DNA of 64,000 nt, taken from positions 18,972,001 through 19,036,000 of the forward strand of contig OZ004614.1 of assembly GCA_963924565.1 (NCBI GenBank). Direction: 5' to 3'. Of this stretch, positions 1 to 64,000 are shown one piece after another. Below the pieces are notes generated by a model, which saw nothing but the letters and a program-made list of their open reading frames with translations, did not search any database and was not told the DNA's origin. Origin of the DNA: Ascidiella aspersa. Taxonomy: Eukaryota. Position 1 is the stretch's first letter. Every line of letters begins with the position of its first letter. The translations under genes were made by a program, and so were the position numbers.

Positions 1-160
1 GTGTTACCACTAAAAGTGCATCTTCAAATATCTACTAGGATCACTGATAAAATGACCTTTAAACTAGCAAAAAAATATATATATATAAATTCTTCCGACC
101 CCTCTGGATTGTAGAGTCTCTCCAACGAATACAATCAGACGCTGTTAAATCAGAACTTAC

Positions 161-382
161 GCGGTTTCTCGGCATTTGCTGAACTGAATTAGCCTCAAAA
201 CGTAGAGGCGTCTGGCGGGCCTTATTAAATTTGCCCAGGTCCCGATTTTTCGCCAGATCTTGGGCTTCGGCTATAATAAGCACGCGACGTTCTATTTGCT
301 TAACGCCGACCCGTCCATTAACCAGCACGCCCGCGCTCGGGCTTGTATTTGCCCAGTCGCCACCGAGTCCATTACGACCGGG
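161..382 (-). CDS. Possible internal exon of a gene running off the left edge
   Basis: ttttttgcag acceptor, gtaagt donor, 222 nt open in phase 0 (PGRNGLGGDW...QMPRNR); no recognisable domain. Confidence 0.3.
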
Positions 383-1533
383 CTGCAAAAAAACGAGCGC
401 AATCAAGCGAGGATAAATGCTTCTGCTGCTGCCGCTGCCAAGCGTCGCAGAAACGGTAAACGGTTACAGTCGATTAAATTTCAACCGTCTGTAGGGCCTT
501 TGTTCGGCGTTTTTCGCCAAATTCCTTTTTAGCTTGGAAGAAAAAAATGCTGGTTCGCTCGCTTTGTGAACGAGCCGTGTTTTGACCAACGCTCGGGTTA
601 GGGAAATGTTGGAAAACTGTAATGAAGATTAATCGCCAATCGTGATCCCCGATAAGCAGTAAACATAATTGCGTCTTCTGCGCAACGCTACATTGTGTAC
701 AACTCTAAAGAATGCATAAGACAAACATTGGCCTTAAACTAAAAAAACCGAGGTTGACATTACTCTGGTACACTAAAGAAAGAAATGCGTCCCACATTTT
801 ATAAGTGAGGTTTAAATGTATTCCAGTCACCTTAACTGATGATGATACTAACTCGTATCGAAACGTCTTTTTCGCGATAATGTCGACTTTGACCTTTTTG
901 GTTTTGAGATTCATTTAATTATTATCAGGCGATATTTCTCTGGTTTTTGGAAAGACGTGTTCCTAACCGGTCAAATCGTTTCAACCACTAAAATGCCAAC
1001 TGTTTACTTTTACCAAAATGCCGCTTTCGCGTCAGTGTTAACTCTCGCCTCCCCCACACCAAGCCAAAACGCCTCAGCTTTAGTTTTGACCGCAAATTAA
1101 ACGGGTTTTGGTCCGAGGCTCAACCGACCGGATAAAATAGGCTACGCTCAACAGGCCATTGCTTTCTTCCACATTGTTGTTTGGTAAAGTTTCGGGCAAC
1201 AGTAAACGTTGTATTAAATTTTTATCTGTTCGTTTGTGATAAAAGCTTGTTGTTGCCGTTGTTTGATTGAAGTACTGCGAAACATGCGATCTGCGGATGT
1301 GTGTTGTGACCTCAGGAATACGAAAAAGTCAACCATAAAAAGCACATTTAACTTAACTATAACTAGGTAATGTCTTCCAAATTCATTGTTTTATAAAACC
1401 AAAACCTTTAGTCGTCATACTTACATTTGGAAGGAAAAAGAGATTCAAAATACTCGTGTTTGCTTAAAATATATATTTTGCTTAACCAGCAAAGATTTTG
1501 CGGTCCGTTGACTTCCTTAAATCTATTTCTAAG

Positions 1534-3081
1534 CAGGGGCGCCAGCAGAAAATTTTCCAGGGGGGGCAATCAGGGGTCCTGAATTTTCAACTTTGGGAAT
1601 TCCCCTATTTTTCGCCTGATGTTAATGAATAATGACGTCATTAAAACAGTGAAAATATGACGTCATAGAATGGTGATTGCAAGACGTGATAGAAAAAAAC
1701 CAGAAACACCAAATACGTCCAGCAAAAGCGAGCACGTGCGTCGTCGACAATCCTGCCAGGCGCCAGCTGCGAAATCACGGTGTACAATTGTTAACTTTAG
1801 GCAAAAAACAAACCAAGACCGTGAAATATGTGTGTTTAATTGTGGTAGAATCATACATAATTCGACTATCAGCAGCGCAGTTTTCAAGTTCCATGAACGG
1901 AAAAAGCGCTAAATTACAAGCACGTCTTTCACCGCGTGCAATACTAAACGAAGATCGTTTTTACCGGCTGTTATTATGCCACGATTAGCGCAACATCTGC
2001 GCCGAGCTGTGCGCCAAGTCAGCTAAATTACAAGCTGTGGTTGAGGGGAAATAAGTCGTGTCCATTGCACACTTAGCACTTGGTCTTAGAGTATGCATAA
2101 AGAGCATAATTTTGCGTTAACTATCATCACTTAAACATTTATACTTTAAATCGCGCACGACAGTCACCATTATACCTCCTTTTAATAATCTGCTTCATTT
2201 AAACAAATGTCGATGTTACACCAACATCGGATATAAGCGCAGAGACCGAACAGCGAGAAACATACTGCGTATAACTTGACGTTTTTTTAGCGAGAAAAAA
2301 AAATAAGGTTTGATTTAGCGTTGTCAATTGTCGAATACTTGCTAATCACTAATCAGTCAACCTAAACCAGCGCTTCTCAACCAGTGGGGGCCATAAGAAT
2401 GTTTGAGGTGGGCCACAGACCAATTTAAAAAGCTAGATTTAGTTTCATTTGTGTCATTATATTTAAAGGAATAATGGTTTGGGAGGAATTAAAAAGGAAT
2501 GTAAATTTATTGTTCAGCAGCAAGTATCTCACTAATGCACGGTTGATTGAATAATCTGTTTTGAAATATGTTCTGCTGTGATTTGTTCTAAACCTATTTT
2601 AAAGTTTTTTCTTTCATAAAAATTCTATTGGGCCTCAGAATTTTTTTGCAAGGTAAATGGGCCACGAAAGAAAAAAGGTTGAGAACCACTGACCTAAACA
2701 AATAACGAAAGAGAAAAACTATCCAGCGTTTACGGTCGACCAAACTAAAGACGAAAAACGGCGTTTTGCGCTCGATTTTGGCTTCGCATTAGATTAAGAC
2801 GCGTGACCCAATTACTTAAAAAGCACGCCGCTTCGAACAGTTTGCTAAACCATGACAAAAACGAAGCAAAAGCGATAATACCACTTACAAAAATGGGTGG
2901 TAAGAACTCCCGCCCCCACTGGATACTCCACTGGGGGCAATGGATAGTGTATATTATTTTTAACCTTCATAAGTAATAACATATTACACTTACAAATAAT
3001 AGGAATAATCACATTTTGAAATTCCAGGGGGGGGGGGGGGGCAAGTGCCCTCCCCCCCTTGCCCCCCTGTGGGCGCCCATG
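1534..3081. mobile_element. hAT-type non-autonomous element
   Basis: caggggcgcc...gggcgcccatg termini with G/C-run subterminal motifs; perfect 8-bp TSD TTTCTAAG. Confidence 0.85.
2368..2691. mobile_element. Nested hAT-type MITE
   Basis: cagcgcttctcaacc...ggttgagaaccactg with perfect 8-bp TSD ACCTAAAC. Confidence 0.88.
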
Positions 3082-3730
3082 TTTCTAAGTGTAAGATTTT
3101 AATTGCACTTTTGCAAGTCATATAAGTAAGTTTTATACAATGCGAGCAATATTGCTCTGTCCAAACTACAATTGCGGCCTTGCCAAAGTAGTGTCGTGGT
3201 CATGTAGTAACTTTAACAGTTTTCTACGGTGTTAAATAACTGAATGGCGTTGTAAGAGTTTTAATAATATAAAGTTGAATTTGTAGTACCAAATATAAAA
3301 CAAATGTCTAATTACAACGTAATTTAACCGTCCTTTCAAAAATAGTACATGATAATATGACGATAACTTTTTTAATACCTTTTTGATTAAAATTTTGTTC
3401 ATTTAAATAGTTAGGAACAGAGATTCTCAGTGTTACATTTAAAAAGGATTTTAAAGCAGCTTTAATAATCTAAATATATTGCCTAAATCCAACCAAATTC
3501 AACATCGAAGCACAAACAGTTTATAAAGTCATTTGTTCGTTCACAAAAACAGAACAATATTTGTTGTTTAAAGTAGGTAAATATCGCAATTATTCGGCAG
3601 TTTTTTGCGTTTACTTCTAGCAAAGCGCTACAGAAACTTCATGACGCAATATTCATAAATTGACAAGTTTTTCAAGTAAATTATACTTTTTGACGTAGTT
3701 AGTTAACCCTTGATGTCATACACCGAGCGA

Positions 3731-6700
3731 TTAATAGCCACTCCACAGAAAGGAACAAACAATCCCAAACTCTTTTTGTTTTTCGTTCTTGGTTCGTCGA
3801 CTGTCGGCTGCCCGCTCCGCTGCGCCGCTTGTGAGGTGTTTAACGTGTTCAATTTGGCCACTAGGTGTTGTGAAGGGCACATGTGGAATCGAGGTATCTT
3901 TTGAGCAGTTTGGTGGCTTTCCGTTTGTTAGTTGTGGAAACATTCGCTTTGCGTGCTTTTTGCTCGAAACGTTCCTTAGACAAGTGTGGCCTGAAATAAA
4001 TCGCATTTTTAGGAGTTTAGGGATGTCCGATAACATCTGATCGGATACCCGATGCCAAGTGAAGCATCGGTGCTCGTCCGATACTAAGGTGGTATCGGTG
4101 CCGATCCGATACCAAGGTGGTATCGGTGCCGATCCGATATCAAAGTAATATAAGCATTTTAGCCATGATTTGCGATTCAACGCAGCAGCAATTTCTACCT
4201 TGAAAGGCAAAAACATAAAACTGATAACAACATAAGCTTTTTAAACCTCTTAGCACTAAAGCAAAGTTTAACCTAATAACCTGGAAAAAATTACCTTTAA
4301 GCGTTTTAATTTCAACTTTTTTGTTTGTATGACAATACCAATGACGTCATTGGTATCGAATATTTTCATCTAAAATATCGGTATTGGTTTTTGGATAATT
4401 TCAACCATCGGACATTCCTACTTGGGTTATGGGTTGGCCTGTCTTTACGATACGCTTTCGGTTTGGAAAGTCGGTGCACCATCGAGTAAAATTCATCTGA
4501 AGTGAGGATTTTTTGATGACGTTGTTTGGAGGTTTGATCAATTACTTGTCCACAAGTTCTTGAATGGTAAACGTACCTGCAAAAATAAACCCGATTCATT
4601 ACTTTAGTATTCAGGATAGCGTTAACACCCAACACAAACTTTATTATGGATTCTTTGTGTTGGTTTTATGTGTGTTTTTACTTATAAACTTATAAAATCA
4701 CAAGAACACTTTTTTTGAAAAAAAAAATGTGTAATTGCATATTACCAGTGCTGCTGACTAGCGCTAAACACTTTCAAATGTGAATAGCATGACAACGCAA
4801 ACGGTTCTATTTAACATTGAATTTCACGGCAAAAACTGTTTCTAATTAAAAATTCAATTGATTGAGTACGAGTCAAAATCAAAATCTGCCTATCGCCACC
4901 AATCCTGACGTTAGAATAATTTTCGACCAAGACTTGATGGACATTTCTATATCGACCTTGACAAACTAGCTGATTGCTGTTTTGCATCTGATTAGCCTGT
5001 CTAAACATTATAAAGCATGATTGAATGAAGCTTTAAGTGAAGTGTTCAAAATGGTATAGAGGGGGATGTGACACATTATGCACAGATAACATATGTGTAC
5101 ATTACTTGATACGTTGGAATTAACTAAGTGGCGGGGGCCAAACAGCCTAAGGTTAAATAACCCTACAGCTTAAAGTTGAAATACGTGAAAATTATTTTTT
5201 ACACAGAACAACTTACAATTATTTTTTGCACAGAACAACAGAACAACTTACAAATGCACTTTTCTGGTTTTTGAGGCTTTACGTTGCCGATGTGTTTCGT
5301 GCGATACAATGGACATATTGCAAAGACGGTATACATCGGTAAAAAGCACAAACGTTCATTAACCAAATTAGGTTAACTAGATGTAAATCGATATGTTTTT
5401 AGAGGATATAAAACCGTCATTATACTGATATTTGTTCACATTTTTAAGACGGAATGCAGGCGATCGAATTAGGCTAAAAAAAAGTTCGACAAACTTTCGT
5501 TTGAAAGGGTGTCACAGTGCAGAGGGCGACTTATGCCTGTAAAGATGCCGAAAACGCGTGGATCTAATCAGGTCATAGATCCATCCCTGGATAGACTGTA
5601 TGCAAATGTTACAACCATACATCTAGAAAAGTCGCCCTGGTTTGTATTTTAAGATAAAGCCGCGTGCTAGATTAAATTCCTTGGCTGACCCGCGGGGCGT
5701 ATTTTGCCCAAGTCTGATTCGTTGATCTACAGTTTGTATCTGATTAGCTCATTCCTGTCAGAACACGTCAATTTCTTAATAGAAAAACCGAGATAAATGA
5801 ACGGTCGAACCTGTCTTGACACCGAATGTGCTTCACGACCATTCCACTTAGAGTGTGTTGTCTGCTTTCCTGTTGGTTACAGTTGGGTGAAACCTCTGTC
5901 TTTAGCGCCACGTAACCCGATAGCTGTTGCCGTAACATTGCCAGCGTCTCCTCGTCGACCGCGTAATGTTCGATCGACCTCGACGTTAGGGTCTGAAGGG
6001 TGCGCTGCATGTCTTCCACCACCTGCATTAAACACACGCGGCAGTTTTACACGACCGCCATATCGACAGGCAATACATCTCGGCGAAATTGTGATAAAAA
6101 TAGTTCATAATCCTGTTTATATGTTGGTTGATATTGTGGCGGATTGATCTGAATTGTTTGTTGTTGTGTCCGCGTTTTGTTATTTAACGTTGTAAGTACG
6201 CCGAGTTCGTGATAAATTTAATATGTTCCTTAGTATGGTCAAATCGGTTTAAAAATCGGAACATATTATCGCCACTAAGAAGAATAAAATAAATGACTTT
6301 CTATGCAGGTGGACATTGCCATATTGAAGTCCAGTACAAGTAAGCCCAAATCCCCAGCTGTCTTTGAATGCATCCCTGCTAAATCGTCGCTTTTTGACAT
6401 GTGTTGTTTCTCGTCTCTTTTGTTATTTCGCACTCGTTTTGTTGTGCCCTAAGAATAAAAAGAATGACCGGCTATACCCACGAGCCTGGAATTATTCTTA
6501 CCCGGTTGGCCTGCGAGAGTGATTGGTAGAGTTGCCAAACTTGCTGGCGCATGCCCCGTTCGACTCTCGTTTTGGAACTATGACACCTATAATAAGGATA
6601 AAATATGTTTATTTAAAACTTGGGTTGAGTAAAATGTAACGCATCATGTAATAATATGTGGTAAGCAACGAATCGGGTTTTATTTTGAAGAAAACAATAA

Positions 6701-9700
6701 AGCTATGGGAAATAGAAAACTCAACTTTATGTAAATGGGTAAAATTAAAGTTTTCAGACAACTGGTGCGAAATGATTAAACATAGAATTATGGTGACAAA
6801 CCAGGACAACAAAATTAGCGGTAGAAACAGTTGGTTTAGTTGTTAAATATAAATAAGTTCACTGCAATATGTTGTTGTTCACACAAAAATCTAATGATAG
6901 TTTATTGCGACTGAATAGTTTATTCATTGTGTTCAACACAAACAAAGACTTTAGATTACTGTCATAATAAAACTTTATTGTGCGTCAGTTGTTACATTTC
7001 CATGCTTGGTGAAATTTTCTTCCAAATTGACGCCACTTCTTGAAACGAATTGAAGGTAGCCTGGTTTAATTTCGTCAGTTCAAACATCGAACTGTCAATT
7101 GGACACCTTTAAATAAAATGGACTTCAATTCCGGTGGGAATGACTTTGCTGCGACTGACGCCGCGGTTTATAGAAAATGAATTTTACATTTTTTTTAAAC
7201 TCGCACCAGACAAATTGAGCTGTGAAATTTATTTTTGCCCACTGACATCTTTCTTAAATAAACCTAAATATCTTGACTTTTTTGCCGCAACAGTTTAAGT
7301 ATTTCTCAAGTGCCATGTTTTCGTTGATGTTTGTAGCTAAAATCAAGTAAACAAATTAAATCCATATTGACGATTGTGACGTAATATATTACTTTGTCTA
7401 ATTGGTTTTTATCAACCATGCTGCGTATGTTTTTAGCTGTGAGGGCAAAGGTCCGCAAATTGACACAATTATCTTGATAAATGCAAAGGAGCGGAATAGT
7501 TCGTGCTCGTTTTGTAATTTAACCCAAATAATCGGATATTTTTTCGCGCGACCGCTTCGTTGTCATATCCTTGAACTATTTAAACTCGATTGCACTTGCA
7601 CATACAAGTTTCTTGAGAATATTTGTTTAATGACGTCACGCTTTGTGACTTCATCTCTAAAATTTTCACGAATCGCCGCGATACAAAACATTGACCTGCC
7701 GCGGGCCTCTGTCAACGCACCCTTGAAATATTCTTGCGCACTTCAAAAAATATTTGAGCAGTTGAAAATTTCCTTAGAGGGAACACTGGTCATATTCATG
7801 AAAACATCGGTTATTTTAATTACCGGTAACGTTTTACTTTTGCAACGTACCTTTACTTTGGCTGCATCCAGGGGTTAAAGTAAAATAGTTTTTCTCCAGG
7901 AAGAATAAAAAAAATGACAACCGGAACGCATGAAAATTATTCGTGATGACGTCGCAAAGTTACGTCATACAGGGTGTCGAAAACAAGTAACCTTAGAAAA
8001 CCTGAGGTTATCGTTCGATGTTATTCAGAAGAATACGCCACTAAAATACACAACTTCAAGGGTAATTTATTTTGTTTCATGAATAATTGATTGGTTTAAA
8101 GCAAGGTTGCTCACTTATCGATATGCTGGCCAACTCCTGGTTTGAAAGTGTACAGTCGATTAACGACGTCGCTGACTTGTCGTGCTGTCATCTTTCGGTG
8201 TCCGTGATAGAGTGGTCGAATTGTGATTTTGGTTCTGTTGCGTTTTGCGCTTTGGTAAGGACTGTTCGCTACTGCAACAAAAGTTCGTTCGACTTTGTAG
8301 CGAGTTACATTGATAGTATTAAAATTATTTTTTCAATTTGGCGTTCGATAGATAGCTTAAAGAAGAATGTAAATTTGATCGATGAAATTAGGTTTTAGTA
8401 ATTACTTACACTTGTCTTGGGCGTTTTTTGACCTTGATTTCACTTTAGTAGCAGGAAGAATTCTGTCGTCAAATATTGGCGAAGGTGAGTCGAAATTGTA
8501 CGAGATTTGGTCATTCAAACATGACGTGGAAAATGATGAAGCTCGCTCCTTAACGTAACACACCACAAAACTACGCTTAAAAGTGTGGAAACACCCAGCA
8601 ACTGCTTAATGCCGGTATACTTACTGTGTTTGGGTGTTTTGGAAAAATTTTTGCACGCACTTTTATTTTAGGTTGGTGTGACAATGGTTTCAACTGGCGA
8701 AACTTTTTCAATCTCAATTTCTCCTTTGATGTTGTTTTATCTTTCCGACGTTTTGACGAGGTGCGATCGTTGTTATTTGGCGACTCAATGCTCAGTGGGG
8801 TCTGTAGAATATTAAACGAAAAATAGAACAACAAAAGTTTAAGGACAATTTCGATGCGAAAGTGTTCATATCTAAAATAAGATATTTTTTGCATAAATCG
8901 TATTTTAAAATGGAGGTTATTACATTTTTGGAAAACTGTAGAGTGTTTTTAGTCCTGGTATACGTTTGATGTAAAAGGATTTATAGCCTGCATTATGTAT
9001 CCAGAAACGCCAAACGATAGGCCTTGCAATCACCTGTTAGTCATTATTTTTGCAATCACTGTAATCGTCTTACTTAAGAACCTCTTCTCTTCAAAATGTT
9101 TACAATAAAATTCCGGTCCTATAGCAACATTTCTACATTAGCCTACGAAAATTGTTTATAGCATTACGACACAATAAAGGTTTATTCTTGTTGGCAAAAC
9201 ATTCCAGGGTTGTAATATTTTATTACTTGCTTCACCACTTAACCTAATTGACTTTACTAAGCTTTAGCTTACTTGCTTTAACCACTAAGTTTGCCCCACT
9301 TAGCTAGGCCTCAACTATAAATCTAATGCCAGGCTAGAGTTTTGATAATGTGATCGCAATCTTTGATAACCCAATGTTTAGCCTCAATAACGGTTTTAAC
9401 AAAAAGGCAAACATCTCACCTGATATTGATCACTGTAAGAACACTGGACTTCAGCATCCTTACATTGTACTGATTGGTCACACACTTCGTTATTCCGGTC
9501 GCGTCCAGTCTGGCTGCTCTGGGAAATCTTCGAAGTCTCTCTGCTGATCATTACTTCCTTAATCCTCTTGAAACCACTCCTGTCCTGCATTTCACCGTTT
9601 CGCGGCACCGATTGTAAAATATCGGGAGCGGTATTTGGTCTCACGACATCCAAGTTCAAGAGCTCCCGCAAAAAGAGCATGTTAGCTGATTGAGGGCGCA

Positions 9701-12178
9701 CACTCCAAAAAAAAAAGGCAAAATGAATAGTTGAATTACATTAAATGATAACTTCGAATTTCTAGAGGTTTCAAAAAAAATATTTACCCGACGATCGTTG
9801 ACTCCATTTCATTGGGTGGATGATCAGGTATCTTTGGTTGATGTTGCATCTAACAAAGAAACAATATTTAATGTTGATAAGGTTATATCCTGGAAGCATA
9901 TTCGGCGAGCAACACCACTTTAACGTTGACAATAGTAAAAAAAAATTAACAATAGCAGTAATTTGCCCATGGTTGTTTATTGCCTTATGGCGATAAAAAT
10001 ACACCAAAAAATCCTATAAATTAACTGTGACATTCTCTAGGTTTCGTTAGATTTCACGCCAAAAGTATGATGTGTTTACTTAAGGGTCAACATGTAACAT
10101 CTGTTTTCAATTATAGGCCTACTGCGTTAAAATTCGATACAAACAGTGGTAACAAAATCGTTTTTCTTTGTCATTGAAAGCTCACCAGTGAAAGATCAAC
10201 AGACAAACAGGACCTTGAAGAAGAAACAAAAGATGGGTAACCACCAGAGCTGAGAACTCGATCTGGTGACTTCATCCACAGGCGTGACGAAGCTCTGACG
10301 TCACAGTCCTCGTCGTCGCCGAAATGAGGTTCGCTGTTGTTTACTTTTTCCGGCAACCTGTTAACATCGATTCGACTGGACGATATCAACGGTAACATAG
10401 AAGACGACGATTGGTCTCGCGAAAGAAGATTTGAAGCAGAGTGACATTCAGGAGAGAAACGGACTCTTCCGACATTTTCTGTAGAAAGGAAAAACGTAAA
10501 AATGCAATGGGCTCATTCATATTTACATAACATCAAATTACTAAATAATAGGTTAACGAGTTGCGATCCATGTCTCGGAAAGTTTGATACCCTATCCTAC
10601 ACAATGAAACATATGCACACACATATGTATGTTAACAACTGAGATCTAGCCCTTCTGAAGCTGCTTTTTGGCCAACGTTTACGGCTTACGTATCATTAGT
10701 AAATTGAAAGCCATTGTAGACCCTTCAGTGAGGTTTGAACTCACGACCTTAGGTCAAGCCGTGTCCGTCGCTCTACCAACTGAGCTACACATTTATTCAA
10801 TGACACATATGCACACACATATAACAACTGAGATAACAACTGGCTTTCGCTGTACTAATGATACGTAAGCCGCAATCGTTGGTCAAAAAGCGGCTTCAGA
10901 AGGGCTAGATTTTAGTTGTTAACACACATATTTGTGTGCATATGTTTCTTTGAATAAATAATGTGGTACTGTGGATCCCCTTCAATATGAAGTTGCTTGT
11001 ACTAACAGATTAAGCAAGCATTATCGTATGGTTGTTCTCGACACGCTCCTCTCTGAGCCTTTGTAGCTCAGTTGGTAGAGCGACGGCCATGGCTTGATCT
11101 GAGGTCGCGTATTCGAATCTCACTGCAGGCTAGTTGTTTTTTTAGCCTGCTCTGGATGCATCATTGATCGACAGTTTCGGTGAGTCTGCAATGACTTTCG
11201 GTGTACTATCCTATACAACTGTGATTTTACCGCCTGCGGATATATATATATATATCCATATGAGTAGGCCGGAGCGGCTAAATGTTTGTAAAAGCATGTT
11301 CTCGTTCTAATTATTCTGTTGCCGATTTGAACCCAACAACGATTTTTTTCTGTGCTTGTTGCAACTTCTTAGATGTATAAATTTTAGTTGTATATTCGCG
11401 GACGACATCGAACGATAGCCTAGGTTTTTATGGCCGCTGACATTATATTTAACTATTTTATTAAACTTTCATAAATGTTTTAAAACCACATTTCAAAATG
11501 TTAACAGTTATAATTGTTTTTGCGTTCCGGTGAGAAACTTTATTTTCACCCCTAAAATGAAATATATATACATATACATATATATAACCTAAATGCAAGT
11601 TCTCCCTGTTGTTTGCGAAGAAGGGTAAAAGTAGTAACAAACAGATTAAATGTAGTATTATGTGGCCTTTGTCCGTTTTACTCACGTGGATAGCGTATAT
11701 ATTCTTGTATAAAATCAATAAGCCTATACGAACATATTTCATCGGCTACACATCCCACGTTCTGACTAAAAACAACGCATACTGTGTAACGTTTTTATCG
11801 CTGGGGTTTTTCTATTGTATTTTGGTGTACTTTGGCACAATTCGAGCATATTTTACCAGACATACAAAAGCCTTTTTACGCTTTTTACTGCTCAAACTGT
11901 ATCAGTTCAACTAATGTCTTATTCCTGCTAGTCAACTAAAAGTTTAAACTCGCTTACAACTCATACATTTTCTTTAACCTGTCTTACGAGGCAAGAAATT
12001 CGTAACAATACAAAACTAACGTAAAAAAGTGGCGTCTATATCACAATTAACATAAGCATTCAATATCCTACTCTAAAAATGTGGTTCACCCTCTGTTGAA
12101 ATAAAATAATGTCACATTTGTGATCTTACCTTTCCTTGCAGTTCTAAGCTTTCGTTGTTTGGAAGAACCTGTTCCCAT
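3731..12178 (-). CDS. Uncharacterised Ser/Arg/Lys-rich protein with N-myristoylation-type start (~803 aa, 16 exons; possible 469-aa short form)
   Basis: Phase-consistent chain: 12178-12130, 10478-10186, 9849-9788, 9702-9420, 8801-8625, 8548-8410, 8271-8115, 7740-7606, 7106-6996, 6586-6502, 6448-6338, 6148-6077, 6022-5811, 5000-4890, 4576-4422, 3990-3731 (2412 nt). Starts MGTGSSKQRKLRTARK. Exons 1-9 are well supported (one GAG acceptor). Exons 10-16 are less sure (weak acceptor at 6149, GC donor at 4889). Read-through of exon 9 gives a stop at 6992 followed by AATAAA at 6979-6974. No family recognised. Confidence 0.65.
4018..4420. mobile_element. MITE with TAGGGATG-type TIRs and internal gtatcggtgccgatccgat repeats
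   Basis: tagggatgtccgat ... atcggacattccta; internal ~28-bp tandem duplication; TSD not clear. Confidence 0.65.
10603..11200. mobile_element. Cluster of tRNA-derived SINE fragments in opposite orientations (intron 1 of the minus-strand gene)
   Basis: Two heads with A box TAGCTCAGTTGG and a B-box-like motif (GTTCAAACC on minus ~10788-10720; ATTCGAATC on plus ~11063-11130). Tails 10603-10700 and 10853-10951 form an inverted repeat. I could not fold either head into a complete cloverleaf. Confidence 0.75.
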
Positions 12179-12241
12179 TGTAAATAAACCCATGCATTGA
12201 TAAGAAGTCGGCTTTACTGATCGGCATAAAGGCGTCTGTTT

Positions 12242-12367
12242 CACGTGAGTTGATCAAGCACTTATATCGCACAACAAGCGACTTGATCTGATCAAGTGCC
12301 ACTCGTTGGTATTATTAGTTATGTTCTGTCGCTGAGGGGAACTTGCTGACGTCACAGGTCCCACGTG
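12242..12367. promoter_or_regulatory. CRE and E-box motifs upstream of the minus-strand gene start
   Basis: CACGTG at 12242 and 12362 and TGACGTCA at 12347, within 200 bp of ATG 12178. Confidence 0.35.
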
Positions 12368-12393
12368 ATATTTTGGAGTCGGTCAGTGTAACG

Positions 12394-12833
12394 CAGTGGC
12401 TCCCAACCTGGGGGTCGCAAGGGGTTGTCTGGGGGTCGCCGTGTAGTATTTGATAAAGAAAAACTTCTAACGAACTAAGCATTATGAACTAAAATTTTAG
12501 CACTTTAGAAGGAGCAAAAGCAACCGCCAGTCTAACATTTGTGATTATGTGGCTTTTGCAGTGAACCAGTCGTGTTTTATGACATCACCATTATTCTAAT
12601 TAATGAATCAAACATAAGCTTTAGTCAAACAATGTCTAATAACGTGCATATTTAAATCCGGACATTTTGGGCAAATGTTGATAAAATCCGTCCAGACATT
12701 TTCATTTTGCCAATTTTGAAATGTGCTTTTTATTGACTCTGGTTTATGTGTCAGGCATTATAATTAATTGGGGGGTCGCGCAAGTTCGAAAACTTAAAAG
12801 GGGTCGAGATAACAAAAAGGTTGGGAACCACTT
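12394..12833. mobile_element. hAT-type MITE
   Basis: cagtggctcccaacc...ggttgggaaccactt, ggggtcgc subterminal repeats, degenerate 8-bp TSD (gtgtaacg/acgtaacg). Confidence 0.78.
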
Positions 12834-15347
12834 ACGTAACGAAACTCCAGTTAGTTGTGGTTATGCCGAAAAACATTACATCAGTGGTTCCAAACGATAA
12901 CGTCACTCACCCCTTGGAGGTATGAAAAAGTTCCAGAGTGACAGATTTATTTTGAAAAACACGGCAACATTTATTGATTGTAAAATCTATTTAGGACTAA
13001 GAGGCCTCATTGAGTGATCAGGCGAGCTGTGGCGCCTGATAATTGTACAATGTTAGATTAAATTAAGTAATTACATTTTAATCGGCCACAATGTCACATC
13101 TATATAGTTATCGTAGGTAGGCGTAGTTTTGAAAAACTATTGTTTAGGATTTCGTGAGATTGGTAATTTTGTAATGACTGAAAGAAGGTTTTGAACTACG
13201 GTATACGTTGAAGACTCTTCAAACGATGTAATTAATAGTGATGAACTGAACAAATAAATTTAAATAAGTATGTCATTTGGACCAAGACTTTCAGTTAAAA
13301 CATTTATTAAGTACAAGAAAACACATGATTGTTTCTCGGGATACTTGGAAAAAAGAACAACAATATTTTTTTGTGGCCTGTTAACTACCAAAAAAATACA
13401 AAGGGGTTTTAACATAAATTAAATCACACCCGTTAAGCATTAAGCGGAAAACCTTCTCTGGAAACTAATACTGCAGTTGTCTTGACATTTGTTTAGATGT
13501 AGAAAAATTTTCAGCAAGTTATGAAGTCTGTCGTAAACTCATTGACCTAGTGCACCTTAACAGTGCGAAGTTTGTTCAGGATGAAGTTCTGTCTCTAGGC
13601 GTAAATTTCTGCCGAGCTAACTTTATCATCGGGTAAACAATGGATTTGCAAGATAACGGAGGATGGTGATTGGCCTGTGTTAAAACCTGAGGCGACCGAC
13701 AAGACCCTGATTGCAATCGACAAGTACACTTTTCGCCGTCGGACAGGCCAAAATAAATGTCAAGAATATTATTAACTGAGATTTTCCTTTTTTTGTTGGA
13801 TACCCCTCCTTTTTGGTGGTTGGATTACCCTCGCATCATATTTGTCAAATTTCGTCTAAGAAAAGCAAATTTATCGAGCAGCAAAATAAGCTAGTTCTTG
13901 TAAGCCCGAAGCGTCATCATGTTCGCTCACATCATTAAATTCATCCAGAGGTGAGTTGCGGTTCAAAGTCCAATATGCTTCTGTTGAAATGAACCCTGAC
14001 AAGGTTTTAAAGGTCAAGTTTGCTTTGCATAGACTGCAAATAAACACAGGTTTTCACTAATCCGTTTAAGCGCATAGGATATACGTGATTTGCCCTTGTG
14101 TTTCGCCTCTGTTGCTTTGCAGTAAATCGCGAAGAGTGTTGAAATATTTAGGTTGTTGCATGAACAGCGGTTTTTGGAAACGGATGACGGTCCTCGCGTC
14201 TTTCTGCTTCTTGCACTCAAAACTTTTATTTTTCGAAATATAAACTGATTTTCCTACGAAATCAAAAAACTCGGGACGTTATGCTAAAAACAATGCTTGA
14301 CTTTAGCGTAAGGTAAAATGTTGCACGTAAATTTTTTGTAACGTATTGAGGCGCGAGCACTAATGCGATGTTTTACTTTTCGTAATGTGTTTGGCGTCAT
14401 GCGAAGTTGTTATTTCTGCTTTTAAGCTGTTCTAAGCTTTCCTACTCCAAACTGCACAGGCGAAACCTCGTATATTTACTGCAAAATATGGTTATGGATT
14501 TGCGATTTGCGTTTCTTAGTGTTTTGTCCACTTTCAGTTATATTTGCTACTCCTTACGTTCGTTTGGACTATGTTTAGACAAAACAATTTGGTAAAAGTT
14601 GATCGAGATTCAGGTTTTACACAAGGGCTGTACACCGGATCGTGTCCTTTTTAAAACTATATTTTTTGCTAACTTTAATAATGCAACTGCAATATTCGCG
14701 CGAACCTTTGACTTTTTATTTTTGTCTCCTCCTTTTTTGTAGACATATTTATTTTTACAAAGGGGGCTCGATAAAGCAAAAGTTTAAAACCACTGCGTTA
14801 GATTAATACAATTTCCTGATGACATCCTAATCTGTCATTCGTTTTTGTAATGTCTGAAATCGACATTTATGTATAGGATGAAAACTTACTTTGAAGTCGT
14901 GTTTTTATCACCGTAGTGTATCGGCAGTGTAAGGTGGCATCAGATTTCGACTTTGATCTGATATTATCGTCCAAGACCAGTGAGTCTAATTGGCTTGTTA
15001 TCTTATTTCAGTATAAAATTTGTGTAATATTGATTTAATTTCTAAATGATATTCACCTCTCCAATTTCCTTGACAAGAAGTTAAATGCGTTTTCAAAGAT
15101 ATCAATTTCATCATCGTAGTTAGGATTCTACAGTTTTGCTTTATACAATTTTACTATCGTTATACAGAATGGCGGAATCTATAACAATTTTAATTACGCA
15201 ACAGAAATGTCCAACTTGCTTTTTTTGCTTCAGCGACGAAGTTTTTCAGGCACCTATATATATGCAGCACATTTGTGCATTTCTTTTAATTTGCTTGGCA
15301 AAGTGAACGGTTGAAATTCTTTATAGTGACGGAGTAAAAACTAAATA

Positions 15348-16522
15348 ATGGAAAGCCGAATAATTTTATTTGCTTTGCTTGTGGTCACGTGCATGTCAAT
15401 AAGTGAAGGTAAGTTTTTATTGCCTTATAACTGTGAAAGATTTTTAGAGTCAATAAAGTGATTTAACACTGTTGCTTAATATTTCTAAACTTGTTGGAAG
15501 ATCGGGTGTTGTGTGGAAAAATAAATTGCTGCGCCGCAATTGGTTTTGTGTGAATTCATGCTTTACCTCTTGGTTTAAGGTAGACGACATCAACGAGGCA
15601 GATTTGTTATTCGGTGCATTCAAACCTACTGCAGTAGAACATGGCTATCATCGGGTTATACTTGCCAATACGCCAGACGTAAGGACGTTTGTTTTATTAT
15701 GTATATACGTTGTTTAACAAACGTTTTCGACGCATAATTGTTGGCAGTAATGTCGGTGATAGACTGGAGTAGACGTTAAATAAATTGCCAAAATGTTTTC
15801 TCTGTCTGTAACTTTACATGTTGCTACAAGCCTACAGCAGCAAACCTATTCTGTTGACGTCAATGACTTGACTTAAGTGCACTTAGGTTACCGCTTCTAA
15901 ATAAGTTTGCTTAACTTTAGTCTTTTGAACAGATGAGGTGGTTTGAACTGATTTATCCTCGTCAATCAGTTTTTATTTTAATAAATCAAGGAAATTATTC
16001 TAATTTTCCAAATAATAAAATTAGCTTTCTTTATGTTGCGTTTTTTCTATATTTTTAGTTTGTTTTTTGCAGTTTTTTTTTGCGAAAAGTTCAATTATTA
16101 ACAGTTGTTAATCTACTTTTTATCAATTTCGATTTTCTGATCGAATCGCTCCGTTAAATCGGAAATCATGGCGCAAATGCCATATTTGAGATCGGCACTG
16201 ATACCACATTAGTATCGGACGAGTAACGATAGTACCACTTGGCATTGGAAGTAGGTTCGATCCAATATTGTCGAGCATTTCTACTCGAAAATGGATGTGG
16301 CATACATTTTTGATAAAACCTTTCAACAGATTAAAATAATTCGCCGTTGATCCAAAAAAACATTTAGTCAGGTTATTGCGAACTCGTATTAATCTTATCC
16401 ACCATGTGCTGAGCAAATTTTATGTTTTTGCAGATCCTGTTCCCTGCTTTCACTGCCAGTACTTTGTGTGCAGACGTGTTAAATCGTGTCAATCGATTTT
16501 TCGCCATCTTTCCTTCTGCTGA
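15348..16522 (+). CDS. Secreted cationic 8-Cys peptide, copy A (82 aa, 3 coding exons)
   Basis: Exons 15348-15408, 15580-15678, 16434-16522; GT-AG, phases 1/1. Translation MESRIILFALLVVTCMSISEG-RRHQRGRFVIRCIQTYCSRTWLSSGYTCQYARHPVPCFHCQYFVCRRVKSCQSIFRHLSFC*. TATATA at ~15255, AATAAA at 16761. Frame confirmed by the paralog at 54771-57771. Confidence 0.9.
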
Positions 16523-18036
16523 ATTTTTGTGCTACCACAAGCTGCTTAATCCGCAAGCCGTTTCAGCTCCTGTACCAAAGAGTTTTTTTACACTTTACCC
16601 AACATTGATACATTACAGTGAATAACTTAACTAGCATTCTGCGTATAACGATCGTTTCAATCAAAGGTCGTTTGTCACCAACTTTTTGCCAGCAAGTTCT
16701 TTCTTTCTTGCGCCTTGATTTGTAAATACAATTTCCAAATACAAAATTTTAACTTTTAGCAATAAAGATTGGCTTTTTTGTAAAATCAGCTTAAGCGTAG
16801 TCAATTTGCTTGAACGTGTATCACAAGGGTGGAATATATATCTTCATTTGTCTTGTTATAAAAATAAAAAAGGCTATACCGATAATTCATTAAAACATCC
16901 AAATAATATCGTTTTCCACATTATTGTACAATATCTATTCATGAGGGTGGAAATGCAGTTTATCTAATAAGCTGTTGCTGCAAAGTTGTTTTAGTGGAGG
17001 GGTTCCCAAACCTTTTTTACATCTTAGCCCCCTATGAAAAATTTGAGGAATCAATGCCTCCATATTTTTTTCAACGTTTTAAAAAATTAAGACGCTTCAT
17101 TTTAAATGATAATGCTGTTAACCTGTAGTTAGTTTAGAATAATAAAATGATATAAATACAACACCAGGAACGTGCAGTCATGGGAGGCAGGAGAGGCACT
17201 GCCTCAGCTGTCAACATCTGGCAAAGCAAAAGATCAAGCAAAAGTTATATAACTTATATTTAGGTTTCTATACCTAAATCGCGCTTTATTTTTTTCTTCT
17301 ATTTCTGTTGGTTTTTTCTTCTATTTTCTGACGCGGTCAAAATCATTAAAATACGCGAAGAGAGGCAGCGCCAAGCCGTGCCTCTCTTCACAAAAGTGCC
17401 ATACACTGCATTATGCGTGCCTTTTTGTTTCGCAAATTCTCTCGGAAAACATGATTTACGATTTAACTATGATTTGAGGCATGCCTCAATTGTGAGTTGT
17501 GACGTCCAAGCTATAAAACTTTTCTTCGTTCCGCTTGAATGGCCGCATAGTACGTATACATTGACTTCTTGTAGTGTAAAGCTCTAAAGTTAAAGTCATA
17601 ATTAAAGGCAGACCTGTTGCAAATTTAAACGTTTTGCATCAGACGACTGGACAATAAAAAAATAACACGCAACTTTCAAAGAGATTAGTAAAAAAGGAGT
17701 GGATGTGTGGCTGCCATAGGCGTAGCCAGGGGGCCATGGCCACCCGAAAATTTATAAATATTGTACTCTTAATAATAATTTGTTTTGTAGATTTTATGAG
17801 CAGTTGCCTACCACAACAGTCGATCACAAGCATGCCACACCTTCAATTGTCATTCACTGTTACGTCATAAACGATGTAGTCATTATTACGTTTGCTATAT
17901 TAATGTAGTTTAACTACTTTTTAATGATTTTTTTGCTCTCTGAATGGGTTTTGAGTGTTTTTTTTAATTTTTATTAGTACGATACCGATTTTTGTGGTTG
18001 TTAAAAAAAACTGGACTCGAAAAATTGTGTGCCTTA

Positions 18037-20359
18037 AGCCCAATGCACACTGCCGTCGTTATCGTGTCGTAAGCGCCTTCCGACGCGACGCCGACGAGCG
18101 CTTACGTATGCCAATGCACACCGCGTCAGAGCATACGGAGAGAAGCGAATTTTCGCGGCTCTCCCGACGCGATAAGTGCTTGCTACGACGGCCCGATCGA
18201 GTAGGATTCAATCCTACTTCGTCGGGCGTCGTTAGCGCGTCGGGAAGCTCTTTTGTTGGAAAAACATGCAGTTATAGTTTTGGCAAACGCCACCTTATTA
18301 TTTTTACTAGTTGAAGCCTTTTAAACAGTAAATGCTAATGTCGTTATGTTCTTCGTAAATTGTTGAACTTAAATGTGAAAAGTTGTGTTCAATATTTTAA
18401 GTAATAATGGTGTTATGGTTGATGCAACAGATAAACACAGGGTAAAAATGATGGAAAGCAAAATTTAGACACTTGATGCAATATTTAGGTAATTTTGGCA
18501 ATATTTTTTAGATGTGTATGGGTTGATGATATGTTATAAAAACATATGTCAAACCAGTTTTATGATGTACTGCAGTAAGTAACTCATTTTAAACAAAAAC
18601 AGCAAACAATTTTTATTAAATTTTTTGTAAGCTATTGAGGGCAAAGATTAATTTTGACACTAGTGTGATTTTGCTTTTCAAATGACTGAATCAATATAAG
18701 CATGTTTTTATGTGTTTATTTAGCAATTATTTCAGACAAATAACTTTTCTAATCATGTTCTGTTTTAATTGATTTTTCAAAAAAGAAAACTCAAGACCAC
18801 TTTTCGAAAGAAACTCAAAACCACTTTGGACTGTTGTTGGTTGGAAAGAATTTTAAGCACACAATTACAGGAGATTATTTGGAACTTCCCAAATTGTTGC
18901 AAACTGAATATGTAGAAAAGAAGATATCTACTCCCCCTAAAGCACGTTAATGATGACAATGACTGGTAGCAATATACTTTCCAGTTTGTTGTCGAGTCAA
19001 AATCATAAATGACTGATTTTAACTCAGACAACAGAGTTGGCAGTATATTGCTACCATTTGAAATGGTTTTACCCGGAATCAAATAATTATGTGTCTTCTC
19101 TGTTTTTACTTTTTTGATTTTAGTTACATGGGCCTCTCCGTTTGCCTTATCTTCTTTGTTGCCACCCTTTTTTCCTTTTTTATTTTCGCTGTGTCAAACA
19201 CAGCGGGTTGTTGTTTTTCCCAAGACTTGGGCAGTAGGATGGGCCAGTTTCCTATAGGCCTACCTATTACTTTTATCTTAGATTTTATGCCTAGTCACAT
19301 AGTTTGTTGCTCTTGGTTCTATTATTATTTATGACTTTTAATTTCTACCACCTAGTTTACATGTTTGCATTGTTTTGTGTTTGATTTTTTAGAGACTGAT
19401 GATGTCGGATTGGCAAAATATATTTCTCTAATAAAAACTAGAACTTATAAATGACTGAATTTGACTCAGACAACAAAGTCAAAAGTATATTCCCAAATTG
19501 TTTTGTTTCTTTGGGTGGCAAACACTTTAGGATTAATGTCATACATACAGTGGCTATTGATTCTGCAGCTACAAGAGATTTGTACCATTTAATTTTGATT
19601 CATGTGATGCTCATTACAATTACATATTCATCTATGTTAATAGTTTGTTAACTGTGGCTACCATAATAATGATATAGTGCAATGATGCTAGAAAAATCAG
19701 GCATCTGCTGTGTAAATTCCATTAAATTTGATACTGTTTTCTGGCAATGGACACTTATTCAAGATGACTGCATTTGTTTAATTATGACATTTACATTTAT
19801 TTTTCCTGTACACAAAACTGACTGTTAGTATAAATAGAGATAAGAAATAGACAATTAAGTAATACTATTTTAGCCTTCCATTCCGCTATAATCAACATCA
19901 CTGGGTTTTATTTCTGCCAATGACTTGGCTTTTTTGAGTACTGTTTTCAGTGTCATGTAAAAACAGGTTTCTTTTAAGTGTTATGATTGCACTCTTTTCT
20001 ATTTCATATTATGTACAGTGTCTCTATCTAATTTACATTGCCATTTACCCATGTATGTATATGTATGGGAAATTTGAAGCAACTATAAATACAACAGCAT
20101 ATTTTTGTATTTTGATCTTTAATTTATGAATGAGGAGGTGTAAGGTAATTTAGTCTGTCAGCCGTAGATTAATTATTATTTCCGTTAGTATCCGAATTTG
20201 TAAATATTAACCCATATGTTTGTAACCGACAATCGTAAGCAATGTGCATTAAACGTCGGTAGCAACCGTCGGCGTCGGTTCAGAGCGTCAGACGGCGGTC
20301 GGACGACGGCTGGGAATTCCCCTGTCGTTATCGTATCGTTTCGCGGTGTGCATCCAGCT
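18037..20359. mobile_element. Non-autonomous PIF/Harbinger-type DNA transposon (2.3 kb)
   Basis: Present only in unit A (empty site gcctcaccatctag in B/C). TIRs AGCCCAATGCACAC / GTGTGCATCCAGCT; 3-bp TSD TTA (18034-36, 20360-62); subterminal gtcgttatcgt repeats; no transposase ORF. Confidence 0.85.
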
Positions 20360-22250
20360 TTACCATCTAGCAACCTCGCCGCACGTCACTGTACAACACA
20401 CAATCAACATGGTAGTACATTATTTATTTATTTTTTGTTTTGTTTGTTTGTATTTTTCAAGTGACAAAAATAATAACTAAGCATTTTCACGAGTTTTGCT
20501 TAAACGCGAAAGTGTAACTGATTTGCGATCGCCCAGTTTTCAGTAAAGCATCTATAAAACGTGTGGTTGACGACGCCAGGACACGAATGGAGTACTTAAA
20601 ACAACAATATGGGGTTTAAATCAAAGTAAATTTGGTCAAAAATATATTTTTTCAGAAGTATCATTGTTGAAAACCCATTCATAGCGATATGTTGATGGAA
20701 AAGGCAACAACAATGGCATGACAATATCATTAGGCTTAGGGAACGAATTGCTTAGTTTTGCCCAAAATGTGGTCAAACTGTCCTTTTCAAAGCTAAATCG
20801 GGTTGTCGTCTTTTCTTGCGGCTTTTTGGTTCATTAAATTTTATTTCTTTTTTGTTATAGTTAGAGATATTAAACTAAAAAAATGTATTTTTTAATTTCT
20901 CTTCAAGGGCCCCTTGAAAAAGGCTCATGGGCCCCTAGGGAACCATGGCCCTCAGGTTGTTTTAGTGCTATGTTGTTTCGACAAAGTAAGCAATTCAAAG
21001 TTGGTTATAATTTGCGTTTGTTTGTATATTATAGGTAACATAATTAATGCTCTTATTTCAGTTAGATTTTTTAGGAAAATCTAGACAAATTAACTGGGCG
21101 TTAATAAGTTTAAATTATATGAGCCGTAAAACTACTCGCCGAAGTATTGGTTGCGTTGGCCTAAAACTGTACACGCCTGCATTAATATGTATAAAGCGAG
21201 AAATTAGTAAGGTACATCTGCGCATAGTTGTTGTAGTTTATATATAACCTACATCAAAGTGATCCAAATATTTAACGATAAGTATAGCAATTCTTTTTAT
21301 TTCGGGGGTCAATGTTTCATGCTGGATCTGCAGCTAACTATAGGCGATCTCTGCCTAATAAAACACACTAGTTATACAATCATCTAAATTTAATATATAA
21401 GTTATTATCTTAAAAGCAACGCCCTAGCTGGCAATCACAGCGCAGTGCTCCAGTATAACTTGAAAGTTACTTAATTATGGGCAGATCCAGGAAAGGGCCA
21501 GAAACAACTCAGATATAACGTCATACTTTGACCTCACAAAAGAAATCGAAATAAACGTGACGTTCTTGAGCAAACTTTATAAAAACAGAAGACGAGTCCA
21601 ATACATGCCATGCCCTTATTTGATGTAAATAGACCCGACATTTAATTTCGGAAACTTAAAATAACATTTCCGTTAACAAGTTTAAAAATACAAAAAAAAA
21701 ATCGTGTAAAGTCGCGCCGAAAAAAGAAAATTACTCAGCAAAACCTAGAAAAAGACAAGAAAATATAAAAATTAATAAAGTTAAATAATTATCAAAAAAT
21801 AAACTTGTAGAGGGTGGTGGTTGATACCCAGGTACTCCCATACACCAGTCTATGGTGTATAATTAAAAAATGACTATACTCTTGTAGGAGTGAAACAAAA
21901 GAGGAACAAATGCAGTAATGTGTGTGATTTAAAATTGTATTTGGAGCGCATTGGCGTGGGTGGTGTCCTATTTATAATTTAATTGAAAGCGATTTTGACG
22001 TTGCAATTTGTGCGCCACGGGCCATTGAAGGCTAGCTGGAATTGATTGATTTCACAGCTGCAGAGTAACGCCATCATGCGTACAACGTGCAAAAAACAGC
22101 AGCTTCGTTTCGGAGTAAGTAAACCTCGGGACGTTACCTGTTGTTCTGTCCTGCTCTGCAATTCGACTTTTTTACATAGAAACTAAAGAATAGGTGCAAC
22201 GAATATTCCTAGGATTGTCAAATTGCTTTTGTAACGGAAACACTATAAGA

Positions 22251-23365
22251 CAGGGGTGTCAAATGAGTTCTGCCATTATCCACCACAGCCAAACCCGACA
22301 ACATGATGATCCACCAAATGCGAATAGTAAACATATTGGACACGCTTGAATTTTTATGGTGCTTTATTTATGTAAAGGTACCCTCCAACATATTGTTAAC
22401 TTTGTAAAAGTCAAAGGGAAGTGTGCTACAGCACCAAGATTGTTTCAGTGAGAAAAATGATGAGTTGGTTAAGACCAGGGGCCGGCAACCTTTTTCTAGT
22501 CGCGGTTCAACACCAAACTCAGAAAGGTCTTTGTGGGCCGCACAAAATGTTAACTCAGAATTGTGTTATTAAAATGTTAGAACAACTTTTAATCAGGCGG
22601 ACCTCGGATCTTTTGGAGGCAGTAAAGTGTTGGCGCAAAGCGAGAGAAAAGGCGTTGTTTGGTTTAAAATTCGAGCCCAAACTTCGTCATCCTTACTAAT
22701 AATTAAAAGTGTAATAAAACTTCTTTGAAGAAACGCGATAACTTTAATAGTTAATCTTTGTTTAGTGTTTGCTAACCTTGAAGTCAGGGCGCACGTGGCG
22801 AGCGAGCGAGCGCGAATTTTTCTTAGGTATACCGGCATTTCTTTTAAATTTCTTGCAAGTTTTTATTACATTGCCGAAAATACAAAATGTTTAAAAATAT
22901 ATGTCCAATATTTTTTAATGCTATTTCCATTAACGGTAACGAAACGCTGATCTATTTCAAAGGACCGCATCAAAACGTAAACAAGCCGGACGAAGAAAGA
23001 TGATTCGCGCGAAGCGGGGAAATTTTTTAAACTTACGTAGTTAAAATAGTCAAAAAGTATTTAAAATTGACTCGTATCTAGTTTGGAGGGGGAGCGGTGG
23101 GCGGCATGAATGACATTAGCGGGGCGCATCCGGCCGGGAGGCTGTAGGTTGCCGATCGACCCATGTTTCAAACTTTAGGTCGCTGATCGATATCCTCAAA
23201 CGCTCACATTAGTATTTGGGAGTCTCGTTTTAAATTTGATTTTTTTGCAAAATCCATCAACACTGATAATTGGTATATATTTATTTTTTCAAGACTACAT
23301 TAGTAGATCCGAACAAAACGCTGAGATCCGGAACCGGATCGCGATCAGCCATTTGAACATGACCG
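22251..23365. mobile_element. hAT-type MITE composite (also at 34449-35563 and 46469-47560)
   Basis: caggggtgtcaaat...atttgaacatgaccg flanked by 8-bp TSD CTATAAGA; nested caggggccggcaacc...ggttgccga element. Present in all three units, so it predates the duplications. Confidence 0.78.
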
Positions 23366-24440
23366 CTATAAGAGATTATTATAAGGAAGAAAACGCGAAA
23401 ACCTAAAATAAAAGCATTAGAATAACATCAGAAACAAGAGATTACCACTCAACAGGCAGAACGTGCTGCCTCGAATTGTAATTCACATATTTTGATTCTT
23501 TTCTCGCAGTGTTGCTTTGTATCTGAGCTTGTTTGATTCGCCTTTGCATTGCATGAGAATATAAAGCACAACCTCTAGACACCGCGTATTGCTTCATGGC
23601 GTTACACCTGACAACTGTTGTGAGAGACGTCATAAAGCACCATCCATGTTGTCTAACCGTACGGTGGCACGCTACAACTAGGTCAAAAAATACTTTCTTC
23701 TGCGGATATCGGGTATTATCTATCTATGAAAGTTTTGACAACCTGCAATGATATTTCGTGAAAAAAAAAAAAATTTTTTTATTAACATAAATGAAAAGTT
23801 TTTTTCTATTAACATTTTAATTCATTTGCTGTCGCGAATTTCATCAAAGCTGAAAGACGTGTCCATTGTAATCAACAGGAATCGATAATGACACGATGAC
23901 CTGCTAAATGTTCGTGCTGCTGTTTTTTGTACTGTAGCCTAGATTTTTTGGTAAGTTTGTATGAATTTTGTGGTATCTCGTTCGACTAGTTTAAATTTGA
24001 ACAACATGCGGTTAATTGATTTTCATTTTATTATTTTCGGAACTGTAGATTCCGCAGGAAACATTTTTTAAATTTATTTATTCACTGAGTATTAAAAGTA
24101 ACCGTTTGCAAAACAACTGAATTTTATTCTATTAAATGTTCATTATTTGCGATAAATTTATTATTCATTTGCTCACAATAGACTATTTCGTTAATTCATA
24201 AACCCTTTTTATGGAAAGTTAAGCTTAAGCTTAAAGCTGCTTATAAACAGCGAATTATGAACCGCGGGGAAATGGATTTATAAGATCGTAAATCTGAGGT
24301 TTTTGTGACAACGTTCCTTCGCAGAGTTTCGCTTTCTTTAAATTTGGTAATATTTATTAGATTACGCAATCATTTACGACTGTATCTTTACGTAACACCT
24401 TTTGAACACGAACGTTTGCCAATAAGTAAGTTGCTTATTA

Positions 24441-24846
24441 CTCGATGCGTACCCAAGATCTTGGTACGATGAGAAATCTCAAGATGTTTCCGACAGAGCT
24501 TGGGTACGATTCTAAGTCACTCGATGCGTACCCAAGATCTTGGTACGATGAGAAATCTCAAGATGTTTCCGACAGAGCTTGGTACGATTCTAAGTCACTC
24601 GATCCGTACCCAAGATCTTGGTACGATGATAAATCTCAAGATGTTTCCGACAGAGCTTGGTACGATTCTAAGTCACTCGATGCGTACCCAAGATCTTGGT
24701 ACGATGACAAATCTCAAGATGTTTCCGACAGAGCTTGGTACGATTCTAAGTCACTCGATGCGCATCCAAGATCTTGGTACGATACCACATCATCTAATGC
24801 ATATATCCGGTCGTGGTATGATACAGGAAAGGATATCGGCAACTAA
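24441..24846 (+). pseudogene. 5'-truncated WYD-repeat gene copy (10 units, frameshift)
   Basis: Starts mid-unit with no ATG or signal peptide; extra G at ~24502 (gagcttgggtacg); same terminal units and 3' UTR as the intact gene. Confidence 0.85.
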
Positions 24847-25960
24847 TTTCGTAAGGAACTGTATATATTTTGATGAAAGAATAGTTTTACAATTTTGATG
24901 CATAATTTAAATTGTGTTATTTTTAGATTACCGCTCAACCTGGAGTGTTGTTTGCTCGAGTGGAAATCTTTGTACATTTCTATATAACCAAGAACATTTC
25001 TATATAACCAAGAGCTTTTGAATTTTCAGTAATAAAATAAATGCATTTATCCTGGGAGGTTCTGTATCAATCTTCTCTAGGTTTTCACCGGACCATAAAA
25101 ACTAACCTACAAAACAGTTTTAAATAGACAAAACAGTTCATACTAAGATAATTCAAAGGCTGGTAAAAGTTTTGAGAAGGGACACAGTCACACAAAAGCA
25201 CAAAATATTTTATATTTGAAACAAACGCTTACATAAATAGCTAACATTAACTAAACCATTATTCTCTTATGGTTGATTTTAAGCCTTTAATTAAAATCTG
25301 GGCATTTTCCCTCCGATTAATATTGTAATTGGAACGTTTTTTTGCAGATCCTATAATATAGGGAATAAGGCTGTTAAAAATATTTGACGTTAATTCCTTG
25401 TCGAAAAGTTCGCCGCCTTTGTGAATGCAATGAACAATAGCATTTCTGTCGTATATATTGCAGAATGTTCCGCAAGATTTTGAACAAAATTATCACAACT
25501 ATGCAAATCCTATTTAATCGTGCAGCGCGACGAAATTGAAATTCTGGGGCAAAACAATTTAATGGCGATATGAACAGTTGATATTAACGTCTATAATACG
25601 TGGCTTCAGAAAACGTAATCGAGAATGGTACAGCATACTAATTATAAAACAATGATTAGGTAGGTGGCCACAGCTTTAAAATACGGTAATCTGGGATGAT
25701 CCCGCACAATATTACAGTTATAACCACTGTAATAAATACTTTACATATTTCATACCACGTTAAAGACGACATTAGATTAAAACTGTTAGATACCCTAACG
25801 AACCAGGGGAACGCCGGGCATTTCTTCTAGTATAATATCTCCAAAATAAATCAAACATTACACAGTAATATACAAATTTCAAACTGCCTCCATAGCACAA
25901 ATACCAAAACACCGCCAAAAGAAATTCATTTTTTTCTTTGTAAATTCGGTTATGCTAGAT

Positions 25961-27367
25961 CAGGGGTTCCTAACCTTTTTTGTATGTTTTACCCCTTTAA
26001 CAAAGATAAATATCAGATTTACCCCCCATTATATAAAATAGTTCTCATCTATGCGAAAAAGGAAAGTAACAAATTACATCAGGTATAATCAATGCGACGG
26101 GTTCCCTTGCGTTTGGCAACGAGTTGTTGTCAAAACATTCCAGTTTGGTCTATTTTTTCATTTCAGAATGGACAGTTTTGACTAAGAAACGCTAGTTTTT
26201 GCTCATCATAATTGGATGAGAATTTGCTAGGTGCCTTTTCAAAGGAGCCGATTTCATTGTAATGTTTAAAAATGTTTCCACCCACGAGACACACTGAGGA
26301 ACTTAAAGACCATTCTCAATAAAATATGTAAATCTAAAATTAAAACAATTTTTCTGATACTTTCTCTTCTTTAGGGAAACGCCATTTTTAAGATTGCATT
26401 TTTTGTTACTTTTACAGACTATAATAATCAGTCAATGAGTTCTTTAAAGCCTTAATCATTGGACTAAAAAGATCAACAATAAACTAACTTGGCCAGTTAA
26501 GCCGTACCCAGTGACAAAATTAGGCAATCACATGTATAACCAGCACTGAAATTTCAAAAACTGTATCGGAACTTTCAAAACTGCTCGCAGACACGTTCTC
26601 CAGTGGTCTCCAATCTTTGAAATAAGCGACCCCAATTTAAATAAGATGTAATCAGAATTTACATTGCGACCCCATTTTGGAGACAATTATAGGCAATGTT
26701 AAAACAAGTGCTAGAATGCAGCAGAACGGGCACCTACTTCGCCGGGGAGTGAAGTGAAAAATTTTTTTAGCGATAAGTCTCTTCGCCTGTTTGTGTTTCT
26801 AAGTGGATATGCTTTCTAATTTGGCCTGTTGAATGCAACCTCAGAAAACGCGGATGTTTTACTAGAAATCAACAGCATTTGTTATGATGTTACAAATGAG
26901 GGACGATTTTAAACATAAACTAAATACATAAATCGTACTAAAACATTACGAATATGGTGAGTTATGGCGACCCCACAAAAATTTTAGGCGACCTCTTGAG
27001 ATCGCGACCCACAGGTTGGAGACCACTGCCTTAATCTATGACGTGACTGCCGAAGAACTTGATTTATTCAAACAGTAAATGACGTATTAAAGAAGTAACT
27101 GAAAGATAAGGATATTTTCACGAAACTAAAAAAATGATCAATTAGCGAAGCATAACGTTATCGATACAAGGCGATAAAAAATCAATAGGGTACTATAGGC
27201 TAGCTTCAAACAAGCAGTTGTAGGAAACTGTGCTACCAATACCTTCAGCTGGCAATATTTTTCTGTCTCGTCAGCTGATGTGGATATTTTGATTGATAGT
27301 TAATTTACCCCCTAAAGTGAGGAAATTTACCTCCAGGGGTAAATTTACCCCCGGTTAAGAAAGGCTG
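25961..27367. mobile_element. hAT-type non-autonomous element with nested MITE (26601-27028)
   Basis: Ends caggggttcctaacc...ggttaagaaaggctg, 8-bp TSD TGCTAGAT; empty site in unit C at ~52285. Nested element cagtggtctccaa...ttggagaccactg. Confidence 0.85.
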
Positions 27368-29306
27368 TGCTAGATCAAACATCAAAGATAACTCGAGGCG
27401 TGGAATTTTCGACCTGGGTTTTAACAGCCGCACTGCGTTATATAATCCTATGTTAGCAACGGATATAAAGATAGTACGGCTGAGCACCTCGTAAATTCCT
27501 CGTTAAGGTGCGTGCAAAGTCGAGTGAGCAGAAGTGCAGTTCGGGCTCAGCGTAGGCTTGTTAAACCGCCTTGGCTGTAAAAACACAGCGAGAAGGCCTC
27601 AAAGTGGGCCATGTGGGTTATGCGGTTGCATTCTAAGCGTGGCTTGGGTATCATTGATTAATCCATCATCACAGCTTGGTTGGTCGGATATTCATTGCTG
27701 TTGCCAAACAAATACTTCTGAACATCTTTTTGATATTTTCTATGTTTTACATACAGCTTCTAACGTTTTGGGTTTAATAGTAGCTCATATATTCGTAAAC
27801 TGAACGACACAGCACAATAGAAAATATATTTGCAGCCCATGTTTTTAACTGACATACCTGGGCAAACATAATTTAAATACAACTGAGGAGCAAACTATAT
27901 AGCTTTAGATCTATTCTCTTTGCCAATAAGCGCAATTTTCTGGTTTATTTAATTTTATCTTCTATCCGTGATTATATCTTTGAATATTCTGATGAACTGT
28001 CAGGCCTCGCGTCTTTCTGCTTCGTGCATTCAAAACGTTTATTTTGCAAAATATAAACTAGTTTTCCAAAAAAAAAATTCCTTAAAAAAAAAAAACACGT
28101 AAATGTTTTGTAACGTATGGAGGCGCGAGCACTAATGCAATGTTTTACTTTTCGTAATGTGTTTGGCGTCATGCGAAGTTGTTATTTCTGCTTTTAAGCT
28201 TTTTTAAGCTCTCCTTCTCCAAACTGCCAGGTGAAACCTCGTATATTTACTGCAAAATGTGGTTATGGATTTGCGATTTGCAAGTTTCTGAGCTTGAAAT
28301 TTGATTAGTTTCTTAGTGTTTTGTTAACTTTCAGTTATATTTGGTACTTTTTACGTTCGTTTGGACTATGTTTAAACAAAACAATTTGGTAAAAGTTGAT
28401 CGAGATTCAGGTTTTACACAAGGGCTGTACACCGGACCGTCGTGTCCTTTTTAAAACTATATGTTTTGCTAACTTTAATAATGCAACTGCAATATTCGCG
28501 CGAACCTTCGACTTTCTATTTTTGCCCCCTCCTTTTTTGTAGACATATTTTTAATTTGAAATCTCTTTAAAATTTAGTATAATTCATTGAATACCGGGTT
28601 TATTCAAATAACAATTTTTGCAAACTCTGATAGACATTTTGTTACAACGCTTCTTAAAAATATTTATTTTAATTTTATTTGATAACAGACTCGCGCAGCC
28701 TGAATTGGGATTTTTATCCGTACGCAAATCAAAAACAGTCTTTGAAAAATGACCATACAGAAACACAGTTTATTTTATGATGTTCTTCGCATTTTTTTGC
28801 TTGGTTGGAATGTCCTCGTAACATGTGTTTCAAATTCTGATATACTTATCGGGAGCGCAAGACACAAGAGAATTACAAAGGGGATCGATAGAGCAAAAGG
28901 TTAAAAACCACTGCGTTAGACAAATGCAATTTCCCGATGACATCCTAATCTGTCGTTCGTTTTTGTAATTTCTAAAATCGACATTTATGTATAGGATGAA
29001 AACTTACTTTAAAGTCGTGTTTTTATCACTTTGAAGTCTTGTTTTTATCACCGTAATATCGGCAGTGTAAGATTGGCATCAGATTTCGACTTTGATCCGA
29101 TATTATCGTCCAACACCAGTAAACCTAATTAGCTTGTTCCTATTTTAAGTTTTTTTCATTTAATTTATAAATGATATCCACCTCTCCAATTTCCTTGACA
29201 AGAAGTTAAGTACGTTTTCAAAGATAACAATTACACCCATCGTTTTAATTTGTTTGGCAAAGTGCACGGTTGAAATTCATTACAGTGACGGAGCAAAAAC
29301 TAAATA

Positions 29307-30491
29307 ATGGAAATTCCTTGCCGAATAATTTTATTTGTTTTACTTGTGGCCACGTGCATGTCAATAAGTGAAGGTAAGTTTTTATTGCCTTATCTGTGAA
29401 AGTTTTTTAAAGTCAATAAAGTATTTTAACACTGTGGCTTAATATTTCCAAACTTGTTGGAAGATCAGGTGCTGTGTGGAAAAATAAATTGCTGCGCCGC
29501 AATTGGTTTTGTGTGAACTCATGCTTTACATCTTGGTTTGAGGTAGGCGACATCAACGAGGCAGATTTGTTATTCGGTGCATTCAAACCTACTGCAGTAG
29601 AACATGGCTATCATCGGGTTATACTTGCCAATACGCCAGACGTAAGGACGTTTGATTTACTTTGTATATACGTTGTTTAACAAACGTTTTCAACACCAAG
29701 TTGTTGGCAGTAATGTCAGTGATAGAATAGAGTAGACGTTAAATGAATTGCCAAAATAATTTCTCTCTCTATAACTTTGCATGTTGCTACAAGCCTACAG
29801 CAGCAAACCAATCCTGTTGAATGACTTGACCTAAGTGCACTTAGGTTACTAAATAAGCTTCTAAATAAGTTTGCTTAACTTAAATCTTTTGGACAGATGA
29901 CGTGAGTTTAACTGATTTATCTTTGTCAATCAGTTTTTTATTTGATAAATTAAGGTAATTATTCTAATTTTGCACATAATAAAATTGGCTTTCTGTATGC
30001 TGCGTTTTTTCTTTATTTTTTAGTTTTTTTTTTTTTGCAGTTGTTTTTTACGTAAAGTTTAATTATTAACAGTTGTTAATCTACTTTTTAATCAATTTAG
30101 ATTTTAGGATCGAATCGCTACGTTAAATCGGAAATCATGGCACAAATGCCATATTTGAGATCGGCACTGATACCACATTAGTATCGGACGAGTAACGATA
30201 GTACCACTTGGCATTGAAAGCAGGTTCGATCCAATATTATCGAGCATTTCTACTCGAAAATGGATGTGGCATACATTTTTGATAAAACCTTTCAACAGAT
30301 TAAAATAATTCGCCGTTGATCCAAAAAAACATTCAGTCAGGTTATTGCGAACTCGTATTAATCTTATCCACCAGGTGCTGAGCAAATTTTATGTTTTTGC
30401 AGATCCTGTTCCCTGCTTTCACTGCCAGTACTTTGTGTGCAGACGTGTTAAATCGTGTCAATCGATTTTTCGCCATCGTTTCTTCTGCTGA
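29307..30491 (+). CDS. Secreted cationic 8-Cys peptide, copy B (84 aa)
   Basis: Exons 29307-29373, 29543-29641, 30403-30491. MEIPCRIILFVLLVATCMSISEG-RRHQRGRFVIRCIQTYCSRTWLSSGYTCQYARHPVPCFHCQYFVCRRVKSCQSIFRHRFFC*. ORF intact, but the exon-2 acceptor is GAG and the ~167-bp TATA-containing segment of copy A is missing, so expression is uncertain. Confidence 0.78.
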
Positions 30492-33400
30492 ATTCATCTG
30501 CTACCACAGGCTGCTTAATCCGCAAGCCATTTCAGCTCCTGTACCAAAGAGTTTTTTTCACACTTTACCCAACATTGATACAAAACAGTTAATAACTTAA
30601 CCAGCAATCTGCGTATAACGATCGTTTTAATCAAAGATCGCTTGTCACCAACTTTTTGCCAGCAAGTTCTTTCTTTTGCGCCCTTGATTTGTAAATAAAA
30701 TTTCCAAATACAAAATTTTAACTTTTAGCAATAGACATTGCCTTTTTTGTAAAATCAGCGTAAGTGCAGTCAATTTGCTTGAACGTGTATCACAAGGGTG
30801 GAATATATATCTTCATTTGTCTTGTCGTAAAAATAAAAAAGGTTATACCGATAATTCATTCAAACAGCGAAATAATATCATTTTCCACATTACCGTACAA
30901 TATCTATCCATGAGGGTGGAAATGTAGTTTATCTAATAAGGTTTTGATGCAAAGTTCCAATTAAGACGTTGGGGGTTCCCAACCTTTTTTACATCTTAGC
31001 CCCCTATGAAAAATTTGAGGAATCAATGCCCCCATATTTTTCTAAACGTTTTAAAAAAATAAGAAACTTCATTTTAAATGATAATACTGTTAACCTGTAG
31101 TTAGTTTAGAATAATAAAATGATATAAATACAACACCAGGGACGTGCAGTCAGGGGAAGCAGGTGAGACACTGCCTCACTTGTCAACATCTGGCAAAGCA
31201 AAAGATCAAGCAAAAGTTATATCAGTTATATTTAGGTTTCTATACCTAAATCGTGCTTTATTTTTCTTCTATTTCTGTTGCGTTATTCATATCAAGCGTT
31301 CACGCGGTCAAAATCATTAAAATACGCGAAGAGAGGCAACGCCAAACCGTGACTCTCTTCACAAAAGTGCCATACACTGCATTATGCGTGCCTTTTTGTT
31401 TCGCAAATTCTCTCGGAAAACATGATGAACGATTTAGCTATGTTTTGAGGCATGCCTCAATTGTGAGTTGTGACGTCCAAGCTATAAAACTTTTCTTCGT
31501 CCAGCTTGAATGCCCGCATCCATAGTACGTGTACATTGACTTCTTGCAGTGTAAGCTCTAAAGTTAAGGTCATAATTAAAGGCAGACCTGATGCAAATTT
31601 AAAAGTTTTGCATCAGACGACTGGACAAAAAAATAACACACAACTTAAGAGATTGGTAAAAAAGAAGTGGATGTGTGGCTGTCACAGGCGTAGCCAGGGG
31701 GCCATGGCCACCCAAAAATTTATAAATATTGTACTCTTAAAAATAATTTGTTTTGTAGCTTTTATGAGCAGTAGTCTATCACAACAGTCGACCACAGGCA
31801 TGCCACACCTTCGATTGTCATTGACAGTTACGTCATAAATGATGTAGTCATTGTTACGTTTGCTATATTAATGTAATTTTACTACTTTTTTTCCATTTTT
31901 TTTGCTCTCTGAATGGTTTTTGAGTGTTTTTTTTTAATTTTCAATAGTACGATACCGATTTTGTGGTTGTTAAAAAAAACTGGACTCGAAAAATTTTGTG
32001 CCTCACCATCTAGAAACCTCACCGCATCCTCACCGCACGTCACACAATAAACATGATGGTACATTATTTATTTATTACTAGGGCGATATTTTGTTACTTT
32101 TTTCAAGTCAAAGTCGATCAAATATGCACACAAATCGTTTACAAAAGAAAAAAACTCTAGTAAGATTTTTAAAACAGTCGTTCAATTAAAATTATATCGT
32201 AAAAAATAGCTTTGAGTATTATATTCAACGACATTTTAACTGTATTATGTCTTCTTAATATAGGGTATACGAGCTTGCAGAATTACCCAGGCCTAGTTTA
32301 TCGCATTGGGCTCACCTCGAACTTCGTTTTGCATTACAGTTTGTTTATCTGATTTGGACAAACTTATTGAACAATATCTGTTGTCTTTTTCACTTGTGAA
32401 TTGCAATTATCCAATTTCCTATTTAGACAGGGGTCCACAGTAATTTTATGGAATAATTTTTATGTTGTGTTTCAACTGTTAACACAATATTTTTCTACAA
32501 CAATCAGCGTTTAGTTTGTTTGTATTTTTCAAATGACGAAAATAATAACTAAGCATTTTCACGAGTTTTGCTTAAACGCGAAAGTGTAACTGATTTGCAA
32601 TCGCCCATTGTCAGTAAAGCATCTATAAAACGTGTGGTTGACGATGCCAAGACACGAATGGAGTACTTAAAACAACAATATGGGGTTTAAATCAAATGTA
32701 GTTCTTATCTAAAAGGTTAAAATTTGGTCAAAAAATATATTTTTTGGTCAAAATGTCTTACAAATTCAGTTAATGTTATGGTTGAACTTGTTTTTGCTCT
32801 GACAATGTCCTAATTGAGGGCTTAATGGTGGAAAAACCCAGCCGCATGTCATACTAACTATCCAACACATTGCGCTGCTTCGTCTTCAGAAGTAACATTG
32901 TTGAAAACCCATATTCATAACGATATGTTGATGGAAAAGGCAGCAGCAATGGCATGACAATATCATTAGGCTTACTGTCCTTGTCAAAGCTAAATCGGGT
33001 TGTCGTCTTTATTGCGGCCTTTTGGTTCGTTAAATTTTATTTATTTTTTTGTTATAGTGGAGACTTAGAGATATTAAACTGAAAAAATGTATTTTTAACT
33101 TTTTTTATGGGGCCCCTTGAAAAAGGCTCATGGGCCCCTAGGGAACCATGGCCCTCAGGATGTTTTAGTGTTATGTTGTTTCAACAAAGTAAGCAATTCA
33201 AAGTTGTTTATAATTTGCGTTTGTTTGTATATTATATGTTACATAATTAATGCTCTTATTTCAGTTAGATTTTTTGGGAAAATCTAGACAAATTAACTGG
33301 GCGTTAATACGTTAAACTATATGTGCCATAAAACTACTCGCCGAAGTATTGGTTGCGTTGGCCTAAAACTGTACACGCCTGCATTAATATGTATAAAACG

Positions 33401-36400
33401 AGAAATTAGTAAGGTACATCTGCGCATAGCTGTTGTAGTTTATATATAACCTACATCAATGTTATCCAAATATTTAACAATTCTTTTTACTTCAGGGGCC
33501 AATGTTTCATGCTGGATCTGCAGCTAACTCTAGGCGATCTCTGCCTAATAAAACACACTAGTTATACAAATATCTAAATTTAATATATAAGTTATTATTT
33601 TAAAAGCAACGCCCTAGCTGACAATTAAAGCGCAGTGCTCCAGTATTACTTAAAAGTTACTTAATTATGGGCGGATCCGGGACACGGCCAGAAACAACTC
33701 AGATATAACGTCATAATTTGACGTCACAAAAGAAATCGAAATAAACCTGGTGTTCTTGAGCAAACTTTATGAAACAGAAGACGAGTCCAAATCATGCCCC
33801 TATTTGATGTTAATAGGCCCGACATGTAATCTCGGAAACTTAAAATAACATTTCCGTTAACAAGTTTCAAAATACAAAAAAAAATCGTGTAAAGTCGCGC
33901 CGAAAAAAGAAAATTACTCAGCAAAACCTAGAAAAATGCAAGAAAATAAAAAAATTAATAAAGTTAAATAATTATCAAAAAATAAACTTGTAGAGGGTGG
34001 TGGTTGATACCCAGGTACTCCCATACACCAGCCTATGGTGTATAATTAAAAAATGACTATACTCTTGTAGGAGTGAAACAAAAGAGGAACAAATGCAGTA
34101 ATGTGTGTGATTTAAAATTGTATTTGGAGCGCATTGGCGTGGGTGGTGTCCTATTTATGATTTAATTGAAAGCGATTTTGACGTTGCAATTTGTGCGCCA
34201 CGGGCAATTGAAGGCTAGCAAATTGAAGGCTAGCTGGAATTGATTGATTTCACAGCTGCAGAGTAACGCCATCATGCGTACAACGTGCAAAAAACAGCAG
34301 CTTCGTTTCGGAGTAAGTAAACCTCGGGACGTTACCTGTTGTTCTGTCCTGCTCTGCAATTCGACTTTTTTACATAGAAACTAAAGAATAGGTGCAACGA
34401 ATATTCCTAGGATTGTCAAATTGCATTTGTAACGGAAACACTATAAGACAGGGGTGTCAAATGAGTTCTGCCATTATCCACCACAGCCAAACCCGACAAC
34501 ATGATGATCCACCAAATGCGAATAGTAAACATATTGGACACGCTTGAATTTTTATGGTGCTTTATTTATGTAAAGGTACCCTACAACATATTGTTAACTT
34601 TGTAAAAGTCAAAGGGAAGTGTGCTACAGCACCAAGATTGTTTCAGTGAGAAAAATGATGAGTTGGTTAAGACCAGGGGCCGGCAACCTTTTTCTAGTCG
34701 CGGTTCAACACCAAACTCAGAAAGGTCTTTGTGGGCCGCACAAAATGTTAACTCAGAATTGTGTTATTAAAATGTTAGAACAACTTTTAATCAGGCGGAC
34801 CTCGGATCTTTTGGAGGCAGTAAAGTGTTGGCGCAAAGCGAGAGAAAAGGCGTTGTTTGGTTTAAAATTCGAGCCCAAACTTCGTCATCCTTACTAATAA
34901 TTAAAAGTGTAATAAAACTTCTTTGAAGAAACGCGATAACTTTAATAGTTAATCTTTGTTTAGTGTTTGCTAACCTTGAAGTCAGGGCGCACGTGGCGAG
35001 CGAGCGAGCGCGAATTTTTCTTAGGTATACCGGCATTTCTTTTAAATTTCTTGCAAGTTTTTATTACATTGCCGAAAATACAAAATGTTTAAAAATATAT
35101 GTCCAATATTTTTTATTGCTATTTCCATTAACGGTAACGAAACGCTGATCTATTTCAAAGGACCGCATCAAAACGTAAACAAGCCGGACGAAGAAAGATG
35201 ATTCGCGCGAAGCGGGGAAATTTTTTAAACTTACGTAGTTAAAATAGTCAAAAAGTATTTAAAATGGACTCGTATCTAGTTTGGAGGGGGAGCGGTGGGC
35301 CGCATGAATGACATTAGCGGGGCGCATCCGGCCGGGAGGCTGTAGGTTGCCGATCGACCCATGTTTCAAACTTTAGGTCGCTGATCGATATCCTCAAACG
35401 CTCACATTAGTATTTGGGAGTCTCGTTTTAAATTTGATTTTTTTGCAAAATCCATCAACACTGATAATTGGTATATATTTATTTTTTCAAGACTACATTA
35501 GTAGATCCGAACAAAACGCTGAGATCCGGAACCGGATCGCGATCAGCCATTTGAACATGACCGCTATAAGAGATTATTATAAGGAAGAAAACGCGAAAAC
35601 CTAAAATAAAAGCATTAGAATAACATCAGAAACAAGAGATTACCACTCAACAGGCAGAACGTGCTGCCTCGAATTGTAATTCACATATTTTGATTCTTTT
35701 CTCGCAGTGTTGCTTTGTATCTGAGCTTGTTTGATTCGCCTTTGCATTGCATGAGAATATAAAGCACAACCTCTAGACACCGCGTATTGCTTCATGGCGT
35801 TACACCTGACAACTGTTGTGAGAGACGTCATAAAGCACCATCCATGTTGTCTAACCGTACGGTGGCACGCTACAACTAGGTCAAAAAATACTTTCTTCTG
35901 CGGATATCGGGTATTATCTATCTATGAAAGTTTTGACAACCTGCAATGATATTTCGTGAAAAAAAAAATTTTTTTTTATTAACATAAATGAAAAGTTTTT
36001 TTCTATTAACATTTTAATTCATTTGCTGTCGCGAATTTCAAGCTGAAAGACGTGTCCATTGTAATCAACAGGAATCGATAATGACACGATGACCTGCTAA
36101 ATGTTCGTGCTGCTGTTTTTTGTACTGTAGCCTAGATTTTTTGGTAAGTTTGTATGAATTTTGTGGTATCTCCGCAGGAAACATTTTTTAAATTTATTTA
36201 TTCACTGAGTATTAAAAGTAACCGTTTGCAAAACAACTGAATTTTATTCTATTAAATGTTCATTATTTGCGATAAATTTATTATTCATTTGCTCACAATA
36301 GACTATTTCGTTAATTCATAAACCCTTTTTATGGAAAGTTAAGCTTAAGCTTAAAGCTGCTTATAAACAGCGAATTATGAACCGCGGGGAAATGGATTTA

Positions 36401-36560
36401 TAAGATCGTAAATCTGAGGTTTTTGTGACAACGTTCCTTCGCAGAGTTTCGCTTTCTTTAAATTTGGTAATATTTATTAGATTACGCAATCATTTACGAC
36501 TGTATCTTTACGTAACACCTTTTGAACACGAACGTTTGCCAATAAGTAAGTTGCTTATTA

Positions 36561-36887
36561 CTCGATGCGTACCCAAGATCTTGGTACGATGAGAAATCTC
36601 AAGATGTTTCCGACAGAGCTTGGTACGATTCTAAGTCACTCGATCCGTACCCAAGATCTTGGTACGATGATAAATCTCAAGATGTTTCCGACAGAGCTTG
36701 GTACGATTCTAAGTCACTCGATGCGTACCCAAGATCTTGGTACGATGACAAATCTCAAGATGTTTCCGACAGAGCTTGGTACGATTCTAAGTCACTCGAT
36801 GCGCATCCAAGATCTTGGTACGATACCACATCATCTAATGCATATATCCGGTCGTGGTATGATACAGGAAAGGATATCGGCAACTAA
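36561..36887 (+). pseudogene. 5'-truncated WYD-repeat gene copy (8 units)
   Basis: Same junction (gttgcttatta|ctcgatgcg) as the 24441 copy, one 78-bp dimer shorter, no start codon or signal peptide in the WYD frame. Confidence 0.85.
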
Positions 36888-37995
36888 TTTCGTAAGGAAC
36901 TGTATATATTTTGATGAAAGAATAGTTTTACAATTTTGATGCATAATTTAAATTGTGTTATTTTTAGATTACCGCTCAACCTGGAGTGTTGTTTGCTCGA
37001 GTGGAAATCTTTGTACATTTCTATATAACCAAGAACATTTCTATATAACCAAGAGCTTTTGAATTTTCAGTAATAAAATAAATGCATTTATCCTGGGAGG
37101 TTCTGTATCAATCTTCTCTAGGTTTTCACCGGACCATAAAAACTAACCTACAAAACAGTTTTAAATAGACAAAACAGTTCATACTAAGATAATTCAAAGG
37201 CTGGTAAAAGTTTTGAGAAGGGACACAGTCACACAAAAGCACAAAATATTTTATATTTGAAACAAACGCTTACATAAATAGCTAACATTAACTAAACCAT
37301 TATTCTCTTATGGTTGATTTTAAGCCTTTAATTAAAATCTGGGCATTTTCCCTCCGATTAATATTGTAATTGGAACGTTTTTTTGCAGATCCTATAATAT
37401 AGGGAATAAGGCTGTTAAAAATATTTGACGTTAATTCCTTGTCGAAAAGTTCGCCGCCTTTGTGAATGCAATGAACAATAGCATTTCTGTCGTATATATT
37501 GCAGAATGTGTCGTAGGATTTTGAACAAAATTATCACAACTATGCAAATCCTATTTAATCGTGCAGCGCGACGAAATTGAAATTCTGGGGCAAAACAATT
37601 TAATGGCGATATGAACAGTTGATATTAACGTCTATAATACGTGGCTTCAGAAAACGTAATCGAGAATGGTACAGCATACTAATTATAAAACAATGATTAG
37701 GTGGCCACAGCTTTAAAATACGGTAATCTGGGATGATCCCGCACAATATTACAGTTATAACCACTGTAATAAATACTTTACATATTTCATACCACGTTAA
37801 AGACGACATTAGATTAAAACTGTTAGATACCCTAACGAACCAGGGGAACGCCGGGCATTTCTTCTAGTATAATATCTCCAAAATAAATCAAACATTACAC
37901 AGTAATACAAATTTCAAACTGCCTCCATAGCACAAATACCAAAACACCGCCAAAAGAAATTCATTTTTTTCTTTGTAAATTCGGTTATGCTAGAT

Positions 37996-39402
37996 CAGGG
38001 GTTCCTAACCTTTTTTGTATGTTTTACCCCTTTAACAAAGATAAATATCAGATTTACCCCCCATTATATAAAATAGTTCTCATCTATGCGAAAAAGGAAA
38101 GTAACAAATTACATCAGGTATAATCAATGCGACGGGTTCCCTTGCGTTTGGCAACGAGTTGTTGTCAAAACATTCCAGTTTGGTCTATTTTTTCATTTCA
38201 GAATGGACAGTTTTGACTAAGAAACGCTAGTTTTTGCTCATCATAATTGGATGAGAATTTGCTAGGTGCCTTTTCAAAGGAGCCGATTTCATTGTAATGT
38301 TTAAAAATGTTTCCACCCACGAGACACACTGAGGAACTTAAAGACCATTCTCAATAAAATATGTAAATCTAAAATTAAAACAATTTTTCTGATACTTTCT
38401 CTTCTTTAGGGAAACGCCATTTTTAAGATTGCATTTTTTGTTACTTTTACAGACTATAATAATCAGTCAATGAGTTCTTTAAAGCCTTAATCATTGGACT
38501 AAAAAGATCAACAATAAACTAACTTGGCCAGTTAAGCCGTACCCAGTGACAAAATTAGGCAATCACATGTATAACCAGCACTGAAATTTCAAAAACTGTA
38601 TCGGAACTTTCAAAACTGCTCGCAGACACGTTCTCCAGTGGTCTCCAATCTTTGAAATAAGCGACCCCAATTTAAATAAGATGTAATCAGAATTTACATT
38701 GCGACCCCATTTTGGAGACAATTATAGGCAATGTTAAAACAAGTGCTAGAATGCAGCAGAACGGGCACCTACTTCGCCGGGGAGTGAAGTGAAAAATTTT
38801 TTTAGCGATAAGTCTCTTCGCCTGTTTGTGTTTCTAAGTGGATATGCTTTCTAATTTGGCCTGTGGAATGCAACCTCAGAAAACGCGGATGTTTTACTAG
38901 AAATCAACAGCATTTGTTATGATGTTACAAATGAGGGACGATTTTAAACATAAACTAAATACATAAATCGTACTAAAACATTACGAATATGGTGAGTTAT
39001 GGCGACCCCACAAAAATTTTAGGCGACCTCTTGAGATCGCGACCCACAGGTTGGAGACCACTGCCTTAATCTATGACGTGACTGCCGAAGAACCTGATTT
39101 ATTCAAACAGTAAATGACGTATTAAAGAAGTAACTGAAAGATAAGGATATTTTCACGAAACTAAAAAAATGATCAATTAGCGAAGCATAACGTTATCGAT
39201 ACAAGGCGATAAAAAATCAATAGGGTACTATAGGCTAGCTTCAAACAAGCAGTTGTAGGAAACTGTGCTACCAATACCTTCAGCTGGCAATATTTTTCTG
39301 TCTCGTCAGCTGATGTGGATATTTTGATTGATAGTTAATTTACCCCCTAAAGTGAGGAAATTTACCTCCAGGGGTAAATTTACCCCCGGTTAAGAAAGGC
39401 TG
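37996..39402. mobile_element. Duplicated copy of the hAT-type element at 25961
   Basis: Same ends and TGCTAGAT TSD within unit B. Confidence 0.85.
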
Positions 39403-41340
39403 TGCTAGATCAAACATCAAAGATAACTCGAGGCGTGGAATTTTCGACCTGGGTTTTAACAGCCGCACTGCGTTATATAATCCTATGTTAGCAACGGATA
39501 TAAAGATAGTACGGCTGAGCACCTCGTAAATTCCTCGTTAAGGTGCGTGCAAAGTCGAGTGAGCAGAAGTGCAGTTCGGGCTCAGCGTAGGCTTGTTAAA
39601 CCGCCTTGGCTGTAAAAACACAGCGAGAAGGCCTCAAAGTGGGCCATGTGGGTTATGCGGTTGCATTCTAAGCGTGGCTTGGGTATCATTGATTAATCCA
39701 TCATCACAGCTTGGTTGGTCGGATATTCATTGCTGTTGCCAAACAAATACTTCTGAACATCTTTTTGATATTTTCTATGTTTTACATACAGCTTCTAACG
39801 TTTTGGGTTTAATAGTAGCTCATATATTCGTAAACTGAACGACACAGCACAATAGAAAATATATTTGCAGCCCATGTTTTTAACTGACATACCTGGGCAA
39901 ACATAATTTAAATACAACTGAGGAGCAAACTATATAGCTTTAGATCTATTCTCTTTGCCAATAAGCGCAATTTTCTGGTTCATTTAATTTTATCTTCTAT
40001 CCGTGATTATATCTTTGAATATTCTGATGAACTGTCAGGCCTCGCGTCTTTCTGCTTCGTGCATTCAAAACGTTTATTTTGCAAAATATAAACTAGTTTT
40101 CCAAAAAAAAAATTCCTTAAAAAAAAAAACACGTAAATGTTTTGTAACGTATGGAGGCGCGAGCACTAATGCAATGTTTTACTTTTCGTAATGTGTTTGG
40201 CGTCATGCGAAGTTGTTATTTCTGCTTTTAAGCTTTTTTAAGCTCTCCTTCTCCAAACTGCCAGGTGAAACCTCGTATATTTACTGCAAAATGTGGTTAT
40301 GGATTTGCGATTTGCAAGTTTCTGAGCTTGAAATTTGATTAGTTTCTTAGTGTTTTGTTAACTTTCAGTTATATTTGGTACTTTTTACGTTCGTTTGGAC
40401 TATGTTTAAACAAAACAATTTGGTAAAAGTTGATCGAGATTCAGGTTTTACACAAGGGCTGTACACCGGACCGTCGTGTCCTTTTTAAAACTATATGTTT
40501 TGCTAACTTTAATAATGCAACTGCAATATTCGCGCGAACCTTCGACTTTCTATTTTTGCCCCCTCCTTTTTTGTAGACATATTTTTAATTTGAAATCTCT
40601 TTAAAATTTAGTATAATTCATTGAATACCGGGTTTATTCAAATAACAATTTTTGCAAACTCTGATAGACATTTTGTTACAACGCTTCTTAAAAATATTTA
40701 TTTTAATTTTATTTGATAACAGACTCGCGCAGCCTGAATTGGGATTTTTATCCGTACGCAAATCAAAAACAGTCTTTGAAAAATGACCATACAGAAACAC
40801 AGTTTATTTTATGATGTTCTTCGCATTTTTTTGCTTGGTTGGAATGTCCTCGTAACATGTGTTTCAAATTCTGATATACTTATCGGGAGCGCAAGACACA
40901 AGAGAATTACAAAGGGGATCGATAGAGCAAAAGGTTAAAAACCACTGCGTTAGACAAATGCAATTTCCCGATGACATCCTAATCTGTCGTTCGTTTTTGT
41001 AATTTCTAAAATCGACATTTATGTATAGGATGAAAACTTACTTTAAAGTCGTGTTTTTATCACTTTGAAGTCTTGTTTTTATCACCGTAATATCGGCAGT
41101 GTAAGATTGGCATCAGATTTCGACTTTGATCCGATATTATCGTCCAACACCAGTAAACCTAATTAGCTTGTTCCTATTTTAAGTTTTTTTCATTTAATTT
41201 ATAAATGATATCCACCTCTCCAATTTCCTTGACAAGAAGTTAAGTACGTTTTCAAAGATAACAATTACACCCATCGTTTTAATTTGTTTGGCAAAGTGCA
41301 CGGTTGAAATTCATTACAGTGACGGAGCAAAAACTAAATA

Positions 41341-42524
41341 ATGGAAATTCCTTGCCGAATAATTTTATTTGTTTTACTTGTGGCCACGTGCATGTCAATA
41401 AGTGAAGGTAAGTTTTTATTGCCTTATCTGTGAAAGTTTTTTAAAGTCAATAAAGTATTTTAACACTGTGGCTTAATATTTCCAAACTTGTTGGAAGATC
41501 AGGTGCTGTGTGGAAAAATAAATTGCTGCGCCGCAATTGGTTTTGTGTGAACTCATGCTTTACATCTTGGTTTGAGGTAGGCGACATCAACGAGGCAGAT
41601 TTGTTATTCGGTGCATTCAAACCTACTGCAGTAGAACATGGCTATCATCGGGTTATACTTGCCAATACGCCAGACGTAAGGACGTTTGATTTACTTTGTA
41701 TATACGTTGTTTAACAAACGTTTTCAACACCAAGTTGTTGGCAGTAATGTCAGTGATAGAATAGAGTAGACGTTAAATGAATTGCCAAAATAATTTCTCT
41801 CTCTATAACTTTGCATGTTGCTACAAGCCTACAGCAGCAAACCAATCCTGTTGAATGACTTGACCTAAGTGCACTTAGGTTACTAAATAAGCTTCTAAAT
41901 AAGTTTGCTTAACTTAAATCTTTTGGACAGATGACGTGAGTTTAACTGATTTATCTTTGTCAATCAGTTTTTTATTTGATAAATTAAGGTAATTATTCTA
42001 ATTTTGCACATAATAAAATTGGCTTTCTGTATGCTGCGTTTTTTCTTTATTTTTTAGTTTTTTTTTTTTGCAGTTGTTTTTTACGTAAAGTTTAATTATT
42101 AACAGTTGTTAATCTACTTTTTAATCAATTTAGATTTTAGGATCGAATCGCTACGTTAAATCGGAAATCATGGCACAAATGCCATATTTGAGATCGGCAC
42201 TGATACCACATTAGTATCGGACGAGTAACGATAGTACCACTTGGCATTGAAAGCAGGTTCGATCCAATATTATCGAGCATTTCTACTCGAAAATGGATGT
42301 GGCATACATTTTTGATAAAACCTTTCAACAGATTAAAATAATTCGCCGTTGATCCAAAAAAACATTCAGTCAGGTTATTGCGAACTCGTATTAATCTTAT
42401 CCACCAGGTGCTGAGCAAATTTTATGTTTTTGCAGATCCTGTTCCCTGCTTTCACTGCCAGTACTTTGTGTGCAGACGTGTTAAATCGTGTCAATCGATT
42501 TTTCGCCATCGTTTCTTCTGCTGA
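41341..42524 (+). CDS. Secreted cationic 8-Cys peptide, copy C (84 aa, same peptide as B)
   Basis: Exons 41341-41407, 41577-41675, 42436-42524; coding sequence matches copy B, with the same GAG acceptor and upstream deletion. Confidence 0.78.
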
Positions 42525-45500
42525 ATTCATCTGCTACCACAGGCTGCTTAATCCGCAAGCCATTTCAGCTCCTGTACCAAAGAGTTTTTTTCACACTTTA
42601 CCCAACATTGATACAAAACAGTTAATAACTTAACCAGCAATCTGCGTATAACGATCGTTTTAATCAAAGATCGCTTGTCACCAACTTTTTGCCAGCAAGT
42701 TCTTTCTTTTGCGCCCTTGATTTGTAAATAAAATTTCCAAATACAAAATTTTAACTTTTAGCAATAGACATTGCCTTTTTTGTAAAATCAGCGTAAGTGC
42801 AGTCAATTTGCTTGAACGTGTATCACAAGGGTGGAATATATATCTTCATTTGTCTTGTCGTAAAAATAAAAAAGGTTATACCGATAATTCATTCAAACAG
42901 CGAAATAATATCATTTTCCACATTACCGTACAATATCTATCCATGAGGGTGGAAATGTAGTTTATCTAATAAGGTTTTGATGCAAAGTTCCAATTAAGAC
43001 GTTGGGGGTTCCCAACCTTTTTTACATCTTAGCCCCCTATGAAAAATTTGAGGAATCAATGCCCCCATATTTTTCTAAACGTTTTAAAAAAATAAGAAAC
43101 TTCATTTTAAATGATAATACTGTTAACCTGTAGTTAGTTTAGAATAATAAAATGATATAAATACAACACCAGGGACGTGCAGTCAGGGGAAGCAGGTGAG
43201 ACACTGCCTCACTTGTCAACATCTGGCAAAGCAAAAGATCAAGCAAAAGTTATATCAGTTATATTTAGGTTTCTATACCTAAATCGTGCTTTATTTTTCT
43301 TCTATTTCTGTTGCGTTATTCATATCAAGCGTTCACGCAGTCAAAATCATTAAAATACGCGAAGAGAGGCAACGCCAAACCGTGACTCTCTTCACAAAAG
43401 TGCCATACACTGCATTATGCGTGCCTTTTTGTTTCGCAAATTCTCTCGGAAAACATGATGAACGATTTAGCTATGTTTTGAGGCATGCCTCAATTGTGAG
43501 TTGTGACGTCCAAGCTATAAAACTTTTCTTCGTCCAGCTTGAATGCCCGCATAGTACGTGTACATTGACTTCTTGCAGTTTAAAGCTCTAAAGTTAAGGT
43601 CATAATTAAAGGCAGACCTGATGCAAATTTAAAAGTTTTGCATCAGACGACTGGACAAAAAAATAACACACAACTTAAGAGATTGGTAAAAAAGAAGTGG
43701 ATGTGTGGCTGTCACAGGCGTAGCCAGGGGGCCATGGCCACCCAAAAATTTATAAATATTGTGCTCTTAAAAATAATTTGTTTTGTAGCTTTTATGAGCA
43801 GTGGTCTATCACAACAGTCGACCACAGGCATGCCACACCTTCGATTGTCATTCACTGTTACGTCATAAATGATGTAGTCATTGTTACGTTTGCTATATTA
43901 ATGTAATTTTACTACTTTTTTTCCATTTTTTTTGCTCTCTGAATGGTTTTTGAGTGTTTTTTTTTTAATTTTCAATAGTACGATACCGTTTTTGTGGTTG
44001 TTAAAAAAAACTGGACTCGAAAAATTTTGTGCCTCACCATCTAGAAACCTCACCGCATCCTCACCGCACGTCACACAATAAACATGATGGTACATTATTT
44101 ATTTATTACTAGGGCGATATTTTGTTACTTTTTTCAAGTCAAAGTCGATCAAATATGCACACAAATCGTTTACAAAAGAAAAAAACTCTAGTAAGATTTT
44201 CAAAACAGTCGTTCAATTAAAATGTTATCGTAAAAAATAGCTTTGAGTATTATATTCAACGACATTTTAACTGTATTATGTCTTCTTAATATAGGGTATA
44301 CGAGCTTGCAGAATTACCCAGGCCTAGTTTATCGCATTGGGCTCACCTCGAACTTCGTTTTGCATTACAGTTTGTTTATCTGATTTGGACAAACTTATTG
44401 AACAATATCTGTTGTCTTTTTCACTTGTGAATTGCAATTATCCAATTTCCTATTTAGACAGGGGTCCACAGTAATTTTATGGAATAATTTTTATGTTGTG
44501 TTTCAACTGTTAACACAACATTTTTCTACAACAATCAGCGTTTAGTTTGTTTGTATTTTTCAAATGACGAAAATAATAACTAAGCATTTTCACGAGTTTT
44601 GCTTAAACGCGAAAGTGTAACTGATTTGCAATCGCCCATTGTCAGTAAAGCATCTATAAAACGTGTGGTTGACGATGCCAAGACACGAATGGAGTACTTA
44701 AAACAACAATATGGGGTTTAAATCAAATGTAGTTCTTATCTAAAAGGTTAAAATTTGGTCAAAAAATATATTTTTTGGTCAAAATGTCTTACAAATTCAG
44801 TTAATGTTATGGTTGAACTTGTTTTTGCTCTGACAATGTCCTAATTGAGGGCTTAATGGTGGAAAAACCCAGCCGCATGTCATACTAACTATCCAACACA
44901 TTGCGCTGCTTCGTCTTCAGAAGTAATATTGTTGAAAACCCATATTCATAACGATATGTTGATGGAAAAGGCAGCAGCAATGGCATGACAATATCATTAG
45001 GCTTACTGTCCTTGTCAAAGCTAAATCGGGTTGTCGTCTTTATTGCGGCCTTTTGGTTCGTTAAATTTTATTTATTTTTTTGTTATAGTGGAGACTTAGA
45101 GATATTAAACTGAAAAAATGTATTTTTAACTTTTTTTATGGGGCCCCTTGAAAAAGGCTCATGGGCCCCTAGGGAACCATGGCCCTCAGGATGTTTTAGT
45201 GTTATGTTGTTTCAACAAAGTAAGCACTTCAAAGTTGGTTATAATTTGCGTTTGTTTGTATATTATATGTTACATAATTAATGCTCTTATTTCAGTTAGA
45301 TTTTTTAGGAAAATCTAGACAAATTAACTGGGCGTTAATACGTTTAAATTATATGAGCCGTAAAACTACTCGCCGAAGTATTGGTTGCGTTGGCCTAAAA
45401 CTGTACACGCCTCCATTAATGTGTATAAAGCGAGAAATTAGTAAGGTACATCTGCGCATAGCTGTTGTAGTTTATATATAACCTACATCAATGTTATCAA

Positions 45501-48500
45501 AATATTTAACAATTCTTTTTACTTCAGGGGCCAATGTTTCATGTTGGATCTGCAGCTAACTATAGGCGATCATCTCTGCCTAATAAAACACACTAGTTAT
45601 ACAAATATCTAAATTTAATATATAAGTTATTATTTTAAAAGCAACGCCCTAGCTGACAATTAAAGCGCAGTGCTCCAGTATTACTTAAAAGTTACTTAAT
45701 TATGGGCGGATCCGGGACACGGCCAGAAACAACTCAGATATAACGTCATAATTTGACGTCACAAAAGAAATCGAAATAAACCTGGTGTTCTTGAGCAAAC
45801 TTTATGAAACAGAAGACGAGTCCAAATCATGCCCCTATTTGATGTTAATAGGCCCGACATGTAATCTCGGAAACTTAAAATAACATTTCCGTTAACAGGT
45901 TTAAAAATACAAAAAAAAATCGTGTAAAGTCGCGCCGAAAAAAGAAAATTACTCAGCAAAACCTAGAAAAAGACAAGAAAATATAAAAATTAATAAAGTT
46001 AAATAATTATCAAAAAATAAACTTGTAGAGGGTGGTGGTTGATACCCAGGTACTCCCATACACCAGCCTATGGTGTATAATTAAAAAATGACTATACTCT
46101 TGTAGGAGTGAAACAAAAGAGGAACAAATGCAGTAATGTGTGTGATTTAAAATTGTATTTGGAGCGCATTGGCGTGGGTGGTGTCCTATTTATAATTTAA
46201 TTGAAAGCGATTTTGACGTTGCAATTTGTGCGCCACGGGCCATTGAAGGCTAGCTGGAATTGATTGATTTCACAGCTGCAGAGTAACGCCATCATGCGTA
46301 CAACGTGCAAAAAACAGCAGCTTCGTTTCGGAGTAAGTAAACCTCGGGACGTTACCTGTTGTTCTGTCCTGCTCTGCAATTCGACTTTTTTACATAGAAA
46401 CTAAAGAATAGGTGCAACGAATATTCCTAGGATTGTCAAATTGCATTTGTAACGGAAACACTATAAGACAGGGGTGTCAAATGATTCCTGCCACGATCCA
46501 CCACAGCCAAACCCGACAACATGATGATCCACCAAATGCGAATAGTAAACATATTGGACACGCTTGAATTTTTATGGTGCTTTATTTATGTAAAGGTACC
46601 CTACAACATATTGTTAACTTTGTAAAAGTCAAAGGGAAGTGTGCTACAGCACCAAGATTGTTTCAGTGAGAAAAATGATGAGTTGGTTAAGACCAGGGGC
46701 CGGCAACCTTTTTCTAGTCGCGGTTCAACACCAAACTCAGAAAGGTCTTTGTGGGCCGCACAAAATGTTAACTCAGAATTGTGTTATTAAAATGTTAGAA
46801 CAACTTTTAATCAGGCGGACCAAAGTGTTGGCGCAAAGCGAGAGAAAACGCGTTGTTTGGTTTAAAATTCGAGCCCAAACTTCGTCATCCTTACTAATAA
46901 TTAAAAGTGTAATAAAACTTCTTTGAAGAAACGCGATAACTTTAATAGTTAATCTTTGTTTAGTGTTTGCTAACCTTGAAGTCAGGGCGCACGTGGCGAG
47001 CGAGCGAGCGCGAATTTTTCTTAGGTATACCGGCATTTCTTTTAAATTTCTTGCAAGTTTTTATTACATTGCCGAAAATACAAAATGTTTAAAAATATAT
47101 GTCCAATATTTTTAATGCTATTTCCATTAACGGTAACGAAACGCTGATCTATTTCAAAGGACCGCATCAAAACGTAAACAAGCCGGACGAAGAAAGATGA
47201 TTCGCGCGAAGCGGGGAAATTTTTTAAACTTACGTAGTTAAAATAGTCAAAAAGTATTTAAAATGGACTCGTATCTAGTTTGGAGGGGGAGCGGGGCGCA
47301 TCCGGCCGGGAGGCTGTAGGTTGCCGATCGACCCATGTTTCAAACTTTAGGTCGCTGATCGATATCCTCAAACGATCACATTAGTATTTGGGAGTCTCGT
47401 TTTAAACTTGATTTTTTTGCAAAATCCATCAACACCGATAATTGGTATTCACATGAAAACACTGTAGAAAGTTTATTTTTTCAAGACTACATTAGTAGAT
47501 CCGAACAAAACGCTGAGAAGATCCGGAACCGGATCGCGATCAGCTATTTGAACATGACCGCTATAAGAGATTATTATAAGGAAGAAAACGCGAAAACCTA
47601 AAATAAAAGCATTAAAATAACATCAGAAACAAGAGATTACCACTCAACAGGCAGAACGTGCTGCCTCGAATTGTAATTCACATATTTTGATTCTTTTCTC
47701 GCAGTGTTGCTTTGTATCTGAGCCTGTTTGATTCGCCTTTGCATTGCAGGAGAATATAAAGCACAACCTCTAGACACCGCGTATTGCTTCATGGCGTTAC
47801 ACCTGAGAACTGTTGTGAGAGACGTCATAAAGCACCATCCATGTTGTCTAACCGTTTTTTATTAACATAAATAGAAAGTTTTTTTTTATTAACATTTTAA
47901 TTTATTTGCTGTCGCGAATTTCATTAAAGCTGAAAGACGTGTCCATTGTAATCAAAAGGAATCGATAATGACACGATGACCTGCTAAATGTTCGCGCTGC
48001 TGTTTTTTGTACTGTAGCCTAGATTTTTTGGTAAGTTTGTATGAATTTTGTGGTATCTCTTTCGACTAAATTAAATTTGAACAACATGCGGTTAATTGAT
48101 TTTCATTTTATTATTTTCGGAACTGTAGATTCCGCAGGAAACATTTTTTAAATTTATTTATTCACTGAGTATTAAAAGTAACCGTTTGCAAAACAACTGA
48201 ATTTTATTCTATTAAATGTTCATTATTTGCGATAAATTTATTATTTATTTGCTCACATTAGACTATTTCGTTAATTCATAAATCCTTTTTATGGAAAGTG
48301 TACAATACCACTGGCAAACCGGCAAAACGTTTAACAAATCCTAATACAATCTCTATAAATATATATGATGTAAGTTAAGTTAAGTGTGAGTTTTGCGGCT
48401 ATGAACAGTTTAAGCCAGATCAATGTTAAGCAAATAATTTTATATTCGCTTTATATTTTCTCGTAAGCGCTAATCATGTACGTAATCATGTAAAACCAAA

Positions 48501-48762
48501 TAATTATGTCATGGTACGCGCTGTCGTCGTTTTTACGCGAAACCTTAAATCTAAAATTACAATAAAGGTTAAAAATAAAAGCTGAAATCCCATAATTGTG
48601 CGTGGCCTACATGAATTGACTATCTATGGTGTATTTCGGTATAGGAACGAAGTCCGGGAGTTTTGTTACATCTGTTCATAGAAATGGATATCATGTTACA
48701 AAATCTAAATGGGCATTTGGGAAGTCATTTCGCGAAACAAGTGAAAAAGTTGATTGTGGCAA

Positions 48763-48814
48763 TATAAATAGACTTCCGCTTGTCCGACTCGCCTATTCAA
48801 ACAAAAATATAAAA
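48763..48814 (+). promoter_or_regulatory. Candidate TATA boxes of the WYD precursor gene
   Basis: TATAAATA at 48763-70 and TATAAAA at 48808-14, about 80 and 35 bp before the ATG. An alternative is an upstream non-coding exon (donor 48030|gtaagt, acceptor catag|48831). Confidence 0.45.
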
Positions 48815-48843
48815 AGGGTCGCTTCCATAGTTGAACAGCAATC

Positions 48844-50580
48844 ATGAAAATGTTGTCTAAAGGAGTTTATATCATATTGTTTCAAGTCCTTTTCCACCTT
48901 TGCAATGGAAAGGCGTTAGTTAAAAAAAAACATGTTTCTGGCAGAGCTTGGTACGATTCCAAGTCACTCGATTCGCATCCAAGATCTTGGTACGATGACA
49001 AATCTCAAGATGTTTCTGACAGAGCTTGGTACGATTCTAAGTCACTCGATGCGCATCCAAGATCTTGGTACGATGAGAAATCTAAAGAAGTTTCCGACAG
49101 AGCTTGGTACGATTCTAAGTCACTCGATGCGCATCCAAGATCTTGGTACGATGAGAAATCTCAAGATGTTTCCGACAGAGCTTGGTACGATTCTAAGTCA
49201 CTCGATGCGCATCCAAGATCTTGGTACGATTCTAAGTCACTCGATGAGCATCCAAGATCTTGGTACGATGAGAAATCTCAAGATGTTTCCGACAGAGCTT
49301 GGTACGATTCTAAGTCACTCGATGCGTACCCAAGATCTTGGTACGATGAGAAATCTCAAGATGTTTCCGACAGAGCTTGGTACGATTCTAAGTCACTCGA
49401 TGCGCATCCAAGATCTTGGTACGATGAGAAATCTCAAGATGTTTCCGACAGAGCTTGGTACGATTCTAAGTCACTCGATGCGTACCCAAGATCTTGGTAC
49501 GATGAGAAATCTCAAGATGTTTCCGACAGAGCTTGGTACGATTCTAAGTCACTCGATGCGCATCCAAGATCTTGGTACGATTCTAAGTCACTCGATGAGC
49601 ATCCAAGATCTTGGTACGATGAGAAATCTCAAGATGTTTCCGACAGAGCTTGGTACGATTCTAAGTCACTCGATGCGCATCCAAGATCTTGGTACGATGT
49701 AAAGTCTCAAGATGTTTCCGACAGAGCTTGGTACGATTCTAAGTCACTCGATGAGCATCCAAGATCTTGGTACGATGAGAAATCTCAAGATGTTTCCGAC
49801 AGAGCTTGGTATGATTCTATGTCACCCGATGAACATCCACGATCTTGGTACGATGTAAAGTCTCAAGATGTTTCCGACAGAGCTTGGTACGATTCTAAGT
49901 CACTCGATGCGCATCCAAGATCTTGGTACGATGAGAAATCTCAAGATGTTTCCGACAGAGCTTGGTACGATTCTAAGTCACTCGATGCGCATCCAAGATC
50001 TTGGTACGATGAGAAATCTCAAGATGTTTCCGACAGAGCTTGGTACGATTCTAAGTCACTCGATGCGTACCCAAGATCTTGGTACGATGAGAAATCTCAA
50101 GATGTTTCCGACAGAGCTTGGTACGATTCTAAGTCACTCGATGCGCATCCAAGATCTTGGTACGATGAGAAATCTCAAGATGTTTCCGACAGAGCTTGGT
50201 ACGATTCTAAGTCACTCGATGCGCATCCAAGATCTTGGTACGATTCTAAGTCACTCGATGAGCATCCAAGATCTTGGTACGATGAGAAATCTCAAGATGT
50301 TTCCGACAGAGCTTGGTACGATTCTAAGTCACTCGATGCGCATCCAAGATCTTGGTACGATGTAAAGTCTCAAGATGTTTCCGACAGAGCTTGGTACGAT
50401 TCTAAGTCACTCGATGAGCATCCAAGATCTTGGTACGATGAGAAATCTCAAGATGTTTCCGACAGAGCTTGGTACGATTCTAAGTCACTCGATGCGTACC
50501 CAAGATCTTGGTACGATACCACATCGTCTGATGCATATATCCGGTCGTGGTATGATACAGGAAAGGATAACGGCAACTAA
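48844..50580 (+). CDS. Secreted multi-core peptide precursor (578 aa): signal peptide, Lys-rich pro-segment, 42 x 13-aa R[AS]WYD repeats
   Basis: Uninterrupted 1737-nt ORF. Hydrophobic N-terminus MKMLSKGVYIILFQVLFHLCNG, then KALVKKKHVSG, then 42 units (19 RAWYD, 23 RSWYD; last unit 12 aa). TATA-like boxes at 48763-48770 and 48808-48814; AATAAA at 50766. The last unit encodes RSWYD with different synonymous codons (CGG TCG TGG TAT GAT vs AGA TCT TGG TAC GAT), which identifies this as the selected frame. Confidence 0.92.
   Translation: MKMLSKGVYIILFQVLFHLCNGKALVKKKHVSGRAWYDSKSLDSHPRSWYDDKSQDVSDRAWYDSKSLDAHPRSWYDEKSKEVSDRAWYDSKSLDAHPRSWYDEKSQDVSDRAWYDSKSLDAHPRSWYDSKSLDEHPRSWYDEKSQDVSDRAWYDSKSLDAYPRSWYDEKSQDVSDRAWYDSKSLDAHPRSWYDEKSQDVSDRAWYDSKSLDAYPRSWYDEKSQDVSDRAWYDSKSLDAHPRSWYDSKSLDEHPRSWYDEKSQDVSDRAWYDSKSLDAHPRSWYDVKSQDVSDRAWYDSKSLDEHPRSWYDEKSQDVSDRAWYDSMSPDEHPRSWYDVKSQDVSDRAWYDSKSLDAHPRSWYDEKSQDVSDRAWYDSKSLDAHPRSWYDEKSQDVSDRAWYDSKSLDAYPRSWYDEKSQDVSDRAWYDSKSLDAHPRSWYDEKSQDVSDRAWYDSKSLDAHPRSWYDSKSLDEHPRSWYDEKSQDVSDRAWYDSKSLDAHPRSWYDVKSQDVSDRAWYDSKSLDEHPRSWYDEKSQDVSDRAWYDSKSLDAYPRSWYDTTSSDAYIRSWYDTGKDNGN
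48943..50577 (+). repeat. Coding minisatellite, 39-bp unit arranged mostly as a 78-bp A/B dimer
   Basis: AGA(G/T)CTTGGTACGAT recurs every 39 bp with two alternating spacer types (SKSLDAHP / EKSQDVSD). Units 15-22 recur as units 32-39. Confidence 0.97.
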
Positions 50581-51466
50581 TTTGGTAAGGAACTGTTTAT
50601 ATTTTGATGAAAGAACAGTTTTTGCAATTTTGATACATAATTTAAATTGTGTTATTTTTAGATTACCGCTCAACCTGGAGTGTTGTTTGCTGGAGTGGAA
50701 ATCTTTGTACATTTCTATATAACCAAGAACATTTCTATATAACCAAGAGCTTTTGAATTTTCAGTAATAAAATAAATGCATTTATCCTGGGTGGTTCTGT
50801 ACCAATCTTCTCTAGGTTTTCACTGGACCAAAAAGTAACCCGCACAACAGTTTTAAATAGACAAAACCGAACAATGATAATTCAAAGGCTGGTAAAGGTT
50901 TTGGGCAGGGACACTGTCACACAAAAGCACCAAATATTTTATATTTGAAACAAACGCTTACATAACTAGCTAACATTAACTAAACTTATTCTCTTATGGT
51001 TGATTTTTAAGCCTTTAATTAAAATCTGGGCAGTTTCCCTCCGATTAATATTGTAATTGGAACGTATTGTTGCAGATCATATAGTATAGGGAACAAGGCT
51101 GTTCAAAAGATTTGGCGTTAAATCCTTGTCGAAAAGTTCGCCGCCCTTGTGAATGCAATGAACAATAGCATTTCTGTCGTATATATTGCAGAATGTTCCG
51201 CAAGATTTTGAACAAAATTATCACAAGCTATATGCTATTCCTATCTGAGCGTGTAGCGCGACGAAATGGAAATTCAAGGGCAAAAAAATTTACTGGCGAT
51301 ATGAACAGTGTTTATGTGTGTATTGATATTAACGACTATAATAAGTGGCTTCAGAAAAAGTAATCGAGAATGGTATAGCATAATAATTATAAAACAGTGA
51401 TTAGGTGGCCACAGCTTTAAAATACGCAAATCTGGGATGATCCCGCAAAATATCACAGTTTAAACC

Positions 51467-52045
51467 TGTTACGCCACACCGCGACTTGTGCACTGGGGCC
51501 TGGCTCCTGACCGGGGTCGCAACCGCGTAAGTTCTTGTTGGTCTGGCGAAGGTTTCTGGTTAGATATGGTACCGGTCAAAACCACCTGATATGCTACCTG
51601 TCAAAAACTGAAATACCAATCAAAAGTATATTGGTACAATGTGCAGTAACGTTATCAAATAGCATTAGTGAACGTATATTTATTTTCAAGTTAATGTGAG
51701 ACAGACAGTCACCGCCTATTGCAGCGACTGTCGGCTAAGACTGCCCAAAAGACTTCTCTAGAAAATGCCGCAAAGCCGCTTAGAAACGACATATATAGCC
51801 AATACGTAGCAACAAGTGGCTTGTTGTGCAGGACATGAGACCGCCGCTCGCAAGACTGACAGTTGTAGATTACGAGATTGAAGGTTTCATTTTAAGTTTG
51901 AAACGAGGCGAGCGAACGTACAAAAACTCAGTAATTTTGCAATTAAATCGACGAATTGCTCTACCCGCGCAATAACACAAAATTAATTAATTTAGGTGTT
52001 TAATTAATTAATTTAGGTGTTCAATTTGTTTGTGAACACGTAGCA
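51467..52045 (-). mobile_element. Solo LTR (579 bp)
   Basis: Only in unit C. Ends TGTTACG...CGTAGCA, 5-bp TSD AAACC (51462-66, 52046-50). TATA-like element (~51795) precedes AATAAA (~51682) on the minus strand. A 5-bp TSD fits BEL/Pao or Copia-type elements. Confidence 0.82.
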
Positions 52046-52988
52046 AAACCACTGTAATAAATACTTTACATATTTCATACCACGTTAAAGACGACATTAT
52101 ACTAAAACTGTTAAATACCCTAACGAACCAGGGGAACGCCGGGCATTTCTTCTAGCATAGTATATCCAAAATAAATCAAACATTACACAGTAATACAATT
52201 TTCAAACAGCCCTCCATAACACAAATACCAAAACACCGCCAAATAAAAAATTCATTTTTTTTTTCTTTGTAAATTTGGTTATGCTTGATCAAACATCAGA
52301 GGTATCTCGAGGCGTGGAATTTTCGACCTGGGTTTCAGCAGCCGCACTGCGTTATATAATCCTATGTTAGCAACGGATATAAAGATAGTACGGCTGAGCA
52401 CCTCGTAAATTCCTCGTTAAGGTGCTTGCAAAGTTAAGTGAGCAGAAGTGCAGTTAGGGCTCAGCGTAGGCTTGCTAAACCGCCTTGGCTGCAAAAACAC
52501 AGCGAGAAGGCCTCAAAGTGGGCCATGTGGGTTATGCGGTTGCATTCTAAGCGTGGCTTGGGTATCATTGATTAATCCATCACCATAGCTTGGCTGGTCC
52601 GATATTCATTTCTGTTGCAAAAAAATACTTCTGAAAGTATTTTTGATATTTTCTATGTTTTACATACAGACACAGAACGTATACTATACTTGATTAATCA
52701 CAACAACCAAAAAACAATCGGCAACAAAAAATGAAAATTTGAAACAAAAAATTCGTGATATGAGACAAGTTCTAACGTTTTGGGCTTAATGGCAGCTCAT
52801 ATATTCGTAAACTGAACGACACAACACAATAGAAAATATATTTGAAACCTATGTTTTTAACTGATAAAACGGGGCGAACAACTGAGGAGAAAACTATATA
52901 GCTTTATGTCTATTCTATTTTCCAATAAGCACAATTTTCTGGTTTAATAATTTTACCATATATCTTTGAACATTCTGATGAACTAAAT

Positions 52989-53621
52989 CAGGGCCGGTAA
53001 ATAAATCAGAGACAAAGAGTCAGATTTATTTTTGGTTAACTGCCAAGAGTCCCAACTCGAACGTGGGCAGAATAAAAATCACCTTACTGTCTCACTTAAA
53101 CACTTACTTTTTGGGTAGATTTATTAGAGATGTTGCACACTAACAATATTGCGTAGGATACAATTAGGAAATTTTTATTCACACATTTAAACAAATTGTT
53201 ATACAAAAACAATATGATCACTACAGGGATAGAATTTCGTTTGAAGGGGCATGGGAAAAACGTGACACCATCACATAAAGTCTCCGGCAAGATATGTAAC
53301 GGAAGTCAAGCGTAAACACGTTAAAAGCAATTGGGCGACAAATTCCTCAGCCCTTTAGAATTTAGCAACTGCCATGAGGTGCACGGCGTGTTTAAGCTGA
53401 CAAAATTTGTCAAAAACGAAGACATGTATAAATTTCAGAATTATTTCCCTCGAGGCAACATTTTTTTTTTGCATTATAGTGCTAAAAATAGGAAAAAAAT
53501 TCGGCAACCGATAATTGATACTGTGGATATACTAAAAAACTCAAACATAACATGAAGGTAAGAGCTGCATACAACTGGTTGAAGAGCCACATGCGGCTCA
53601 CGAGCTGCAGTTTGGTCACCC
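52989..53621. mobile_element. hAT-type MITE remnant next to the right breakpoint of the duplication
   Basis: cagggccgg...aagagtcagat start and aagagccacatgcggctcacgagctgcagtttggtcaccc end resemble MITE termini; TSD not resolved. Confidence 0.5.
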
Positions 53622-54074
53622 ATATGAGTCAAAGAAAACATACGTTGATTAACATTTACTTCGGGAAAAGAGGGGCGCTAAGATTCTAAACAATTGATGA
53701 GCCAATTTTATTCAACAAGCAACTAAAAAGGTAGAAAAAATGTTGACGAAATTAGCCTGGGTGGAGACAAAAGGTTTCTTGACAAAAGCATTTTTGCTTT
53801 ACGCGGCATTTTCAATTGATATTTTGAAAAAAAAAACAAGTAAAATCAGGTGACATTTATACGTGTAAAGGTATATTTTACAGGTTATTAGTATAAATTT
53901 TCTCTAGGGTTGAAAAGTTGAGTAACGTTCAGTGGTTAACCTTATTTTGTTTCGACTCATCCGACATTGGATCTACTGCCATTGCATTATGCCTCACCAC
54001 AGTTTTTATTGTACATGATTTCTCTTATATTTCCTTCCTTTGACGATAATTAAGTTAATAAAGTTCGACAAAAA

Positions 54075-54290
54075 ATATTATATAAATTTAACAAACAGCT
54101 CCTCTTGTAAGCTTAATCTTGTACCAACGTTTCAGGAACCTATATGAAGGCCGCCTTCGTTAGGGTGAATGACACTGAACGAACGAGCGTCATTCACCCA
54201 GACGAAGGCGGCTTGCATAGGTTACCGAAACTCGCATAGGTTGGTAAAGAATTGAAATTACTAGAGGAGCTGTTTTTTTATTTATATTAC
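54075..54290. mobile_element. Degenerate inverted repeat, Penelope-like remnant
   Basis: Arms gccgccttcgttagggtgaatgac / gtcattcacccagacgaaggcggc and aaacagctcctct / agaggagctgttt; decayed core CAGACGAAG...CGAAAC. Confidence 0.6.

Positions 54291-64000: not shown

What the first reader, a model, noticed from the sequence alone, without database searches (positions are those of the whole stretch)
48844..50580. Secreted 42-core R-[A/S]WY-D polyprotein: candidate animal ribosomal precursor of Trp-Tyr small peptides or metabolites
Seen: signal peptide followed by 42 units of 13 aa in which only R-[A/S]-W-Y-D is invariant. Spacers vary and are fully diverged in the last two units, and the last core is kept through synonymous codons. 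There are no KR/RR or Gly-amidation sites in the array, so it is not a typical neuropeptide precursor. Known: leader plus many short aromatic cores with acidic spacers is the architecture of fungal dikaritin/KEP and plant BURP-type RiPP precursors. Ascidian blood cells contain short modified Tyr/Trp peptides (tunichromes, plicatamide with C-terminal decarboxy-dehydro-DOPA, halocyamines with DOPA and bromo-dehydrotryptamine; styelin D with 6-bromo-Trp and DOPA). Sponge clionamide and celenamides end in bromo-Trp-dehydro-(T/D)OPA-amine, a Trp-Tyr skeleton. Inference: cleavage after Arg and before Asp would give 19 Ala-Trp-Tyr and 23 Ser-Trp-Tyr per chain as substrates for hydroxylation, halogenation or oxidative decarboxylation. 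Alternatives are 13-mer signalling peptides (possibly Tyr-sulfated) or an uncleaved DOPA-type structural/adhesive protein.
Basis: partly seen in the sequence, partly recalled or inferred. Interest (0 to 1): 0.92.

Follow-up and report, generated by a model that had tools for sequence, protein, structure and literature searches.

The report
Secreted Trp-Tyr-Asp repeat gene family
This is an intact sea-squirt gene for a secreted, acidic, probably unfolded protein carrying 42 copies of the motif Arg-x-Trp-Tyr-Asp, one of at least eight such genes in this genome; selection keeps the motif, but no evidence yet shows that the gene is expressed, cut into peptides or turned into small metabolites.

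Summary
Window 48844-50580 (+) is one 578-codon ORF: a signal peptide, an 11-residue linker and 42 R-[A/S]-W-Y-D cores at an exact 13-residue spacing.

The array is young: DNA copies are 90-95% identical, the true unit is 26 aa and there is a 351-nt higher-order repeat. Conservation inside the array therefore proves little.

The useful evidence comes from paralogues. Four other genes in this genome have the same plan and keep R-x-W-Y-[D/N] in 135 of 137 cores (the other two read K-A-W-Y-G). Spacing varies from 8 to 37 residues, mostly 8-13, and Arg is written with five codons. A second cluster of three genes without the Arg, already noted by this scan on other DNA (s1-793698), keeps W-Y-D in two genes and W-x-Y in the third. 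One of them places a tetrabasic site directly before A-W-Y-D.

Outside this genome I found no homologue, Pfam family, reproducible fold or paper. One RNA run gave no reads, without a control.

Function is open:
- polyprotein cut after the conserved Arg into 12-13-mers: about 0.38;
- uncut multivalent aromatic/Arg polymer, possibly DOPA- or bromo-Trp-modified: about 0.35;

The parts
48763..48769 (+). TATA-like box (TATAAAT) 81 nt upstream of the ATG
   Evidence: It has no counterpart in the paralogues, so it is probably not the promoter element in use.
48808..48818 (+). TATAAAAAGGG box 36 nt upstream of the ATG, the likely core promoter
   Evidence: All four R-family paralogues carry CATAAAAGG or CATAAAAAG about 45-50 nt upstream of their ATG.
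48844..48909 (+). Signal peptide, 22 codons, predicted cut after Cys-Asn-Gly and before Lys23
   Evidence: Read by rule: basic n-region, 12-residue hydrophobic core, small residues at -1 and -3. The paralogues end their signal peptides the same way, C-x-G followed by K or R. SignalP was not available.
48910..48942 (+). [quoted passage not shown]
48943..50580 (+). Array of 42 x 39 nt (13 aa) R-[A/S]-W-Y-D units; real unit 78 nt, higher-order repeat 351 nt; the TAA stop at 50578-50580 is the 13th codon of the last unit
50766..50776 (+). Two overlapping AATAAA polyadenylation signals, 185 nt after the stop
   Evidence: They are retained downstream of both truncated copies.
24440..24846 (+). 5'-truncated copy of the gene: nine cores counting one broken by an extra G near 24505, plus the 3' UTR; no start codon, signal peptide or promoter
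36560..36887 (+). Second 5'-truncated copy: 8 cores plus the 3' UTR; no start codon, signal peptide or promoter
24519..47855 (.). Two tandem units of about 12 kb, 98.7% identical, each starting inside a truncated array; an older third unit lies upstream (about 14300-24500). The intact gene sits at the downstream end.
   Evidence: Self-BLAST. A short-read contig branches at 48299 into the junction sequence of the truncated copies (table 7, compared).

Best explanation
The ORF is an intact, single-exon member of a lineage-restricted ascidian gene family. The family has five R-x-W-Y-D genes, plus a related cluster of three W-Y-D genes without the Arg.

Shown: each gene encodes a signal peptide followed by an acidic (pI about 4.5-5.3), very hydrophilic, Cys-free tandem array. 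In the one paralogue that was modelled no fold is predicted. Selection acts on the five-residue motif and not on the spacers. The motif is therefore a short linear recognition element presented many times in the secretory pathway.

Inferred, as my preferred mechanism: the protein is a polyprotein. After signal-peptide removal it is cut on the carboxyl side of the conserved Arg. It would release about 42 acidic peptides of 12-13 residues that begin x-W-Y-D: roughly 19 of the AWYDSKSLDAHP type and 23 of the SWYDEKSQDVSD type. The paralogues would give 7-12-mers. The adjacent Trp-Tyr, and the Tyr next to Asp, would be the likely targets of modification (hydroxylation, halogenation, sulfation). 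The protease, any modification and the tissue are all unknown.
For: Gene reality and family:
- Start codon, signal peptide, TATAAAAAGG box shared with the paralogues, and AATAAA.
- Four paralogues on contigs C4, C5 (two genes) and C8 are collinear with the window gene from signal peptide to C-terminus; the aligned pair scores BLASTP E = 5e-57 at 37% identity, almost all of it in the cores.

Motif under selection:
- The five genes hold 179 cores: 177 with Arg, 2 with Lys, and Trp-Tyr invariant. Periods are 8, 9, 12, 13 or 16. Arg is written AGA, AGG, CGA, CGC or CGG; Tyr as TAC or TAT.
- Inside the window array, minor codon variants run 5 synonymous: 0 non-synonymous in the core against 5: 26 in the spacers.

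Cut after Arg:
- The 65-aa relative at C5:21020300-21020494 places a canonical tetrabasic site (RRRR) immediately before A-W-Y-D, in the same register as R-A-W-Y-D here.
- Some paralogue units read K-R before the core: 6 in the C4 gene, 5 in the C8 gene, 1 in the second C5 gene.
- Both spacer types of the window gene have Lys at P8 of the proposed site, a position used at monobasic prohormone sites (general knowledge).
- The residue after the Arg is always small or polar.

Little sign of a stable fold:
- The paralogue model has mean pLDDT 35.
- The window model reaches 66.8 in only one of five models and has no PDB match.

Precedent: animal-encoded multi-copy secreted precursors, with up to 25 copies, exist in sponges (PMC10945851).
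Against: - No transcript was seen: 0 reads of an RNA run of the same species on 47900-48990, with 6% of the run read and no control.
- The array has no dibasic or Gly-basic sites.
- The residue before the Arg is often Asp, Glu or Pro, which prohormone convertases disfavour (general knowledge).
- In the 8- and 9-residue paralogue units there is no upstream basic residue at P4, P6 or P8.
- K-R and L-R alternate freely at the same spacer position, so the dibasic form is not selected.
- The 282-aa relative keeps 28 W-Y-D cores with almost no Arg.
- The conserved part would sit at the N-terminus of each product, whereas bioactive peptides usually conserve the C-terminus.
- The 65-aa relative keeps three W-Y motifs in one predicted mature peptide, which points to multivalency rather than release of single motifs.
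Confidence: 0.38

Rival explanations
1. It acts as an uncut multivalent polymer. The protein is secreted or stored in granules as a disordered chain. The Trp/Tyr/Arg motifs act as 'stickers' (cation-pi and aromatic contacts), possibly after oxidation of Tyr to DOPA/TOPA and bromination of Trp. The acidic Ser/Asp/Lys spacers keep the chain soluble. It would serve in cross-linking, coacervation or adhesion in the tunic, blood-cell granules or egg/larval coats, like the ascidian polyphenolic polypeptides morulin Pm and ferreascidin, or like mussel foot proteins.
For: - Composition: 15.6% Trp+Tyr, 7% Arg, net charge -34, GRAVY -1.6, no Cys in the mature chain.
- No confident fold in the paralogue.
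- Long arrays of 38-42 cores in four of the five R-family genes.
- Relatives that keep several W-Y-D motifs in one chain, with or without the Arg.
- No conventional processing sites.
- Morula cells of an ascidian contain a polypeptide with both TOPA and 6-bromo-Trp whose gene is not reported (PMC3039461).
- By general knowledge, most lineage-specific secreted short-repeat proteins of marine invertebrates are structural or adhesive.
Against: - A sticker role does not explain the strict positional invariance of Arg two residues before Trp and of Asp or Asn after Tyr, while spacing is free.
- A tetrabasic cleavage site abuts A-W-Y-D in the short relative.
- No expression or modification data exist.
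Confidence: 0.35
2. Cuts after Arg and before Asp excise 19 Ala-Trp-Tyr and 23 Ser-Trp-Tyr tripeptides. These are then hydroxylated, halogenated or oxidatively decarboxylated into small Trp-Tyr metabolites, making this an animal RiPP-type pathway.
For: - The W-Y pair is the invariant centre of every core.
- Position 5 is Asp or Asn, a pair tolerated by Asn/Asp-specific endopeptidases (general knowledge).
- BrTrp-dehydro-DOPA/TOPA-amine skeletons exist in clionamide and the celenamides. Plicatamide suggests that tunichrome-like compounds arise from longer peptides, and the route is unresolved, ribosomal or non-ribosomal (PMC3039461).
- Animal multi-core RiPP precursors exist in sponges (PMC10945851).
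- The genome encodes tyrosinases and many haem peroxidases.
Against: - No cleavage or product evidence exists.
- The Trp-Tyr-ordered compounds are from sponges. Halocyamine, as I recall it, has the order DOPA-Gly-Trp (general knowledge; the order is not given in the passages read).
- The tripeptide N-terminus would vary (A, S, Q, T, M, L).
- The Arg-less relatives could not be processed in this way.
- No modifying-enzyme gene of the two families tested lies near any family locus.
- A cut between Tyr and Asp has no known animal secretory protease (general knowledge).
Confidence: 0.07
3. The window gene is a recently expanded, poorly expressed or unexpressed copy, with no function of its own. 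Its open frame would be a by-product of stop-free repeats.
For: - The array is young, at 90-95% DNA identity.
- Another frame of the same array is also open for up to 256 codons.
- Two dead 5'-truncated copies lie 12 and 24 kb upstream.
- No RNA reads were laid.
- The protein is on record in no public protein set.
Against: - The start codon, signal peptide, promoter box and poly(A) signal are intact and shared with the paralogues.
- Codon variants in the core are 5 synonymous to 0 non-synonymous.
- The last core is kept through three synonymous changes.
- The W-Y-D frame is the only frame shared by all the paralogues.
Confidence: 0.08
4. It is a folded beta-solenoid or functional-amyloid-like fibre in which each 26-residue unit forms one rung, with Trp/Tyr ladders.
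For: - The best AlphaFold2 model of residues 1-293 is periodic beta structure, with mean pLDDT 66.8 and pTM 0.67.
- The weak top Foldseek rows are beta-helices, curli CsgA and FapC.
Against: - The other four models score 31-53.
- No PDB match reaches E <= 0.001.
- The paralogue with irregular 8/9/13-residue units is predicted fully disordered, with pLDDT 35.
- Spacing is not conserved in the family.
- AlphaFold2 is known to build solenoids from perfect repeats (general knowledge).
Confidence: 0.04

Closest known systems
Sponge proline-rich macrocyclic peptide (PRMP) precursors (Lin et al. 2024, PMC10945851)
   Same: Both are animal-encoded and have a signal peptide followed by highly repetitive elements, with up to 25 copies per precursor. 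Paralogues diversify by tandem duplication.
   Different: PRMP precursors have conserved recognition sequences (Lys-Lys-Gln and Phe-Met-Pro types) around hypervariable Pro-terminated cores. They contain introns, and their products were confirmed by mass spectrometry. Here a 5-residue motif is conserved and the rest drifts, the gene has no intron, there is no Pro rule and no product is known. There is no sequence similarity.
Fungal dikaritin / Kex2-processed repeat precursors (e.g. the ustiloxin precursor UstA) and plant BURP-type precursors (general knowledge; plant review PMC11253845 listed)
   Same: A leader is followed by many short aromatic cores separated by spacers.
   Different: Those cores are flanked by Kex2 Lys-Arg sites, or are fused to a BURP cyclase, and sit in gene clusters with tyrosinase or DUF3328 oxidases. 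The window array has no Lys-Arg, and no tyrosinase or peroxidase gene lies near any family locus.
Multi-copy neuropeptide or defence-peptide polyproteins (FMRFamide- and Antho-RFamide-type precursors, apidaecin, nematode YGGW/YGGY NLP peptides) (general knowledge)
   Same: A signal peptide is followed by tens of tandem copies with acidic spacers, and a basic residue is conserved in every unit.
   Different: This gene has no dibasic sites and no Gly for amidation, and the conserved part would be the N-terminus of each product. The peptides would be strongly acidic.
Ascidian blood-cell polyphenolic peptides and polypeptides: morulin Pm, ferreascidin, tunichromes, halocyamines, plicatamide (review PMC3039461)
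   Same: All come from ascidians. They are Tyr- and/or Trp-based, and morulin Pm carries both TOPA and 6-bromo-Trp in one polypeptide. Their genes and biosynthesis are unknown, so a Trp-Tyr-rich secreted protein is a fair candidate of this class.
   Different: No sequence comparison was possible, because the morulin paper is not held. No evidence of modification or blood-cell expression exists here. None of the named small compounds has the order x-Trp-Tyr.
Tandem-repeat marine adhesive or cement proteins (mussel foot protein 1 decapeptides; Perna viridis Pvfp-1 with modified Trp) and profilaggrin (general knowledge)
   Same: They are secreted or stored, disordered, short-repeat proteins rich in aromatic and charged residues. 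Profilaggrin shows that an animal repeat protein can be broken down into small functional molecules.
   Different: They have different repeats and composition and share no homology. The mussel proteins are basic, whereas this family is acidic.

Membership tests
Multi-core RiPP-type precursor (sponge PRMP or fungal dikaritin logic) | N-terminal signal or leader peptide | tested here: met
   A 22-residue signal peptide read by rule. The C-x-G / K cut site is conserved in the paralogues. SignalP was not available.
Multi-core RiPP-type precursor (sponge PRMP or fungal dikaritin logic) | Each core is flanked on both sides by conserved recognition or cleavage sequences | tested here: inconclusive
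   One conserved Arg lies upstream of each W-Y and Asp or Asn lies downstream. There is no Lys-Arg in the window array, and the Arg is absent from the 282-aa relative.
Multi-core RiPP-type precursor (sponge PRMP or fungal dikaritin logic) | Dedicated modifying or processing enzymes (linked or co-expressed) | tested here: not met
   The closest listed tyrosinase (PF00264) or animal haem peroxidase (PF03098) match lies about 2.8 Mb from a family locus. Linkage is not required in animals, and co-expression could not be tested.
Multi-core RiPP-type precursor (sponge PRMP or fungal dikaritin logic) | A modified peptide product that matches the core | not testable with these tools
   This needs LC-MS/MS. 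Predicted masses are given.
Classical prohormone or neuropeptide polyprotein | Dibasic (KR, RR) or Gly-basic sites flank every copy | tested here: not met
   The array holds 0 KR and 0 RR, and the only Gly-Arg is at the first core. KR appears only as a variable K/L alternative in three paralogues.
Classical prohormone or neuropeptide polyprotein | Conserved C-terminal part of each released peptide | tested here: not met
   With a cut after Arg, the conserved x-W-Y-D would be N-terminal and the C-terminal part would be variable.
Classical prohormone or neuropeptide polyprotein | Expression in neurons or endocrine cells | not testable with these tools
   One RNA run was laid and gave 0 reads, with no control and unknown tissue.
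Ascidian DOPA/TOPA and bromo-Trp blood-cell polypeptides (morulin Pm class) | Secreted or granule polypeptide rich in Tyr and Trp | tested here: met
   7.3% Trp and 8.3% Tyr, with a signal peptide.
Ascidian DOPA/TOPA and bromo-Trp blood-cell polypeptides (morulin Pm class) | TOPA/DOPA and 6-bromo-Trp residues; morula-cell origin; sequence match to morulin Pm | not testable with these tools
   The primary paper is not held. The class is described only through the review PMC3039461.
Pfam PF11246 Phage_gp53 (the only Pfam row) | A domain match that passes on its own | tested here: not met
   24.2 bits summed over the repeats, with 0 stretches passing individually. This is a low-complexity artefact.
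Beta-solenoid or functional amyloid (curli-like) | A reproducible, confident repeat fold shared by family members | tested here: not met
   One model of five reaches pLDDT 66.8, no PDB match reaches E <= 0.001, and the paralogue scores pLDDT 35.

The most novel reading that the evidence does not exclude
The W-Y-D genes are the ribosomal templates for a so far unassigned class of ascidian Trp/Tyr-derived small molecules or heavily modified short peptides (hydroxylated, brominated or decarboxylated x-Trp-Tyr units). That would be the first RiPP-like multi-core pathway in a chordate and a genetic entry point to the unresolved biosynthesis of tunichrome-, halocyamine- and morulin-type compounds.
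Probability: 0.07. Interest if true: 0.9.

Novelty: new variant of a known kind. Interest (0 to 1): 0.55.

Why it matters
How ascidians make their modified Tyr/Trp peptides (tunichromes, halocyamines, plicatamide, morulin) is still unknown; the review PMC3039461 leaves open whether the route is ribosomal or non-ribosomal. This genome holds eight secreted genes whose only selected feature is a Trp-Tyr-Asp motif repeated up to 42 times. That gives concrete, mass-predictable candidates that a single peptidomics or expression experiment could test. If the proteins turn out to be uncut polymers, they would still be a new sequence class of acidic, Trp-rich repeat protein from a cellulose-making, DOPA-using animal, of interest for marine adhesion and tunic biology. 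If the gene proves silent or the product unremarkable, the finding reduces to an orphan repeat family.

Tried and rejected
- **Pfam.** The only row is Phage_gp53, a repeat artefact.
- **Word-indexed protein searches.** I queried the window protein, the C5 paralogue and the 282-aa relative. The first gave only P0001, a non-secreted protein with loosely spaced W-Y-D from an ENA assembly and no Pfam family; the other two gave nothing.
- **Full HMMER scan of 1.84 billion representatives.** It returned 68 low-complexity hits. The best, P0002, is a 13-residue E-E-V-W-Y-D-K-E-S repeat without a signal peptide, on a contig next to a THAP gene. I judge it convergent.
- **ESM Atlas, twice.** Scores were 0.76-0.77 (semenogelin and per-hexamer repeat clusters), below any useful level.
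- **Structure.** The solenoid-like model of the window protein was not reproduced in the paralogue and has no PDB match.
- **RNA evidence.** The RNA run gave 0 reads from 6% of the run, which the tool itself calls no test. The DNA contigs confirm the locus.
- **Enzyme linkage.** No tyrosinase or animal peroxidase gene lies near any family locus.
- **Literature.** No paper holds any of six core strings in a relevant context, and none links W-Y-D with tunicates. The morulin Pm paper is not held.
- **L008.** This locus, a 3729-codon open frame with 34% similarity, was set aside as a likely compositional match without reading the frame.
- **Duplicated 12-kb unit.** It holds no ORF of 75 aa or more that looks coding.
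- **Not attempted.** Species identification, because names are coded, and cross-species tblastn in other tunicate genomes, because no such collection is offered.
Full report
**1. The observation**

Window 48844-50580 (+) is a single 578-codon ORF. The nine-base string for Trp-Tyr-Asp occurs 42 times inside it, always 39 nt apart, and never on the minus strand. The cores are 23 RSWYD and 19 RAWYD, with 41 intervals of exactly 13 residues.

Tandem Repeats Finder shows that the real unit is 78 nt (26 aa: an RAWYDSKSLDAHP-type half and an RSWYDEKSQDVSD-type half). The copies are 90% identical, and there is a 351-nt higher-order repeat at 95%. So the array is young.

Inside it Lys7, Ser8 and Asp10 are almost as constant as the core. 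'Only the core is invariant' is therefore literally true but weak evidence when taken alone.

The remaining details hold:
- The last two spacers are diverged, and the last core is written with different Arg, Ser and Tyr codons.
- The array contains no KR or RR, and its only Gly-Arg is at the first core.
- The window has no N runs.

**2. It looks like a real gene**

- The N-terminus has a basic n-region, a 12-residue hydrophobic core and small residues at -3 and -1 (Cys-Asn-Gly before Lys23).
- A TATAAAAAGGG box lies 36 nt upstream of the ATG, and two AATAAA signals lie 185 nt after the stop.
- The mature chain would be 556 aa, 66.9 kDa, pI 4.9 and GRAVY -1.6, without Cys or N-glycosylation sequons.
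- Minor codon variants among the 42 units are 5 synonymous and 0 non-synonymous in the five core codons, against 5 and 26 in the eight spacer codons (Fisher p = 0.0007). Variants copied by the higher-order repeat are not independent.

**3. Context in the window**

The intact gene sits at the downstream end of a tandemly repeated segment of about 12 kb. Units 24519-35858 and 36560-47855 are 98.7% identical, and an older unit lies upstream.

Each unit starts inside a 5'-truncated copy of the gene (24440-24846, with an extra G that shifts the frame, and 36560-36887). These copies keep the last eight or nine cores, the C-terminus and the 3' UTR, but have no start codon, signal peptide or promoter. 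They are dead copies made by duplication with a breakpoint in the array.

A short-read contig branches at 48299 into the junction sequence of the truncated copies, so both junctions are present in reads. The duplicated unit holds no convincing ORF.

**4. The family**

It holds four further genes with the same plan:

| Gene | Length | Cores |
|---|---|---|
| C4:242363-243898 (-) | 511 aa | 38 W-Y, 37 in R/K-x register |
| C8:12550224-12551528 (-) | 434 aa | 41 |
| C5:31917221-31918525 (+) | 434 aa | 41 |
| C5, 5 kb downstream of the previous gene | 259 aa from the signal-peptide Met | 18 |

- All are single ORFs with signal peptides ending C-x-G before K or R.
- The two 434-aa genes end like the window gene (W-Y-D-S-K-K-N-A-[E/K]-N against W-Y-D-T-G-K-D-N-G-N).
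- All four carry a CATAAAAGG or CATAAAAAG box 45-50 nt upstream of the ATG, matching the window's box.
- BLASTP of the window protein against the C5 paralogue is collinear from signal peptide to C-terminus (E = 5e-57, 37% identity), with the identities concentrated in the cores.

Across the five genes there are 179 cores:
- Arg occurs in 177 and Lys in 2. Trp and Tyr are invariant.
- Position 5 is Asp in 148 and Asn in 29. Position 2 is A, S, Q, T, M or L.
- Core-to-core spacing is 8, 9, 12, 13 or 16 residues, with units such as RQWYDSAD, RQWYNNDAE and RTWYDAKVDPSSL.
- Arg is written with five codons from both codon families, and Tyr and Asp with two each.

The selected object is the five-residue motif.

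**5. A second subfamily without the Arg**

A genome-wide pattern search found another array at C5:21.03 Mb. That region holds three small genes on one strand:
- a 282-aa protein with 28 W-Y-D cores at a 9-residue spacing (WYDQPKAEN and WYDHHKAGS units), almost without Arg;
- a 67-aa protein with W-x-Y cores;
- a 65-aa precursor in which a tetrabasic site (RRRR) is followed directly by A-W-Y-D and a 27-residue acidic tail that holds two more W-Y motifs.

Their signal peptides all start M-N-K-L. Their ATG is immediately preceded by a polypyrimidine tract plus AG, which reads as a splice or trans-splice acceptor. The R-family has a TATA-type box instead.

Similarity of the window protein to the 282-aa protein is limited to W-Y-D (E = 2e-4), so common descent is uncertain. 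This cluster is what the earlier first-stage note s1-793698 described. The scan had therefore already met the motif on other DNA of this genome.

**6. Outside this genome**

- Pfam gives only a repeat artefact.
- Three word-indexed searches of 5.8 billion proteins, a full HMMER scan of 1.84 billion representatives and two Atlas look-ups found no secreted homologue.
- The best rows (P0001, P0002) have W-Y-D-containing repeats but no signal peptide and a different context. I take them as convergent.
- A DNA run labelled as a second organism holds 21% of the sampled words and matches the upstream region with a few differences. A close relative or another population therefore probably has the locus.
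- No paper holds the core strings in a relevant context.

**7. Structure**

- AlphaFold2 on residues 1-293 gave one periodic beta model (pLDDT 66.8, pTM 0.67). The other four models scored 31-53.
- Foldseek found nothing at E <= 0.001. The weak top rows are beta-helices and curli-type amyloids.
- The C5 paralogue, whose units are irregular, is predicted disordered throughout (pLDDT 35).

The family does not conserve spacing, and AlphaFold2 tends to build solenoids from perfect repeats (general knowledge). I therefore read the family as probably intrinsically disordered, carrying a short linear motif.

**8. Expression**

The RNA run gave 0 reads from the 6% of the run that was read. The tool flags this as no test without a control stretch. 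Transcription is therefore unproven.

**9. What it does**

Shown: the protein is secreted, acidic, predicted disordered in the paralogue modelled, and has a multi-copy motif under purifying selection.

Inferred: strict positional invariance of R-x-W-Y-[D/N] while spacing is free points to recognition by a specific macromolecule, either an enzyme or a partner. A loose compositional role would not need it.

I weigh two main readings almost equally.

(a) Polyprotein cut after the Arg (0.38).
- For: the Arg is invariant through five codons. The tetrabasic site sits in the same register in the 65-aa relative. Some paralogue units read K-R. Both window spacers have Lys at P8.
- Against: acidic residues or Pro before the Arg; the free K/L alternation; the Arg-less 282-aa member; and conservation at what would be the peptide's N-terminus.

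(b) Uncut multivalent polymer (0.35). Trp, Tyr and Arg would act as stickers, possibly after DOPA/TOPA and bromo-Trp modification, as in morulin Pm, a morula-cell polypeptide with both modifications (PMC3039461).
- For: the composition, the array lengths, and relatives that keep several motifs in one chain.

It has no direct support and several difficulties:
- the first residue of the tripeptide would vary;
- the Arg-less relatives could not be processed this way;
- no animal secretory protease is known to cut between Tyr and Asp;
- the known Trp-Tyr compounds come from sponges;
- no tyrosinase or peroxidase gene is linked to any family locus.

I give it 0.07.

**10. Comparison and novelty**

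The gene works like a multi-copy secreted precursor or repeat protein, which is a known kind. It is not a member of any named family.
- It fails the defining tests of classical prohormones: dibasic or Gly-basic flanks, and a conserved peptide C-terminus.
- It lacks the two-sided recognition sequences and the confirmed products of RiPP precursors.

I rate it a new variant of a known kind. It forms an orphan family of eight genes, so far specific to this lineage, with an unusual invariant Trp-Tyr-Asp motif.

I score interest at 0.55. The family makes an old question about ascidian Tyr/Trp peptide biosynthesis directly testable with predicted masses. At present neither expression nor any product is shown.

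**11. Operator notes**

- No N runs were touched.
- Read laying received 1091 letters.

Noticed in passing
window 14300-48300: A segment of about 12 kb is repeated in tandem. The two younger units are 98.7% identical and the older one 89-94%. Their boundaries fall inside the W-Y-D array, and each junction leaves a dead 5'-truncated gene copy. No coding ORF was found in the unit.
   Followed up: partly
G000:C5:21020300-21028233 (loci L039, L040), minus strand: A cluster of three small secreted genes of 65, 67 and 282 aa, with M-N-K-L signal peptides and W-Y-D or W-x-Y cores but no conserved Arg. The 65-aa gene has RRRR directly before A-W-Y-D. In all three the ATG follows a polypyrimidine tract plus AG, the form of a trans-splice or 5'-UTR intron acceptor.
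   Followed up: partly
upstream of the five R-family genes (window 48808-48818; L004, L005, L006, L007): All five genes share a (C/T)ATAAAA(A)GG box 36-50 nt upstream of the ATG, which implies very short 5' UTRs and a common promoter type.
   Followed up: partly
L004, L005, L006 (paralogue arrays), opposite strand and other frames: ORFs of 383-406 codons run on the antisense strand of the paralogue arrays. The window gene has no antisense ORF, so these are by-products of stop-free repeats and not genes.
   Followed up: yes
P0002 on L042:2717-3781 (ENA assembly contig): An unrelated protein has a 13-residue E-E-V-W-Y-D-K-E-S-M-x-x-K repeat with the same period and W-Y-D. It has no signal peptide and lies next to a THAP-domain gene. 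I take it as convergent or transposon-associated.
   Followed up: partly
G000:C5:30796877-30797788 (L008): An open frame of 3729 codons gives a weak (34%) match to the array. I set it aside as a likely compositional match without reading the frame.
   Followed up: no
window 62189-63355: Another first-stage note (s1-791112) proposes a small prepropeptide gene here. I did not examine it.
   Followed up: no
G000:C7:22.76-22.84 Mb, C3:26.05-26.07 and 26.53-26.54 Mb, and C8:5.85-5.91 Mb: These regions hold dense tandem clusters of animal haem peroxidase exons, and a smaller tyrosinase cluster lies at C1:6.25-6.30 Mb. They were seen while testing for linkage and are far from all W-Y-D loci.
   Followed up: no
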